IMG/VR virus record: IMGVR_UViG_3300009194_000010
Span: 5,830-69,829 of that record
Origin: a virus
Strand: one strand, 5' to 3'
Length of the DNA stretch: 64,000 nucleotides
How positions within the stretch are numbered: position 1 is the first letter of the stretch; each line of letters starts with the position of its first letter. The notes beneath the pieces were generated by a model, which did not search any database, was not told the origin of the DNA, and worked only from the letters and a program-made list of their open reading frames with translations. Position numbers and translations under genes: made by a program. Of this stretch, positions 1 through 64,000 are shown piece by piece.

Positions 1-149
1 GGACAATGACTAACGCCACAAAACGTCGGGTGACGGTAGTAGCGAACGACCTTACCTTCTGAGAGAAAGGGGCGACCAAACTCATCAGTCAGCTCAACCG
101 TGTCATCGTCGGGGTGATCCCCGTTACTAAACCATTGGATCGCATTCAT
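1..149 (-). CDS. hypothetical protein, runs off the left edge (MNAIQWFSNGDHPDD...)
   Basis: ATG at 149 with upstream AAGGA RBS; frame open to the window edge. Confidence 0.55.
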   Translation of the reverse strand, partial: MNAIQWFSNGDHPDDDTVELTDEFGRPFLSEGKVVRYYRHPTFCGVSHC

Positions 150-185
150 GGCCGGTGTCCTTATTGTGTTGTATGGCGCGGGTGA

Positions 186-275
186 TTAGCCGCCGATGAA
201 TTCCTGCCACTGCTTGTCGGCTTCGGCTTGGACGCGAGCGCGCTCGCCCAGGATATCGATGAGCTTGGGTTCCAT
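186..275 (-). CDS. 29-aa small protein MEPKLIDILGERARVQAEADKQWQEFIGG
   Basis: AGGAG RBS upstream of ATG; not in ORF track because of its length. Confidence 0.45.
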   Translation of the reverse strand: MEPKLIDILGERARVQAEADKQWQEFIGG

Positions 276-341
276 GGTGGTTCTCCTATGGACGCGATAG
301 ACGGTAGTGTCTATACCATCTATCGGTCAGTATCGGTTGTC

Positions 342-2468
342 TTAGTAGTAATCCGACACCAGTCGGGTCAGTTTCTTGTCCTGCAGGAAGATTCCTAAGG
401 ACTCCAACATCAGGTAGAACACCCCCATGGTGTTGAAGATGATCTTGCGGATATCCACACCGGCCACAATCTCCTTGGGAATCCCTGAGGTTTCCACCAC
501 AGTCGCTGGAATCAGTAGCGTCGACAGATCCTTACGTTTACGTTCCAACATCCACTGCTTGAGCTTGGCGGCTAACGCCGGGTTGCCCATGCGCTCACAC
601 CAGGCATCTACCTCGGTTTTGTTGCCACAGGCCAGTGAGACCTTGACCACCGCGTATGGGGGCTCCTTGGTTTCCCCGAGGAAGGGCCCAAACACATCAC
701 GCCACAGCTCGTAATGCATGTAGTTGGACACCGCAGGGTTCTTGTAGGAGTCCATCGACTTGACCTGACCTGAGGTCATGTACTCGTAGCTACCGGAATG
801 AATGCTGGTGGTGATATCCCGTTCAATATCCCCGATGCGTTTGAGAATGTCACGCATATCCAACAGTTCTTCATTCTTGATGGTCGCGATGATCTCTTCC
901 ATCATTTCCTTGGCGGTATCGTTGATCCGCTTAGGTACCTTTGAGTCCCTCAGCCCTACACCCTTGACTTCTAGCTTGGCCTTGGCAAACATCAAGCCTT
1001 CCTGGGCGTCCTGAGAGGCGTAGTAATGCTTGGAGCGGGTGGTCATCGACAGTACGGCAAAGTAGAACTCGTTCTTCATTGCCAGCAGTCGCAGGCGTTT
1101 GTCCGACACCCCCATGTTGGCGGATTGGATGGCCAGAATATGTAGCATCAACTCACTGACCAGGAAGACCATCGCAAATACCACTCGCTTGGCTTCCGGG
1201 GCATACGAGATATGGCCAAAGCACTGCTCCACCCAGTACTGCATGGTGAACATGGTGGAGTCAGTATCTGATACCACCGCTGCACGCCGGTAGGCGCTGG
1301 GAAACGCATGGATCGAACTGGGCACGGTGGGGGTGAGCCACAGACCCTTGATCAACGGATCATATTTGTTCAGGACATCAATGACCCGAGCACCAGTGGC
1401 TTTGATGCGATCCCAAATTTCCGGGTTTTCTTTCAGCAGGTCTTCCTTGGGACGCCCCGCCACTTCATCATAACACAGGAAGTTGGCCAACAACTGTACA
1501 TCTTCGTCGCATTCATCAAAGCGGTCATCACTGACGGTATTGGCCTCATCGCCAATCGCCGAGAGTTCTTTCAAGAAACCCACCACGAACTCTGGGTTGT
1601 GTTTGTGGAGGTGATAAAGGTCCGACACATACACCACAGCCGCTCGTTCAACCGGAGTCATGTTCTCGGCCATGCTTTGGAACAGGGAGACATGTTGGGG
1701 AGACTGCCAGTACAAGTCGCTAGAATAGCGTATACAGGCGACAACATCCTCGGGGGTGGGGTAGACAAGGTTAAACGTTTCGCAAGCGTGTGCGACCGCG
1801 TTGAGGTCACTGTTGTTGATAATTGACAACAGGTTGGCCTTGGTTACCTCAGGACTGTAGTAATGGCGATTACCGGCAATGAATTTCTCGTTAGCTGAGT
1901 TGGCATACGAGGTCGCGGTTCGACAGGTTGAGGTCAGTGACGAGTGGGTAGACTTGTAATAAAGAATCGTGGCGGTAGAGACAGTTGCACCCGAATACGA
2001 GTTGTTGTTGATCTTGAGGTTGTTCTGCTCACCCTTCTTGACCAGTGCCTTCTCTTCATTACCGAGACGTTCTGCTTCAAACATCTCTTTTTTGACACCC
2101 TTACGTTTCTTGACCCCTTCTTCGATATACTGCGCATGGGTAGACTGTTTTTGAGTGTCCGGCAGATAGGCCGCCATCGAGGGCGACAAGGTAAAGTCGT
2201 TTTTCGATACCCGGGCCAGGAAGGTCATGAACGTGGCCCCTTCCTTCTGCCGATCACCGTTCTTGTCCTTGGTCAGGATCAACGCCTTAGGATCTTGCAT
2301 CCCCTGAGGCGCGCCGGGGCGGGTCTGTTCTTTAACGTACTCCAGACATTCGTCGATCGGACGGCCGGTCTGAAGCTGTAGGTATTTGGCGGCGTCTTGT
2401 TGATAGCCGGTAACCACACCCAGATCACGGGTATAGTGGTCATTGGACAGAATGAACGGATTGTGCAT
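342..2468 (-). CDS. family B DNA polymerase, catalytic subunit (phiKZ-type split polymerase)
   Basis: Motif B-like KxxxNSYSG (NLKINNNSYSGA) and motif C SDTDSTMF. Start placed at MHNPF (2468) because the longer ORF-track start runs through a terminator and promoter. Confidence 0.85.
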   Translation of the reverse strand: MHNPFILSNDHYTRDLGVVTGYQQDAAKYLQLQTGRPIDECLEYVKEQTRPGAPQGMQDPKALILTKDKNGDRQKEGATFMTFLARVSKNDFTLSPSMAAYLPDTQKQSTHAQYIEEGVKKRKGVKKEMFEAERLGNEEKALVKKGEQNNLKINNNSYSGATVSTATILYYKSTHSSLTSTCRTATSYANSANEKFIAGNRHYYSPEVTKANLLSIINNSDLNAVAHACETFNLVYPTPEDVVACIRYSSDLYWQSPQHVSLFQSMAENMTPVERAAVVYVSDLYHLHKHNPEFVVGFLKELSAIGDEANTVSDDRFDECDEDVQLLANFLCYDEVAGRPKEDLLKENPEIWDRIKATGARVIDVLNKYDPLIKGLWLTPTVPSSIHAFPSAYRRAAVVSDTDSTMFTMQYWVEQCFGHISYAPEAKRVVFAMVFLVSELMLHILAIQSANMGVSDKRLRLLAMKNEFYFAVLSMTTRSKHYYASQDAQEGLMFAKAKLEVKGVGLRDSKVPKRINDTAKEMMEEIIATIKNEELLDMRDILKRIGDIERDITTSIHSGSYEYMTSGQVKSMDSYKNPAVSNYMHYELWRDVFGPFLGETKEPPYAVVKVSLACGNKTEVDAWCERMGNPALAAKLKQWMLERKRKDLSTLLIPATVVETSGIPKEIVAGVDIRKIIFNTMGVFYLMLESLGIFLQDKKLTRLVSDYY

Positions 2469-2503
2469 GATAGAAGCCTGCCTTGCTGACGGTTGTGTTC
2501 TCT

Positions 2504-2530
2504 CTATGTCATAGAGCCTTCGGGTATTTT
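2504..2530 (-). promoter_or_regulatory. phage middle-type promoter (AAATAC-N15-CATAG)
   Basis: Same motif and spacing as upstream of PhuZ and the 14.3-kb RNA candidate. Confidence 0.55.
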
Positions 2531-2546
2531 CGCCCCGGGTTACGCG

Positions 2547-2572
2547 AAAAAAAAAGCGCCCCGAAGGGCGCT
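2547..2572 (-). terminator. intrinsic terminator
   Basis: On the minus strand: AGCGCCC-UUCG-GGGCGCU followed by a U-run. Confidence 0.75.
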
Positions 2573-2620
2573 GAGGAGTATTAAACGAGGCTGTTACATA
2601 CAAGGATGCTCAGCGTATTT

Positions 2621-3031
2621 TTAGACAGACTTTTGGACATCGTCGGGACGATATCCGTTGGCGGATAACGCATTGATCATGCGCTCCAGATCCACGTCAG
2701 TCTTGTTCTCGAAGACCATGGTCACCTGACCCGCCACCGAAATCTGGATGGTCTCCTGACGAATCCACGGAATCCCGATCATGGTGTATTCGCCATTCGG
2801 AAACTGAATCCGGATGTAGGGGTATTTGAACGGATCATTCGGTACGCCTGCTGGCAGGGTCGGATACACCGCTGCGTGCACGGCTTCGATATCCATGCCG
2901 TATGAAGCGGCGGTTTGGGCACTGACGATTCCCTCGAGTCGGACGTTACGGAAATTGTTTCCGATCACGTTGGTCGGGTAGACCTCGAAAGAGAAAATCT
3001 GGTTTAAACGAACGTCATAAATGGAAGGCAT
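2621..3031 (-). CDS. conserved phiKZ-like phage protein upstream of DNA polymerase (gp49-like)
   Basis: 136-aa ORF; position and GIPWI motif recalled from phiKZ-like phages. Confidence 0.6.
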   Translation of the reverse strand: MPSIYDVRLNQIFSFEVYPTNVIGNNFRNVRLEGIVSAQTAASYGMDIEAVHAAVYPTLPAGVPNDPFKYPYIRIQFPNGEYTMIGIPWIRQETIQISVAGQVTMVFENKTDVDLERMINALSANGYRPDDVQKSV

Positions 3032-3033
3032 GG

Positions 3034-3411
3034 TTAGCTCCTTGGGGTTGATAAGTGGAGAATGACCACCGCCGTCCCTTTTGCATCCACGGGAACAAAT
3101 GCCAAGAATTCCCCTTCAGGAAAATGCTGAAGGGTTGCCTCTAGCTCTCGTCCTATGGTCTCCACCCCATCCATGATCAGCTCATCGACTTCATCCAGTC
3201 CGTCGAAGAGGATTTCCGGGAAGGGTTCACCAAACACTGCGTGTTCGTCATCGAGAGGTAGTTGATGCTTCTCGATTAGGTAGCGCAGTCTCAGTAGGAG
3301 ACGTTTATGCTGCTGGGGACTGTACGGGGCGTCACCACTTTCGGTACTGACTATGGAGTGGTATAGCTGCTCAAGCGATGGGTATTTGACGGTGACGGTG
3401 ACGAGAGACAT
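3034..3411 (-). CDS. hypothetical protein
   Basis: 125-aa ORF in tightly packed minus-strand operon, AAGGA RBS. Confidence 0.7.
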   Translation of the reverse strand: MSLVTVTVKYPSLEQLYHSIVSTESGDAPYSPQQHKRLLLRLRYLIEKHQLPLDDEHAVFGEPFPEILFDGLDEVDELIMDGVETIGRELEATLQHFPEGEFLAFVPVDAKGTAVVILHLSTPRS

Positions 3412-3457
3412 GGCCTGGGGTTCCTTGGCGATCGATTCACGTTTTTCTTCTACACCA

Positions 3458-3823
3458 TTAGATCACCAACGCCACGTTGCGCTGAGTATCGGTGCGTGCG
3501 TATATAGCAATTGTGTGTGGATCGTGGCCAATCGACCGTTCTAATGTCTCGCGTACCGTATGCAGATATCTCACACCATCAAACAACAGGGTGTTACGGG
3601 TTTGTTCTGTTAGGTTGTTGAACCCCTCGATACTCTCCATCACGATGCTCACATACCCGATGTAATCCTGGATATTTTCGAGTTCTTCCATTCCAAGACG
3701 ACATCGGTATTTGTAGAAGTCGTGAATGAGCGCATGCGAGAGACGGGTTCCGTATTCGGGCTGCTCTGGTGTATGCAACAACCCGAAGTCACGGATATCA
3801 TGCATGCATAGGCTGGTAGACAC
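3458..3823 (-). CDS. hypothetical protein
   Basis: 121-aa ORF, AAGGAGG RBS before GTG. Confidence 0.7.
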   Translation of the reverse strand: MSTSLCMHDIRDFGLLHTPEQPEYGTRLSHALIHDFYKYRCRLGMEELENIQDYIGYVSIVMESIEGFNNLTEQTRNTLLFDGVRYLHTVRETLERSIGHDPHTIAIYARTDTQRNVALVI

Positions 3824-3837
3824 GCGACCTCCTTGTT

Positions 3838-4260
3838 TTACAGCAGTGATTGTTGTATCATTTCGGGGGTGTCATCGAAGACAAGGAATAGCACCGGAAG
3901 GGACCATGCGGTCCCTTCCCATTGGCCACCTGCAGTGTCCAGGTACTGTCCACTGAAGTTATACATCACCATCTGGAATGCATGGCGATGGGCACGTTCC
4001 AGAGACATGAAACGTTCCCGTATCAACGACAACGATACCCCTTCAAGCGAATACCCTTGCTGGATCACCTCCAGTTCCAGATCACTGGGTTCGTGGGGAG
4101 GATGTCCCAGTGGGACACATTGGTTTTTCATGTAGAAGTATTCAATGAATGCCCACCACACGCCATCGGGATCTTGTCCTTCGTCGCTGCAGTAGTCAAA
4201 CAACGGAGCCAAGTGGCCACCAACTTCCCATGGACAAAACGTGAGTGCCACGGTTTTCAT
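3838..4260 (-). CDS. hypothetical protein
   Basis: 140-aa ORF in operon. Confidence 0.7.
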   Translation of the reverse strand: MKTVALTFCPWEVGGHLAPLFDYCSDEGQDPDGVWWAFIEYFYMKNQCVPLGHPPHEPSDLELEVIQQGYSLEGVSLSLIRERFMSLERAHRHAFQMVMYNFSGQYLDTAGGQWEGTAWSLPVLFLVFDDTPEMIQQSLL

Positions 4261-4263
4261 TTC

Positions 4264-4821
4264 TTAAGCCCCCACCATCGGCCCTGCGTAGGACGATGTA
4301 AACCGCGGTCCCGGGATACGACGATGGCGATCGTAGATATCCTGCAGTTGGGCGTAAACATCCTGCATATGAAACCCGGTGTCCACCGGACAGGTTTCCA
4401 CGATCAGAATAGCCAGTTGGTTACGGGGGTCGGGATGGTGACGGTTGAAGTCGAAATGCATGTCGTCGATCTCCTCCCCGTACCCTTCCAAGTGACCCAC
4501 GATTTGGGCGAGCGCTGGCTGGACGGCAATGTGGGCATGGGCAAGATTGTTGGCAATCACCCCCATGGCCTCGTAGCGGCGATCCATCTGAATCCACTGA
4601 CCGTTAAGATACTCATCCATCAAGTACTCAATGTCAGGTGGGGCCATGGCGTGGCTATGGACATGATAGAGATACTGTGAGAAAACAGTGTAGACATAGT
4701 AGCGCAAGGCATTGCCTAACTCACTACCTTCGACAACTGATGGAAGTCCCACCAAATACCGCTCGATATTGATGAGGTAGGGTTCGATCGTAGTGCGTTC
4801 TATGCTCAATGTGAATTTCAT
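4264..4821 (-). CDS. hypothetical protein
   Basis: 185-aa ORF, translationally coupled (TGATG overlap). Confidence 0.7.
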   Translation of the reverse strand: MKFTLSIERTTIEPYLINIERYLVGLPSVVEGSELGNALRYYVYTVFSQYLYHVHSHAMAPPDIEYLMDEYLNGQWIQMDRRYEAMGVIANNLAHAHIAVQPALAQIVGHLEGYGEEIDDMHFDFNRHHPDPRNQLAILIVETCPVDTGFHMQDVYAQLQDIYDRHRRIPGPRFTSSYAGPMVGA

Positions 4822-5273
4822 CAGTAACTCCTCGGGTCATGCGGCAACAGATAGTGAGTTGTTGCCTTCACCACAAAATAGTCTGGGGTTAGCCGTTCCA
4901 TGCGGAGCTCTGAGACGGCTTGTTGTTCGGTCATAGCCGTTAAGGCTGTCATGACATCACCCAAGCAGTATTCCGTTAACCGCTCCACAACCTCCGCATA
5001 ATGCTCGTACCACCCCCCATTGACTACCTGTCCGGAGTGCTGGTCGATCATTGTCCCCAGCGCGCCAAGCTCCACCAGCTCCAAATAGGCCAGTTGGTAA
5101 TGCTCCGCCAGTAGGTCGTGGCTATGGGCACAACGGTTATGGAAGAGGTAGGTGGCATATTGCAGGAAGGTATTGGCGGCCCGGCGTACGGCGTCAAAAC
5201 CAAGGTGGATGTTGAGTTGTCGAGATAATGGCTTCGTGGAGAGAACGATGTAGCAGTGCATACGTTTAACCAT
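4821..5273 (-). CDS. hypothetical protein
   Basis: 150-aa ORF in operon. Confidence 0.65.
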   Translation of the reverse strand: MVKRMHCYIVLSTKPLSRQLNIHLGFDAVRRAANTFLQYATYLFHNRCAHSHDLLAEHYQLAYLELVELGALGTMIDQHSGQVVNGGWYEHYAEVVERLTEYCLGDVMTALTAMTEQQAVSELRMERLTPDYFVVKATTHYLLPHDPRSY

Positions 5274-5679
5274 TGGTCAAGACCACCAGATATAGCATTT
5301 CGGGGTGGAAACATCCACTCCATGCCACCTCATAGGTGTATGTGGGAAGTAGTCGTCGGGCTAGTACGGCGGCCATGATCATTCCCTCCTCGTAATATTG
5401 CTGGATACCAAACTCATCGATCCCGGGTTGACGGTTGCCCCGCCAGTCTTCCTCATAGTAACCAATGACGTCCAATAGCATATCGCGGGTATAGACATCT
5501 GGGTACTCCACGTCGTCCGTGGCAGGAAGTAGATCAACAAGCCCAGCAAGTATTTGAAAAGAGACCTCGGTGGGAATCCCGAGCATAACCCCCCGGCCCA
5601 TGAGACCGGGGTATTGATGGAAGATCCCTTTCAGATCAAGGCCGACCATCACCTTAACCGTCTTAATTGTTTCGTTCAT
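5266..5679 (-). CDS. hypothetical protein
   Basis: Start at MNETIK after GGAGGAG RBS. Confidence 0.65.
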   Translation of the reverse strand: MNETIKTVKVMVGLDLKGIFHQYPGLMGRGVMLGIPTEVSFQILAGLVDLLPATDDVEYPDVYTRDMLLDVIGYYEEDWRGNRQPGIDEFGIQQYYEEGMIMAAVLARRLLPTYTYEVAWSGCFHPEMLYLVVLTNG

Positions 5680-6676
5680 ACTCCTCCAAGCGACGGCGCT
5701 CACGCTCGGGAATCCAGTCTCCCCGTACAATGGATTGACGGAGTTCTTCGAAATAGGACGCTTCCTCGTTCTGTGGTAGCTCTGAATGATAGAACCGGAC
5801 AGTAAAAGTTTGCGTCAATTCGGCCCGATAGGGCATGAAGGGTTTGATGTTGGACCTCAGGAACATCAGGTCGAAATCCTTCATTACTGGATCTACGAAG
5901 CGCTGGAAGAACTCTTCGTATGAAGGAACTCCCATATTGAGCAGGATCTCTTCGGTGCAGGGACCGTCTTGACCAAACACCACGCGCGGGTAACGGCGGC
6001 GAATGGCATCCATTAACATGGGACGCAGTGGGATGTGACGTGAGGCCTCGCCGATGTGGGTGTACAGCTGCTGGTAGATGTAATTGGCTACCGTGCTGAT
6101 ATCCACCGCCAAGCACTCATTCTCGTCGTCACTGTACCCATGGGTACGTTCCCAGTCGGCGATACGGTAATCTTGACCACCGATCAACGCCAGCATCGAT
6201 GGGGTATCAAACACATCCCATTGACGCCACACCTCACCGCCAATATGGGTACCCAGCATCCGGTGCAGTTCGATGACCGTGGTATCCACCAGCTCATGTG
6301 AGAGGAAGTCCTCCGCCAATAGCAAGTCGGCATCTTCTGGGATGGCGCAATCCCGCAGTGCCTGGGCAATGCTGGTCACCGGAGAGGCCGGTGTCCGATA
6401 CCGCACCGTTTGACTCACACACTCGTCAATTAACGCCTTGACGATCAGCAACGCACGTGGCCGCGTCAGTTTGGTGATTGGTGGTACGGTGATTTCAACG
6501 TCTTCTTCGGTCGTTTCGAAACGACTGATCTGTTGCCCACCAACGTTCATCTGGCGATACCGTCCGGTAACTCGACTCTCTTGTGTCACGAACGGCTTCT
6601 TGGTATATGCCTCCGATGCATGTATCAGCGCATTCACGTAACCCATGGTGTCAAGTACAACAAATACATTTTGCAT
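5663..6676 (-). CDS. hypothetical protein
   Basis: Long ORF; likely start MQNVFV abutting the upstream stop. Confidence 0.7.
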   Translation of the reverse strand: MQNVFVVLDTMGYVNALIHASEAYTKKPFVTQESRVTGRYRQMNVGGQQISRFETTEEDVEITVPPITKLTRPRALLIVKALIDECVSQTVRYRTPASPVTSIAQALRDCAIPEDADLLLAEDFLSHELVDTTVIELHRMLGTHIGGEVWRQWDVFDTPSMLALIGGQDYRIADWERTHGYSDDENECLAVDISTVANYIYQQLYTHIGEASRHIPLRPMLMDAIRRRYPRVVFGQDGPCTEEILLNMGVPSYEEFFQRFVDPVMKDFDLMFLRSNIKPFMPYRAELTQTFTVRFYHSELPQNEEASYFEELRQSIVRGDWIPERERRRLEEYERNN

Positions 6677-6677
6677 G

Positions 6678-7025
6678 TCAGTTCCCGTCCGGCGTATAGT
6701 AGTCATCCAGATAAGCAACCCACATCGTCGTGTCATGATGTTTGGTGATCACGCGTTTCCCTTCCTCGAATAACGTGGGAAACCGTAACAACCGGTACAT
6801 GGCGCTGATGGCGTGCGTCTGGTGGTCGAAATGATTTATTCGGTCTGCCAACCGTTGGGGGTAGAATCCCTCAACGGTGTGATGAAGATAGCGGTGTAGG
6901 ACAAAATGCGTAAAGTCAACGATGTCCGGTTGACTCAGTTCAGGCAGCAGGTCAATTACGCTCGACAGGTCATAGGCGACCACTGTGGCTCGTGACGTAA
7001 AATGACTGGGAGGTGCCGATAACAT
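6678..7025 (-). CDS. hypothetical protein
   Basis: 115-aa ORF downstream of an early-type promoter motif. Confidence 0.6.
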   Translation of the reverse strand: MLSAPPSHFTSRATVVAYDLSSVIDLLPELSQPDIVDFTHFVLHRYLHHTVEGFYPQRLADRINHFDHQTHAISAMYRLLRFPTLFEEGKRVITKHHDTTMWVAYLDDYYTPDGN

Positions 7026-7058
7026 AATTGGATCCTTATCACTAGGGTTAGTTTCTCC

Positions 7059-7080
7059 TAGTGATGATGTAGATGTGAAA
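7059..7080 (-). promoter_or_regulatory. early-type phage promoter motif (TTTCACATCTACATCATCACTA)
   Basis: Related copies at 40401-40419, 44833-44851, 53651-53671 and 63157-63175, each upstream of minus-strand small-gene operons. Confidence 0.5.
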
Positions 7081-7179
7081 AGCCGTAGGATTGTCTCTCA
7101 GGGGCTTTCCTATAGTATTCTGGGCCCACGTACTTCTTCCGGACAAAACGGCTCACAGAGCCTTATAGGAGCTTCTTGA

Positions 7180-7977
7180 ATGAACCCCATCACAAAAGCC
7201 ATGGACGAGATCCAGTTCTCGATTCCACGGGAAATTCTCAATCAGGTCTTCATTACGCAGGATCTGCAGTTCTGTAATAACATGGTCTCGCTGGAAACTA
7301 GAATACGCGAGCAGGTCCTAGACCCGCGTGTACTGGTGGATCTGGACCTGCATGGGGGGACCGAAGCGTTTATCCCACTTGACAGTCCGGTGCGGACCGA
7401 ACAAGCCGATCCCTATACTGTCATCTACCATATTCCGGATGAAGTGGTGCAAAACCGTCCCATTGTTCAGGTCTTTTCCGTCCACTTTGCGATCCTTGGG
7501 TATCAGAATGCGGGGATGGCCCTACACTATACCGAATCCCCCATGGCGGCCGAAACCCGTCGGGTGTTGGACAGCGCGATGCGGGTCCCGCCGGCGATGA
7601 CGTCTTACCTGAACTTGATTGCCCACAACACCGTCATGGCCCGTTACGTATACCTGCCTTACCGCACCGCATTCATGCGTGTTCGGTTGGGGAACGATAA
7701 CGCCCTGAGCCATATTCGTCCGCAGTCGTTCCCAGACTTCGCGCAACTTTGTGTGTTGGCGGTTAAGGCTTACATCTACAATCGGATGTACATCGCCATT
7801 GACCAAGGGCAGCTGTCTGGCGGTCAGATGCTCGGGGCGTTCAAAGAGATGGTCATGAACTACGCCGATGCCGATCAGATGTATCGGGATTATCTGCGTC
7901 GTTGGAAGAAAATTAGCGTGTTTAATGACGCTGAAGCCAACAGAAGACATATAAGAACAATAGTCGGGGGGCCCTAA
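7180..7977 (+). CDS. putative virion structural protein (phiKZ gp42-like)
   Basis: 265-aa ORF opposite to flanking genes; N-terminus MNPITKAMDEIQFSIPREIL and LAVKAYIYN motif recalled from phiKZ-like structural proteins. Confidence 0.65.
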   Translation: MNPITKAMDEIQFSIPREILNQVFITQDLQFCNNMVSLETRIREQVLDPRVLVDLDLHGGTEAFIPLDSPVRTEQADPYTVIYHIPDEVVQNRPIVQVFSVHFAILGYQNAGMALHYTESPMAAETRRVLDSAMRVPPAMTSYLNLIAHNTVMARYVYLPYRTAFMRVRLGNDNALSHIRPQSFPDFAQLCVLAVKAYIYNRMYIAIDQGQLSGGQMLGAFKEMVMNYADADQMYRDYLRRWKKISVFNDAEANRRHIRTIVGGP

Positions 7978-7993
7978 TGAAATAGGGACAGAC

Positions 7994-8028
7994 AAAAGAG
8001 AGTTCGCCAGCGGCGAACTCTCTTTATG
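7994..8028. terminator. bidirectional terminator hairpin
   Basis: AAAGAGAGTTCGCC-AGC-GGCGAACTCTCTTT between convergent genes. Confidence 0.75.
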
Positions 8029-9051
8029 TTAATCAACATAAAACCAATCCTTGTATTCTTCAGTGTTGCCATTAATCCAACGATGTACTGTAGAAAAATT
8101 AAGGCCCAAACTACGCGCTGCGTCTCTTACGCTCGTATAAACAACCCCATTGATACATACTTTACGGGGCGTTGCTCCTGCATTACTGATTTTTCTGGCC
8201 TTGCTCATATTTTCCCTACGGGTGTCAGAAAAAACCACACCCTTATATGAAACTAAAGCCAATGAATTGCGTGCATCGGGGGAACTATTAAACAGTTGTT
8301 TTGTTTCCCAGTTAACTTCTAGAAGATACTGCTCAATTTGGTATGCGTGTTCTCTATTCTTTACCATGAAACACGATGCTTTGATTAATGGATCTTCATT
8401 GTACGCTGTTTGTAAATTATAATTTTGGTGTTTATTTCTTTTAAGTGCGTGTCGGTGCGTTATTAAACGAGTATATAGGTTGGATGTGCTACCGATATAA
8501 AACTGCTCTGTTTTGGGGTGGTATATCACATACACCCCCGGTATTTTAGATCCAAAACATACGTCCTCAGTTACATTATCTAGACCTTCAACCCCATACA
8601 GAGAAAGTTCGTCTAATGTAATAAGTTCTAAGAACTTTTCGTTATCTTTCTCAGGCGGGACACCTAAACGTATTGTGGGGTCCGTATCGCTTTGTAAAGC
8701 TACAGTTTTAGCTTTCTCTGATATTTCCTCATCGGGTACCAAACTACCGACTATTGGATTTAGAGATCTTCCTTCCTTAACAAAATACTCAATTAAAGCA
8801 TTCTTTATTTTCTGACGATCCTCTTTCTCTTTTACAACATAATACACGTGGTATAAATCTTTAGAATCATTGTAAATTTCTTGTAGAATACGGTTATGGT
8901 GTTGGTTCCTGCTTAGAAGCCAATAATGTTTGTATACACTTTTATTAGGGTTGATCGAAGTACCTACATAAACCTTACGTGTTTTGACATGGTGTATCAC
9001 ATAAACCACACGTTCATGTTCGTTGTGTTTGAACTCGACTTTACAAAACAT
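8029..9051 (-). CDS. free-standing homing endonuclease with two GIY-YIG domains and C-terminal NUMOD1-like HTH
   Basis: VYVI...VYVGTS and VYVI...FYIGST motifs, each followed by H(H/Q)NxxLQ; C-terminal INGVVYTSVRDAARSLG; visibly AT-rich relative to flanks. Confidence 0.85.
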   Translation of the reverse strand: MFCKVEFKHNEHERVVYVIHHVKTRKVYVGTSINPNKSVYKHYWLLSRNQHHNRILQEIYNDSKDLYHVYYVVKEKEDRQKIKNALIEYFVKEGRSLNPIVGSLVPDEEISEKAKTVALQSDTDPTIRLGVPPEKDNEKFLELITLDELSLYGVEGLDNVTEDVCFGSKIPGVYVIYHPKTEQFYIGSTSNLYTRLITHRHALKRNKHQNYNLQTAYNEDPLIKASCFMVKNREHAYQIEQYLLEVNWETKQLFNSSPDARNSLALVSYKGVVFSDTRRENMSKARKISNAGATPRKVCINGVVYTSVRDAARSLGLNFSTVHRWINGNTEEYKDWFYVD

Positions 9052-9220
9052 ATACCTTCCCCATTTTTCAGTTCTGTGTATGTGATTGGTAACGCTAGTT
9101 TAAAATTTCCTTCAACGACCCGGAAGCCCATCGTCGTCACATCCGCACCATCGTGGGTGGGCCGTAACAAAAAAATAAGGCATATAGGTCGTCCCCTAGG
9201 GGACGACCTGTTTATGTCAT

Positions 9221-9685
9221 TTACCAGAATGGAGCATCCAGAATGGCATTCTCCAGTAAGGTAATTACCTGGGTGGTCTCCGCATCGTTCCGTGCCGACC
9301 AGCGCAGAATAATGGCTGGGTAGGTTGGTGGCAAATCGAACTCTTCGACATCTTCCTCGTCGACATCGAATTCCCACGGCAGCCAGGCGATCTCGCATTT
9401 AACGGGGACCGACATGGGTCTTACTGCCAACATCCCCGATAAAGCAAGATACAGGAAGGGTCCGACTAGCTCCGTTCCAGGGTTTTCGTCAAAGACCAGT
9501 ATCAGATAACCGTCTTCGCCATACATCGGTGCCCCCACTGACGACTTGAGCACCTCCACACCTTTGTGTGACCTTATTGCCTTGACTAACGGTTCTATCT
9601 CTTCATCAACATACCGATAGCCCAGCTCTTCGTTTTCAGATTTGATATAGCCGAAGTAGAAACCGTCAATGCATAATTCTTTCAT
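9221..9685 (-). CDS. hypothetical protein
   Basis: 154-aa acidic ORF with AAGGAG RBS, flanked by terminator hairpins. Confidence 0.7.
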   Translation of the reverse strand: MKELCIDGFYFGYIKSENEELGYRYVDEEIEPLVKAIRSHKGVEVLKSSVGAPMYGEDGYLILVFDENPGTELVGPFLYLALSGMLAVRPMSVPVKCEIAWLPWEFDVDEEDVEEFDLPPTYPAIILRWSARNDAETTQVITLLENAILDAPFW

Positions 9686-9775
9686 TTTGTTTCTCCTTTA
9701 TGCGTTGTGGCATAAATGTCCTCCCCGGAATTGGGGAGGACTTATGTCGTATTATCCATGATCACCCAAGAAGGG

Positions 9776-10306
9776 TTAGGCCGGTTCCAGTTCCTGTACG
9801 GACCGTTTCCGGACGGTGGATTTCAGGATGTGAGGTTTAGATGTTACATCTTCCCACGTGACCTTGGATTGGCGAACCCCAACCAGGGGCTTTTTACGTA
9901 AGAACATTGTGTCTGGAAGTGCTACGACATGAGAACGGAAACCCGGACTGTCAGTATTGACCCACCAAAACTCTTCCAACAGAGTTCCGACCTTGCATAC
10001 TTGGAGTGGGTAGAGGTAGTCTTTATCTTCAAAATACCACCGTGTATAGGCTTTATTGATGAGGCGTTCTCGCACCTGTTCAGGGAGCAAGATTCGTTCG
10101 GGTTTCTTACGAAGGCCCATTACCTGAGACACGACTTCGGCGCGATCATAATAAATCACGTTATCTCGGGTATAGGCGAACACAAACCCCTTACCGATTT
10201 GGTTCAAGCACTTGACATGCTTATACGTCAACGTAAACGGAGACAGGGCTTTATCGAGTTCACACGCCATAGTCACATCCAGCTCTTTCTTGCTGGACTT
10301 GGCCAT
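9776..10306 (-). CDS. hypothetical protein
   Basis: 176-aa ORF, GAGG RBS. Confidence 0.7.
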   Translation of the reverse strand: MAKSSKKELDVTMACELDKALSPFTLTYKHVKCLNQIGKGFVFAYTRDNVIYYDRAEVVSQVMGLRKKPERILLPEQVRERLINKAYTRWYFEDKDYLYPLQVCKVGTLLEEFWWVNTDSPGFRSHVVALPDTMFLRKKPLVGVRQSKVTWEDVTSKPHILKSTVRKRSVQELEPA

Positions 10307-10315
10307 GGTATTTCC

Positions 10316-10771
10316 TCAAACGGGTAAGGGGATGGTATCACTGACCATTTCGCCGTGATAGGTGCGTGACATACAGGCTCGCCACAGGCCTTCGTGTGAC
10401 TCCTCAACGGTCCAGTCAATGGGAAGTTGGAGACTTCCGGATGCGGCATTAACACGGGCCATGGGTTGATCAGGTCCCATGATAATGAGTAATCGCGGGA
10501 TCTGGCTAACGTCATCAAACGCAAACCGGGTGATGCGTTTCCCGGTAACAATCAACGGTGGTGGGGTTTCCCATTCAATGGTGAGCAGTTGCCCACTGGA
10601 GTTGTGGGGACGGAATCGCAGTCGATAGTCCGCATTGAGATCGAGGTCAATGTGAGCGTCGGCGGTGCCGCTATTGTGGATCTGAAGGCTTTGTGCAACC
10701 GGATGCACCCAGCCATGTACCACAGCGTTGTAAAACCATTTCGGGGTTCCTTCTAGCAGTTTATACAGCAT
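10316..10771 (-). CDS. hypothetical protein
   Basis: 151-aa ORF, AAGGA RBS. Confidence 0.65.
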   Translation of the reverse strand: MLYKLLEGTPKWFYNAVVHGWVHPVAQSLQIHNSGTADAHIDLDLNADYRLRFRPHNSSGQLLTIEWETPPPLIVTGKRITRFAFDDVSQIPRLLIIMGPDQPMARVNAASGSLQLPIDWTVEESHEGLWRACMSRTYHGEMVSDTIPLPV

Positions 10772-10780
10772 TGGGTTTCC

Positions 10781-11305
10781 TTAAGATGGGTTGATGGTGT
10801 TAATCATACCATCGGTCAGGGTGACGACTCGGTAGGGGACTGGGGAACATATCCACGGACGAATGGTTTTTGCTTCGTCCTTCGCGGTCACGGACATTGT
10901 CCAGCATGGTGGTATCTGCAACGACTGGAAAGTCTCGGGCGACATTACGTGGGTAAAGGTAATCTCACTTCCCCCGTACGTGTAGAACACCCGTAATACA
11001 TAAACGACTTCCACACGGTCATCGTATTCGCGTATCCGTGGCTTTCCCAGTACAATGCGTAGCACCTTACCAACTGGGACATCATCGCTAAAGTCTTCTT
11101 CGTAGATAATGTTGTCAGTCGGGTGGTAGGAAACGGTATTGGGATAAAATGTCACGTGAAGGGGGCCAGAAAGATCCCAACGGCGTTCGAAACGGAACGT
11201 CACTCGACGACGATCCCGTAGTTTAACCCACCCCCGCATGGGATTAACACAACGGATCCCTGCATACACCTGGGCGGTACATGTATTTTTTAATGCAGTT
11301 AGCAT
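10781..11305 (-). CDS. hypothetical protein
   Basis: 174-aa ORF in operon. Confidence 0.65.
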   Translation of the reverse strand: MLTALKNTCTAQVYAGIRCVNPMRGWVKLRDRRRVTFRFERRWDLSGPLHVTFYPNTVSYHPTDNIIYEEDFSDDVPVGKVLRIVLGKPRIREYDDRVEVVYVLRVFYTYGGSEITFTHVMSPETFQSLQIPPCWTMSVTAKDEAKTIRPWICSPVPYRVVTLTDGMINTINPS

Positions 11306-11313
11306 GACATCAC

Positions 11314-11703
11314 CTATTTCACACGCTGACGGAAGACACGGGTCAGGGCGTGATTACCCACCACCCAGGGTTCGGGTTGGACATTCCTGATGGTCACTGG
11401 AATGCCTTTCTCTTTAAACCGTTCCTGGAGCAAGTCCACCATGCGTTCCCAGTTGAAACATGCCAGTTCCTGCCGCGTGTATTTTGAGACTACCGTACAC
11501 CGATACTTTCGGTTGTCCAAATCAACGATGATCATGTCCAGCATGTTCGGACGTACTTTATACTGACGCGACTCCGGAATAACCCGCAGCCCAGGAAACC
11601 AGTCGATGCCTCCGATCCACTCCGTCACGATATACTCCTCAACGTAATAAGGCCTGGGGTAGCGAACCCCAGGCGCATGATGTGGGTTAGAGAACCAGAC
11701 CAT
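11314..11703 (-). CDS. hypothetical protein
   Basis: 129-aa ORF overlapping the end of PhuZ. Confidence 0.6.
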   Translation of the reverse strand: MVWFSNPHHAPGVRYPRPYYVEEYIVTEWIGGIDWFPGLRVIPESRQYKVRPNMLDMIIVDLDNRKYRCTVVSKYTRQELACFNWERMVDLLQERFKEKGIPVTIRNVQPEPWVVGNHALTRVFRQRVK

Positions 11704-12628
11704 CGCCGGTCAGGTTATCGTCGATGTCCACCCGAGTACGACGCTGGCGGTAATTGCCCAGTGCCTTGTTGAGCTCGGTCTGACGTTCGGTCAGGTGGGT
11801 GAAGGTGTCCTCCACATCCGCCGTGTTGATCACGAAGTGGAGTTGTTCGGCCAGGCCAGAAGAGCTGCGCGGATACCCCACGGTAGCGTAGTACGGCGTA
11901 CCGAACGGGTTGTCCTTGTTTGGGTCCTCGTACAGGGAAGCGATTGAGATAGGTTCCACCTGTTTGGATGCTTCCTGGCGGGAGTCGAAGATAGCCAGCG
12001 CTGACAGCTGCGGCGTCACCCCGGGAGCCACCTTCTGGTACTGTACCCAGTTGGTCAGGTCCTTGGTGTCAAGTTCCTGGTTGTTCTGGCTGGTGAGTTC
12101 CCCCAGTGCTTCCAAGACGAAGAGGACCTCATCGTCGATCATCGACCGGGACACGCCAGCGGTGTTTTCATGATAGGCCATGATCACCGGCTGGCCTGAG
12201 ACCGCGGAGATGGACTCCAGAGACTTCAGGGTATTGATGGTGTTGGTCACCGCGATAGAGCTGTCGTCAGCCCCCACCACGATCACCACCGCGGGACAAC
12301 CACGTTCCAGCAGGTTCTTCTCGATCAGCGGTCCGATCACTGAACCACTACCACCGGCACCGGAAAACATCACGATGTTGAAATCACCGGGAGGGAAACG
12401 GTCGAGAATGGTTTCGACTTCCCCGATGATCGGCTCATAGTTCTCGCGGCGGTTCTTACCACTACCATCCAGACCGGCGATGTAATGGCAGATGGTGGGG
12501 TCCAGTCCTTCAGTACGGTTGGATTCGCTGGTATCGATGAAACACGCGTCGAGATGCTCGCTCATGATGCGCTGGGCGAGGTTGGTACCACAACCACCTG
12601 CCGCGTAAACTCGGGTTTTAACGGTCAT
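11687..12628 (-). CDS. phuZ: PhuZ phage tubulin (spindle protein)
   Basis: GGCGTN, IDTS, GLDGSGKNR, GAGGSGS tubulin signature, LDTKD T7 loop and C-terminal VDIDDNLTGDGLVL tail; GAGG RBS before MTVKTR. Confidence 0.92.
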   Translation of the reverse strand: MTVKTRVYAAGGCGTNLAQRIMSEHLDACFIDTSESNRTEGLDPTICHYIAGLDGSGKNRRENYEPIIGEVETILDRFPPGDFNIVMFSGAGGSGSVIGPLIEKNLLERGCPAVVIVVGADDSSIAVTNTINTLKSLESISAVSGQPVIMAYHENTAGVSRSMIDDEVLFVLEALGELTSQNNQELDTKDLTNWVQYQKVAPGVTPQLSALAIFDSRQEASKQVEPISIASLYEDPNKDNPFGTPYYATVGYPRSSSGLAEQLHFVINTADVEDTFTHLTERQTELNKALGNYRQRRTRVDIDDNLTGDGLVL

Positions 12629-12664
12629 TCTCACTACCTCTCGTGTGGGTGAAACTACATTAGA

Positions 12665-12690
12665 CATACCGTCGGGTTAGGCGGTATTTT
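12665..12690 (-). promoter_or_regulatory. phage middle-type promoter AAATAC-N15-TATG for phuZ
   Basis: AAAAATAC cgcctaacccgacgg TATG on the minus strand. Confidence 0.6.
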
Positions 12691-13867
12691 TCTTTGGGGG
12701 TGTCAAGGTATCGAGGAACGGTTCCAGTAGGTTATCAAACAGCTGTAGCGCACAATCCACCGCATGGTCAGACCGATTCGTCTCATGGGAGCTGGTGCGT
12801 TCGTGTGGGAGTTCATCACGCATCATTTCGTAGCGCTTGTATTGCGGCATCGCCCGTGTACTGTCCATCAACGGCCGTGCCCACCGGAAACATTCTTCGA
12901 TGATACGCTGAACCACGATGACCCGGGAGAACGGAGCAAGGCAACTCATTTCTGCCTCTACGTTGTAGAACACCCCCACGGTCACCGTACTGGCCATTAA
13001 CTGACTGAGGAACGTACATTCCGGTGCGGCCTCTACGGCCCAAGCCACATAATCGATGCCCAACATTTTGCAGGCGAACACCAGTGCATGTTTCCACAGG
13101 ATGTCTGGGTTGGTGGCAATGTCCAGCGATGTCGCCCCATAGGCATCGGCCCGGACCAGCCATTCCGTACCGAGTACCGAGCACCAGTTATACGCCAGTC
13201 GTTCCCATTCAGCCACCAGACCCACCCGGCGTTGACGGATCAACGTTAGACAGGACTCGACCTCCGCTTCGGTGGGGAATACCAGTTCATGCGCTGCGGG
13301 TAGAGTCAATGCATCAACATGGCCCCATTCGACATCACGTTGGTGTCGAAACCAGATCGGACCTCGATGGTGACGAGTTGGGGGGTGGCCCTCGGGACGA
13401 GGACGGAGTGCCAGTGGGATACGACATTCCCATGGGCTCGGACGGGGATCGATTACCTGGATACCGTCGGTTTGGAATACCACGCGGCGATGTTCAGGAA
13501 GATCATCGGGCTCCCAGTTGAACCAGATCCAACCGATGCCGTTGATGTAGCGTTTATTGGTTCCGGCTTCCAACGTCAACATATGGCTGGCGATGGGGGT
13601 GTCATCTTCCAGTTCCATGTTCAACCACCAACGTGTCACCAGATCATCTTTCCAAGCGTCCCACTGGATCATCTCCAACACCCGGCGGTCATAAAAATCC
13701 ACCGCCACGTCATTGAGCTTGTTGTAGAGTTCGAACGCTCCACCCTGATGATCACTTACTACCTGTCGACATTGGCTTTCCAGATCTTCCAGATGTGGGG
13801 CCAGTCTCTCCAATCGCGCCTGCACTGATTCCCCGTAGGTAACGTAGGGGATATGAATGTAACTCAT
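12677..13867 (-). CDS. hypothetical protein
   Basis: 396-aa ORF, GGAG RBS. Confidence 0.75.
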   Translation of the reverse strand: MSYIHIPYVTYGESVQARLERLAPHLEDLESQCRQVVSDHQGGAFELYNKLNDVAVDFYDRRVLEMIQWDAWKDDLVTRWWLNMELEDDTPIASHMLTLEAGTNKRYINGIGWIWFNWEPDDLPEHRRVVFQTDGIQVIDPRPSPWECRIPLALRPRPEGHPPTRHHRGPIWFRHQRDVEWGHVDALTLPAAHELVFPTEAEVESCLTLIRQRRVGLVAEWERLAYNWCSVLGTEWLVRADAYGATSLDIATNPDILWKHALVFACKMLGIDYVAWAVEAAPECTFLSQLMASTVTVGVFYNVEAEMSCLAPFSRVIVVQRIIEECFRWARPLMDSTRAMPQYKRYEMMRDELPHERTSSHETNRSDHAVDCALQLFDNLLEPFLDTLTPPKKNTA

Positions 13868-13894
13868 GGGGTTTCTCCGAATGGCGGAATAACG

Positions 13895-14335
13895 CCCTCC
13901 CCTTTTACGGGGAGGATGTCAGTATAGGGTGAGAGGGGACCTGATGTGACACAGGGCAGGTATCACCAAGCAGGAGCAGGGCCAGACCCCCTCTCATGAA
14001 CAGACCGGGGCCGGGGTAGCCAGTCGGGACCTAGCCGACCCAAGTCTGAAGTGGGATGCTACTGGTTTCACGCCATCAGCAGATTGCCGATTGGAATTGG
14101 GGTCGGATGACCCCGTGGCTTTGCCGTTATGTCACATCCCGAAACATAACCACAAAGAGGGTGGAGGTGGAACCAAGAACCCGCTGGGGAACGGGCAAGA
14201 AGGAGACCCGGCTCCACCTCCGTAAATAGCGTCGGGACTTGCTTCCTTGAGGCATGGGACTGCCCGACAGCGTCCCAGGAAGACCAGCAACGAGAGAGTA
14301 AGAGAGAACACGCTATGTCCGGAGGGACTTCTAGC
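13895..14335 (-). ncRNA. candidate large structured non-coding RNA (~440 nt, pseudoknotted)
   Basis: Own AAATAC-N15-TATG promoter (14335-14359), several 9-12 bp helices with G-U pairs only on the minus strand, terminator hairpin at 13895-13915, no credible ORF. Confidence 0.65.
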
Positions 14336-14340
14336 ATATC

Positions 14341-14502
14341 TTAAACACTCTCAGTATTTCTTCCGGCAACTTTACCGATCTCGAGGAGAATGCCGCGGAT
14401 TTCGGCTCGCCGCCGTTTACGATCTTGCTCCTGTTCCTGGCGACCTTGACGGAGTACACGGGCCATTTCCTGACCACCGGGGGTGTAGGCACCAACGCCC
14501 AT
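14341..14502 (-). CDS. 53-aa Arg-rich small protein (MGVGAYTPGG...RKRRRAE...)
   Basis: GGAG RBS; translated by hand. Confidence 0.5.
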   Translation of the reverse strand: MGVGAYTPGGQEMARVLRQGRQEQEQDRKRRRAEIRGILLEIGKVAGRNTESV

Positions 14503-14504
14503 AT

Positions 14505-14660
14505 TCAGTTCTCCGCGGTGTGTGACGTTTTGGGAAGCTCCCCTGGGGGTAGGGTCCGCCCCTTCTTCTGCGCCGCCTCACGACGCTCATGACGGCGGCG
14601 ATAGGCAGGGTTGGTCTGCATCATCCGTTCGTGGATTTCTTTGGGGAGTTGGTTGGTCAT
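14505..14660 (-). CDS. 51-aa Arg-rich small protein (MTNQLPKE...YRRRHERRE...)
   Basis: ATGA overlap with upstream gene, AAGGAG RBS. Confidence 0.55.
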   Translation of the reverse strand: MTNQLPKEIHERMMQTNPAYRRRHERREAAQKKGRTLPPGELPKTSHTAEN

Positions 14661-15826
14661 GACATAGACTCCTTATGGGATTTCATGATGGGTAAGGATC
14701 GGAATATTCCTTCAATGCGTTCCACCAGATAAGGGGAGTAGGCCAGCTTGGTTCTGAAGGTGACCATTGTCTCTTCCATGGTTTTTCCCAATGTCCCAGG
14801 GATCGGACTATGGTTTTTCATTGCTCCTTGGATGTGTACCAAAGCAGACCACAAACGAAAGAGCGACGTAGCTGCCGCTTCTTGATCCATCGCTTTCAAA
14901 ATCTTTTCGTCGTTGATCGTGCAGGCCAGCAGATAGCCGATCCAGAACGTTTCCTCGGGGTACTGTTCGAGGTGTTCTGCCACAGCACTCACAGTACAGA
15001 GTCGTGTCAACAACACCAAACCCTGTAGAATAAGTCTATCGGGTTTATAGAGCGCGTCAAACTGGGTGATCCACCCTATCGCCCAATCTGGGTCCACACT
15101 GGACAATAGTTTGCGGGCAAGGACGGTCCACTGGGCTGTAATCCCCATCCGCCAATAATCCAGTTGGTAAAACTGCTGATTGAGCGTTATACCCGATGGA
15201 CTCATAAGTTCCATGATCGCAGGCAACCCACAGTCGTCTGTCAGATACCCCCAGAATTCGCTTTTATCAGCATCCAAAGTCGGGGACATGGTTAGGTTCG
15301 TATCACAGGCAAAGCCGCGTGGCGTGAGACCCTGCTTCAATTCGGGTCGGGGGTCTGTTCTCACATGTTCCGGTAACAGCACATTCGGTCGAATGATCAC
15401 CTGGTCCGTTCCCTTTAAGGTGTGTCGGACACTGAGTAGTCGCTTACTGGTCATATAACGACCTAAATGACCGATTCCCGGGACATAAACGGCGCGGTGT
15501 GTATCAGCGCGGAAGTGAGCTAGGTCACTAAAATCGTCTTCCCCCAGTATCCATCGGTTGAACGCATCCAATGCCATTTCCCTGGCCTGTCGCTTGAATT
15601 TTCTATTCTCCAGACTGGGAAGTGATATTGCTGTCATGAGACGCATCGAGAGTTCAGTGAGATCCGTATCGTGCTGATGCCTTTCCACTGCGTCCAGAAG
15701 ATGAACCGTCTGGCGTTTCTTGAATTCATTGAACTCCCGCAAACGTTCGGTGGTTCCTTCCGATACATAGGAATGTTTAAGGCGGATGGGCCTCGTCGGG
15801 TCTTGAAGATCCTGTGACCTGAGCAT
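14657..15826 (-). CDS. hypothetical protein
   Basis: 389-aa ORF, AAGGAG RBS. Confidence 0.75.
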   Translation of the reverse strand: MLRSQDLQDPTRPIRLKHSYVSEGTTERLREFNEFKKRQTVHLLDAVERHQHDTDLTELSMRLMTAISLPSLENRKFKRQAREMALDAFNRWILGEDDFSDLAHFRADTHRAVYVPGIGHLGRYMTSKRLLSVRHTLKGTDQVIIRPNVLLPEHVRTDPRPELKQGLTPRGFACDTNLTMSPTLDADKSEFWGYLTDDCGLPAIMELMSPSGITLNQQFYQLDYWRMGITAQWTVLARKLLSSVDPDWAIGWITQFDALYKPDRLILQGLVLLTRLCTVSAVAEHLEQYPEETFWIGYLLACTINDEKILKAMDQEAAATSLFRLWSALVHIQGAMKNHSPIPGTLGKTMEETMVTFRTKLAYSPYLVERIEGIFRSLPIMKSHKESMS

Positions 15827-15836
15827 GACACTCTCC

Positions 15837-16088
15837 TTATTGTTGTGCTTCGCGCTGGCGCAGGTTGCGCTGACGCTTCCTCTCGCGCCGTGCTTCGGCT
15901 TGTGACAGACGACGTTGTACTTCAGCCTCCGACCGCGTGTCTCGTTCCCGAACCGGGGTAGGTGATGGCGTCTCTTGGATAAAGCGTTCCGGTGTCATAC
16001 CAAACATTCCTCCAATGGATAGGGCCAGACGGGCCTTGTCTCGTTTACGTTTTACCTCAGTTCCCTCAAGTGCTTCCATGTCCCACAT
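15837..16088 (-). CDS. small basic protein
   Basis: 83-aa ORF, AGGAG RBS, Arg-rich C-terminal helix. Confidence 0.65.
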   Translation of the reverse strand: MWDMEALEGTEVKRKRDKARLALSIGGMFGMTPERFIQETPSPTPVRERDTRSEAEVQRRLSQAEARRERKRQRNLRQREAQQ

Positions 16089-16139
16089 GGTGTGTTCTCC
16101 TGGTTAGCTGCATAAACCCGCTCCTTGAGGGAGCGCTGT

Positions 16140-16720
16140 TCAATGTAAAATAATACGGAACTATTACTATCCTGTGAATTCAGGGGTACCTTATCTAGGA
16201 GGGGCGGCCCTCCGGGTCCGCCGAACAGGGTTTTCGTCGCATCCGCTCCTCAACTTTTTAGTCAAATAATTTAAACCCCTCAGTATTTTTTTAATCACTT
16301 TCTCGAAGAGAAAGGAACCATCCCATCGAGGAGAGCCCGAAGGGTAAGCTCTCCTCGTTTATGCCTTCTCTGTTGGTAATGCACATCAGCCCTCCTTCGT
16401 CGGTCTTCAGTGCCCATTGGTTCATCCTTCGCCAATGGAGAACAGAGCAGGAAGAGACAAGCTCTTCCCTTTATTAACCCCAACCCCCTCCATCTTAGCT
16501 TACCTTCCCTTTGCCTTTCATAGTCCGGATCGGACAGAAGGCAAAGCGGAAGTTACCGGAAGGTCCTTCGGACGAGAGATCTTTATCATCCTAGCCAAAC
16601 GATCAGCCTTGGCTTCGCCGGCATCGGAGACATTGGGGATAGCCAAGTTAGCGGACGCATATTAGTAAAGACTTATTTGATCCCGTAGAAAATTTTAAAG
16701 GCGCGGACAAGCCGCGCCAG
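16140..16720. other. non-coding region dense in inverted repeats (candidate origin or structured RNA)
   Basis: Numerous perfect or near-perfect hairpins flanked by AT-rich tracts; no credible ORF. Confidence 0.5.
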
Positions 16721-16728
16721 TGGAGAGG

Positions 16729-17187
16729 TCAATCCTCCACCGCCTGTTTGTCGGGGTGGTACTGGTTCCACAGGGCTTCCACACCCAAGGCTCGGGCCTC
16801 GATGTAGGTCAGTTTGCTGATGGCGGCTTCACGGTCCTCCTGCAAGGGATGGTCGGCTTCGTGGTAGGCCGAGGCGTTTACTACATTAGCTAACGGACAG
16901 CTAATAACGTCGGTTCCGTACTCCACCTCCATCCAGTATGCCTGATGTTGATCTTGATGGCCGATCAACCAGTTCATGAAGTTACGAACGGCATAACGCT
17001 CGTTGTGATCTTCCTGGGTATCCGGCACATTGCTTTCGGGACACAGCATGATACTGCGAAACCCAAAGGGGGTAGTAGCCAATTGCCAGACCGCTTCGAT
17101 TCCTAACCACCTCGCTTGTGCGGCGATCTCCTTGATGTGTTTGTCTTTTGCGGTGATGATAACCGCACGATGAACGACGTGATTCAT
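16729..17187 (-). CDS. hypothetical protein
   Basis: 152-aa ORF, GAGG RBS. Confidence 0.7.
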   Translation of the reverse strand: MNHVVHRAVIITAKDKHIKEIAAQARWLGIEAVWQLATTPFGFRSIMLCPESNVPDTQEDHNERYAVRNFMNWLIGHQDQHQAYWMEVEYGTDVISCPLANVVNASAYHEADHPLQEDREAAISKLTYIEARALGVEALWNQYHPDKQAVED

Positions 17188-17213
17188 TAAGGTACCCTCA
17201 CGGTTTGTAGGAA

Positions 17214-18326
17214 TTAGACAAAACCAAAACCATGGTTGTCTAAGTCGTGGCTGATTTCTTCGTAGTTGATGGCTTCGGCCAGAGTGTAGTCACGATCCAA
17301 GGTTAGGTCACCTGGATCCTTATCCATGTACTGGCGGACATCACGGGCCTGTTGATGGCTCATTCCCTTGAACTCCAAGATCCGGAATGTTCTGCCGGGC
17401 CTCAGGAATGCAGTGTCCACTGATTTCAGGTTGGGTAGATTGGTGGTGAAGATAAGTCGAACGCTGGTTGTTGCAATACCTGAGGTGCTGTTCAGCACTG
17501 TGGACATGATTTCATTGCCTTCGGTACGCTTCATGAGCATTTGGTCGGCGTCTTCAAATACCACTACCGATCCATCGGGAAGACCCCGGAGGTAATCCCC
17601 CAATCCTTCATGTTTGTAAACCAGGGTGTGGTCAACGATGTAGAGTCTCTCGTTATCCCACCCACGACATTTTAACATGTCACGCAGGTAACTGGATTTA
17701 CCGGTACCCACGTCCCCTTGAAGCAACAGAATTTTACTTTCTGATTCAGAGAAGCCGTCCCATACTTCCTTGGGGTCGGGAAGGTTTGGATAAAACAGAT
17801 CCGGTCGCTCACAGGCTGTTGGTATAGTAATACGTTCAGGGCTACTGAATAAGGAACCAGTTCGGTTATCGATCTTGACCCGCCGTATAACAACCGAGTC
17901 ATCGGGAAGTAGGACGTTCCCCATGTAATTATAGACCGCCTCCCTGAGCGCCGCCGTTCCGTAGATACTGTATACCTCCATTATCGGATCCAGCTTTTTT
18001 ATCACCCCACCAATGCAACAGTTGTCGGCGTTACTGTAAAATAATGTTAGGAGGCTGCTTACATCCAGGCAAGTGAAGCCGAGTTCTTCTCCTAACCCTT
18101 CAAAGAGTTCCCGTTGCCTGACATGACGGTTTAAGTAATCTGAATGTTTACGCCGGTGCTCATAAACGATCTTGTCATTAGCTCCGATCCCATGGTAGGC
18201 AATAAATGCGCGGTTCGCCACACCAGAGGTGGCTAATTTGGAATACTCGACATACCGGTCCATGTCTTGATTGATCACAGCTTTGAGTGTGGTGCTCAAG
18301 TTAGGACGAAAAGCGGGATTAGTCAT
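17214..18326 (-). CDS. AAA-family ATPase
   Basis: Walker A GDVGTGKS, Walker B VVFEDAD, sensor FTTN, arginine finger DTAFLRPGR, C-terminal FGF; likely start MTNPAF. Confidence 0.88.
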   Translation of the reverse strand: MTNPAFRPNLSTTLKAVINQDMDRYVEYSKLATSGVANRAFIAYHGIGANDKIVYEHRRKHSDYLNRHVRQRELFEGLGEELGFTCLDVSSLLTLFYSNADNCCIGGVIKKLDPIMEVYSIYGTAALREAVYNYMGNVLLPDDSVVIRRVKIDNRTGSLFSSPERITIPTACERPDLFYPNLPDPKEVWDGFSESESKILLLQGDVGTGKSSYLRDMLKCRGWDNERLYIVDHTLVYKHEGLGDYLRGLPDGSVVVFEDADQMLMKRTEGNEIMSTVLNSTSGIATTSVRLIFTTNLPNLKSVDTAFLRPGRTFRILEFKGMSHQQARDVRQYMDKDPGDLTLDRDYTLAEAINYEEISHDLDNHGFGFV

Positions 18327-18393
18327 TACGTAAATCCTTTTTATGGAGTGATGGGAAAGACAAAAATGAGGAGGGGATATCCCCTCCTCATCA

Positions 18394-19080
18394 TTAGGCG
18401 TATCCATTACGATCGTTTAACCTTACTGTAATGTTTTCCAAGTTACCAGAAGGACCTTCGGGCAGGAAACCACGACCGGCGGTTTCCAGATAATGGCGCA
18501 TGGCCTTCGCCACTTGCTGGGGATCGATTTTACTCCAGAAAGCACTAGGATCGTCACAGAGGCGACTGTAAAGTTCGACCAACGGAAACTCTAGTGCTTC
18601 GGTCATACCGCTTGCCGTTGTAACCACACACTTAACGGCATGGGGTTCTCTATCACGCTCTCCCACATAGGGCTCACGAGCATATAGTCCTAATTGCAAC
18701 ATGATCGCTTCTGGATGATGTCCCAGCGCATCAGGCAATGCGTAATTACCTAGAATATGATAATCATCCACAAAGTACTCGTCGCGACCCCATACATCAG
18801 CGATTGCTCCGAACAAATCAGCCGTGACCGACTCCATGTCAAGTTTTGGGACATTGATAAAATACGTATTTAATCCTTCAGTGCTGACGTAAGCGTAGTA
18901 GGTAGCCCGCTCCCCCGTTTCTGTGTGGCGGAGATTAATTTCGAGATTAGGAAATACCGTTTTACCGAGAAACGCATTCGGTATGGCACTTTCTTTACGG
19001 AATGGATGTAGGTCCCAATCGTTGAGCTTACCTGTATGAATACATTCAAAAATCGGACCGATGGTGGTTTTCATGCTCAT
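18394..19080 (-). CDS. hypothetical protein, paralog of 37954..38610
   Basis: Shared VFPNLEI...YY(A/G)Y and Q(L/P)G(L/V)Y motifs. Confidence 0.7.
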   Translation of the reverse strand: MSMKTTIGPIFECIHTGKLNDWDLHPFRKESAIPNAFLGKTVFPNLEINLRHTETGERATYYAYVSTEGLNTYFINVPKLDMESVTADLFGAIADVWGRDEYFVDDYHILGNYALPDALGHHPEAIMLQLGLYAREPYVGERDREPHAVKCVVTTASGMTEALEFPLVELYSRLCDDPSAFWSKIDPQQVAKAMRHYLETAGRGFLPEGPSGNLENITVRLNDRNGYA

Positions 19081-19135
19081 GAAATTAACTCCTATTAGTG
19101 ACATAAAGCCCCACCATAATGGGGCTAGGATAAAA

Positions 19136-19849
19136 TCAGGTAGTGGTGTTTTTGGGGATAAGCGTCACCTGTCCCGCTGAACACAACCCTAAGTCGAGAA
19201 TGCGTTCCATCATGCAGGTCGGACACAACAAACCCGCCCCTGGGGCTTTATGGGCGGGTTTTATCTGCTCCCAGATCTCATCATCGGCCAACAGATCCGC
19301 CCGGTAGGGGCGATGACACGATTGACAGAGACACCCGGACTGCTCCATCCTGTATTGTGGCTGTTTGGCATCCCGATACTGATGGTTGGGGGGTGTCATC
19401 TGCGGGTTCATTGATCCCGAGTAGGTACTCGGACCCCCGAACGGTGACGGACCAAACCCACGCTGAGGTCCCCATCCCTGGTGGGTGGGTTCTTGCGGGG
19501 GCATACTGGGACCGCCCCAGTGGTCCATTCCAGGCGGCGTGATTACCCCAGGCGGTTGGTGGGGTGGAATCATTCCGCGTGAGTGAAGGTTAAGATAAAC
19601 CTGCCATTCGTCTTCTTTGTTTACCGATGCCAAAGCACGGAGTTCATCCTTGATGGCCGTGGCCACGTAGGTATAGTCTTGTGGAGAAAATCGACCGAGT
19701 TCTTGACTGTTATAGGCGGCGAATGCCATGGCCTCGAACATCGTGGGGAAAGTGGCAATGAGAGGGCCGTTCTTTTCCACCGTACTAAAGACGTCGATTT
19801 TTTCTTTGTTAACAGCTACCAGACAGAACTGGCTAGATTGACCAAACAT
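19136..19849 (-). CDS. hypothetical protein with Pro/Gly-rich linker and C-terminal Cys (Zn-binding) domain
   Basis: CQSC...CPTC motifs, GAGGAG RBS. Confidence 0.7.
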   Translation of the reverse strand: MFGQSSQFCLVAVNKEKIDVFSTVEKNGPLIATFPTMFEAMAFAAYNSQELGRFSPQDYTYVATAIKDELRALASVNKEDEWQVYLNLHSRGMIPPHQPPGVITPPGMDHWGGPSMPPQEPTHQGWGPQRGFGPSPFGGPSTYSGSMNPQMTPPNHQYRDAKQPQYRMEQSGCLCQSCHRPYRADLLADDEIWEQIKPAHKAPGAGLLCPTCMMERILDLGLCSAGQVTLIPKNTTT

Positions 19850-19862
19850 GGTGTGTAACTCC

Positions 19863-20351
19863 TCAGTTGACAGTACAGTCCAGCTCGATGAATTGGTTGG
19901 TGGTGATGTGGATCTTGCGGTTCTCGCCCTTCAGGGTGGTGTAGATGAAGCCCTGCTGGAACAGTGCATCTTCCACGGAGACCCCACCTTGCCGGATCAG
20001 TGCGTCAGCGATCGCACAGAGTTGGGGAATCCATTCCTGTGCCAGGGAGGTCACGTCACCCTCGATTACGCCTTGCAGTCGATTCTCCAGTTGCAGGCAG
20101 GTACGGAAGGTAATCAGGTCCTGCACGAGGGCCTGGGTTTGGAGGCGCAGGGTCTCTGCCTTATCCATCGCGGCATAACTCCCCGTCGCCACGGTAGCGA
20201 GGGGCATAGCGGGGGTACGCTGATCGACGATTGCGGATTGAGCGAGTTGCAGTGACATAACAGTCTCCATCAGATTAGGTTGGGTAGTATCTTTTGCGGT
20301 ATGCACGTTAATAATGTAGACCTGTAAACTGGTGGAGTCCGCGCCAATCAT
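19863..20351 (-). CDS. hypothetical protein
   Basis: ORF divergent from the virion gene; start uncertain (possibly MSLQLA). Confidence 0.55.
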   Translation of the reverse strand: MIGADSTSLQVYIINVHTAKDTTQPNLMETVMSLQLAQSAIVDQRTPAMPLATVATGSYAAMDKAETLRLQTQALVQDLITFRTCLQLENRLQGVIEGDVTSLAQEWIPQLCAIADALIRQGGVSVEDALFQQGFIYTTLKGENRKIHITTNQFIELDCTVN

Positions 20352-20385
20352 GTGATCGCCTTATATCTCCCAACGGTGAACCCCC

Positions 20386-21615
20386 ATGTCCCCTACATTG
20401 AAAGATGTTTTCGACGCACAGTTTGATCAGGTCACGTTTGACCGCAAGCTCTGCGAACGCGTGATTCGTTTCTCGCAGTCCTACATGACCCGTAATGACG
20501 ACCACAGTGCTTTCTTTGGTGGTGTGTTGTTAGGCGTCAACCCGATTCGTTTTCTGGAGTCTGATCGCGAAGCGTGGTACGAGGACGTCCTGGATGTTGA
20601 TGAATCCTTATTGATGAACGAGTTCCGTAAGGTGCGTTCGATCAACCATGAGTTCAAGGTAATGGCGGATGTGTTCAACTACACGCCCATCTACCTGGCC
20701 CATCGGTTGGAGAAAGAAACCCGTATTCCCCAGCGCCTGCGTAAGGAAGCCCAGATCCACGGGTTCATGGTCCTGCATTATCGCTTCCTGACCAGTCTGT
20801 TGATCACCCGTTTCAAGTACCCGGCTGATCCGGCAGTTGCCCGTGCCACCTACAGCATGCTCTCGGGTCGTTATGACATTCGCCGTTACGGTTCCTGGCG
20901 TGCCCTGTTAGAAGCACGGAGCGAGGATCTGGTCTCTCCCAATTCCATCTATCGCCGCAGTATCCAGAACTTCTCCCCCGACCAGGGACTGATTCGTGTC
21001 GTCACTGACACCCAGGGACGTATCCGCGAAGTGGTCAAGAAAATCTACGCGGTATATCTGACCACCCTGGAATCCAACAGTCGGGTTTCTACTGTTAGTG
21101 CCACTACCGTCTCTACCGACGGGGAAATGCTCCTCAAGGACCGTAAGAGCGGTTACGCCGGGTATCTGCGTTATGCCAATGAAGTGATCCAATCCGAACG
21201 CAACTTCATTCGGGATGAATTGGTGGATGTGGTCGTATCGGCGATGCGTACCATGCCGGAACCGTTATTGCGGGAGAGCCTGCAATACCTGTCACGCAAC
21301 TACAACCAGCGTGGTCAACAGTACCTCGAAGAGATTGTCAAGGAAGACCTGCTGTATGTCTTTGACTATCTGCAGAGTAACCGGGCGGTTCTGCGTCAAG
21401 GCCGTGATCTGGCTGGTTTGATCTCACGTCTGCGTAACCAGTTAATGGCCTCTCGGTCATCGGACCCGTCCGTGTTGAAACTGCGGGAGCAAACAGAGAA
21501 GCTGGTCAAGAACTCTGTCAAAACGCGCAATCAACCCGTCATCGCCTCGGTGCGCACTGGTGTATTACTATACATTGCCCTTCGGGCACTTACTAAGCAA
21601 CATTATACTCAGTAA
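20386..21615 (+). CDS. putative virion structural protein (phiKZ gp32-like)
   Basis: 409-aa ORF; FFGGVLLGV and RTGVLLYI motifs recalled from this conserved phiKZ-like family. Confidence 0.65.
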   Translation: MSPTLKDVFDAQFDQVTFDRKLCERVIRFSQSYMTRNDDHSAFFGGVLLGVNPIRFLESDREAWYEDVLDVDESLLMNEFRKVRSINHEFKVMADVFNYTPIYLAHRLEKETRIPQRLRKEAQIHGFMVLHYRFLTSLLITRFKYPADPAVARATYSMLSGRYDIRRYGSWRALLEARSEDLVSPNSIYRRSIQNFSPDQGLIRVVTDTQGRIREVVKKIYAVYLTTLESNSRVSTVSATTVSTDGEMLLKDRKSGYAGYLRYANEVIQSERNFIRDELVDVVVSAMRTMPEPLLRESLQYLSRNYNQRGQQYLEEIVKEDLLYVFDYLQSNRAVLRQGRDLAGLISRLRNQLMASRSSDPSVLKLREQTEKLVKNSVKTRNQPVIASVRTGVLLYIALRALTKQHYTQ

Positions 21616-21938
21616 GGACACACCATGATATGTAGATAGACACTACGCCGCGTTGGTCACCAATGGGTTCCCTTTCGAGGGAACCCGCTTATGCCACCTC
21701 CCTTTTATTTTTGATAGTCAATCGACCCATAACGGTCATAGACAGCGTTACTCGACCGACCCAGTATGGTGGGGTACCTAGCCCGTAAAACGCCTTAGAA
21801 CGACGCTTTGGTGGTCCTGTGATGGGGTCGCTGTAAGCCGCATTGGGTGGGGTTTTCCCGTTAATTTACTCAGAGTACTATGATATGCCCGAAAGGAAAA
21901 GACTTTAGATTTTCCATCATCAACGAACGAGAATTCCC

Positions 21939-22895
21939 ATGAGCCAAGACGTCAAAACCGCCACGCAGGCCACCACCGAAGTACCGATGCAATTACCCTC
22001 CCTGGACATCTGGGAGTCGAAGTATCGTCTGCGTGATCGCCACGGTAACCCGGTTGACGCTACTGTTTACGACACCCACAAACGTGTCGCTAAAGCCCTC
22101 GCCCTGGTCGAGGGCGATGCTGCCCCTGAATGGGCCGCTAAGTTCATGTGGGCGCTGGAGAACGGCGCGATCCCCGCGGGTCGTATTACCTCCAACGCTG
22201 GCGCTTCGGAGCATAAAACCGCGGTATCCCTGATCAACTGTACGGTATCCCAAAACGTCCGTGATTCCATGGCCGATATCCTGGACTCGGTCTCAGCTGC
22301 CGGCCTGACCCTGAAAGCGGGCTGTGGTATTGGGTACTGCTTCTCGACCATTCGTCCACGGGGTGCTTACGTCCATGGCGCTGGTGCAGGCACCAATGGT
22401 CCGCTGGCCTTTATGGACATCTTCGACAAGATGTGTTTCACCGTGGCCTCCGCGGGTGGTCGACGCGGTGCCCAGATGGGAACCTTCGACGTGTCCCATC
22501 CCGATGTCGAGGAGTTTATCGATGCCAAACGCGAAGATGGTCGCCTGCGTCAGTTCAATCTGTCGCTGCTGATCACCGATGAATTCGTGGAAGCCGTCAA
22601 ACAGGATGCCGAATGGCCGCTGATCTTCCCGGTGAAGGCCGAAGAATATTCGGACCTGTCTGTGGAGAACATTGTCTATCGTGATTGGCCGGTGATTGAA
22701 GACGACTACATTGTCGATGATGAAGGGCGTGTTGCCTGCCGGGTGTACCGTCGGGTAAATGCTCGTTCGCTGTGGGCCAAGATCATGGAGTCCACTTACG
22801 ACTACGCCGAGCCGGGCTTCATTCTGATCGATGCGGTCAACCGCATGAACAACAACTGGTGGTGCGAAACCATCACCGCAACCAACCCGTGTGGT
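21939..22895 (+). CDS. nrdJa: class II (B12-dependent) ribonucleotide reductase large subunit, exon 1
   Basis: PAGRI, SLINC, GRRGAQM, FNLS, EPG and TNPCG motifs; ends at the intron 5' splice site. Confidence 0.9.
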
Positions 22896-23139
22896 AAAGC
22901 GTTTGCCTCACGTTAAACATCGGGTGAACTCAGGGAAGCCTTCTCGTCAAAGACGATGGTAATCCTGAGCCAAGCTGGCTGAAGACGCAAGCGTAAGCCA
23001 GAAGGTGCAGAGACTAGGTGGTGAGGACGTCAACCAATAACCCACCCACGAGCGCCCGACATCGTAAACGATGAAGATATAGTCCGACACTCCAGCGAAA
23101 GCCGGAGAGGTGAGATAAAGAGCTCACCATTAACTGATG
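22896..23139 (+). mobile_element. group I self-splicing intron, 244 nt, no internal ORF
   Basis: Exon ends in U within P1 GGUAAA/UUUGCC (U-G pair); GUGCAGAGACUA (R) and GAAGAUAUAGUCC (S) elements; terminal G; excision restores TNPCG-EQPLPP in frame. Confidence 0.92.
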
Positions 23140-24297
23140 GAACAACCCCTCCCCCCGGAAGGCGCGTGCCTGCTTGGGAGCATCAACCTGACCAAGTTCG
23201 TGCTCGATCCGTTCACCGACAAGGCCCGTTTCGATTGGGACCGGTATCGCGAAGTGGTGGCGGTGTTCACTCGGATGCTGGATAATGTGGTTGAGATCAA
23301 TGGTCTCCCGCTGGATAACCAACGTCACGAGATCGAACACAAACGCCGTCACGGTATGGGATATCTGGGCTTGGGCTCGACCCTGACCATGCTGGGCATG
23401 CCTTACGGTAAATACGAGTCGATCATCTTTACCGACGAAGTCACCCGCGAGCTGGCGATGGTTGGTTGGGAACAAGCATTCGAACTGGCCAAAGAGAAAG
23501 GCCCGGCCCCGATCATGACCGAGGAGTTCGAGGTCACCCCGAAGATGTTGCGTCAGCGTCCGCAGATGGTCAAGGATGGCTACAAGGTCGGTGATAAAGT
23601 GGCTGGTCGTATCCTGCACGCTAAGTACAGTGAATACATGGCCCGTATTGCCAAGGTCAATCCTGAGCTGGTGGATAAGCTGGCCAAAGTGGGGGCGCGT
23701 TTTACCCACCATTCATCTATCGCCCCGACGGGAACCATTTCCTTGTCGTTGGGTAACAATGCCTCCAACGGTATCGAGCCGAGCTTCTCGCATCGCTACT
23801 ACCGTAACATCATCCAGTCGGGCAAGAAGACCAAGGAGCAGGTGGAAGTCGCCTCCTTCGAACTGCTGGCCTATCGCCACTTCGTCAAGCCCGATGCCGT
23901 GGAAGAGGATCTGCCGGAGTACTTTGTCACGGCCGATAACATCACGCCGGAAGAACACGTCCTGGTGCAATCCGCCTCACAATACTGGATCGATTCGTCG
24001 ATCTCCAAGACGGTTAACGTACCGACCGAGTTCCCGTTCGACCGGTTCGAGAACCTGTACATGGATGCCTACGAGCGGGGTCTGAAGGGCTGCACCACCT
24101 TCCGCTTTAACCCGGCCGCCTTCCAGGGTGTGTTGGTGCGTGAAGATGACCTCAAGGACACCACTTACGTATTCACTCTCGACACCGGTGAAACGGTAGA
24201 GCTGGCTGGTAATGAAAAGGTCATCTACGACGGTGAAGAGCATGTGGCCGCCAACCTGTACGATGCGCTCAAGGAAGGCACCTACGGTAAGTGGTAA
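23140..24297 (+). CDS. nrdJa: class II ribonucleotide reductase large subunit, exon 2
   Basis: EQPLPPEGACLLGSINL, RRHGMG, IAPTGTIS, SNGIEP, SISKTVN and LKGCTTFR motifs; spliced product 704 aa. Confidence 0.9.
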   Translation, partial: EQPLPPEGACLLGSINLTKFVLDPFTDKARFDWDRYREVVAVFTRMLDNVVEINGLPLDNQRHEIEHKRRHGMGYLGLGSTLTMLGMPYGKYESIIFTDEVTRELAMVGWEQAFELAKEKGPAPIMTEEFEVTPKMLRQRPQMVKDGYKVGDKVAGRILHAKYSEYMARIAKVNPELVDKLAKVGARFTHHSSIAPTGTISLSLGNNASNGIEPSFSHRYYRNIIQSGKKTKEQVEVASFELLAYRHFVKPDAVEEDLPEYFVTADNITPEEHVLVQSASQYWIDSSISKTVNVPTEFPFDRFENLYMDAYERGLKGCTTFRFNPAAFQGVLVREDDLKDTTYVFTLDTGETVELAGNEKVIYDGEEHVAANLYDALKEGTYGKW

Positions 24298-24369
24298 GAC
24301 CTGAACAATCGACATAACCCCTCCCCGACCTGGGGAGGGTATCGCTAACGAGACAGAGCAACGACGATC

Positions 24370-25134
24370 ATGGCAACTGAACTAAACGGTAAAATCGTTT
24401 CCTACGCTATCAAGAAAGATAATGATGAAGCCGCCGCTCCGGTGGTAACGGACATTGACCCGCTGACCTTGCGTATCGAGTCCCGCCCGGAAGGTGCCCT
24501 GGAAGCGGTGTCGGAAAAGATTTCCATGGTAGGTGCCGAAGGCAAGAAGAAGATCTACGTACTGGTCTCCTTCATGCCCGTCACCGGCATCAAAGATGGC
24601 AAGGAAATCACCATTGAACGCCCGGTGGAATTCTTTATCCCCTCCGGTCAACTGTCCACTGAACACCAGTGGGTGACAGCGACCATGCGGAGTCTCTCCC
24701 TGGCAGCACGCGGTGGCTACGCGACCCAAGCCCTCCAGGATCTACGTAAGGTTGCGTGGGACAAGGGCCTGGTACGGTGTGGCTGGAACAAGTACGGTAA
24801 GCCGGCCTTCCACGACTCGGAAGTCGCCGCTATTGCTTGGGCGATCCAACAGATCCTGCTGCGCCGTGGGTTCCTTGATGATGAAGGTTTCCAGGAACCG
24901 CTGGATAAGCTGATTCATTCCCACAACGTGCGGTATGGTAAAGTCCACGTGGACTTCGACCCGAGCCAGATCACCAACGTTGGTCCCGACGATCCCGCGG
25001 TAGCAACTGTGGACACCCCGTCAACCCCCAGCAAGAATTCTGTGGGTAACTGCCCGGAGTGTCGTGGTGAGCTGCAACTGATGGACGGTTGTCCGACCTG
25101 CGTGGAAGGCTGTGGTTGGAGCAAGTGCGGTTAA
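24370..25134 (+). CDS. nrdJb: NrdJb subunit (TSCPD-type domain with C-terminal CPEC...GCPTC...CGWSKCG)
   Basis: Directly downstream of nrdJa; characteristic C-terminal cysteine cluster. Confidence 0.85.
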   Translation: MATELNGKIVSYAIKKDNDEAAAPVVTDIDPLTLRIESRPEGALEAVSEKISMVGAEGKKKIYVLVSFMPVTGIKDGKEITIERPVEFFIPSGQLSTEHQWVTATMRSLSLAARGGYATQALQDLRKVAWDKGLVRCGWNKYGKPAFHDSEVAAIAWAIQQILLRRGFLDDEGFQEPLDKLIHSHNVRYGKVHVDFDPSQITNVGPDDPAVATVDTPSTPSKNSVGNCPECRGELQLMDGCPTCVEGCGWSKCG

Positions 25135-25182
25135 CGACACGGCCCCGTCACAGGCGGGGCTTTGTTTAACCCAGGAGGTAAC

Positions 25183-25545
25183 ATGGCCCATTGTGGTAAA
25201 ACCCAACCGACACCCATGGCGAGTCCCTGTACCCGCCAGTGTGGGTTGATCAAAGGTCATCTCTGCCAAGGCTGTTACCGAACCCGCCACGAAATCATGG
25301 GATGGAGTCGCATGTCAGCTAGTGATCGCATGGCATTGATGCAACAACTCAAAGGACAGGTCTCCACACACGACTGTCCGAGCTGTACGGGCCCGGCCTA
25401 TTGTGCCATGGAAGCCGGTAAGTCAGCGTCACTGTGTTGGTGCATGGAAGAAGAATGTACCACCAATGTGAACACCGATTATGGCGACAAGTGCCTGTGT
25501 CGTCAGTGTTTAGCGAAGGAACACCTCGCAACGGAAGTCACGTAA
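25183..25545 (+). CDS. Cys-rich protein: DUF1289-like domain plus cysteine-rich CWC-like domain
   Basis: SPCTRQC...CQGCYRTRHEIMGW, then CPSC...C...CWC...CLCRQC; GGAGG RBS before ATG 25183. Confidence 0.75.
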   Translation: MAHCGKTQPTPMASPCTRQCGLIKGHLCQGCYRTRHEIMGWSRMSASDRMALMQQLKGQVSTHDCPSCTGPAYCAMEAGKSASLCWCMEEECTTNVNTDYGDKCLCRQCLAKEHLATEVT

Positions 25546-25569
25546 TACCGAATTATCACGGAGACCAAG

Positions 25570-25896
25570 ATGCAGTTATCAATTACGCCCGCCGCTGCTA
25601 AACAGATCCGTCAGGTCATCGACGAACAAGGCCATGGTGAGGGCCTGCGAGTTTCCGTTAAACCCAGCGGATGTTCCGGGTATAGTTATGTCCTTGGGAT
25701 TGCCGATTGGATTGATCTGGACGATGCTGTTGTTGAGGATCAGGGCGTTGCCGTCATTGTTGCCCCCGAAGCAGTCTCAATGGTTGACGGTAGTGAAATC
25801 GACTACGTCACGGAAGGACTCAATCGTTTCTTCCGGTTCAACAACCCCAATGTGCAAGACGAGTGTGGGTGTGGTGAAAGTTTCAGTATCGATTGA
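25570..25896 (+). CDS. iscA: A-type Fe-S cluster carrier (IscA/SufA/HesB family)
   Basis: GCSGYSY, DGSEIDY and FNNPN...CGCGESF motifs. Confidence 0.9.
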   Translation: MQLSITPAAAKQIRQVIDEQGHGEGLRVSVKPSGCSGYSYVLGIADWIDLDDAVVEDQGVAVIVAPEAVSMVDGSEIDYVTEGLNRFFRFNNPNVQDECGCGESFSID

Positions 25897-25935
25897 CAAA
25901 CCCAACCTGAAGAAGCTGTTTGCACAGGAGGTCAA

Positions 25936-26085
25936 ATGACACCCGAACAACCTATACGTAGCTCAGACCAGACGGTATTTCCTATAGAGACGATTGGTGA
26001 AGAACCCAAAGGTAATCGTCACGAACGCCGTTTTGCGGCAAAACAACAACGGTCACAACGACCCATTCGTTCACGGCGTTCCTAA
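25936..26085 (+). CDS. 49-aa basic small protein (...GNRHERRFAAKQQR...)
   Basis: AGGAGG RBS; translated by hand. Confidence 0.55.
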   Translation: MTPEQPIRSSDQTVFPIETIGEEPKGNRHERRFAAKQQRSQRPIRSRRS

Positions 26086-26100
26086 AAGAGGAAGCAATAC

Positions 26101-26277
26101 ATGTCAGCATCTTTTGCAGTTAACCGCCAGGTTCCCGCTCACGAAAAGGCCCGTTTTCTAGGCGCTGGGCTGGGTGATAGTTACGTCACCCATCAGCTCG
26201 AATACCCGAGTACGACCTACCACAATCCACCAACACCGAAGAAGCGGTGGTGGCAATGTTTGGCGTTTTGGCGGTAA
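26101..26277 (+). CDS. 58-aa small protein ending KKRWWQCLAFWR
   Basis: GAGG RBS; ends just before a terminator hairpin. Confidence 0.55.
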   Translation: MSASFAVNRQVPAHEKARFLGAGLGDSYVTHQLEYPSTTYHNPPTPKKRWWQCLAFWR

Positions 26278-26381
26278 AATCCCCTCCCCGCCTGGGGAGG
26301 GCTCTATGCCGTCTTTGTCACAAAGAGGACCAATCATTATAGAACATACCTATTCCGCACCGTCGACACAGGTGAGCCGTC

Positions 26382-28550
26382 ATGATATTCCACCGCACGG
26401 ATTGGATACGCTTCCCCAATGCGGTCGTTGACTATAATACCGATAATGAATCGTTCAAACGACTGGTCTATCTCTACAAGGAGATGGGCATTGAGAATGC
26501 TGAGTTCCCGCTGGCGTTAATGCAGCCCGAACTCTCGGGAGTGGATCCGTTTGATGAAAACCTCTCTAAGGAAATCAAGTTCAAGATTGCCTTGGAATGC
26601 AAATATAACCCCTGGTATTACTTCCGCGAGATTTGCCGTATTCCACCTAACGCGGGTACGGTGCCGATCCGCTTCCAGGCCAACCGGGGCAACATTGCCT
26701 TGATTTGGTCGTTCTTTAACCATGTGGACTTTGGATTGCTCCAACCCCGTCAGACGGGTAAATCGGTATCGACTGACTGTTTGATGGTCGGGGTACAGTT
26801 TATCTGGGCGGCCAACACGACCTCGTATCTGATCACCAAAGATAACTCACTGCGTAACAACAACATCGAACGTCTTAAGGAGATTCGTGATCTCCTACCG
26901 GATTACATTTATTACCCCAACCGTAATGATGCCGACAACAACGAGATGATGACCAACATCGAAGACGGCAACTATTACAAGACGGCGGTGGGGCGTAATG
27001 ATCGGGTCGGTGCCGATAAGCTGGGTCGTGGTTTGACCGTGCCTATCTTGCATATCGATGAGCTGGCGTTCATTAACCAGATTGAACTGTCGCTTCCCGT
27101 GGCTCTGTCATCGGGCTCAGCGGCACGCGATGAAGCACGCGCGGCTAACCAACCCTTTGGTAACATCTACACGACAACGGCAGGTAACATCAACTCCCGC
27201 GATGGTGCTTACGCCTACAAGTTTATGACCGGTGGGGCCCCGTGGAGTGAGAAGTATCTGGATGCGGGTTCATCCGAACGACTTGCTGAAATCGTGGAGC
27301 GTAACTCTACCGGGTTAAAGCCATTGATCTATGGTGCCTTCAATCATCGGCAGTTGGGTAAGACCGATGAGTGGTTGTACCGTAAGCTGCGTGAATCCAA
27401 CTCCTCAGGTGAGCTGGCAGATCGTGACTACTTTAACATCTGGACCAGTGGTAACGAGGGGACCCCGCTGTCCACTGAGGAGAAACACAACGTCAAGGGC
27501 AGTGAGCGCGAGGTACTGCACACCGAGATCACCGAGGACGGCTACGCCATTCGCTGGTATATTCCGTACCATGAAATTGCGGATCGCATGGCCAGCGGAC
27601 ACTACGTGATGGGCATTGACCCCAGTGAAGCCTTGGGGGAGGAGAACGATGCCACGGGTATGGTGATCATTGATGCCAATACTCACGATGTCATCTGTAC
27701 GGGCCGGTATAACGAAACCAACCTGACGCGGATGAGTATCTTCATTGCCAATATGTTGATCCGTTTCCCGAACCTGACATTGATCCCCGAGCGCAAGTCC
27801 TCCGGTACGGCATTGTTGGATACCATGTTTATCCATCTGCCGGTGAAAGGGGTGGATCCCTTCAAGCGGATCTACAACCGGATCGTCGATGAACCGGAAA
27901 CCTTCAGGACTGAATTCCGGGAGATCCAGAAACCACTGGGGTCACGACCGTCGTACTTCTACGATCGGTTCAAGAAATACTTCGGGTTCAATACTACCGG
28001 CGCGGGTCGCCATGCCCGTGATGCCCTGTATGGGGAAGCCTTGAAATCCGCCCTGCGTTTAGGCTCCAAGCGGGTGTACGATAAGACCCTGATCAATGAG
28101 TTGTTGTCACTGACCATTCGTAATGGACGCATTGACCACTCAGCAGGGAACCATGACGACATGGTGATCTCCTGGCTGCTAACGCACTGGTTCTGTACCA
28201 AGGCCCGTCATCTGCACAGTTACGGCATTGATGCTGCCCGCATCTTCTCGGCAGCGATCAACAACCCTGACGAGATGACCCCGGAAGAGCAGTTCAAGCG
28301 TGAGCAACAACAGCGTTACCAAGAAGAGTTCAATGGATTAGTGGAGGAGTTGAAAACGGCCCAAGATCCGATGATCATTCAGAAACTGGAAATGAAACTT
28401 CGTCAGCTCTCCGGACGCATTGATGTTCAGGAGATGATGGGAGTGGGCATTGACGCGATGATTCGTCAAGCCCAGGAAGAACGGAGTCGTAAATCCAAAC
28501 TGCAACGGTTTACCTCGCGAGCGGGAAAACGTCTGCGCTTGGTGGCATAA
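26382..28550 (+). CDS. terL: terminase large subunit (phiKZ gp25-like)
   Basis: YNPWYYFRE, Walker A PRQTGKS, Walker B LHIDE, TTTAG, nuclease GIDPS and HDDMVISW. Confidence 0.9.
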   Translation: MIFHRTDWIRFPNAVVDYNTDNESFKRLVYLYKEMGIENAEFPLALMQPELSGVDPFDENLSKEIKFKIALECKYNPWYYFREICRIPPNAGTVPIRFQANRGNIALIWSFFNHVDFGLLQPRQTGKSVSTDCLMVGVQFIWAANTTSYLITKDNSLRNNNIERLKEIRDLLPDYIYYPNRNDADNNEMMTNIEDGNYYKTAVGRNDRVGADKLGRGLTVPILHIDELAFINQIELSLPVALSSGSAARDEARAANQPFGNIYTTTAGNINSRDGAYAYKFMTGGAPWSEKYLDAGSSERLAEIVERNSTGLKPLIYGAFNHRQLGKTDEWLYRKLRESNSSGELADRDYFNIWTSGNEGTPLSTEEKHNVKGSEREVLHTEITEDGYAIRWYIPYHEIADRMASGHYVMGIDPSEALGEENDATGMVIIDANTHDVICTGRYNETNLTRMSIFIANMLIRFPNLTLIPERKSSGTALLDTMFIHLPVKGVDPFKRIYNRIVDEPETFRTEFREIQKPLGSRPSYFYDRFKKYFGFNTTGAGRHARDALYGEALKSALRLGSKRVYDKTLINELLSLTIRNGRIDHSAGNHDDMVISWLLTHWFCTKARHLHSYGIDAARIFSAAINNPDEMTPEEQFKREQQQRYQEEFNGLVEELKTAQDPMIIQKLEMKLRQLSGRIDVQEMMGVGIDAMIRQAQEERSRKSKLQRFTSRAGKRLRLVA

Positions 28551-28586
28551 AAGATGGCTCCCCCAGTCGGGGGAGCCTGTCTGCCG

Positions 28587-30248
28587 TTATTGGCCGGTGA
28601 GACGACGGACCGGAAGGCCCACGATTGCCAACTGTAGGTCGGTGTCGTAGGTTTCCCGCTTGAAGGTGAGATACAGCAGCTCACCATCCTCCAGGTCATT
28701 GTTGATGACCAGTTCGTCATTCCACTGATCCACACTGTAGGTGTAGGTATTGTGGAGGGTGTGTACGGTGAAGTGAGTGGGGGTTGGCGGATACGACTCG
28801 GTCTGTTGGTTAATGAGCGGTTCGACGCGCTCATAGATGGTCTTGAGCCAGACTTCTTTCGATGGCAGACCTTGACCCAGGTGTAGCTTCCAGTTATTGG
28901 TGCCCACCAGTTCCATCTCGGCAGCCACCCCACGACCGAAGCTTTCGGTCTGGTCGGGACGGAAGAAGATTTCCCACAGATCACGGTACTCATCACCACG
29001 TGCCAACAGCGCCAGCTGGAACGTCTGGACATGTCGATAAGGCGCGAACTTGCCATCCACTCGGTTAAGGTCTACCGCGACAGTGATCGTTTGGGTCGTC
29101 CCGTATTGTTTCGGGTTAAACGCACTGGAGGTAGTGCCCAGCTCCACATAGGGCGTGACGTTGTAGTAGGTCTGACGATCCAGGTTATACAACCAGTACT
29201 CGAGACGATAGCCCACCTCAGCACTGACCCACACCGGATAAACAAACAGCTTGACTTCGTACGCCCCATCGGCGGTGGTGGTCCGGGCCTGATAGGACAT
29301 GGTCAGGCGGCGGTTGGCCGTGGGCTCCAGGGTGTAGGACACCTCGTCCTCCGCCAAGTTGTAGGCCAACACCATCGGGAACTCTTGGCCCACGATAGTC
29401 GCCACGTAGTTCCGCAGGCCGTACAGGGTGAACTTCGAGCCATCGATCGGCAGGCGATGACGACTACCATCGCTGTAATGCACCACCCCGGTCATGGGCA
29501 GGGATTCCACGGTGACGTTGAGCGGAAACTCGATCGTCTGGGGGTCGGCACTGCTCAGGAACGGCGTATCGATCTGAATCGACTTCACGTACTTGCGTGA
29601 CGCGTCGGCCTGTCGAATCGCTGCAGTGTTATTCACCAACAACTGAGCACGCGACACCACACCACCTTCATCGTCGTATGCCACCAGCGTGACGATTTCG
29701 CCATCTTCGAGGGACTCACTGGTGTAGCCCACCATGGGCGCCTTGATCACATTCTGGGTGGTTCCCGGAACTTCCACTGCCTCCACGGGGACGGAGGTGC
29801 CCAGGAAGTTACCCGACGGGTCAAAGAAGGCCGAGATCACTTGCCCGTAATCAGCGCTGATGTCGGTTCCCAAAAACACCTTGTACGATTGCACCATGGA
29901 TCCATAGAAATGCAGTCGGCTATCCGGGGCGAAGGTGTGGGGTGTTACCGTCTGGTCCAGGAAGATCCGGTAGGACTCCGAGGCGTAGCCCGGACCGTTC
30001 CCCAGGAGAATGTCAGTGGACTCCGCATCGTCCGGCTCATCCGGGGTGGTCCACAACTGGAGTACCGAGTACCCGGTGGTGAAGTCTACCTCGATGACCT
30101 GCAGAAACCCTTGGGCGGGATCAAACACCAGGTCCCCCACATTGGGAACCCACTTGCCATCACCGCCGGCCTCGACAATCTCACTACGTTGCCAGAGGCG
30201 GAACCCCCGATCGGGGTCCCGGTAGTTTGTCTTGGGTGGAAATGCCAT
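28587..30248 (-). CDS. virion structural protein (phiKZ gp26-like)
   Basis: 553-aa ORF in the conserved terminase-sheath block. Confidence 0.7.
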   Translation of the reverse strand: MAFPPKTNYRDPDRGFRLWQRSEIVEAGGDGKWVPNVGDLVFDPAQGFLQVIEVDFTTGYSVLQLWTTPDEPDDAESTDILLGNGPGYASESYRIFLDQTVTPHTFAPDSRLHFYGSMVQSYKVFLGTDISADYGQVISAFFDPSGNFLGTSVPVEAVEVPGTTQNVIKAPMVGYTSESLEDGEIVTLVAYDDEGGVVSRAQLLVNNTAAIRQADASRKYVKSIQIDTPFLSSADPQTIEFPLNVTVESLPMTGVVHYSDGSRHRLPIDGSKFTLYGLRNYVATIVGQEFPMVLAYNLAEDEVSYTLEPTANRRLTMSYQARTTTADGAYEVKLFVYPVWVSAEVGYRLEYWLYNLDRQTYYNVTPYVELGTTSSAFNPKQYGTTQTITVAVDLNRVDGKFAPYRHVQTFQLALLARGDEYRDLWEIFFRPDQTESFGRGVAAEMELVGTNNWKLHLGQGLPSKEVWLKTIYERVEPLINQQTESYPPTPTHFTVHTLHNTYTYSVDQWNDELVINNDLEDGELLYLTFKRETYDTDLQLAIVGLPVRRLTGQ

Positions 30249-30257
30249 GTTAACCTC

Positions 30258-32924
30258 TTACTGTTGGACGTAGATGAAAGGCGCTACATCGGGTGGATGG
30301 CGCAAGTAGGTCTCCAGTATCCGAATGTAGAACGTGTACTGATAGAGGGTAAGTCCCACCGGTTCGTCATGCCAGTGTGGGTAGATCTCCAGGTGACTGT
30401 CCACGAAGTCCCGATTACACGGATCGTAAGGCAGTAACCATTCGTAGCCCTTACACCACTGCCGGATCTCATGTTCGCTGTACTGATCTTCAATCCCTTC
30501 CGGGTAGAAGATATCGTTCATCAGGTCATGCAGTACCTTGTTGGCGAACGGCGAAACCAGGTGATACTGGGTCTCGATAAAGTCCGGTCCGTCACGGTCC
30601 CGTTTGGGGAACTGCGCGTCCATGTAGTCACTTACGGCCTTGTCACGAACATCATCTTCTTGACGGGCCACACGATCAACAGGATACACATCCCGGAACA
30701 CCACCGGCGGTGTCTGCAGGGCGTAAGGTGCCCCATTGCGCTCCCCCTCGATGACTAGCTCATTGCGCTGTTCATCGTAGACCAGATCATCCTGATCGCG
30801 GTAATGGCCATCGATCACGATGCGCAGTACCTTGTGGGTATGGATGTTGTAGGTCGCGTTATTGGACAAGACCCCGTAGCGGATAAAGCCGGTTTCGGTG
30901 GTGGCCAACCGTGACAAGTCACTATTGGGGAAGCCGTAGCCACGGACAGTGATCTTGTGGGACATGCTGTCACCCAGATACTCAAGGTGACTGAATACCA
31001 CTTCGGGCCAACGTACCACATAATCGATATCTTCGATCAATGGCCGACCATCAAGATAGATGTCCAATTGCCCGGGTGGGAGCGTGGATACTTCCTCTTC
31101 TTCTACGGTGTTGTGAACCTCCATTGAGGTGACGGAGAACCGTAGATGACCATCGGTGCGGGTCAACATCAGGTCGTAGCAAAGGAAGGCATCATCCTGC
31201 ATCACTGCCCCATACTGGGACACGTCATCCAGCTGCCATACCCAGCGGTGTGGCTCGACGGTGTTATCCAGGAACCCGTATTCGTGACGGTTAGGGTGTT
31301 CGGTGATATCCACCCAGTTACCCTGACGCACGTCCGCCCACACATCTTCAACGTAGAGTCGGAAATTGTGACCGTAGGCAATTTCCACCGGATCATTTCC
31401 ATAGACCACGTTGGACTTATACCGCCCATGACCGGTCAATGCCTCGACCCGAACCGTGTTGGGGTTCCGTGGCATGTAGTAGGTACCGCTTAAATGGCGG
31501 TGGTACTCCAACAATACCCCATCCGCATCGTACTCGAACACGGTGCTGTTATGTTGGTGCTCGAAGGCCAGGTCAGCGTACTTCCGATTGTCGAGGACAT
31601 AGACATCAGATGGTGTGTCGGCCAATACCGTGGCTGCCGCGTGATACCCATAGACATCACCGACAAACGCTTGAGCGTCTTCTTTATCGGGATGGGTAGC
31701 GGTGAAACGACCGTACGTGATTGGGTAGACCACTTCCGGGGGTGCGGACATGAAGCGCACATAGGGACACTGTTCCAACGTGGCAGCATGCCACAGTGGC
31801 AGGGAGTCCATTCCCGTCATGGCCCGTACGATTTGGTTACTGGACAGCCGATACAGTTCCTGGATACGGTTAGCATCCGCCACCAGGGGCCGCTCATAGC
31901 CGGAGTGACGAATATAGAGACGCAACCGCATGCCACTCAATGAGGTCCACTCATCCGACGGCCAGGTATCAGGCATAAGCTGGTGGCGAGGATCAGTGGG
32001 GTGGGTCTGAACAAAACTCTCCAGACGTTCGATGGGAATGCTGTAATCCTTGTGCGTCAGCATGCGTAACCAGGTACCTTCGTTGTGATGGTACCACACC
32101 CCCATGAACCGGTTCTGGATACCCGGCTTGATCAGAAACAGATCCACGTCGTCCAGGTATTCGATGGTATCGACCGAGGGATCATCGTAGTGCAGGATGT
32201 ATTTGCGTCCCGTGTCCAGTGTCGAGATGAAGGAGGGCAGCTCATCAATATCAAACTCGACCATGCGTTTGATGGAGCTGTCCAGGACAAACTCAACAAT
32301 GTCATCGACCCCAGCGGTTACCAGTGAGATGTTTTGAACGAACCTACCGTTGACGTAATAGTGGGGGTAACCTCCTCGCTCATCGACCAGTTTCTTCAGG
32401 TCGCGCTGGAAGATCAGCAGGTCGTTGTCGGACTTGACACGCATGCCATCCGTGATCAGATACGCCTGACCATCCGAGCGTTCGCTCTGGAAATAGGCAT
32501 TACTGTAAAGTCGCAGGTAAAGGTCCACCCCTTCGAGTTCGTGAATGCGTGGATTGATCTTTACCGCTATCACCAGATTGCGACTGGGGGTGATCCACAC
32601 GTAGGTCTCAAACCGGGGAAACTGAATCCCGTCGTTGGTGTAGATGTCGGTGTGGAGGAGATGTTCATTGGCGAGATAGGCCAGACTCATCCATTGGCGT
32701 TTATTGGCGGGAATCCCCACCCGACGTGGCAACACCTGGCCAATCTGGTAGACATGGTAGGTGTCGCTTTGGGTGGGGAGCACCAAGCGTTCGTAAAACA
32801 GGTTTATTGTCTGACGGGCCCCGCGCTTAGGGGTCAGCCGGGCCAGGCGGTAGGTAAACTGGCGATCCTGTCCGGGATTACACCAGATGTTCTCTACGGC
32901 ATGGCGTAACAGATACTCGTTCAT
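30258..32924 (-). CDS. virion structural protein (phiKZ gp27-like, possible baseplate)
   Basis: 888-aa ORF beginning NIWCNPGQDRQ in conserved block. Confidence 0.7.
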   Translation of the reverse strand: MNEYLLRHAVENIWCNPGQDRQFTYRLARLTPKRGARQTINLFYERLVLPTQSDTYHVYQIGQVLPRRVGIPANKRQWMSLAYLANEHLLHTDIYTNDGIQFPRFETYVWITPSRNLVIAVKINPRIHELEGVDLYLRLYSNAYFQSERSDGQAYLITDGMRVKSDNDLLIFQRDLKKLVDERGGYPHYYVNGRFVQNISLVTAGVDDIVEFVLDSSIKRMVEFDIDELPSFISTLDTGRKYILHYDDPSVDTIEYLDDVDLFLIKPGIQNRFMGVWYHHNEGTWLRMLTHKDYSIPIERLESFVQTHPTDPRHQLMPDTWPSDEWTSLSGMRLRLYIRHSGYERPLVADANRIQELYRLSSNQIVRAMTGMDSLPLWHAATLEQCPYVRFMSAPPEVVYPITYGRFTATHPDKEDAQAFVGDVYGYHAAATVLADTPSDVYVLDNRKYADLAFEHQHNSTVFEYDADGVLLEYHRHLSGTYYMPRNPNTVRVEALTGHGRYKSNVVYGNDPVEIAYGHNFRLYVEDVWADVRQGNWVDITEHPNRHEYGFLDNTVEPHRWVWQLDDVSQYGAVMQDDAFLCYDLMLTRTDGHLRFSVTSMEVHNTVEEEEVSTLPPGQLDIYLDGRPLIEDIDYVVRWPEVVFSHLEYLGDSMSHKITVRGYGFPNSDLSRLATTETGFIRYGVLSNNATYNIHTHKVLRIVIDGHYRDQDDLVYDEQRNELVIEGERNGAPYALQTPPVVFRDVYPVDRVARQEDDVRDKAVSDYMDAQFPKRDRDGPDFIETQYHLVSPFANKVLHDLMNDIFYPEGIEDQYSEHEIRQWCKGYEWLLPYDPCNRDFVDSHLEIYPHWHDEPVGLTLYQYTFYIRILETYLRHPPDVAPFIYVQQ

Positions 32925-32939
32925 AGTGCCCTCATGCGG

Positions 32940-33860
32940 TTAGGCAAAACGGGATTCCACCAGCCGGTAGGTTTGATCCAGGAATTGCTTGTGATCCATC
33001 TGCCGTCCCGCGGTTTCGGCACGACGGGTAATCATCGTTTTGCGGTAGCTGCGATCACCGAGGCCCATGTAGACCATGGCAATAAAGGTCGGAATATGTT
33101 CTAGCGCCACCCCGACATTCTCCCGGCTATTAACCCCGACCCAAGAGGATGCCAGTAACAGAAACAGATCGGTGAACTTGATTCCGCTCAGGCGAACCGA
33201 CCCACCGTGTTCGGCAATCGCCCCGGCCAGTGCTGGTCCATCAGTCAGTGCCCCAACCGGCTCAATGATCTCGAGGACTTGCGGCGTGGGGATCGAGACG
33301 ATACGACTCACCTGGTTGGCGAGACGATTACGGTCGGCTTCACTCAGTTCCCGGGTAGCGGTTAATTGGGTGTAATAATAGTAGGCGACAATCACCGACA
33401 GGCGCATCTGGTCTTCGAGGGACAGATTGAACCGCTGTGAAATTCCCAGGGTCACCCACCGCACAAAGGTTTTGATGGGTACGTCACCGAGGCGCATGAA
33501 CGGGCGTTCCCCGTCGGTTTCGGCCACTTGGGATAAGGCAACCCGTGAGGTCTGAAACGAAAAGTCATTCTCGGCCAGCAAACGGTATGAGTCGTGACGA
33601 CGATCCCACCGCATGAACGGGCGTCCATCTACGATCCATTTTGGTTGCTTAGCGGTGCCAATGTTGACACATTGTGTGAACCCCGACACTTGCGTGTAGT
33701 TGTCATTAGGGGGTACCATGCGTGCGTCACGTACGGTATTTCCGGCCGGTGATTCCAGTGTGGGAAACGGGGATTCAATGTCGGCCCGTTGCAGACCACG
33801 GACCAGGTGGTCGAGACGATACATAGAGCAGATGGTAGTGTGGTACGGATGCACTAACAT
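32940..33860 (-). CDS. conserved phage protein (phiKZ gp28-like)
   Basis: 306-aa ORF divergent from tail sheath; ALEHIPTF motif. Confidence 0.65.
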   Translation of the reverse strand: MLVHPYHTTICSMYRLDHLVRGLQRADIESPFPTLESPAGNTVRDARMVPPNDNYTQVSGFTQCVNIGTAKQPKWIVDGRPFMRWDRRHDSYRLLAENDFSFQTSRVALSQVAETDGERPFMRLGDVPIKTFVRWVTLGISQRFNLSLEDQMRLSVIVAYYYYTQLTATRELSEADRNRLANQVSRIVSIPTPQVLEIIEPVGALTDGPALAGAIAEHGGSVRLSGIKFTDLFLLLASSWVGVNSRENVGVALEHIPTFIAMVYMGLGDRSYRKTMITRRAETAGRQMDHKQFLDQTYRLVESRFA

Positions 33861-34008
33861 GTGTAGACTCCAGAGTAGTGACGAAGGGTAAGTGAAAAGT
33901 TACTTGGCACTCTAATATGGTTCTCAGCGGTAATACTATGACCCGCGTGTGTAACTATTGTCCATATCATCGAGTTAGAACACTCCATACCCGGAGGGAG
34001 GAAAGGAA

Positions 34009-36102
34009 ATGGCGACACTGACTAACGCCGCGCCGAAAATCATTTTCGGTGGTATTAACGACCGGTCTCGCGGCACTTTGGTGCGCGATCCGGAAACGTA
34101 TCCGCAGCATTTACCGCTGGTGCGCCTGTTTACCCAGACCGGTCCCGAAGAGACCACCCTGGTGAACAGCAACAGCGCTTCGTTCAACGACATCTTCGGT
34201 AACCAGACCCTGGCCCGGCGAAGCAAGTTCCACAACCTGCAATCTCTCCTGGTCGAGACGCTGCTGGCTGAAGGCAACCCCATCTTCGTCAAGCGTCTGC
34301 GTCCGGAAGATGCACCGAACCCGGCCCGCATCATCGTGGCCATCGATCTGGTAAATGATCAGATCCCCAAACGCATCACCGGCATCGGTGGTTTCGACTA
34401 CCCGCCCTCAGTTGAAGGCGACTTCGAGTATGACGATAACGGGGACGTGGTTACCATTCCCGGTGTCCGTGGCAAGATCGTACTGATCGAAGACAACGGT
34501 AGTGAAGTGGGTCAGCAAGAAGTTGTTGACGGTAGCTTCGTTTCTGAAACCGATGGCACGCAGTCTCAGCTTTATCCGCTTTTCGAACTCCCCGCCAGCT
34601 TCTTCGGCGAAATGGGCAATCTGCTGGGTTTCCGGATGTGGACTCCGACCACTGCCGATACTCTGCCGTTTGACGAGAAAACCGCAGACGAATTCAAGAC
34701 CCGGATGTACCGGGCGCAGTTTATGCGTCGGGATACTGCAGGCTCTTCTCCGGTTGTGACCCGCACCGCCCGCGGTGAGGACTATGTGGATTTCTGTTTT
34801 ACCCCCGGTGCTTACAGCGATTCTACCGACAAGGAATACTACGCCCAAGACGTCGTGGCACAAGCCTACGGCGACGACGGTATCGAGTCCGGCACTCAGC
34901 CGCTGTATTCCCCGTTCAGTCAGATGTTCGTTTACCAGGACAACCTGGAAGCAGTCCAGACCTGGATTTACGACCATGAGATGAACGTCAACCCGGCCGC
35001 TGCAGTGCACGTGCAAGGTCCCGGTCAGATCGATGTGTTTACCGGCATCGACATTGACGGCGATCCCCACCACGCGCTGCTGCTGGAAGGTCCGCTCAAA
35101 GGCGGCCTGCGCATCGGTAAGGACACCACCATTTATGCATCTGGTGGCGGTGACGGGACCACCGATCTGGCCATGTACGAGCGTCTGGTCAACCGGGAGA
35201 ACATGAACTTCGGTGATCTGGGCGACGAGTACGACAACATGCCGGTCTACCCGTTCTCCGTCATCTACGATACTGGCCTGACTATGGACGGCAAGTATCA
35301 AATGATGAACGTCCTGGGCCGTCGTCCCGATCTGCGGTGTATTTTCACCACCTACGTGGAAGCCGATCAGCGTGCTCCGACGCGTTCCGAAGAAGTGTCC
35401 CGTGCTCAGGCACTGATGGCGCGTCTGCGGGCCTATCCGGAATCCACCCTGTATTCCACCCCGGTGTGTCGTGCCGAGATCATCCAGCAGACCGGTTCTC
35501 TGACCGGTGGCGGTTACAGCAAGCCGGTGCCGCTGGTGCTCGACTATGCACAGCGCTGGGCGCGGATGGCAGGTGCGGGTACCGGTAACATGCGTGAGGG
35601 TGCTGACATCGACGTGAGCCCCAACAACCGGGTGGAGCTGGTCAAGGACCTGAACGTCAAGTTCTTCAATGACCGTACCCAGTCCGACCTGTGGGACAAC
35701 GGGGCTACCTACACCCTGTCCTACGATCGTCGCAGCCAGTACTATCCGGCCCTGCATTCGGTCTACAACGATGACACCTCGGTACTGATCTCCCCGATCA
35801 CGGTGGCCATCTGCTGTGATGTGATGCGTCTGGTGCGCCAGGTCCATGCGGATCTGTCCGGCAACGCAAAGCTCACCAAACCGCAATTCATTGAGCGCAG
35901 TGATAACCTGGTTCTGCAGAAGGTGGAAGGTCGTTACAACGACCGGGTAGAAATCATTCCGCAGACCTACTTCACCGAGGCCGATGACCAGCGTGGCTTT
36001 AGCTGGCGCTGCCGTGTGACGGTGTACGCGAACAACCCGCGTAACGTGATGATCTTCGATCTCGAAACCCGCCGCATGGAAGACCTCCCGGTTCAGCAGT
36101 AA
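34009..36102 (+). CDS. contractile tail sheath protein (phiKZ gp29-like)
   Basis: NAAP...GINDRS...PQHLP N-terminus, YDTG, TEADDQRGFSW C-terminus; strong codon bias. Confidence 0.85.
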   Translation: MATLTNAAPKIIFGGINDRSRGTLVRDPETYPQHLPLVRLFTQTGPEETTLVNSNSASFNDIFGNQTLARRSKFHNLQSLLVETLLAEGNPIFVKRLRPEDAPNPARIIVAIDLVNDQIPKRITGIGGFDYPPSVEGDFEYDDNGDVVTIPGVRGKIVLIEDNGSEVGQQEVVDGSFVSETDGTQSQLYPLFELPASFFGEMGNLLGFRMWTPTTADTLPFDEKTADEFKTRMYRAQFMRRDTAGSSPVVTRTARGEDYVDFCFTPGAYSDSTDKEYYAQDVVAQAYGDDGIESGTQPLYSPFSQMFVYQDNLEAVQTWIYDHEMNVNPAAAVHVQGPGQIDVFTGIDIDGDPHHALLLEGPLKGGLRIGKDTTIYASGGGDGTTDLAMYERLVNRENMNFGDLGDEYDNMPVYPFSVIYDTGLTMDGKYQMMNVLGRRPDLRCIFTTYVEADQRAPTRSEEVSRAQALMARLRAYPESTLYSTPVCRAEIIQQTGSLTGGGYSKPVPLVLDYAQRWARMAGAGTGNMREGADIDVSPNNRVELVKDLNVKFFNDRTQSDLWDNGATYTLSYDRRSQYYPALHSVYNDDTSVLISPITVAICCDVMRLVRQVHADLSGNAKLTKPQFIERSDNLVLQKVEGRYNDRVEIIPQTYFTEADDQRGFSWRCRVTVYANNPRNVMIFDLETRRMEDLPVQQ

Positions 36103-36136
36103 TTTCGTCAATTAAGCGCTCAAGAGGATAGCTCTC

Positions 36137-37000
36137 ATGGCACGATACACCAATCCGTTTATTGGCAGCCGCGGCTATGGTCGTGGTCAGGCAGCCAATA
36201 CCATCGACATGACCCAGGCGGGGACGAAGCAATTCGCCCCCAACCTGGCTAACCTGGCGGCGAACACTCCGTACGTTCGTCGTAATGTGGTGCCGTTTCT
36301 GATTGAAGCCCCGCGCTTCTTCCAGTTCGCTCCCGACCCGGACCTGATGGTCCGGTGTCTCAAGGCTTTCATCGAGAACCATACCCGGACCATCGATGGC
36401 CTTAACCAACAGCTGACCGTGGACACCGCTGAGTCTCCGGTGGGTGGTTCTGGTGAACGTATCCAGACCCCGACCAACGTGACCCGGGCAGTGTCCAACC
36501 CGACCCACGGTACTTGGGAACTGCAAGGTCGTGCGATCTCTAAGTTCATCAAGTGGTGGATCACCTACGGCATCGGTGACGAGAACACCAAGGTCCCGCT
36601 GGTGGTGTCCAATGGCGATGTGTCGGCTGAGGATTACGATGCGACCTTCTATGGTGCAACCATCCTCTACGTCGAACCCGACCCCACCTTCACCGATGTG
36701 GTCAGTGCCTGGCTGTGCACCAACATGTTCCCCACCGCCACGCCGGTGTGGGAAGGGTCCAAGGATGCGTCGCAGATGGGTCAGAACCTCGATATCAACG
36801 TCGAGTTCACGGCTACCTCTGATGTCTCCATGGGTACCATCCTGTTCGCTCGGGAAATCCTCCAGAACCTGAACCTGGCTGGCATGAACCCGAACGAGAA
36901 CCCGCTGTGGCTCGAGAACATCGGCGCAGACGTTAAGTCGGCCGATAACGGTATCGAGTCTCAGCTTGCACAAGGCGCCTCTCAGCGGATCAGCTACTGA
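36137..37000 (+). CDS. tail tube / major virion protein (phiKZ gp30-like)
   Basis: Immediately follows sheath; PYVRRN, EPDP and WLCTNMFP motifs. Confidence 0.8.
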
Positions 37001-37018
37001 GGTTAAGGAGGCATAAGA

Positions 37019-37168
37019 ATGGCGAGTAATCGAATGCCTCCCCGTACGAGGCAAGCCCAGGCCGATCGGTTAAAGTACCCGTCACAGGTAGCACGTAATG
37101 TGGCGGAGGCTAAGGTGGGTCTGGTCTCTCAGCTGGAACTCGGCGCCCGGCGTCGATTGAAAGTGTAA
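37019..37168 (+). CDS. 49-aa protein resembling the tail-tube C-terminus
   Basis: AAGGAGG RBS; MASNRMPPRTRQAQADRLKYPSQVARNVAEAKVGLVSQLELGARRRLKV; ends at the terminator. Confidence 0.65.
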   Translation: MASNRMPPRTRQAQADRLKYPSQVARNVAEAKVGLVSQLELGARRRLKV

Positions 37169-37202
37169 AAAAAAAGGGCCGTCTTCGGGCGGTCCTTTTA
37201 TG
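37167..37202. terminator. bidirectional terminator
   Basis: A-run, GGGCCGTC-TTCG-GGCGGTCC, TTTTATG. Confidence 0.75.
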
Positions 37203-37266
37203 ACGACAATAACAGACGGCGTGGGGACCTGGAGGAAACACCAATAATCCCGAAGGGTGGTCGTCA

Positions 37267-37521
37267 ATGAAAGAAGTCAAACATATCGCTGTCCATGCCG
37301 CGATTGATTTTTTAATCAAGTCACAACTTAATGTGTTAACCAGCGACGCACTGCACGACATAGTGTTCAGTGCTCATCGGTGGCAGAGTACCGCCGCCGC
37401 CAAGCGTCATTACGTCAAGGATCGTGTTCGGGGTATCGAACATGGGTGTAGTGAACCCACGGTGAGATTAGTGACCGAGTTAGCGATGTATCGTTATCAG
37501 TATCGTGAGCAACGGCGATAG
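37267..37521 (+). CDS. hypothetical protein
   Basis: 84-aa ORF between two terminators; weak RBS. Confidence 0.45.
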   Translation: MKEVKHIAVHAAIDFLIKSQLNVLTSDALHDIVFSAHRWQSTAAAKRHYVKDRVRGIEHGCSEPTVRLVTELAMYRYQYREQRR

Positions 37522-37566
37522 GCAAAAAAAAAAGAGGTCCCCGTAGGGACCTCTGTTATGCCGTGG

Positions 37567-37920
37567 TTAATGAATCAACCGACGATAGGCCACCCATGAG
37601 TTATCCGAGAAACGGATTTTGAGGTGATGGACCATTTTATCATCGATCCAGGTGGCGAGCCAGGCGTCATCTTCCTGCGCCTTATAACTCACCGCATCGG
37701 GAATCCCATAGGCCTTGAGAAAGGCCTTGGTCGTGGCTGCCTTGGGGGTCAGACGAAAATCCCGGTAGAGGTTCTCCGTCCCCAAGACAACAATGAGCAT
37801 TGTGTAAGGCGCTGCAGCATACAGGTACATGCCAGTGCGCTGCTCACTGTGGGCGACGACCATACGGCGGTCAGGTGAGGAAGTCAGATGACGTTCCAGT
37901 TGTTTCACTGTGGATGACAT
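37567..37920 (-). CDS. hypothetical protein
   Basis: 117-aa ORF. Confidence 0.65.
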   Translation of the reverse strand: MSSTVKQLERHLTSSPDRRMVVAHSEQRTGMYLYAAAPYTMLIVVLGTENLYRDFRLTPKAATTKAFLKAYGIPDAVSYKAQEDDAWLATWIDDKMVHHLKIRFSDNSWVAYRRLIH

Positions 37921-37953
37921 AGGGTCCCTTCCTCTTTCAGTTATCCAGGTTCT

Positions 37954-38610
37954 TCAGTAGTTCGGTCGGATGATACCCACACTGAATTTACTGCTGTGTT
38001 CGGGGTCATCGAGGATGCCCTCATCCATCAGGTCTTGAATACCCCGCGTCATTGTATCCACTGCGTAGTCGTCACCCCGCAGTAGGCGACAGATGGTGGC
38101 ATATTCGGCCATCTCGTCGCATCCGCCATGACGGACCGGGAACTGGAAAATGATCGGGAAGAACCACGTCACGCCAGTATCCCAGGTAACACGCAGCAGC
38201 TCACACCCACTCGGAGGTTGGAGCCACTTTTCATTCGCCAAGTATACTCCGGGTTGGATAAGCAGATGTGCGGGGTCACAGAGACCGCCCTTTAGTGGAA
38301 TCTCGTTGGTGGTGAGATGAGCTTCCACGAAAGTATCGTGTGCCTGACTGACAAACTCCTTACCTGCCCGGTTGATCAGGTACTCGACGTCGTATTCACT
38401 ACCGATGGCGTCTTCGGCTAGGTTCTCGATGTAACCGTAGTAGCGGTGGAGTTTCCCATCGGTGTCGTCACGAGTCACAATCTCGAGATTGGGAAATACG
38501 ACCCCGATGAAATCGCTGGTGAGTTTCTCGACGTCATTAAGGCCCCACATTCCGGCTTCGTTATTGATGTAGAGGCGCAGGTCGCTAGGCAACGGAAATT
38601 CGATCAGCAT
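37954..38610 (-). CDS. hypothetical protein, paralog of 18394..19080
   Basis: 218-aa ORF, AAGGAG RBS. Confidence 0.7.
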   Translation of the reverse strand: MLIEFPLPSDLRLYINNEAGMWGLNDVEKLTSDFIGVVFPNLEIVTRDDTDGKLHRYYGYIENLAEDAIGSEYDVEYLINRAGKEFVSQAHDTFVEAHLTTNEIPLKGGLCDPAHLLIQPGVYLANEKWLQPPSGCELLRVTWDTGVTWFFPIIFQFPVRHGGCDEMAEYATICRLLRGDDYAVDTMTRGIQDLMDEGILDDPEHSSKFSVGIIRPNY

Positions 38611-38634
38611 GGTAGTGCTCCTTGAGGGTTGGTG

Positions 38635-39210
38635 TTACTGGACGGGTTCGGCAAGAATACCGAGGGCGATACGAGGGTCGCCCGTGATGAGCTCACCTTC
38701 GAGCAGTGGGGGAAGAGGTCGGTCTTCCAGTTCATGCGCATACTGCAGTTCCCGTTCACTCATCGGCAACCGCAGGCTGAACACCGGTTCGTTTTCGATG
38801 AATCCCATCCGGCGGGTGACACTAGTCGGACGCAGGGCATGATAGAGACGACCACCATTGCACAGGAAATGGAAATGTCCATTACGCCCGGGGGCATGTT
38901 GGGTAGGGATGGCGATATCTGATTGACCCCGATCATGGATCAGCCGGTAGGCATTGATGATCAGCGAACTGCCCTGGATGGTGGCGATCAACACCAGTGG
39001 CGAGCGGATGCGACGCAACAAGTTCATTTGCGGTGAATACTTGAGCTTGTTGAACAGCGTCAGTTCCAGTTGCGGGCCTTTGGCGGCATAAGAGACCCCA
39101 TCATCGATGCGGGTCGTCAGTGGATAGCGCCACCCTGGTATCTGGTGCATCACACACAGGAAGCCCGAGTAGAGGGTCATGAACAGGTTCATCAGTGAAT
39201 GGCGGAACAT
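38635..39210 (-). CDS. hypothetical protein
   Basis: 191-aa ORF, AAGGAG RBS. Confidence 0.7.
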   Translation of the reverse strand: MFRHSLMNLFMTLYSGFLCVMHQIPGWRYPLTTRIDDGVSYAAKGPQLELTLFNKLKYSPQMNLLRRIRSPLVLIATIQGSSLIINAYRLIHDRGQSDIAIPTQHAPGRNGHFHFLCNGGRLYHALRPTSVTRRMGFIENEPVFSLRLPMSERELQYAHELEDRPLPPLLEGELITGDPRIALGILAEPVQ

Positions 39211-39222
39211 GGCAGTTCTCCT

Positions 39223-39420
39223 TCAATCGAGGATGTAGGACTGGGTGAGCAGATAACGGCGATACTGTTCGAGAGAGGTCTTGGCTTCTTGGGCCAGCTT
39301 TTGGGCCCGCCCATCGTTCGGTACGGTACTGGACAGTGACCGATCGACATCCTGGAGGTTCAACAGCAAATTGTTAGCGCGCCCGTGGGCGCGCTGGTAG
39401 GCTTTGCGGTGGTCAATCAT
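39223..39420 (-). CDS. small hypothetical protein
   Basis: 65-aa ORF filling an operon gap. Confidence 0.6.
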   Translation of the reverse strand: MIDHRKAYQRAHGRANNLLLNLQDVDRSLSSTVPNDGRAQKLAQEAKTSLEQYRRYLLTQSYILD

Positions 39421-39429
39421 GAACTTCCC

Positions 39430-40359
39430 TTACACGCGACAGGCATGACGCAGTTGGTGGGTAGCGAGTAACAGTTGTACCGTTTCTTCCCCGACGTACC
39501 GATCGTCGGGTACTTGGTACTGTTTGGCGAAGACGTCAGGAATGGCAAAGCAGTAGTAGGGGCGGATTCCCTCCCCGTGTCCATGAAGAATAACCAACCA
39601 ACCTTGGGTGGTTTTCAATGCCAGCCCCGGACAGTCATTGAAAGGGCCTCCAGATAGCGCTGTGAAGGCCTTCACGGGCCACGAGCCTGGGAAGTAGGAT
39701 AACCTACCGCCTTGGTGGATAACGGCCTCTAGAGAGCTTAGATCGCGAAAGAAGACTTTGTGCTCAGATCCCTTGGCTTGTTGGTGGTAATAATGGAACA
39801 GCCCACCCCCGGAGAGTGTCATGGCGTCATCGACCTCCGTCGGAGTGACATCGCCATCTTCGGGATCGGTGGTGAAGTCAAAACCTTCGTTTACCACGAC
39901 GCGGCCAGAGCGGTTGGTCGCAGATAATCCCAGCCGATACCCAGTGAAGCGGGTATGGATGTCCAGACGCAGGACCTGATCCTCAGACACCTGACGCATT
40001 AACATCACCGTGAGGCTATTGGCGACATGGAGTTGTTGAACGGACTGTTTGTAATGGTCGGGACCTTCCCCCACCAACCGCGCAATTTGAGTGGCCGTGG
40101 TGCCGGCCTCACTGTAGCGCTTTGCCTTATCGCGGATGGGTATATCATCGAGAACATACCCCATCGGGTAATCGACATCATCGTAGGCGATCAGGCGAAG
40201 ATGTTGTTCCAACCCGTTAAGTTCGATGGCGTACCGGGTACACCGAGGGAACGAACGCATGGTCTTGGTCAGGTCGAAAGTGTGGTTCTGCGGCAGGTCA
40301 CAGAACCACCGTACAAGTTGTTTGGCGATGTCAGTGAACAAGGAGGTATGAGTCAGCAC
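39430..40359 (-). CDS. hypothetical protein
   Basis: 309-aa ORF, AAGGAG RBS, early-type motif upstream. Confidence 0.7.
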   Translation of the reverse strand: MLTHTSLFTDIAKQLVRWFCDLPQNHTFDLTKTMRSFPRCTRYAIELNGLEQHLRLIAYDDVDYPMGYVLDDIPIRDKAKRYSEAGTTATQIARLVGEGPDHYKQSVQQLHVANSLTVMLMRQVSEDQVLRLDIHTRFTGYRLGLSATNRSGRVVVNEGFDFTTDPEDGDVTPTEVDDAMTLSGGGLFHYYHQQAKGSEHKVFFRDLSSLEAVIHQGGRLSYFPGSWPVKAFTALSGGPFNDCPGLALKTTQGWLVILHGHGEGIRPYYCFAIPDVFAKQYQVPDDRYVGEETVQLLLATHQLRHACRV

Positions 40360-40414
40360 GATAGAACTCCTTTTGGGTTATGGCTGGTGGAGGTTCATAT
40401 CAGTGATATAGATG

Positions 40415-41278
40415 TCAAGCTGACTGGGATATATACCGTTCCTCGTCCATGCTCAACATGAAACCCGCAGCATGCTCATGCCCCCCACCGCCAAAATGGG
40501 AGGCCATTGCATCTACATTGGGACCATTCTTCTTACTAACCAAGCGTACCCGTATGCCATCTTCCAGATACCAAAGCACCGCCACCACAGGATGGTCGAC
40601 CTTAGTCAATAACATCGCGGCTAACTCAGAGCGTTCTTCCGGGTAGTCGGTGAACACACCGGGGAGTGTTAGTGTACTACCATCCTTATACGGTAAGTTG
40701 AGCGTCACTTGACGAGTTGCAATGGTTTCCTGACACCGACGCTTTAAGTCATCCCGATAGATGCGTCCCCGCTTGATCAACTGAGTGGTACCTTCATGGG
40801 TACTGGCATAATGGTAGTCATTGAAGCAGTAGGGCAACTGTCTGAGTCCGTCACAGAAGTTACGCGTATCTTCGAGTGTGAAGCGCCATAGATCCCGATC
40901 TTCAACATAGTCGATGAGCTTAGGTCGGGGCTGATTGGGGTAAAGGGCATCCCAGGTAATGCCTGCCCCACTGCGATTGACATCGTAGACCCCCTGGAAG
41001 CGCTCACCACTAAATTCATGATGAAGCTTGTCGATGATCTTCTGTGCCGGTAGGTGATGGTCATAGACAGTGACGCGGTCGGCGGTATGAATGATGTCAC
41101 GCATTACCGCAATATCGGTAAAGATGAAATCAACAAACAGCACCTCGCCCGTGGGGAGTAGTGGTGGAAGCTCGTTATACGTCACCGGAATAAACCGGAC
41201 ATCGGGGTAGCGTTGCTTAACTACCCAAGCACTAGCAAAACCGTCCAGACAGTCTTTGTGATAAAAACAGGTAATCAT
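40415..41278 (-). CDS. DHH-family phosphoesterase (DHHA1)
   Basis: YHKDCLDG, FVDF, YDHH, SGA, EDRDLW and GGGGHEHAAGF motifs. Confidence 0.88.
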   Translation of the reverse strand: MITCFYHKDCLDGFASAWVVKQRYPDVRFIPVTYNELPPLLPTGEVLFVDFIFTDIAVMRDIIHTADRVTVYDHHLPAQKIIDKLHHEFSGERFQGVYDVNRSGAGITWDALYPNQPRPKLIDYVEDRDLWRFTLEDTRNFCDGLRQLPYCFNDYHYASTHEGTTQLIKRGRIYRDDLKRRCQETIATRQVTLNLPYKDGSTLTLPGVFTDYPEERSELAAMLLTKVDHPVVAVLWYLEDGIRVRLVSKKNGPNVDAMASHFGGGGHEHAAGFMLSMDEERYISQSA

Positions 41279-41772
41279 GATATTGCCTTTTTGGTGCAGT
41301 AGGGAATATAGAGCGGCACGTCTCGACCGTTGTGTTCAATCCCTAACCGCCAGTCGGGGTAATCATCCGCATCGTAATACTGATCAAAGATGGGAAGTTC
41401 ATCAGTGACCATCATAGTGTCGTGAGGACGCACTCGGTGCTTTACCACAGGTCCGGCATACCCTAATATGACGTCATGTCGTTCAGCGACCTGCTCTAGA
41501 CTTTCGCGCTGTAATGCCACCGTGTCGTAGATACACAGTTTGCTCCAGTCCTGGTTGGGGAAAATTGCCGTGTAGCGATAGAGCCCCAACATACCCTGAA
41601 TGACAACCTCGGCCAGACTCTCAGTGTGTTTGGTACGTGTCACAATTTCATACGGTGTGAGGGTCAACTGTACATGGAGTTCGGTGCCGTTGTCCAGCGA
41701 ACCCCGCCCGTTGATCGGTAAATAGAAATCTAACATGTATGGACGGTTTTTAACCAACAACGTGTGTCCCAT
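41275..41772 (-). CDS. hypothetical protein
   Basis: ORF coupled to the DHH gene, AGAGG RBS. Confidence 0.6.
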   Translation of the reverse strand: MGHTLLVKNRPYMLDFYLPINGRGSLDNGTELHVQLTLTPYEIVTRTKHTESLAEVVIQGMLGLYRYTAIFPNQDWSKLCIYDTVALQRESLEQVAERHDVILGYAGPVVKHRVRPHDTMMVTDELPIFDQYYDADDYPDWRLGIEHNGRDVPLYIPYCTKKAIS

Positions 41773-41828
41773 TAACAACCTCTTTTGTTATAGTGCATAA
41801 AGTCACCCTCCCCGTAGGGAGGGATGCA

Positions 41829-43733
41829 TTAAAGTCGGGCTAGCGTTAATCCGGTTTGGTTCTGGTACTTACCGCCCTTGTCGGCGTAGGACACCTCGCA
41901 GGGACGGTCACCCTTAAAGAACAGGAACTGGGCAATGCCTTGTCCTGCGTAAACTTTAAGGGGTAGGGGTGAACAGTTGGCAATTTCAATCACCACTTGA
42001 CCCTTGAACTCCGGCTCGATTGGGGTGACGTTGACAATTGCTGCCAACCGGGCGTAGGTAGAGTTATGGACAACAATTCCACTTGCGATGAAGTTATGCA
42101 CTTCAGGCACAGTGTAATCGTAGGCCAGTTGCTCTTCTGCGGGAGCTATATCAACTACTTTATCCCACACTACATCTGGATTGGCAAGGCATGTCAGTTC
42201 CTCGTCGCCGATACTTGCTGCTATTTTACGTAGGTTCGGCAATGAAATCCCTTGAGTAGTAGACCTCCTTAGTCCAATTTGACGCCATGATATATTTAGG
42301 CGTTTTAAAATGCGCTCTATGTCGTCCCATGCATCGACCGGTAGTGTATCCCAGTTGGTATGAGTGCTCTTTACATCGAGGGTTAGCCAATGTTTCAATT
42401 TGGTGTGTTTTAGACTACCTGGGATGAAACCGATGGTTTGCGCAAATGCTTTTATTGTATCTGGCGTGGTTGTGATCAACGAATAAAGTTTATGTTTAGT
42501 CTCCCCCAGAAATTTCTCTTTTTCCGTCATTCCGAAGAATAGTCCAAAACGACGGAGCAAAATCTGCACCTGTTTGGCCAGTAACTCACTGGTTGTGTAA
42601 TACTCTAGCTGCGCACCAACTCCGTCCTCGCGCACATGACCAAAATAGGAATCGCAGGTGAATAACGCAGCGATATACTCAGCCACTCCTTCCAAGGTTG
42701 CTGTTTGAATCGTCTCGGGAACTGTTTTTTCTTTGGAAAGAACATTAAGGTTATGGTTCTCTAACCAAAGGGCGGCTTTGTTTCTTTCCATACTGCCGCC
42801 GCGACCTTGACGGTTCACTAACCGCACACTTACTTCGTCACGAGAAGCGGCGATGAACCCGAAGGTTTCAGCATCGTTAATAAACGCAGCCATAACCGCA
42901 GGATCCGCTTTAGTGAATACCGGGGAGTGGCCAGATGTATCACATTGACCGTCGGCAGTCATATAACCAAGGAGACGAGCTTCTTGAGGACTGATTACAT
43001 TGGTGCCTTCAACATACTCGCGTCGCGCAACCGCAATGCGATCGTCAATTGAAAGTTCACTTATCGGCGACCAACCGTTCCATTTACGCAAAGGATGTGT
43101 TTCGGTTGCAGTGATGGTTAAACCTCGGGCAGTAGTGACCTTAACCATCGGTAACCTGCCATTGCAGATAAGTCCTTCGGTTGCATATTTGTTTATGTTG
43201 GTGGCTGTGGTGTCAACTCCCTGAATGTTAACCATCCCCCTGGTTTCATCCATCCTCCGGATAAGTCCGGTGTCGGGATCGGTGATCAGCGTATCCCCAG
43301 CAAGACATTTACCCACCGCCACGACCATGACATCCCGAGGAATATCAAAGGTTTCGATGGTGTGACCGAGGATGTAGCTGTTCGGGGGAATGATACAGTG
43401 ATCACCCCGATGCTCGATGAAACAATCCGGGTCAGGGTTGAGGGGATCGATAATGGCATTGCGGACGTTGGTGAAAATCTTGAACTCATCCGCGAGACGA
43501 ACGTCGTAGCCATATGACGCCAAACCATAACTGACGATCTTCTGTTCGTCGACCTCACGTACTTGTTCGGAAACAAACGGGGCGATCATCGGCTTCCCAT
43601 CATTATAAATACTTCGACTTGAGTCGATGGTTGCGCTTCTTACCCCGCTTTCATATTCCCGGATCTCTACGGCGTGTTCGTAATGGTAGGGTGGTTCACA
43701 CAGTGATTTTATTGTACGGTCCGACAGGATCAT
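41829..43733 (-). CDS. dcd: dCTP deaminase containing an intein
   Basis: MILSD, SYGLASYGYDVRL, IPPNS, GK|STYAR, NVTPIEPEFKG, GIAQFLF and SYADKGGKYQNQ motifs. Confidence 0.9.
   Translation of the reverse strand: MILSDRTIKSLCEPPYHYEHAVEIREYESGVRSATIDSSRSIYNDGKPMIAPFVSEQVREVDEQKIVSYGLASYGYDVRLADEFKIFTNVRNAIIDPLNPDPDCFIEHRGDHCIIPPNSYILGHTIETFDIPRDVMVVAVGKCLAGDTLITDPDTGLIRRMDETRGMVNIQGVDTTATNINKYATEGLICNGRLPMVKVTTARGLTITATETHPLRKWNGWSPISELSIDDRIAVARREYVEGTNVISPQEARLLGYMTADGQCDTSGHSPVFTKADPAVMAAFINDAETFGFIAASRDEVSVRLVNRQGRGGSMERNKAALWLENHNLNVLSKEKTVPETIQTATLEGVAEYIAALFTCDSYFGHVREDGVGAQLEYYTTSELLAKQVQILLRRFGLFFGMTEKEKFLGETKHKLYSLITTTPDTIKAFAQTIGFIPGSLKHTKLKHWLTLDVKSTHTNWDTLPVDAWDDIERILKRLNISWRQIGLRRSTTQGISLPNLRKIAASIGDEELTCLANPDVVWDKVVDIAPAEEQLAYDYTVPEVHNFIASGIVVHNSTYARLAAIVNVTPIEPEFKGQVVIEIANCSPLPLKVYAGQGIAQFLFFKGDRPCEVSYADKGGKYQNQTGLTLARL
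42063..43307 (-). mobile_element. intein (415 aa) with LAGLIDADG-type endonuclease
   Basis: Begins CLAGDT, block B TATETHP, LLGYMTADG and YIAALFTCDS blocks, ends YDYTVPEVHNFIASGIVVHN followed by Ser; lower GC than the exteins. Confidence 0.92.
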
Positions 43734-44191
43734 GCCGCTTTCCCTTTGATGATGTTGTCAACGCGGGCCAGAGTCCCGTCGCTATGATGAGAGGTCACGA
43801 ACAAGACGTTGCGTTGGTGATCGTAGCGCAATGCAAGGTCATCGTTGGCGTGAGCATCAAACTCCAACTCTACCCGCTGATGCGTGAGGCCGTCATGGTC
43901 TTCAATGGCCAATGTCGCAAGATATTGGGTATCTCCCAAGTATGTCAGGATGCCAATGTAGACACCACCATGATCCGGGAGGGGCTCTACAGAAATGGCC
44001 ATCAGTGCCCCGTCGGCATGGATGAAGGTGTGTGGTTCCCGTGCCCCTTGGAAAAGCTTCAGTGCCGTACTGGCCACTCCATCTTCAACGTGTTCCTGAA
44101 CGGCAAAGCACGAGTCACCAATCTGGTAGGTGATCGGCCGGGAACTAACGATGTTGGGGCGTTCTTTTTCGGGAGAGCTATCTGCGCTCAT
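43730..44191 (-). CDS. hypothetical protein
   Basis: 153-aa ORF, AGGAG RBS, ATGA-coupled to dcd. Confidence 0.65.
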   Translation of the reverse strand: MSADSSPEKERPNIVSSRPITYQIGDSCFAVQEHVEDGVASTALKLFQGAREPHTFIHADGALMAISVEPLPDHGGVYIGILTYLGDTQYLATLAIEDHDGLTHQRVELEFDAHANDDLALRYDHQRNVLFVTSHHSDGTLARVDNIIKGKAA

Positions 44192-44302
44192 ATGGTCTCC
44201 TAAGGCATGGGTGTGGGCTTAACACAGGATTGATAGAACGGGTAGTTTTTCCTGCATCTGGGCATACACCCCTCCCATCACTTGGGAGGGTGTGCTACAT
44301 CG

Positions 44303-44794
44303 TCACCGCGGTTTGTAAATGGGACAGGTATTGCGAAGTCCACTTTCTAAACATTGCGTGACTTTAAGTTTACTACGTCCCCCGAGGGAGACTTTCAATA
44401 GACCGTAGTCATTGAGTCGATTGGTCAGATATTCAGCCAGGCGTGGTGGGTACTTCATTTTGCCGTGACTATAAAAGGCATTGAGTTGTCGCCATAGCTC
44501 CCAGCGATTGCCGGAAGATAACTCATCCCACCGCATTGGTTCCCCAGCAAACACCTGCATGTGACACCATGGTTCTTCTCTCGTAAAGAAGTAGAAGAAG
44601 ACACCTAACCCTCCATGAGGATGACAGATAGATAACAATTTAGGTCGGTTGTCATCCATCTGGAAATACCCATTACCCAACCACATTGGTGTGCGGCTAT
44701 AGTCCTCGATGGGGTGGGGTGCAACATCTACCAAATCAAGGTGGTAGAGTTCCAGTGCACGACGGGTCATCATGGTATCGGTAATCGACTGCAT
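44303..44794 (-). CDS. hypothetical protein
   Basis: 163-aa ORF, GAGG RBS. Confidence 0.65.
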   Translation of the reverse strand: MQSITDTMMTRRALELYHLDLVDVAPHPIEDYSRTPMWLGNGYFQMDDNRPKLLSICHPHGGLGVFFYFFTREEPWCHMQVFAGEPMRWDELSSGNRWELWRQLNAFYSHGKMKYPPRLAEYLTNRLNDYGLLKVSLGGRSKLKVTQCLESGLRNTCPIYKPR

Positions 44795-44820
44795 GCTACG
44801 AGCCTCTCACGGTTAGGGTG

Positions 44821-44991
44821 TTATTGTTGATTTAGTAGATAGAGGTCACAATTATCGTTTTCCATTTCGGGTGTGAAATGGGTCATCTCTAGAGGCGGGT
44901 CCATGAAGGTCTCAAACCCTTCCCAAAAATCGCAATCTAAACAAAGGTGTTGAGGTTCTATGTCACTTATGCTAGCTGGATCTAATTCCAT
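44821..44991 (-). CDS. 56-aa acidic small protein (MELDPASISDIEPQHLCLDCDFW...)
   Basis: Translated by hand; GAGAG RBS and TATG promoter motif upstream. Confidence 0.45.
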   Translation of the reverse strand: MELDPASISDIEPQHLCLDCDFWEGFETFMDPPLEMTHFTPEMENDNCDLYLLNQQ

Positions 44992-45085
44992 GGTGTTCTC
45001 TCTGCGTGTGTGAGTAAAATTCTTTTAATGAGTCTCACTGATCTCGTCATACCATTTATATTAGATCCGTAATACTTTACGGCAT

Positions 45086-45463
45086 AAACCCCCTCCTCGG
45101 CCCCCAGTGTCAACACCGGAGAGCGAAGGAGGGTGGTTTAGCCATCGAGCCCTCATGGGCGACTCCCGCTGGGGAGTATCTATGCGATAATAGCACTACA
45201 TGGTGGTGGGTTCTTAGCCTAAATGCAGGTCCATACAACGGCCACGACGTTGCGGTGCGCAGGCATCATCCGGCGATTGAGTACCGACGGCCCTTTTGGC
45301 GTTGATGACACCACGGACACAGTTTCCTGGATTCCACACCCACCACGGATGGAATACCACTGCACCAGTGTCAGCCAGAAAAGGAACCACGGTGATGGAT
45401 TTAAGATCACGTCTACTAACGTGCTCCTTTACTACGCTCAAATAGGCGAACGCTACATTCACC
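45086..45463 (-). ncRNA. candidate structured non-coding RNA (~380 nt)
   Basis: AAATAC-N15-TACAG promoter-like motif, helices with minus-strand G-U pairs, 9-bp long-range pairing, terminal hairpin followed by TTTATGCC. Confidence 0.5.
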
Positions 45464-45478
45464 TGTATTATCATCCAC

Positions 45479-45723
45479 TTAAGTATTTGTTTGTGTAGTA
45501 ATGATATAGTGTTGGTAGTGTCGACCTACAGGTCATACTACAAGGGGGTGATCCAGTCGCAAAGGGGTCCGTAGGAGGATAAGTTCCGATACTACGGGCT
45601 GAGGGCAAACCAATCACCGAGAGGTGACCGTATCCTCACCCAGGCTACCAACACAACGCCCTCCCTTCGGGGAGGGCATCTATGCCGTAGTTAAGTATTT
45701 GTTTGTGTACGTATTATATAGTG
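45479..45723 (+). repeat. duplicated promoter-like element TTAAGTATTTGTTTGTGTA-N5-ATATAGTG at 45479-45511 and 45691-45723
   Basis: 19-bp exact direct repeat plus a shared ATATAGTG at the same offset. Confidence 0.8.
45509..45677 (+). ncRNA. candidate small RNA with a 20-nt segment antisense to the 16S rRNA 3' end
   Basis: 10-bp closing stem 45509-45518/45645-45654, internal hairpins with a GAGA loop and plus-strand G-U pairs, UUCG terminator; 45542-45561 is AAGGGGGTGATCCAGTCGCA. Confidence 0.7.
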
Positions 45724-45807
45724 CTGGACGTGTCCTTTCGGAAATGGCCTGTGCTCTTGCTTGCTCGTTACGGTTGATTGCCCTCCCCTTACCGGGAGGG
45801 CTCTTTT
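45721..45807 (+). ncRNA. candidate small RNA (~85 nt)
   Basis: Starts at the second promoter copy and ends at GCCCTCCC-CTTACC-GGGAGGGC-TCTTTT; no ORF or RBS. Confidence 0.5.
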
Positions 45808-45877
45808 ACGTCGAAATGGTATAGCGTAACTAACATGCAATGTTTCCGTTTTCCCGACCAGCAACAAGGAGCAACCG

Positions 45878-46399
45878 ATGGACCTTACTGCATTAAGGGC
45901 ATCATTAGAAGGATACGTCAACGCCGTTAAGGATAAGTTCGATACTGTCCAAGCGGCCATTACACACAATCAGACAATCGCGGTTTCTGATCCAGGGAGT
46001 ACTCGAGTCTTTTCTGGTGATCAGACCGCGATCAGTGGAACGGATATCTTCCTGACCACTGATGTCACTCTAGAGACTGGGGTGGAGTATCTCGTCGAAG
46101 GGTATCTGGAACTCGTGACCGAAGGTGCCACCGCTGAAGCACTGGACGGCATTGAAGTTCAATCGCGCGTCGACGTGGATACCGTCACTCAAGCGTCAAC
46201 CCTGCAACGCCTGTGGCGTGAGTACGACAATACCCAACACGTACCCATTATCCTGAAAACCATGGTGACAGGTACCGGGGCGGCAATGACCTTGGACCTG
46301 AGTGTCTACCATGAGACTGCCGGGTTTACCCAGACGGGTGATTCCACGTTCCGGGCGCAGAACTGTGTACTGACCATTCGCCCAACCGTGGCCAGTTAA
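45878..46399 (+). CDS. putative virion (decoration/tail-associated) protein
   Basis: 173-aa Thr-rich ORF, AAGGAG RBS, late-type GAAATGGTATAG motif upstream (also at 46440). Confidence 0.55.
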   Translation: MDLTALRASLEGYVNAVKDKFDTVQAAITHNQTIAVSDPGSTRVFSGDQTAISGTDIFLTTDVTLETGVEYLVEGYLELVTEGATAEALDGIEVQSRVDVDTVTQASTLQRLWREYDNTQHVPIILKTMVTGTGAAMTLDLSVYHETAGFTQTGDSTFRAQNCVLTIRPTVAS

Positions 46400-46483
46400 T
46401 GCCATACCGCCCCTCCCCTTTAGTGGGAGGGGTTTATGCGAAATGGTATAGCATTAATTATTCACTCACGTTAAGGGATCGTT

Positions 46484-48532
46484 ATGTTTTCCAAGGTTAG
46501 GCGCATACTCGGGAATATCAAGGTTGTACAAACGGAAAAAGAAATTGTGGTAACAGGGATTCCTGCCGATACCATGGCACGTGACATCTCTAAAATCTGG
46601 CGTACGTCGCGTATCAATAAAAACATGTTCACGACACTGTCGCGTAACACGTTAGCCTTCCCCCTGTTCTTCGCCACTGATGTCATGTACATGTTGGAAA
46701 CGATGACGACCCACCGGAGTCGCCATACCAATGTGCGCACACTCACCAAGATCAAGAACCTGCTACTGGAGAATACCTGGTTACAGGACACACAGTTAGA
46801 GACCACCCCGCGTCTGGATCTACGTAAATTGACGAATCTGATCTATACCCCGAAGGACTACCAGCAGGAGTTTTTCGAGGCGTACGATCGTCTGACCCAA
46901 CAATACCAGCTCCGTGGGTATCTACTGGCTGCCGCTGCGGGTAGTGGTAAGACCTACATCAATCTGGCATTGGCGGAGTGTCTGGGGGCTGAACGTATTA
47001 TCGTCATCTCACCCAAGAATGCTACCGAACGGGTTTGGGAGGCAGAAGTCCAGAAGCTCTTCAAGAAACCTCCGACCTATTGGGTTCAACAGCACGGCAA
47101 ACCGTATAACGGGGAGCGGGTGGTCATTGCCCACTATGAGTCACTGAATAAACTCCTACCGATTGTAGATAAACTCAAATCACGTAAGACGATGGTGATT
47201 CTCGATGAGTCTCATAACCTCAACGAGATGTCCTCGCAACGCACCCAACTCTATCTCCAGTTGATTGAAGAAGTAGCAGCAGATGATGTTATCTGGGCAT
47301 CGGGTACTCCCATCAAAGCCCTGGGCGCTGAAGCCCTGCCTCTGTTGAGAGCAATCGACCCCTACTTCACCCCGGATGTTGAGGAACGGTTCCGTAAGAT
47401 CTACGGTCGGGATGGTAACCGTGGGTTGGATATCCTCAAACACCGCATCGGACTGATCTCGTTCAAAGTGGAGAAACACCAGTTAGGTCTGGATAAGCCC
47501 ATCATCAAGAAACTCCCCGTGGTGATCCCGAATGGCAAGGACTACACCCTTACTGCTATTCGCCGGGACATGAAAGCCTTCATCGATGAGCGCGCCAAGT
47601 ATTACAACAGTCGACGCAAGGACGACCAGAAGTTCTACGACGAGATGTTGGATGTGTTCTTGAAGACAACGTCGAATAAGCGTCACAAGGACGAACTCAA
47701 ACAGTACCGTACCTATGTCAAAGCTATCCAGAAAGCCGGTGGTGATGCGCGGTTTGTTGCTGAGGAGATCAAGTGGACCAACCGCTGGGAGAAAGAGGTC
47801 GTTATCCCGATGCTACCCAAGGAACACCGGGAACGGTTCAAGGATGTCAAGTCGGTGATCAAGTACGTTAACTTGAAAATCCAAGGCGAAGCGCTGGGTC
47901 GGGTATTGGGGCGTAAGCGTATTGAGTGTCACGTGGATATGGTTCCCCATGTGGACTTTGCTGGTGTCTGTGGGTCCACGCCCAAGAAGACGGTGGTCTT
48001 CACCTCGTTTGTGGAAGCGCTGGAAGCCACCAAGGCGCACCTCGAAAAGAGTGACCTTAACCCGGTGGTGGTCTATGGGAAAACCAACAGTGAGTTGAAT
48101 AAAACGGTCCAACTGTTTGAACAGCAAGAAGACCTCAACCCGCTGGTGGCAACCTACCAGTCACTGTCAACCGCAGTGCCGCTGACCATGGCTGACACCA
48201 TGATCATGTTGAATGCCCCTTTCCGCGCCTATATCCATGAGCAAGCCATTAGTCGTATCCACCGTCTGGGGGCTGATACTCAGACGACGGTATGGGAGTG
48301 CCATCTGGATACGGGGAATGAACCCAATATCTCAACACGTTCCGGCGATATACTGGCCTGGAGCCAACAACAGGTCAGTGCTATTATGGGTATTCGTTCG
48401 CCCTTTGAGGTTGAGGAAAGCGATGGTACGTTGACCGTCTCTAGTGAAGACTATGAAGTGTCTGCTACTTACAACCTCAAGCAAGAACAGCGTGAGGTGA
48501 TGTCCACGCGTCCTCAATACCTGGATTGGTGA
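46484..48532 (+). CDS. superfamily 2 (SNF2/DEAD-like) helicase
   Basis: AAGSGKT, ILDESH, SGTP and QAISRIHRLG motifs. Confidence 0.88.
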   Translation: MFSKVRRILGNIKVVQTEKEIVVTGIPADTMARDISKIWRTSRINKNMFTTLSRNTLAFPLFFATDVMYMLETMTTHRSRHTNVRTLTKIKNLLLENTWLQDTQLETTPRLDLRKLTNLIYTPKDYQQEFFEAYDRLTQQYQLRGYLLAAAAGSGKTYINLALAECLGAERIIVISPKNATERVWEAEVQKLFKKPPTYWVQQHGKPYNGERVVIAHYESLNKLLPIVDKLKSRKTMVILDESHNLNEMSSQRTQLYLQLIEEVAADDVIWASGTPIKALGAEALPLLRAIDPYFTPDVEERFRKIYGRDGNRGLDILKHRIGLISFKVEKHQLGLDKPIIKKLPVVIPNGKDYTLTAIRRDMKAFIDERAKYYNSRRKDDQKFYDEMLDVFLKTTSNKRHKDELKQYRTYVKAIQKAGGDARFVAEEIKWTNRWEKEVVIPMLPKEHRERFKDVKSVIKYVNLKIQGEALGRVLGRKRIECHVDMVPHVDFAGVCGSTPKKTVVFTSFVEALEATKAHLEKSDLNPVVVYGKTNSELNKTVQLFEQQEDLNPLVATYQSLSTAVPLTMADTMIMLNAPFRAYIHEQAISRIHRLGADTQTTVWECHLDTGNEPNISTRSGDILAWSQQQVSAIMGIRSPFEVEESDGTLTVSSEDYEVSATYNLKQEQREVMSTRPQYLDW

Positions 48533-48564
48533 CATATCCCCTCCCCGACTGGGGAGGGGTTCTT

Positions 48565-49263
48565 TTATGCTGCAACCACACGTAAGTCCTGGTCATGACA
48601 GGTTAGGGTCTTGGTGGAAAGGGAGATATGGAAGAACGGTTTGGTGAGGCTGGCCACCACGGAGTTTACTACATCAGCGTAACGCACGGTTTGTTTTTCC
48701 GTGGTAAACTTAACCTCTTCTAAGGACCCACCTCCTTGCTGAATGTCCTTTTTCTGTAATTCCCACTTAGCCCGTTCAATCGCTTTTTCCCGTTTGAAAT
48801 GGGGAACCGAAACCTGATAGAATTCCTGAATAAGGTACTCGGCTAGGTCTTTAATTTTCATGTCGTGTAGTTCGATTTCGGCATGATCGAGTTGAACATT
48901 GATGTCACACAGCGCCTCGTGATTCTGGCGGATGTCCTTGATCTGTTCCATGTCTGGATCAATTACCAGGCGCTTGACCTTCAGATGAATCACGTCACCA
49001 ACCCGCTGGAGTTCCATATAGCGTGGGAAGTCCAGAAAACTCATGTCCTTCTCTTCATTACATAACATGGTCGCTAGGTCGAACAGAGACTTGGTCTCTT
49101 GCTCCCCAGCCGCTTTCACCAGTGTCATGGCTACGTTACTGAACAGGGCGTGGGGATAGCTGGTGGCCATTAAACGACGCAGGGTGGATTCCGCCCGGGT
49201 CCGCCGAACAGGTCGCTGCTCAATCAGCGCTAGGGGAGATTGAATGTTTTTATGTGATTTCAT
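48565..49263 (-). CDS. hypothetical protein
   Basis: 232-aa ORF. Confidence 0.7.
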   Translation of the reverse strand: MKSHKNIQSPLALIEQRPVRRTRAESTLRRLMATSYPHALFSNVAMTLVKAAGEQETKSLFDLATMLCNEEKDMSFLDFPRYMELQRVGDVIHLKVKRLVIDPDMEQIKDIRQNHEALCDINVQLDHAEIELHDMKIKDLAEYLIQEFYQVSVPHFKREKAIERAKWELQKKDIQQGGGSLEEVKFTTEKQTVRYADVVNSVVASLTKPFFHISLSTKTLTCHDQDLRVVAA

Positions 49264-49490
49264 TAAAGAGATTCCTGTTCACGATGAGCTTGGTCGATGG
49301 CGAGTTGAAGCTGCTCCTTTAATGCTTCAGCACCACTGATAAAGTTAGTGTGGGCTTCCGAACGATCGGCCCCGTAGCCGGTCAGATCAATGTGTCCATA
49401 ACAATCGACACCACAGTCACTGTGACTAAAGTGAACTTCATGACTTTGGTGTTTTTGTTTCTTATCATCGTGGTGGTGTAAGATAGCCAT
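49263..49490 (-). CDS. small hypothetical protein
   Basis: 75-aa ORF coupled on both sides (TAATG). Confidence 0.65.
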   Translation of the reverse strand: MAILHHHDDKKQKHQSHEVHFSHSDCGVDCYGHIDLTGYGADRSEAHTNFISGAEALKEQLQLAIDQAHREQESL

Positions 49491-49924
49491 TAGTCAACCG
49501 CTCCCTCCAGGGCCAGCCAGCTATCACGGATCGCCCGACTGTCGTGTAACGCGTTATGGGGTACCTTGGACGCCTTACCCGACAACTCTTCCAGGATCTC
49601 AAAGGTAATCGGTTGGATCTCCATCCAATCCCCTGGTCCGGTTTCCAGACACTGACACAAATGCATAATGTCAATGGGGTAGTCGGCCATCACGTGAACC
49701 TTGGGGAACTGCTTGAGGAAGGCACGCAGTTTGGATTGGAACTCGGCATAGGTGACCGGGGCTTTTTCCAAATACGGCATGACGTTCTTCTGGACCCAGG
49801 GGTCAATGGTATCTTGGACATCCAGGACTTCGTAGAATTCCCGCTGACCATCTTCCGATACCAACGCCAGTGAAATCAATTTACCGCCCAGGCTATTGAA
49901 TTCACAATCACAAAATAAAATCAT
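49490..49924 (-). CDS. DEDDh 3'-5' exo(ribo)nuclease-like protein
   Basis: FCDCEF, LISLALV, WVQKNV and HNALHD motifs. Confidence 0.8.
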   Translation of the reverse strand: MILFCDCEFNSLGGKLISLALVSEDGQREFYEVLDVQDTIDPWVQKNVMPYLEKAPVTYAEFQSKLRAFLKQFPKVHVMADYPIDIMHLCQCLETGPGDWMEIQPITFEILEELSGKASKVPHNALHDSRAIRDSWLALEGAVD

Positions 49925-50307
49925 GCCAGCTCCTCCAGGGTTTTCTTGCGTAAATAAAGTTGTGCTGCAGTTAAGGTAACCGTGTCCCGAAACGTCTGTT
50001 GGGGGTGTCGACCTGTCAGGACCATTGCGGCAATATGCCCACCAGGAACATGCACGACTACCTGTACTTGATCGCTTTTCAGCCAGGTAGTTCCGACATG
50101 GAAACCCCCGAGCGTGACCAGATCCAGGGCATGATCACCAACACCGAGTGGGCACCACGGTCCTTCCCTGTGAGGAAGCCAAAAAGTACTGCCGTCAGTG
50201 GCCCATTGTCCACCCGTTAACCCCACACCGAGCGCCGCATATTCGATTAAATTCGGGTCTTCTAATGCAATCCGATCGCCAGGACGATAACTCAATTGGT
50301 CAGCCAT
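49921..50307 (-). CDS. hypothetical protein
   Basis: 128-aa ORF. Confidence 0.6.
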   Translation of the reverse strand: MADQLSYRPGDRIALEDPNLIEYAALGVGLTGGQWATDGSTFWLPHREGPWCPLGVGDHALDLVTLGGFHVGTTWLKSDQVQVVVHVPGGHIAAMVLTGRHPQQTFRDTVTLTAAQLYLRKKTLEELA

Positions 50308-50393
50308 TACGAAACTCGCTAAAGTAACATTGTCATGTAATGGGTAACTTTTGTATTTTGCAAAAAAAAAAAGAGGCCCCGAAGGGCCCCTAG

Positions 50394-50942
50394 TTATTCT
50401 CCCCGAGGTGCGATCGGAACGACCCGACCACCCCCAGAGCCCCGGCGGTTGCTTTTAACCTCCCGGATCTTCAGGTAGTTCATACCACACTGGTATTTCC
50501 CATCATCACTGATGTACATCTGGAAGTGATGACGGAACTCCGCGCGGATCAGACTTTGCAGATCACTGGGGACGTGGAACACCTTGAGGTATTCGTTGAC
50601 CAGCCGCATCCCCACCGTGGACTTGAGTTCGCGGTTTTCTTCCTTCGCCCGCTCCCGAACCAGCCACATGCAAATTGTACCCACCACCGAGGCATCCAGG
50701 TTGTAGGTAGAGTTGCCGGTTCCCCGGTTCTTGATCTCACTGCCCAGTGCACCAATTTGACGTGCAAGGCCGATGAAGCAGTAGGTGTGTCGGGTGAACA
50801 GCCACCGCAGACCAGTGTGGCCCAGGGTGAAGTTCAGGGTAATAAGCCCAGCCTGGATCAGGCTGGAGTCATGGATGGTGTCCAGCTCGTGGGGTCGGAT
50901 GACGTCTCGGACAGCTTCGAGTGCATCGTTGAGTTCTGACAT
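50394..50942 (-). CDS. hypothetical protein
   Basis: Likely start MSELND after GAGGA RBS; UUCG terminator downstream. Confidence 0.65.
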   Translation of the reverse strand: MSELNDALEAVRDVIRPHELDTIHDSSLIQAGLITLNFTLGHTGLRWLFTRHTYCFIGLARQIGALGSEIKNRGTGNSTYNLDASVVGTICMWLVRERAKEENRELKSTVGMRLVNEYLKVFHVPSDLQSLIRAEFRHHFQMYISDDGKYQCGMNYLKIREVKSNRRGSGGGRVVPIAPRGE

Positions 50943-51040
50943 ACGGTTGTCCTCTTGAAGACGACGGTTCAGCATAGTGCTCATCTAATAGCCCCTTTGG
51001 GTTCTTTTACATTCTTCCGATTAAAGATAACTACTGGATG

Positions 51041-51421
51041 TTACTCGAACTTGGCCCTGCAGCGACGACAGTAATGCTCGCTCAACTCCAGCGCATCGTC
51101 GATCTGTTGTCCGGCTGTGGCACCTGAGAATGCGCCAGCACCTGCCCCAGTCATCGTCGACATCAGGATGCCGGCGAGGCCAGCGGCCGTCAGCCCAGCG
51201 GCAATCGCGGGGATGTTCCACCCCGCAAACGTAAAGACCGTGTTCTTGAAGCCGAAGTGTGCTGCGAGCTCAGACGCTCCTTTAGCGCCTGCATAGCCAG
51301 CAGCAAACCCCAGGCACGCACCACCCACAGCACCGGCGGAGGCACAGACTTTTCTGGCGGTGTTCACTTTGTGAACCCGGGAAGAAGATTTACAGATAGG
51401 ACATTCCGGTTTGTTCGTCAT
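51041..51421 (-). CDS. Gly/Ala-rich membrane protein with terminal CxxC pairs
   Basis: CPIC ... glycine-zipper-like helices ... CRRC. Confidence 0.65.
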   Translation of the reverse strand: MTNKPECPICKSSSRVHKVNTARKVCASAGAVGGACLGFAAGYAGAKGASELAAHFGFKNTVFTFAGWNIPAIAAGLTAAGLAGILMSTMTGAGAGAFSGATAGQQIDDALELSEHYCRRCRAKFE

Positions 51422-51438
51422 GGGTGATGCTCCTTGGG

Positions 51439-52224
51439 TTATTGCCGGAACAGGTGGTAGTTGGGATTTAGCCCAATCACCTCCATGTCGGCATTGTGGC
51501 AGACTTCCATGTAACAGTCACTGGTATCGGTGGCAATGGGGATATACTCCGGAAGCTCTTCACGCCGCAACCGGTAATCGATCCCCTCATCGTCGGTATA
51601 GTCACAGAAGTCCCCACGTGGGTTACACCACAACGTGTAGGTTTTCTGGGCGTTGGTCGTTTCTTGAGACGTGGTGTTACTGACAGGTGCCATCCCCTCG
51701 GTGTGACGGTAGAAGGCATCGGCATCGTTCTCGATCAGGGGTACCTGGAATGCATCTGCCAACGGTCCAGTACCTTTACGGTAGATACGGGCATACCCGG
51801 TATCAGGATCGCGGTTGAGGTAGAAGCCTCGAAGCAGTTGGATTTGGTCCATGTGCAGACCTTTCCAAACATCGCTATCGGCAGGGTAGTCCAGTTTACC
51901 GAGGTATTCTCCTGTGGTGGTGTCGACGCAGGTACCCCCGGTGCAGTCCGCATGGGTGATCCGTTGAATGGTTTCAACGTAGATCTGCCCGCCATCCTCC
52001 TTGATGGTGACCCGTTCGGTTATCGAGTCCATCTCCTTAGGACGACATCGGACCAGAAGTTTTTGGCCCAGGTACTGTGGCCCCACCTCCATGTAACAAC
52101 CCATCTCGTTGGGGAACTCAGCGGTATAGAACGAAGGTGTTTCGTAGTACCACCAGTCGGCGTGAGCATCCGCCATGCCACCAAAGGCAACCATAGCGAA
52201 CAGCATCAGAAAGAACTTTTTCAT
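51439..52224 (-). CDS. exported protein with signal peptide
   Basis: Start MKKFFLMLFAMVAFGGMADAHA after AAGGAG RBS; multiple Cys. Confidence 0.7.
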   Translation of the reverse strand: MKKFFLMLFAMVAFGGMADAHADWWYYETPSFYTAEFPNEMGCYMEVGPQYLGQKLLVRCRPKEMDSITERVTIKEDGGQIYVETIQRITHADCTGGTCVDTTTGEYLGKLDYPADSDVWKGLHMDQIQLLRGFYLNRDPDTGYARIYRKGTGPLADAFQVPLIENDADAFYRHTEGMAPVSNTTSQETTNAQKTYTLWCNPRGDFCDYTDDEGIDYRLRREELPEYIPIATDTSDCYMEVCHNADMEVIGLNPNYHLFRQ

Positions 52225-52298
52225 GGGTGACTCCTTGACGGTCTCGTAGCGGTGATGATTGGGGACAGTACGCCCCACGTTTTTCGGGTTCATTTTAG

Positions 52299-52880
52299 TT
52301 ACTCTGCATAACGGAAATACCACCGTCCCCGGCAGGGACGGTAGGTATGTTTTTGATCGTGGTGACGATGGTAGAAAGACACCATCCCGTTTTCCTTCAG
52401 TACGATTTCCAGTGTGTCCGTTTCACGGGTACGGACCTCATCCAACAGGAGACGTAGCTGTTCTTTCATTTCGTTATGGGAGACGACCCCGCTGGTGATT
52501 TGGGCGGGGGTATCACCATAGGCCGGTAAGTGGCCTTGGCGCTCTACGCTCCCATGACCCTCGTAGATACAACGCAGTAGCTCCATAAGGTCATCACACA
52601 GACTCACCAACGAAGAGCGCTTAGCGAGCAGCTGTGGGAGTTCTAGTGACTGGATCACACGCAGCTCACTGGGTTCGGTACTGTAGGGCCGACCTAACAC
52701 CAGCTGTTCGGGTGAAATGCGAATCGCCAGCCGCCGCTGGTCCATCCCTTCACGCCGGTCGGTAGGTTGAAGGTGCAGGTCCGGAACTTGGCCTTCCCCG
52801 TAACCGGCCAACACAACCTGCAGAAACTGGACGAAACAACGCTCAGTACTGGCTGATGCAAAACTTAGAAGACGGAACAT
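52299..52880 (-). CDS. hypothetical protein
   Basis: 193-aa ORF. Confidence 0.6.
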   Translation of the reverse strand: MFRLLSFASASTERCFVQFLQVVLAGYGEGQVPDLHLQPTDRREGMDQRRLAIRISPEQLVLGRPYSTEPSELRVIQSLELPQLLAKRSSLVSLCDDLMELLRCIYEGHGSVERQGHLPAYGDTPAQITSGVVSHNEMKEQLRLLLDEVRTRETDTLEIVLKENGMVSFYHRHHDQKHTYRPCRGRWYFRYAE

Positions 52881-52937
52881 GCTAAACCCCCTAGATAAAA
52901 AAATAAATAACCGCCTCCGTAGAGGCGGCGGTATCTG

Positions 52938-53183
52938 TTACGCGTTGCTACGGCTGTTGGCCAACACCAGCATCAGTACCCGAACACACCCAGCAAGCAA
53001 GACGCCGAGGGTAGCGAAGTTGAATCCAATGTAGCCAAGGGCTGATGCGACAACCACCGTCAGTACCAGGTTGACCACGATGATCGAGGTCGGCAGGTTG
53101 GGAAGCACCTTCCAGCCAACGATGATTTGGTTCAGAGCGATGAGGAGGGTAGCGGCGAAAATGACGAGATCAAGTGCGAACAT
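52938..53183 (-). CDS. small membrane protein
   Basis: Three hydrophobic segments. Confidence 0.65.
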   Translation of the reverse strand: MFALDLVIFAATLLIALNQIIVGWKVLPNLPTSIIVVNLVLTVVVASALGYIGFNFATLGVLLAGCVRVLMLVLANSRSNA

Positions 53184-53222
53184 GCTGATTTCCTTTTTAC
53201 GTTCTTTCGTTTTTTAATGGGG

Positions 53223-53483
53223 TTATGCGTAACGGGACATCTTGACCCAACCGCTCAGGGCGAGAGGACCAAGGCTTGCCGCAACTGCCAGAGAGGTGAA
53301 CACGTAGCCCGCCTCTTTCAGTTCGATGGTGGCGACCACGGCCACGATAGCGATAAGGATAACCTTAAAGCCATTGGGTCGACCCATGGGGTACGGGAAA
53401 CCCCACATGGCGCCCTTACGCCACAGGGCGATAAGAGCGATCAGACCAGCAATGGCGATGTCGGGGGTGATATGTTCCATCAT
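53223..53483 (-). CDS. small membrane protein
   Basis: Hydrophobic segments, GGAG RBS. Confidence 0.65.
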   Translation of the reverse strand: MMEHITPDIAIAGLIALIALWRKGAMWGFPYPMGRPNGFKVILIAIVAVVATIELKEAGYVFTSLAVAASLGPLALSGWVKMSRYA

Positions 53484-53497
53484 GTTCCTGCTCCCTT

Positions 53498-53599
53498 TTA
53501 ACGTTGTTGGCTGAGACGGGCAAGGGCTTCTGCCGCGAGGCGCTGGGCTTCACGCTGCTGATAGGCTTTGCGATACTCTTGGAATTCTTGGATGCTCAT
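53498..53599 (-). CDS. 33-aa small protein MSIQEFQEYRKAYQQREAQRLAAEALARLSQQR
   Basis: AGGAGG RBS, first gene after an early-type promoter motif. Confidence 0.55.
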   Translation of the reverse strand: MSIQEFQEYRKAYQQREAQRLAAEALARLSQQR

Positions 53600-53725
53600 G
53601 GCACACCTCCTAAGGATAAGTACTTTATAATTCTTTCCGTTTATTCACCTTAGTTATATAGGTCTCAGATTTTTTAGAATGCTAAAAAAAAAAGACCTCT
53701 CCGTAAAAGAGAGGCCTGTGGTCCA

Positions 53726-54439
53726 CTACTCGTCGTCAGGATAGATGCGATCGAGCATCTCCTGGGCGAGCGACCCCTTTTCAGTGAGGTCCAAACCGAT
53801 TGTCACTGGTCCGTCTGCCTTGTATTCTTCGTAGCATTTTTCGCTGGCAGGCATCATCCGCAGATCGTCGGTCTTTTCGATCAGGAAGTACCCTTTCCCT
53901 GAACCCCCGTTGTCGATGACATTGAGGACATCCACGGCAGTTCCCCGGATTTGTTCACGAACCAGTTCCTCCATGCAGTCACTGGGACAGTCCTCGACTT
54001 CATCGGCGGCAGTGACGATGCGCCGATCCACGGCATCGACCACCTGCTCCATGAACTTGTCGCGCTCTTCCTTGAGGATAACCTCACTGTCCCGATCATA
54101 GTAGTCTTCGGTGCGCGTCTTGGTTTCAGCGGCTTGCTCGGTCATAGGTGTTTCCTTGAGTCGTTTGATGTTGGTCACCATCTGACGGCTTTCACCGCGA
54201 TGGCCTGGTTTGCCGGTCTTCTGGTAACTGTGGATCTCAAACTGCCGTCCAAAGCGTGGGTGGGTGATCCACTCCCCACTTAGCTGGTACTCCACGGTCT
54301 TGCGTGGTGGTGGGGCGTCCGTTCCCCGGTAAGTGGCGGTTTCAAACTTACCCCCTGGACAATACAGGACGTAAAGATGGAACTCACCATTGTCGGTTTC
54401 ATAGGTCTTACGTATGAGCTTGCCGATTTGCAGTGTCAT
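53726..54439 (-). CDS. protein with N-terminal RecD2/YrrC-like OB domain and acidic C-terminal domain
   Basis: LSGEWITHPRFGRQFEI motif; GGAGG RBS; second RBS before internal MTEQ. Confidence 0.6.
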   Translation of the reverse strand: MTLQIGKLIRKTYETDNGEFHLYVLYCPGGKFETATYRGTDAPPPRKTVEYQLSGEWITHPRFGRQFEIHSYQKTGKPGHRGESRQMVTNIKRLKETPMTEQAAETKTRTEDYYDRDSEVILKEERDKFMEQVVDAVDRRIVTAADEVEDCPSDCMEELVREQIRGTAVDVLNVIDNGGSGKGYFLIEKTDDLRMMPASEKCYEEYKADGPVTIGLDLTEKGSLAQEMLDRIYPDDE

Positions 54440-54481
54440 ACAACCTCCTGCCTAACACAGGGAGATGGACGCCCTCAGGGG

Positions 54482-55027
54482 TTAATCGAGATAGGGCGCG
54501 AGTTTCTCGATCACGGCATCATAGTTCGGAGCACCATACATGTTCAGCACCGGTACCCCATTACGCAATGCCAGTTGGACGGCAGTGTTGGTTCCTCCTT
54601 TGACGACGTTGCGGTTGTTACCCTGATACTCCGCCCAGCAGAGCAGAAAGCGACTGGGGGTTTTCAGGTCAAGCCCCAGCACCTGATACACGTTTCGGGT
54701 ATGGAGGGCCCTCGCCCCACGGGACAGTCGATCCCACGCAGGGTGAATGGTCTCGGCGATGCTGGCGGCTTCCCCGCGGTTTTCCAGACCGGTCATGTCG
54801 ATCACTCCAGGTCCACCGGTATAGCCGTTAAAGCCCGACCAGGGAACAAAGATCTCCTTGTACTCCGGTACGGTCACGCCCTTTTCGAAGGCGTTATCGG
54901 ACCCTTTAGCGCCTCCGGAGCGCAACACATAACCTCGCCCCTCCAGGTGCATGGCCAGCTGTTGTTGGATCAGCTGGATAGCCTCAGGGGTATTGCGGCT
55001 ACCGACGCCGGTATAAAACATCGACAT
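54482..55027 (-). CDS. SLOG/DprA-like Rossmann-fold protein
   Basis: YTGVGSRNTP, LRSGGAKGSD, RNVYQVLG, GGT..A...A and PVLN motifs. Confidence 0.8.
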   Translation of the reverse strand: MSMFYTGVGSRNTPEAIQLIQQQLAMHLEGRGYVLRSGGAKGSDNAFEKGVTVPEYKEIFVPWSGFNGYTGGPGVIDMTGLENRGEAASIAETIHPAWDRLSRGARALHTRNVYQVLGLDLKTPSRFLLCWAEYQGNNRNVVKGGTNTAVQLALRNGVPVLNMYGAPNYDAVIEKLAPYLD

Positions 55028-55041
55028 AGCGATGACTCCTC

Positions 55042-55647
55042 TCAGCGGTTGAGATACACGACCACTTTGCGTTTGGGGCGTGCTTCGTTGGGCGTCAGTA
55101 GACGCCAGTGACTGGGCAGGGTCTTTCCATCCACCTCAGTCGGGTCAGGTACAAAGACGTAGCGATTGCGGGTAAGGAACTTTTCGATCCGCGGTACGCC
55201 CTCCGGGTGGGATGAGACGATACAGACCCGCTTGGGAAGACGGTCAGTCAGGAGGGCCCATTCCAGGACGTCCAGACCAGTGTCCCCGATGCCCAGGGAA
55301 TAATCGAGAAACAGGACCTCGACGGGCTTCGACCGAATGGCCCAGCAGGCATCCTCTGCATTACGGACCACCGTGTCAGCCAGCGCGTTTTCACGCCAGT
55401 CATCCACCAACAGCCAACCATTATGGTCGGCGCCGGTCCGTTCCGGTGTTACCGGATCGACTCGGGCAGCACCACCATGTTCATTGATCACGCGGGCATT
55501 GTGTTCAGCCTCGTATTGGTCGATGTGCCAACCCAGGACACCAGCACCAAGGCCTGGGTGTCCACCCACGACCTTATAGTGTGCCTTGCTGTAACTGGTG
55601 CTGGGATAGAGGCTCCCTTGGGCGATTTCTTCAGCATGTATGTTCAT
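55042..55647 (-). CDS. protein with C-terminal receiver-like domain (cyclic-phosphate-processing type)
   Basis: LLVDDWR, VRN, FLDYSLG, TGLDVLEW and IVSSHPEG motifs. Confidence 0.6.
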   Translation of the reverse strand: MNIHAEEIAQGSLYPSTSYSKAHYKVVGGHPGLGAGVLGWHIDQYEAEHNARVINEHGGAARVDPVTPERTGADHNGWLLVDDWRENALADTVVRNAEDACWAIRSKPVEVLFLDYSLGIGDTGLDVLEWALLTDRLPKRVCIVSSHPEGVPRIEKFLTRNRYVFVPDPTEVDGKTLPSHWRLLTPNEARPKRKVVVYLNR

Positions 55648-55667
55648 GATTACCGTTCCTTTTTGTA

Positions 55668-56210
55668 TTACTCGAGGTGAGTGTTCCGGACAACAAACTT
55701 AACGCCATCGAACCACCAATCAACACCGTCGTGAGTAACGGTGGTGCCGATAGCTAGGGAGATGATGTTGAAGCCACGATTGGACCACGGTATTTGGTCG
55801 GTCAGCAGGGTGATCATCTTCTTGTCATGAGGACTGTAGACGTAGTGGAGGTCGGTGGGCGCGTAATGGTAGAGGGGCTCGCCTTGTTCCAATCGAAGTG
55901 GGTACCACTGACCGTTGAGGTTCCCTCCGGGAGTTCCTGGGGCGTTTAACCCACAGCGCCAGCGTCCATATCCGACCTTCGTAGGGAACATCATCAACAG
56001 GTAGTGGATTACCGTACCACATTGACACAGGTAGTGCCAGTGGTAATCGGTGTCCCGAAAGCGCACCACGGTATCGTCGGCATGCATGGGACGTTCACAC
56101 CCCGGACATTTTGTTTCCCATCCGTACCGATCCAGTGCCTCTTTGCGTTGTTTCTTTGCCTGCCGTGCCTCGTGGCGGTCAATCATCATCCGTAACCAAC
56201 GATACATCAT
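55668..56210 (-). CDS. hypothetical protein with Cys motifs
   Basis: GAGGAG RBS before MMYRW; CPGC and CQCG motifs. Confidence 0.6.
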   Translation of the reverse strand: MMYRWLRMMIDRHEARQAKKQRKEALDRYGWETKCPGCERPMHADDTVVRFRDTDYHWHYLCQCGTVIHYLLMMFPTKVGYGRWRCGLNAPGTPGGNLNGQWYPLRLEQGEPLYHYAPTDLHYVYSPHDKKMITLLTDQIPWSNRGFNIISLAIGTTVTHDGVDWWFDGVKFVVRNTHLE

Positions 56211-56226
56211 GGTACTCCTCTCGTAT

Positions 56227-58251
<2,025 letters not shown>

Positions 58252-58842
58252 TTAAATGAGGTTAGCGATTTGCCGATCAATGTCATCGGCTTCCTCTTTA
58301 TCGTATTCAAACACGACCGCCTGTTCGCTCAGGTAGTCGGAGATTCCCACGACGTCGTCTTCTGTCAGGAAGAGTTCTTTCTTGCGGGCCCGTACCACGG
58401 AGATCAGGTCGGGGAACTCTTTTGACCATGGTGCCATTACCACACCACGGGCATAGATGTGCTTGCTGTTGGCATTGTCTTCAGCGTGCTTGATAGCTGC
58501 CGTTAGTAGCGGGCGCAGCGATTGCTTACCCACACGAATCGGTTCGGAGGTATTGCCAAACCCAAACAGCCGATACTCCTTGCCCCACTGATCCCGACAG
58601 TAGGTGATTGACACGCACTGCCAGATGAAGGGCGTGTAGTGGACCTGGAATTCGATCTCATCCATGGTCGCGGGTTTGATCAGTCCCCGATAGCCACGGT
58701 GCGTGACCAGCGGAGTATCATCCTGGTCGGAGTGCCAGCGGTAATAGTAGAACTGTTTCAGGTAACGTTGCAGCTTTTTGACGGCATTGCTCGAACGGGC
58801 GGTACTACGCTTGGCGGTCTTTTTGGTCTTGCTACGGGCCAT
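58252..58842 (-). CDS. hypothetical protein
   Basis: 196-aa ORF, AGGAG RBS. Confidence 0.7.
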   Translation of the reverse strand: MARSKTKKTAKRSTARSSNAVKKLQRYLKQFYYYRWHSDQDDTPLVTHRGYRGLIKPATMDEIEFQVHYTPFIWQCVSITYCRDQWGKEYRLFGFGNTSEPIRVGKQSLRPLLTAAIKHAEDNANSKHIYARGVVMAPWSKEFPDLISVVRARKKELFLTEDDVVGISDYLSEQAVVFEYDKEEADDIDRQIANLI

Positions 58843-58906
58843 GGTAAAACTCCTGCGGGTGTCAAATCGGGTATATCTCCCTCCCCTAGGCGGGGAGGGG
58901 TTATGC

Positions 58907-59257
58907 TCATGCCGCCTTCTTGTGTTCCACTTTCTTAACGGTTTGCAACAGATCGTTCAGCGAATCAAACTCAACCTCCAAACGTTCAGCACGTTTGGTA
59001 ATGGAGATCCCTTCGCCATCGATGTAATGCGCTTCCAGTCCGGCATCGAACAGACCGTCGATGATGGCGTCGATGAACGCCTGACGACAGCGTGACCGCC
59101 CGGTCAGCTTCTTGAGTTGATCAAGGGTCAGCCGCAGTGTCGGCTCGATCTCTTGATCGTAGGTGTTGCCGGAGTTGGCGTGTTCGACCAACACCTCCTG
59201 ATAGGCACTCAGGTTGTCGGCAATGGCGGCAATCAGCTGTTTGTCAGTGTAACGCAT
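58907..59257 (-). CDS. hypothetical protein
   Basis: 116-aa ORF with its own promoter motif and terminator. Confidence 0.7.
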   Translation of the reverse strand: MRYTDKQLIAAIADNLSAYQEVLVEHANSGNTYDQEIEPTLRLTLDQLKKLTGRSRCRQAFIDAIIDGLFDAGLEAHYIDGEGISITKRAERLEVEFDSLNDLLQTVKKVEHKKAA

Positions 59258-59326
59258 GGTAAAAGGGTCTCCTTCCTTTTGAGTTTCAGATAATAGACTC
59301 AGTGGGTATTTTCCACTGTGGTACGA

Positions 59327-59785
59327 TCACGGACCACTGTTTAGCCACACATGAAACGCCGTTCCCCGCTCCCCAGCAAGGTAGAACGTGCGCTGATGGG
59401 GTTGGATATCTCCATCGAGTTGTAGTTGTGCGTAAACCGCAATCCGTGGGTTGGGTTGTTTTAACAAGTCTTGTACCAGGTGGTGGGTAGCGTTATCGGC
59501 ATGTCCGTTGATGTAGCTGCTCACGCGGCGGGTGAGATGGAAGGTGAAGACGTCACGTTGGAACGTTTCACCAATAATCCGCAATGCACCTGTGATGGGT
59601 AGAACTTCAATAACCGTGTGTGGTACACAATCATGAATCTGATCCAGTAGGGCGATCATCTCCCGCTCGTTAGTGTAATCGATGGTTGGATTTTCCTTTT
59701 GCAGCATACGCAACCGCCGGACAAACCGACGGTTTTCTTTTGCGATATGCCATCGATGGAGGTAAAGTCGAAACAATCCCCACAT
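59327..59785 (-). CDS. hypothetical protein
   Basis: 152-aa ORF, AGGAG RBS. Confidence 0.65.
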   Translation of the reverse strand: MWGLFRLYLHRWHIAKENRRFVRRLRMLQKENPTIDYTNEREMIALLDQIHDCVPHTVIEVLPITGALRIIGETFQRDVFTFHLTRRVSSYINGHADNATHHLVQDLLKQPNPRIAVYAQLQLDGDIQPHQRTFYLAGERGTAFHVWLNSGP

Positions 59786-59793
59786 GACAACTC

Positions 59794-60117
59794 CTAGGCC
59801 TCCAAGGCCCCTTTTGTGGTATAGACAACCACCGTTGCTCGACCCAGGTCACGGTTGTTGCACACTTCCACGATGTAACCATGTCCCCGCAGTTGATCGA
59901 GCTCCGATCCCATGATCTGGAAGTTCTCCCCCATCAGGTTATCCTGCATGACCCGTTGAACGTCCAGAATTTGTTGCTTTGTTGCGTCTGACACATTGAT
60001 GAAATCAACCGACCCAAACAGGTCGAAACCAGGATTGTCTGGAAGCTCCTCGTTTCCCTGTAGTGCGGTCAGATGTTGAACCAATAGCGGTATGCCCATT
60101 AAACGCCGCATTTTCAT
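59794..60117 (-). CDS. hypothetical protein
   Basis: 107-aa ORF, GGAG RBS. Confidence 0.65.
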   Translation of the reverse strand: MKMRRLMGIPLLVQHLTALQGNEELPDNPGFDLFGSVDFINVSDATKQQILDVQRVMQDNLMGENFQIMGSELDQLRGHGYIVEVCNNRDLGRATVVVYTTKGALEA

Positions 60118-60135
60118 TACTCCCTTAATGTTGAG

Positions 60136-60435
60136 TTACCACCAGTCTCCTAATCCACAGAACACTTTAGCGCGGTAATCCCAGTGTGACTTACGATAGA
60201 AATCCCAAATATCAGTACAGTTCACAATCTCCACCGGCAGGGCGGTATCGGGTTCAGATACCACAAGGCTGGCCCAGGTATACCCGTTCTGACGCAGGTA
60301 GCTCTGGGCCTTGGTGAATGACTTCAATGTCATCTGAGTTCGATAGCCGTATTTCTCACCCCGGTTAGGGATAGGTACCCGATAGGCGCCGAGTAGGTTT
60401 CCTTGATACTGTTTGTAGATCAGATACGTGGTCAT
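60136..60435 (-). CDS. hypothetical protein
   Basis: 99-aa ORF. Confidence 0.6.
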   Translation of the reverse strand: MTTYLIYKQYQGNLLGAYRVPIPNRGEKYGYRTQMTLKSFTKAQSYLRQNGYTWASLVVSEPDTALPVEIVNCTDIWDFYRKSHWDYRAKVFCGLGDWW

Positions 60436-60467
60436 ACGATGAACTCTTATTTCACTACCTCATGGGG

Positions 60468-60968
60468 TTATACCAGGATCTCGACGGCGGTAACAGAACC
60501 GTCTCCCAAATACGGGGTAGCAAGCGGTTGGGTGTCGGGACTGTAAAGCTCGTAGACCTCGACGTCGGTGTGAACACTCCATGTGACTTGGGTAATGGGC
60601 CGGTCGGGATTGCGGTAGTAACTGTCCAGTGCGATCAACGTCCCGATAAGCTGACGGTATTCGTTCTCGTTCAGTACCTGGATCAGTTTATCTTCAAGGA
60701 TCCGGTAGCGGTAGCTGATCCCTTCTTCTTCTTCGAACGACCAGGTATGTACCAGTGGTGTGCCAGCAAGTGACGGCCCATCTTCTTCCACCTTGACATA
60801 TTCCAAAAGGAACAGGTCTTGAATCCCCGCCCAGCCAGTGCTGTTGGTGAGAAAGCGCCAGCGATTGAAACGGGTGTAGATATCGACGGACATCATCCCG
60901 TTGTAATCGCGCGTGGTGGCTTTTTCAAGGGAATGAAAATAGTGGGCAACACGATGAGAGTAAGACAT
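60468..60968 (-). CDS. hypothetical protein
   Basis: 166-aa ORF, TAATG-coupled. Confidence 0.65.
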   Translation of the reverse strand: MSYSHRVAHYFHSLEKATTRDYNGMMSVDIYTRFNRWRFLTNSTGWAGIQDLFLLEYVKVEEDGPSLAGTPLVHTWSFEEEEGISYRYRILEDKLIQVLNENEYRQLIGTLIALDSYYRNPDRPITQVTWSVHTDVEVYELYSPDTQPLATPYLGDGSVTAVEILV

Positions 60969-61639
60969 TACGATTCCTTAGCGCTAGGGCCTTTGATATG
61001 CGTAGGTTTCTTCTGCCATTTGGCACGGATCTTGTCGGGCATTGACTCGATGTTAGTGAGTTCATCGATGGTCGCCTGAATGAGATCGACACCATTGGCC
61101 TCACAGAGGGCAGCGAGAGTGACCGCCGCCCCACCGACCTCATTGGACAGTTCGCCCCTGGGGCGGTCGAAGACGTAGTCCACCATGGCGTGGGCCTGTT
61201 CGCGGGTATAGCCTGAGGAATGTACCAGTTCGGTGGACTCCTCATAGTAGCGGTGACAGCGTTCTTCTTTATCATCCTTGACCGCATGATCGAAACAGCG
61301 AAGGGTCCAGGTCGCCACGCTGTACTGATAGTCTTCGGCAAAGTTCTCCTTTTGAAGGGGGCGTTGAACACAAAGGGGTTCAGTGGCGGTGAAGGCGTAT
61401 AGGTTGGATAATGGTGCATCACGCCCTTCGAATATTAACGTCACAATCCCACCCAGCGAGATATGGTGAACATCAACGCCCTTAGGAAACTGACTGACCT
61501 CCACAAAATCAGGGAAAGTAAATAACCACTGTTTTTTATCGTCCGTTATAAAGCCCAGTTGGGTATGACGATTAACGTGTATGACCAGACTCGTGTTGGA
61601 CAGTGTGGTGAACACACCCGATGGAGTGTCATCGATCAT
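60968..61639 (-). CDS. protein with C-terminal MazG-like NTP pyrophosphohydrolase domain
   Basis: RxxEExxEL and EVGG..VTLAAL helical motifs. Confidence 0.65.
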   Translation of the reverse strand: MIDDTPSGVFTTLSNTSLVIHVNRHTQLGFITDDKKQWLFTFPDFVEVSQFPKGVDVHHISLGGIVTLIFEGRDAPLSNLYAFTATEPLCVQRPLQKENFAEDYQYSVATWTLRCFDHAVKDDKEERCHRYYEESTELVHSSGYTREQAHAMVDYVFDRPRGELSNEVGGAAVTLAALCEANGVDLIQATIDELTNIESMPDKIRAKWQKKPTHIKGPSAKES

Positions 61640-61655
61640 GGGTATTGTCCTCTAT

Positions 61656-62297
61656 TCAGGTAACCACTTCACCAAAGAAATGACCCCGCACAACGCAGGA
61701 CTTCACTTTGGTAAAGACCCCCTTACTGATCTCACGGCGATGCTCGCCCCGTACATAGGTACTGCGCCAGCCCTTGCAGTAGTCCCAGACCTTTTTCAGG
61801 AAAGACCCGACACGGCGGGTGACCTTCTTGACGACCATGATCAGCGCCCGCTTCCAGACGCCAAAGAGGGCCTTGACTTTCTGTTTCGGGGTGATGATCT
61901 CGTAGAGTACCGGCAGGAATCCCACGTCGGCGATGTCGTCTTCTGCCAACTGGACATACTTGCCCTTCTGGGGGCCGAGACGACAGGTCCGCGGCGTAGC
62001 GGATTTTACCCAGAAATGCACGTTGGGATTGATTGCTTCTCGGATGGTTTCGATGTCCCGAGCTCGGGGCAGACCAACCCGGTAGTACCGGTTTTCGATC
62101 TTGACCACACCCCCGTGCATGAGCGGTAACAGGCGGTCCTTCAACCAACCGAACGTTACGGTATCCAGCAGGGGCTTGTTGGGGACCATGACCACCTCCC
62201 CGTTGAGTACGATCTGACGCCACTCGATGTCCAGGTTGTGGTTTTTACGGCCAAGGGCAGTAGCGGTGATGTGGGCGATGTTGGTTTTCCACGACAT
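61656..62297 (-). CDS. hypothetical protein
   Basis: Likely start MSWKTN after AGGAG RBS. Confidence 0.6.
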   Translation of the reverse strand: MSWKTNIAHITATALGRKNHNLDIEWRQIVLNGEVVMVPNKPLLDTVTFGWLKDRLLPLMHGGVVKIENRYYRVGLPRARDIETIREAINPNVHFWVKSATPRTCRLGPQKGKYVQLAEDDIADVGFLPVLYEIITPKQKVKALFGVWKRALIMVVKKVTRRVGSFLKKVWDYCKGWRSTYVRGEHRREISKGVFTKVKSCVVRGHFFGEVVT

Positions 62298-62484
62298 GTT
62301 ACTTCTCCTACCATTCGGTGTACTTGGGCTTGTCTTCTTGCTTTTTCTTTTCTTGGTCCTTACGCACCCATTCCTTCGCCATCTCTTGATCGATGCCATT
62401 GTCATCGGCGATCTTTTTATCATGGGCCGCGGCACGCATTAAACGTGCCTGGGCTTCTGACTTGCTGGGCATGTTGGAACTCCG

Positions 62485-63117
62485 TTAAACAGCCATGACG
62501 TTTTCGGTTTTCTTCAAATACAAAGGTATCTGGCCCTTACCGCTGAAGTAATGCACTTCGTAACCATCGACCAGCTCCACGGCATCGCAGACAACACCGT
62601 TCTCAATGATTTTGAAATTCGACTTATCCAGTGGTTCGCTGTGGTCAAAGAACCAGTCAGTCCCCGACATCTTTCGGTTATCTTGGAACAGTATAATGAG
62701 TTTAATCGCCCCGAGAAGGTCGCGACGCACAAAGCGATGCTTGGAGAGGGAAGGATAGTAATCCACATCCAAGAAGCGTGATATGCCACGGGTCTCCAGC
62801 ATGACCCGGAATTGCCGCCCGTCGCAGATGAGTGCTTCGATGCTGATGTTGGAGAACAGCTTCTTCTCGGCGATGTTCAGGGTGGTTTTTTCGAACAGTC
62901 GATTCTTGTAGAACGTGGGTTCGATTTGACAACCTTGGAACGTAAACACCCGAATGTCAACGAGTTGTTTCATGTTGTCATCGGGAAGGGTATCCAATGA
63001 TCCAATGGACACCACGGGATGATCAACGTCGGGAATATATATCTCACGACATATCCGCCCCATCTGTCCGTTGGGTGTGGGGTAGAAACGGTCTTTTGTG
63101 GTGTAGGGAAGCGACAT
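62485..63117 (-). CDS. hypothetical protein
   Basis: Likely start MSLPY after GAGG RBS, early-type motif upstream. Confidence 0.65.
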   Translation of the reverse strand: MSLPYTTKDRFYPTPNGQMGRICREIYIPDVDHPVVSIGSLDTLPDDNMKQLVDIRVFTFQGCQIEPTFYKNRLFEKTTLNIAEKKLFSNISIEALICDGRQFRVMLETRGISRFLDVDYYPSLSKHRFVRRDLLGAIKLIILFQDNRKMSGTDWFFDHSEPLDKSNFKIIENGVVCDAVELVDGYEVHYFSGKGQIPLYLKKTENVMAV

Positions 63118-63184
63118 GGTTATTTCCTCAGTCAGTTGGGGTTTTTCTGTCCAAAGTAGTGATATAGGTGTGAAACGGACTGGA

Positions 63185-63700
63185 CTAAAAGGGCTGCCAG
63201 TCGTGAAGTCGATCACCACGCATGGTTTTGTTGATCAGCGTCCCATCGTTAGACCGTCGCGAGGAATGTTTGTCGGGTTGTAGGTCCCATTTATTTTCCT
63301 CGTATAGTTCGTAGAGCTCCCAAGTAGTGGCGATTAACGGGAGTACCTGAAGAAGCTTGTTGATGGTTCCAGTGTAATTGACGATGTCGGTGCACAGAAA
63401 GACCGTCCGGCGCGATGCATCATAAACGACAGGGGGTTTACAATCACCGTTGGTATTCTGCGGAAGGTCTATATACTCATCGAAGTCGTACTCTTCGAAA
63501 TAGGTCGAGCTGACCGCATCCAGTGACGTGTGTCGTTGATCCTCCAAGAACTCAACTACGCGCGGGTCCGCATTTACCGTTTGGTCAGTACGCAGCTTGT
63601 CCCACTGGAACTCCCATCGACCATCCTCGGTTTTCTCGATGAGGTGGGTAAATGATTCTTTCAGCGTAACCTCACCAAAGAGTGCGGTGTACATTGCCAT
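63185..63700 (-). CDS. hypothetical protein
   Basis: 171-aa ORF, GAGG RBS. Confidence 0.65.
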   Translation of the reverse strand: MAMYTALFGEVTLKESFTHLIEKTEDGRWEFQWDKLRTDQTVNADPRVVEFLEDQRHTSLDAVSSTYFEEYDFDEYIDLPQNTNGDCKPPVVYDASRRTVFLCTDIVNYTGTINKLLQVLPLIATTWELYELYEENKWDLQPDKHSSRRSNDGTLINKTMRGDRLHDWQPF

Positions 63701-63753
63701 GGCGGTGGCCTCTTTATAATAGGACTCTCCAGTTGGAGAGCCCGGTACGGTGG

Positions 63754-63987
63754 TTAACCAGCGACGTAGGTAAACGGCAAACTGCCCAGATCCTCGAAAT
63801 CGATCTCGCCAAACTTGATGACACTCTCACCTTTACTGTGATAGCCATAGTTCAGCCAGGTGGAGGTACCCACGGCATGCATGTCCACCACCAGTTGGTT
63901 ATCCGCCAGCTTGAGCACCTCCTCACCATGTTCCAGGTAATCCGCGTTGTTCAGCGTGATGCGGGGGATGTTATCCTTAGTGTCCAT
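63754..63987 (-). CDS. small hypothetical protein
   Basis: 77-aa ORF. Confidence 0.55.
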   Translation of the reverse strand: MDTKDNIPRITLNNADYLEHGEEVLKLADNQLVVDMHAVGTSTWLNYGYHSKGESVIKFGEIDFEDLGSLPFTYVAG

Positions 63988-64000
63988 TTCCCCCTGCAGC

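What the first reader, a model, noticed from the sequence alone, without database searches (positions are those of the whole stretch)
45509..45677. Candidate phage small RNA antisense to the 3' end of host 16S rRNA (possible ribosome-targeting RNA)
Seen: an intergenic plus-strand unit starts right after ATGATATA. It is closed by a 10-bp stem (GUGUUGGUAG 45509-45518 / CUACCAACAC 45645-45654), has internal hairpins (GACC/GGUC; GUCCGUAG/CUACGGGC; UCACC-GAGA-GGUGA) and ends in a cUUCGg terminator. G-U pairs and tetraloops fix it to the plus strand. Bases 45542-45561 read AAGGGGGUGAUCCAGUCGCA. Established: the conserved bacterial 16S 3' end is UGCGGCUGGAUCACCUCCUU (complement AAGGAGGTGATCCAGCCGCA). 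The phage segment pairs with all 20 nt, and both differences (A>G, C>U) give G-U wobbles, which is the pattern expected from selection on RNA pairing. The duplex would cover the anti-Shine-Dalgarno and invade the 3' strand of helix 45, far longer than a normal RBS, and no start codon sits at RBS spacing. Weaker: CUACGGGCUG (45592-45601) and GGCUACC (45643-45649) resemble the complement of the other helix-45 strand, and AUCACC/UCACCC within the RNA could mask the seed as a switch. Inference: a phage RNA that binds 30S subunits to block, sequester, protect or reprogramme host translation, or a decoy for rRNA-targeting defence. I do not recognise it as a described family.
Basis: partly seen in the sequence, partly recalled or inferred. 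Interest (0 to 1): 0.92.

Follow-up and report, generated by a model that had tools for sequence, protein, structure and literature searches.

The report
Jumbo-phage RNA complementary to 16S tail
A small, structured, apparently abundant RNA conserved in phiKZ-like giant phages carries a 17-20 base stretch that can pair with the very end of the host ribosome's 16S RNA, the part that selects messenger RNAs, so the phage may use it to control or shield host ribosomes.

Summary
Window 45509-45687 (+) is a free-standing, strongly structured non-coding RNA gene with a phage-type TATAG start and a UUCG-loop terminator (MFE z -5.45). Bases 45542-45561 pair with all of the last 20 nt but one of a real Pseudomonas 16S rRNA (18 Watson-Crick, 2 G-U).

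It belongs to a family. A covariance model built from 10 relatives without the window hits it at E 5e-7, starting exactly at 45509. The family includes phiKZ, PhiPA3, 201phi2-1 and Noxifer.

Stems P1, P2 and P3 covary, while AGG..GGUGAUCCAG is invariant. No conserved ORF or start codon follows.

In a phiKZ-like record, nanopore cDNA contigs show adapter and poly(A) ends marking a ~150-nt RNA on the predicted strand. The 201phi2-1 copy ends at a published, validated terminator.

Ribosome binding is inferred, not shown. The second-arm complementarity is not supported, and invasion of helix 45 is energetically neutral.

No paper found links these phages to the anti-Shine-Dalgarno sequence. Supplementary tables that may list the transcript were closed.

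The parts
45481..45497 (+). Upstream promoter box AAGTATTTGTTTGTGTA, first of two exact copies in the window
   Evidence: 2 matches in the window (45481 and 45693) against 0.10 expected; 0 of 100 shuffles had 2.
45505..45509 (+). TATAG motif; the predicted transcription start is its last G (45509)
   Evidence: A TATAG or TATG motif lies directly 5' of stem P1 in 16 of 16 family members. It was found by my own regex, so its invariance in the alignment is by construction. In the phiKZ-like locus L088, adapter-bearing cDNA ends lie within 1-2 nt of this G. The R1 hit starts at 45509.
45509..45519 (+). P1 5' strand (GUGUUGGUAGU)
   Evidence: MFE structure; covariation of P1 across the family.
45523..45534 (+). 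P2 hairpin GACC-UACA-GGUC
   Evidence: a P2 hairpin is present and covaries in relatives.
45542..45561 (+). Seed AAGGGGGUGAUCCAGUCGCA, complementary to 16S nt ~1522-1541 (E. coli numbering, recalled)
   Evidence: Of the 23 invariant columns in alignment A1, 11 lie here.
45567..45599 (+). Variable-domain hairpin GUCCGUAGG...CUACGGGC
   Evidence: shared with L003 only.
45614..45627 (+). P3 hairpin UCACC-GAGA-GGUGA with GNRA loop
   Evidence: the loop G and A are invariant; the stem covaries.
45644..45654 (+). P1 3' strand (GCUACCAACAC)
45658..45677 (+). Terminator hairpin GCCCUCCC-UUCG-GGGAGGGC
   Evidence: The homologous terminator of 201phi2-1 has a mapped 3' end at 229,201 and terminated strongly in vivo (PMC11512511, passages).
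45680..45686 (+). Post-terminator motif CTATGCC; the R1 hit ends at 45687
   Evidence: (C/T)TAT(G/T)(C/T)C follows the terminator in the family. It was found by my own regex, so this is partly by construction.

Best explanation
Window 45509 to about 45683 (+) encodes a free-standing non-coding RNA of about 175 nt. It belongs to a family conserved in phiKZ-like (Chimalliviridae) phages of Pseudomonas.

Architecture. The RNA is made from its own phage-type TATAG/TATG start, and its first base sits in a long-range closing stem, P1. A small hairpin (P2) follows. Then comes a largely single-stranded seed, (U)AAGGGGGUGAUCCAGYY. After that lie a variable domain, a GNRA-capped hairpin (P3), the P1 return strand and an intrinsic terminator.

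Proposed mechanism (inferred). After export from the phage nucleus, the seed pairs with the single-stranded 3' tail of 16S rRNA in host 30S subunits. It would cover the whole anti-Shine-Dalgarno sequence up to the last nucleotide, like a very long Shine-Dalgarno sequence with no start codon behind it. The structured body keeps the RNA out of the mRNA channel, so it sits on the platform as a competitive occupant.

Most likely consequence (inferred). SD-dependent initiation is damped or re-weighted in infection. A possible additional or alternative effect is capping of the 16S 3' end against 3' exonucleases or defence nucleases.

Shown here: the gene, its structure, its conservation, its expression in relatives and its complementarity. 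Not shown: binding to ribosomes and any effect on them.
For: 1. Complementarity. The pairing with a real Pseudomonas 16S end is 20 nt contiguous in the window. It is 15-21 nt in 16 of 16 members and ends 0-2 nt from the 16S 3' terminus in 15 of 16. The real run exceeds the best of 200 shuffles in 15 of 16 members and ties in 1.

2. Conservation. In the 16-sequence alignment A1, mean column identity is 44%. Eleven of the 23 invariant columns are G40 and G43-G52 of the seed, and the two next positions are C or U only.

3. Best host match. In a 6.8-Mb Pseudomonas genome, the only sites within 1 mismatch of the 15-mer's complement are five 16S 3' ends.

4. A real structured RNA on the plus strand.
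- MFE z-score is -5.45.
- P1 positions -2 to -5 carry 4-8 pair types, of which 4-6 are standard pairs, and are 11-14 of 14 paired.
- On A2, 91.9% of cells are paired against 82.7% in shuffles, 9 pairs change on both sides, and 0 of 500 shuffles reach this.
- On A3, which holds 8 non-training members, 94.3% are paired and 10 pairs change on both sides (that alignment is fitted to the model).

5. Membership. R1, built without the window, hits 45509-45687 at 43.4 bits, E 5.4e-7.

6. Not coding. There is no start codon within 25 nt after the SD-like core in 12 of 16 members; only GTG or TTG at 13-17 nt in 4. Reading frames from +1 stop after 6-45 codons in different frames.

7. Not a leader of one gene. 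The downstream ORFs are unrelated (window ORF against PHIKZ204, E 0.86).

8. Expression.
- On the phiKZ-like locus L088, nanopore cDNA run X11 has adapter-like loose ends at 2175 (3 records) and a T19 loose end before 2026. That implies a ~150-nt RNA on the seed-bearing strand.
- Summed contig depth there is 2,105-6,472, against 0-20 and 77-166 in the flanks.
- Illumina run X9 has a separate 210-nt contig at 1989-2198.
- The 3' end mapped at 229,201 in 201phi2-1 coincides with the RNA's terminator and was validated in vivo.

9. Energetics. The duplex is -37.7 kcal/mol for 20 bp. The net value after opening both partners is about -11 to -17 kcal/mol.
Against: - No binding data of any kind. Everything about ribosomes is inference from complementarity.
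- Pairing beyond the free tail into helix 45 brings no net gain for the conserved 17-mer (net -12.3 against -13.5 for 13 nt). The conservation of CCAGYY is therefore not explained by simple thermodynamics on mature 30S.
- The C/U-only variation there also fits a small self-hairpin within the seed.
- The seed is only 30-56% unpaired in the ensemble.
- In 14 of 16 members a G faces 16S U1537, where an A would pair better. This is unexplained.
- The element was not found in 11 of 13 other Chimalliviridae-like genomes sampled. Neither the seed pattern nor R1 gave a convincing hit. It is therefore not needed for the nucleus-forming lifestyle.
- An RNA that blocks the anti-SD would also hit the phage's own SD-led mRNAs.
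- Copy number relative to ribosomes is unknown. The tool warns that contig depth is a poor measure and that DNA can be present in RNA libraries.
Confidence: 0.55

Rival explanations
1. Ribosome binding serves the RNA, not the other way round. The SD-like seed recruits a 30S subunit only to protect this RNA, or rare read-through mRNA, from RNases, or to park ribosomes for the next gene. That would be a 5' stabiliser or standby site. The RNA's real job, if any, lies in its variable domain.
For: The seed lies 33 nt from the 5' end and has no start codon behind it. This matches what I recall of SD-like 5' stabilisers in Bacillus mRNAs and phage SP82 (recalled; no paper read). In several relatives an ORF begins 25-40 nt after the terminator. 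Putzeys et al. class many phiKZ short RNAs as 5'UTR-derived by premature termination (10.1101/2023.10.13.562163, passages).
Against: Termination looks efficient. The paper chose the terminators it tested, among them the one at 229,201, for efficiencies above 99%, and that one beat the positive control in vivo. Depth drops from thousands to 0-20 after the RNA. The downstream genes are unrelated, and in the window a second promoter intervenes. Transcription in these phages occurs inside a ribosome-free compartment (PMC12908238, passages), which rules out co-transcriptional ribosome sensing. Known stabilisers need about 9-10 nt, not a conserved 17.
Confidence: 0.15
2. The invariant 15-17 nt is a binding site for a protein (a phage RNA-binding protein or host factor) or pairs with another RNA. 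Its likeness to the 16S complement would reflect ancestry, a captured antisense piece of an rRNA operon, rather than present pairing with ribosomes.
For: The conserved G opposite U1537 and the conserved CCAGYY beyond the free tail are not what maximal pairing to mature 16S predicts. The invariant GNRA hairpin and closing stem look like a scaffold. The phiKZ, PhiPA3 and L033 copies show marginal further likeness to the antisense of 16S upstream of helix 45 (z -1.6 to -2.0).
Against: No better RNA target exists in a Pseudomonas genome or in four phage genomes. The only exact sites are the gene's own antisense. The pairing register ends at the 16S terminus in 15 of 16 members, which ancestry alone would not preserve while all else diverged. 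No partner protein gene is conserved next to it apart from the SNF2 helicase, whose orientation and distance vary.
Confidence: 0.15
3. The RNA is a sponge for host small RNAs or mRNA elements that imitate the anti-SD (C/U-rich seeds), relieving or altering host post-transcriptional control.
For: The purine-rich AAGGGGG core would pair with any CCUCC-like seed (inference only).
Against: The conserved extension UGAUCCAGYY matches 16S specifically. The only sites within 1 mismatch in the host genome are rRNA genes.
Confidence: 0.05
4. It is an ordinary strong RBS or a translated short ORF, for example the 21-codon GTG frame from 45509.
For: The frame from +1 reads through the seed as KGVIQ in 7 of 16 members. 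Elsewhere the same 15-mer is a real RBS for a tiny Lys-rich ORF.
Against: In the +1 frame, 6 of 16 members stop before the seed (4 of them within 6-10 codons) and 3 read it in another frame. Only the window and Noxifer begin with GTG, and no ATG follows the seed. Covarying stems enclose the region.
Confidence: 0.02

Closest known systems
   Same: A Shine-Dalgarno-like stretch with no start codon behind it, thought to hold a 30S subunit through the 16S 3' end.
   Different: Those are cis elements of about 9-10 nt in mRNA leaders of Gram-positive bacteria. This is a terminated, stand-alone, structured RNA with a conserved 17-nt complement (up to 21 nt) that reaches the last 16S nucleotide and the base of helix 45.
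Short RNAs of phiKZ and 201phi2-1 found by ONT-cappable-seq and Grad-seq (10.1101/2023.10.13.562163; PMC11512511; PMC8545117; passages read)
   Same: Same phages, same kind of short terminated transcript. The terminator of the 201phi2-1 copy (3' end mapped at 229,201) is one of the eight tested there.
   Different: The RNAs discussed in the main texts are at other loci: upstream of gp182/gp277, PHIKZ221, PHIKZ302, p40 and PHIKZ298. None of the main texts searched mentions 16S or the anti-SD for a phage RNA. This RNA may be listed in Table S7 or Table S4, which I could not open.
Ribosome-associated non-coding RNAs, e.g. the archaeal Val-tRNA fragment on 30S (PMC8938821, PMC11009984; search listing and abstracts only)
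   Same: Small RNAs that act on the ribosome itself rather than on an mRNA.
   Different: Those are cellular fragments that bind near the decoding site or mRNA channel. Here a virus encodes a dedicated gene whose seed is antisense to the rRNA 3' tail.
Synthetic oligonucleotides complementary to the 16S 3' end that block initiation (1970s-80s work; recalled, not read)
   Same: The same target and the same expected primary effect: competition with SD pairing.
   Different: Those are artificial. No natural trans-acting counterpart turned up in my searches.
Protein factors that occupy or remove the anti-SD (RMF in hibernation; MazF toxin that cuts it off, PMC12274833, abstract only)
   Same: Control of ribosomes through the 16S 3' tail.
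   Different: Those are proteins of the host. Here the agent would be a phage RNA acting by base pairing.

Membership tests
   Window 45509-45687 (+), 43.4 bits, E 5.4e-7, model positions 1-139 of 139. It is the best of 8 hits among 30 sources.
   45542-45558 AAGGGGGUGAUCCAGUC.
   The motifs are present in the window. Ends were mapped only in relatives. No RNA data exist for the window's own phage.
Any Rfam family, tRNA or tmRNA | Match at or near a family's threshold | tested here: not met
   Only two chance-level matches (E 1.9 and 7.4), neither in the RNA itself. ARAGORN found 0 genes.
Ordinary RBS or small ORF | Start codon 5-10 nt after the SD core and a conserved reading frame | tested here: not met
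   0 of 16 members have ATG within 25 nt, and 4 of 16 have GTG or TTG at 13-17 nt. The frames are not conserved.
SD-like 5' stabiliser (STAB-SD type) | SD-like sequence without a start codon near the 5' end | tested here: met
   The seed starts 33 nt from the predicted 5' end.
SD-like 5' stabiliser (STAB-SD type) | Sits in the leader of the mRNA that it stabilises | tested here: not met
   A terminator follows the RNA, the downstream genes are unrelated, and a second promoter intervenes in the window.
Ribosome-associated ncRNA | Physical association with ribosomes | not testable with these tools
   Needs gradients, crosslinking or structure determination.
Hfq-type trans-acting sRNA | Terminator with a long U tail, and mRNA targets | tested here: inconclusive
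   The terminator is followed by AUCUAUGCC, not a U run. The best host match of the seed is rRNA, not mRNA. Hfq binding is not testable here.

The most novel reading that the evidence does not exclude
The RNA is a virus-encoded, RNA-only ribosome-targeting factor. Its seed uses the free 16S tail as a toehold, then strand-invades the base of helix 45 at the subunit interface. It thereby locks host 30S subunits, or 30S assembly intermediates in which helix 45 is not yet formed, into a state the phage exploits. Possible uses are a switch away from SD-dependent initiation, a reversible ribosome store, or a duplex cap that makes the 16S 3' end resistant to host suicide nucleases. This would be the first natural antisense RNA directed against ribosomal RNA in a phage-bacterium conflict.
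Probability: 0.15. Interest if true: 0.95.

Novelty: new variant of a known kind. Interest (0 to 1): 0.84.

Why it matters
How nucleus-forming jumbo phages handle host translation is largely open. A 2025 review of these phages has no occurrence of 'noncoding', 'non-coding' or 'sRNA' (PMC12908238, term search of the main text). The one ribosome-binding factor it names in the passages I saw is a protein, PhiKZ014.

This report points to a dedicated, conserved and apparently abundant RNA in the main laboratory models phiKZ, PhiPA3 and 201phi2-1. Its only invariant stretch is antisense to the anti-Shine-Dalgarno tail of 16S rRNA. If it binds ribosomes, it would be a new way for a virus to reach the translation machinery: RNA against rRNA.

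It would also be a natural precedent for anti-16S antisense agents, and an easy handle for experiments because the seed is short and mutable. If it does not bind ribosomes, the family is still a well-defined new structured phage RNA with mapped ends.

Tried and rejected
- **Second arm.** I compared each RNA downstream of the seed with 16S about 1481-1522 using RNAduplex and 300 shuffles. The mean z was -0.31. Only phiKZ (-2.04), L033 (-1.72) and PhiPA3 (-1.58) were marginal. Rejected as a family feature.
- **blastn against phages.** A search of 45400-45900 found nothing. The family was reached through the neighbouring helicase and the 15-mer.
- **Other hosts.**
  - The seed patterns gave no convincing site in Eowyn, SA002, XC31, ZPAH34, Miami, phiRU, LucasX, Moabite, RisingSun or FBKp24.
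  - Ea35-70 has one site in a context with no terminator that I could see.
  - R1 gave 0 hits at E <= 0.01 in the 10 whole genomes searched.
  - SA002 was not searched with the 11-mer pattern.
- **Goslar and Ralstonia phage FLC1-1B.** Both have an intergenic AGGAGGTGATCCT followed by a terminator. R1 does not hit them, and in Goslar the motif folds into a local hairpin. They are not counted as members.
- **Contiguous-run statistic.** With G-U pairs allowed it is weak on its own. Shuffles reach runs of 12-18, and one shuffle of L005 equals the real 18.
- **Run X16.** It has no contig over the RNA (L088 1983-2383), and X1 has one contig over the whole stretch that may be DNA or the source. Neither is used as evidence.
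- **Alternative target.** No perfect-match target for the GGGGG variant exists in a Pseudomonas genome or in 4 phage genomes.
- **Supplements.** These were closed. Table S7 of 10.1101/2023.10.13.562163 and Tables S1 and S4 of PMC11512511 may already list this transcript.
- **Promoter class.** I recall TATG as the phiKZ late-promoter core, but no text I could read states the motif. Timing of expression is therefore not established.

Full report
**What is in the window.** The window is part of a 69.8-kb virus record judged about 23% complete. Its SNF2/DEAD helicase (46484-48532) is 54.6% identical to that of Pseudomonas phage Noxifer. It is 44-52% identical to those of phiKZ, PhiPA3 and 201phi2-1. 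The phage is therefore a phiKZ-like (Chimalliviridae) jumbo phage.

The finding lies in a 1.1-kb stretch between divergent gene blocks. No ORF in that stretch has a family match.

The RNA from 45509 folds to -78.1 kcal/mol, z -5.45, and 0 of 200 shuffles fold as well. There is no Rfam family, no tRNA or tmRNA and no sigma-70-type promoter.

A 17-nt box upstream occurs twice in tandem, at 45481 and 45693. Each copy is followed by TATAG and a short terminated unit.

**The 16S match.** I fetched real 16S 3' ends from E. coli K-12 (L136) and from a Pseudomonas chromosome (L180).

- Bases 45542-45561 pair without a gap with the Pseudomonas sequence ending one base before the 3' terminus, with 18 Watson-Crick and 2 G-U pairs.
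- It is the longest such run on either strand of the window. The next are 14 nt inside an ORF and 13 nt.
- The duplex is worth -37.7 kcal/mol. Freeing the seed costs about 5.8 kcal/mol. Opening the 16S fragment costs 2-14 kcal/mol depending on how far helix 45 is entered.
- The net gain is about -13.5 kcal/mol for the 13 nt of the free tail, -12.3 for 17 nt and -17.4 for 20 nt.

Binding to the tail is therefore strongly favoured. Entry into helix 45 is roughly neutral on these naked-RNA estimates.

**A family, including the model phages.** Loci around helicase relatives in IMG/VR held a 79%-identical copy (L003). They also held two copies that kept little more than the seed (L002, L005).

Of these, 16 are full-length hits of my covariance model at E <= 0.01, and 8 of those 16 were training sequences.

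The same element lies in several named phages:

| Phage | Position |
|---|---|
| phiKZ | between PHIKZ203 and PHIKZ204 |
| PhiPA3 | next to gene 233 |
| 201phi2-1 | between gp304 and gp305 |
| Noxifer | next to gene 231 |

It is unannotated in phiKZ, 201phi2-1 and Noxifer. In PhiPA3 my 441-nt query lay under genes 232 and 233, and I did not fetch that annotation.

All copies share one plan. A TATAG or TATG motif comes first, and its last G opens a long-range stem P1. A hairpin P2 follows. Then comes (U)AAGGGGGUGAUCCAGYY, a variable domain, a hairpin P3 with a GNRA loop, the P1 return strand, one or two terminators, and a (C/T)TAT(G/T)(C/T)C motif. I found the TAT motifs by regex, so their invariance in the alignment is partly by construction.

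Model R1 was built from 10 relatives without the window. It hits the window at 45509-45687 with 43.4 bits, E 5.4e-7. It also hits phiKZ, PhiPA3, 201phi2-1, L003, L005, L093 and L095, and nothing in 22 other sources.

**Structure against sequence conservation.**

- P1 positions -2 to -5 carry 4-8 pair types each, 4-6 of them standard pairs, and are 11-14 of 14 paired.
- On A2 the named structure is 91.9% paired, against 82.7% in shuffles and 20-54% when slid. Nine pairs change on both sides, and 0 of 500 shuffles reach this.
- On the 8 non-training members it is 94.3% paired with 10 such pairs. That alignment is fitted to the model.

The seed, by contrast, does not vary. Eleven of the 23 invariant columns of A1 lie in it, while mean column identity is 44%. 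The two following positions are C or U in 16 of 16 members.

Pairing to 16S is 15-21 nt in 16 of 16 members and ends 0-2 nt from the terminus in 15 of 16. GNRA and UUCG loops, G-U pairs and the mapped ends fix the strand.

**Not coding, not a leader of one gene.** No ATG follows the seed in any of 16 members. Frames from +1 stop after 6-45 codons in different registers. The ORF after the window's RNA and PHIKZ204 are unrelated (E 0.86). In L003 only a short ORF follows.

**Expression in relatives.** The 201phi2-1 paper reports a transcript 3' end at 229,201. That is the end of this RNA's terminator (L134 about 1676). It is among four terminators that beat the positive control in vivo (PMC11512511, passages).

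On the phiKZ-like locus L088, which is identical to phiKZ over the 264 nt printed, nanopore cDNA run X11 gives the following:

- Adapter-like loose ends lie behind 2175 (3 records), 2169 and 2135.
- A T19 loose end lies before 2026.
- Read on the minus strand, these are a 5' end within 1-2 nt of the TATAG G and a poly(A)-tailed 3' end about 150 nt on.
- Summed contig depth is 2,105-6,472 there, against 0-20 and 77-166 beside it.

Illumina run X9 has a separate 210-nt contig at 1989-2198.

These are contigs. The tool warns that depth is a poor measure and that DNA may be present in RNA libraries. I therefore take this as good support for a discrete RNA and as a hint of abundance.

**Limits of the family.** In 13 further Chimalliviridae-like genomes, the seed pattern gave intergenic sites only in Goslar and Ralstonia phage FLC1-1B. 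In both it reads AGGAGGTGATCCT and is followed by a terminator. R1 does not hit them.

R1 found nothing at E <= 0.01 in the 10 of these genomes that I searched whole. The element is therefore a feature of the Pseudomonas-phage clade rather than of all nucleus-forming phages.

**What does not hold.** Complementarity of the rest of the RNA to 16S upstream of the seed target is at chance level for the family (mean z -0.31). The seed is 30-56% unpaired in the ensemble, so a masking switch is possible but not indicated.

In 14 of 16 members a G, not an A, faces U1537. I have no tested explanation for this. One idea, not tested, is that it avoids a GGA motif bound by Rsm/Csr proteins.

**Target search.** In a 6.8-Mb Pseudomonas genome, the only sites within one mismatch of the 15-mer's complement are five 16S 3' ends. 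In four phage genomes the only exact sites are the gene's own antisense.

**Literature.** Searches combining jumbo phage, phiKZ or Chimalliviridae with anti-Shine-Dalgarno, 16S, ncRNA or 30S found no description of such an RNA.

The main texts I searched discuss other phiKZ and 201phi2-1 short RNAs. These were PMC8244752, PMC8545117, PMC10914614, PMC11512511, 10.1101/2023.10.13.562163, PMC12571901 and PMC12908238, read as passages found by term search. The transcript itself may be in closed supplementary tables.

**Verdict.** This is a real, conserved, expressed, structured phage RNA whose one invariant element is antisense to the 16S 3' tail. Direct pairing with host 30S is the best explanation (0.55). 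Its consequence is open. The family and its 16S complementarity appear undescribed in what I could search.

Noticed in passing
window 45693-45807 (+): A second exact copy of the promoter box, followed by TATAG (45717-45721). It drives a short unit that ends in terminator 45780-45801 with a T run. The unit has no 16S seed and only weak structure (z -1.95). It may be a leader or a second small RNA ahead of ORF 45878-46399.
   Followed up: partly
window 41829-43733 (-): A dCTP deaminase-like gene interrupted by an intein with a LAGLIDADG domain (Pfam DCD, Intein_splicing, LAGLIDADG_3).
   Followed up: no
window 4059-4072 (-) and 32586-32597 (+): GGAGGTGATCCAGC is a 14-nt perfect complement of the 16S 3' end and lies inside ORF 3838-4260, where it reads ELEVIQ. 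GGGGGTGATCCA lies antisense to ORF 30258-32924. Three sites of 12 nt or more in 64 kb is more than naive chance predicts.
   Followed up: partly
IMG/VR loci L018, L036, L040, L049, L065, L087, L108 (two copies), L121, L129: An unrelated conserved non-coding element in small viral contigs holds the same 15-mer. It is followed by conserved hairpins, and the ATG is absent in some copies. No Rfam family matched in the two of these loci that I scanned, L036 and L108.
   Followed up: partly
IMG/VR loci L021, L024, L037, L076, L083, L084, L102, L131: Here the same 15-mer is a genuine, very long Shine-Dalgarno sequence directly before a tiny Lys-rich ORF, MKKKPKKGGRGC.
   Followed up: no
Goslar MK327938.1 87360-87372 (-); Ralstonia phage FLC1-1B LC819005.1 173164-173176 (-): Intergenic AGGAGGTGATCCT with no start codon behind it, followed by a terminator and TTATGCCG. 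These are possible distant analogues of the family. R1 does not hit them.
   Followed up: partly
201phi2-1 NC_010821.1 175478-175492: A second seed-like site whose complement reads AAGGGGATGATCCAG, one mismatch from the 15-mer.
   Followed up: no
L088 2220-2400 (+), the 5' end of the phiKZ-type helicase gene: A 208-nt nanopore cDNA contig with an adapter at 2220 and a poly(A) end at 2400. This suggests a short prematurely ended transcript at the start of the helicase mRNA.
   Followed up: no
window 8001-10000: GC drops to 0.43, against 0.49-0.58 elsewhere in the window.
   Followed up: no
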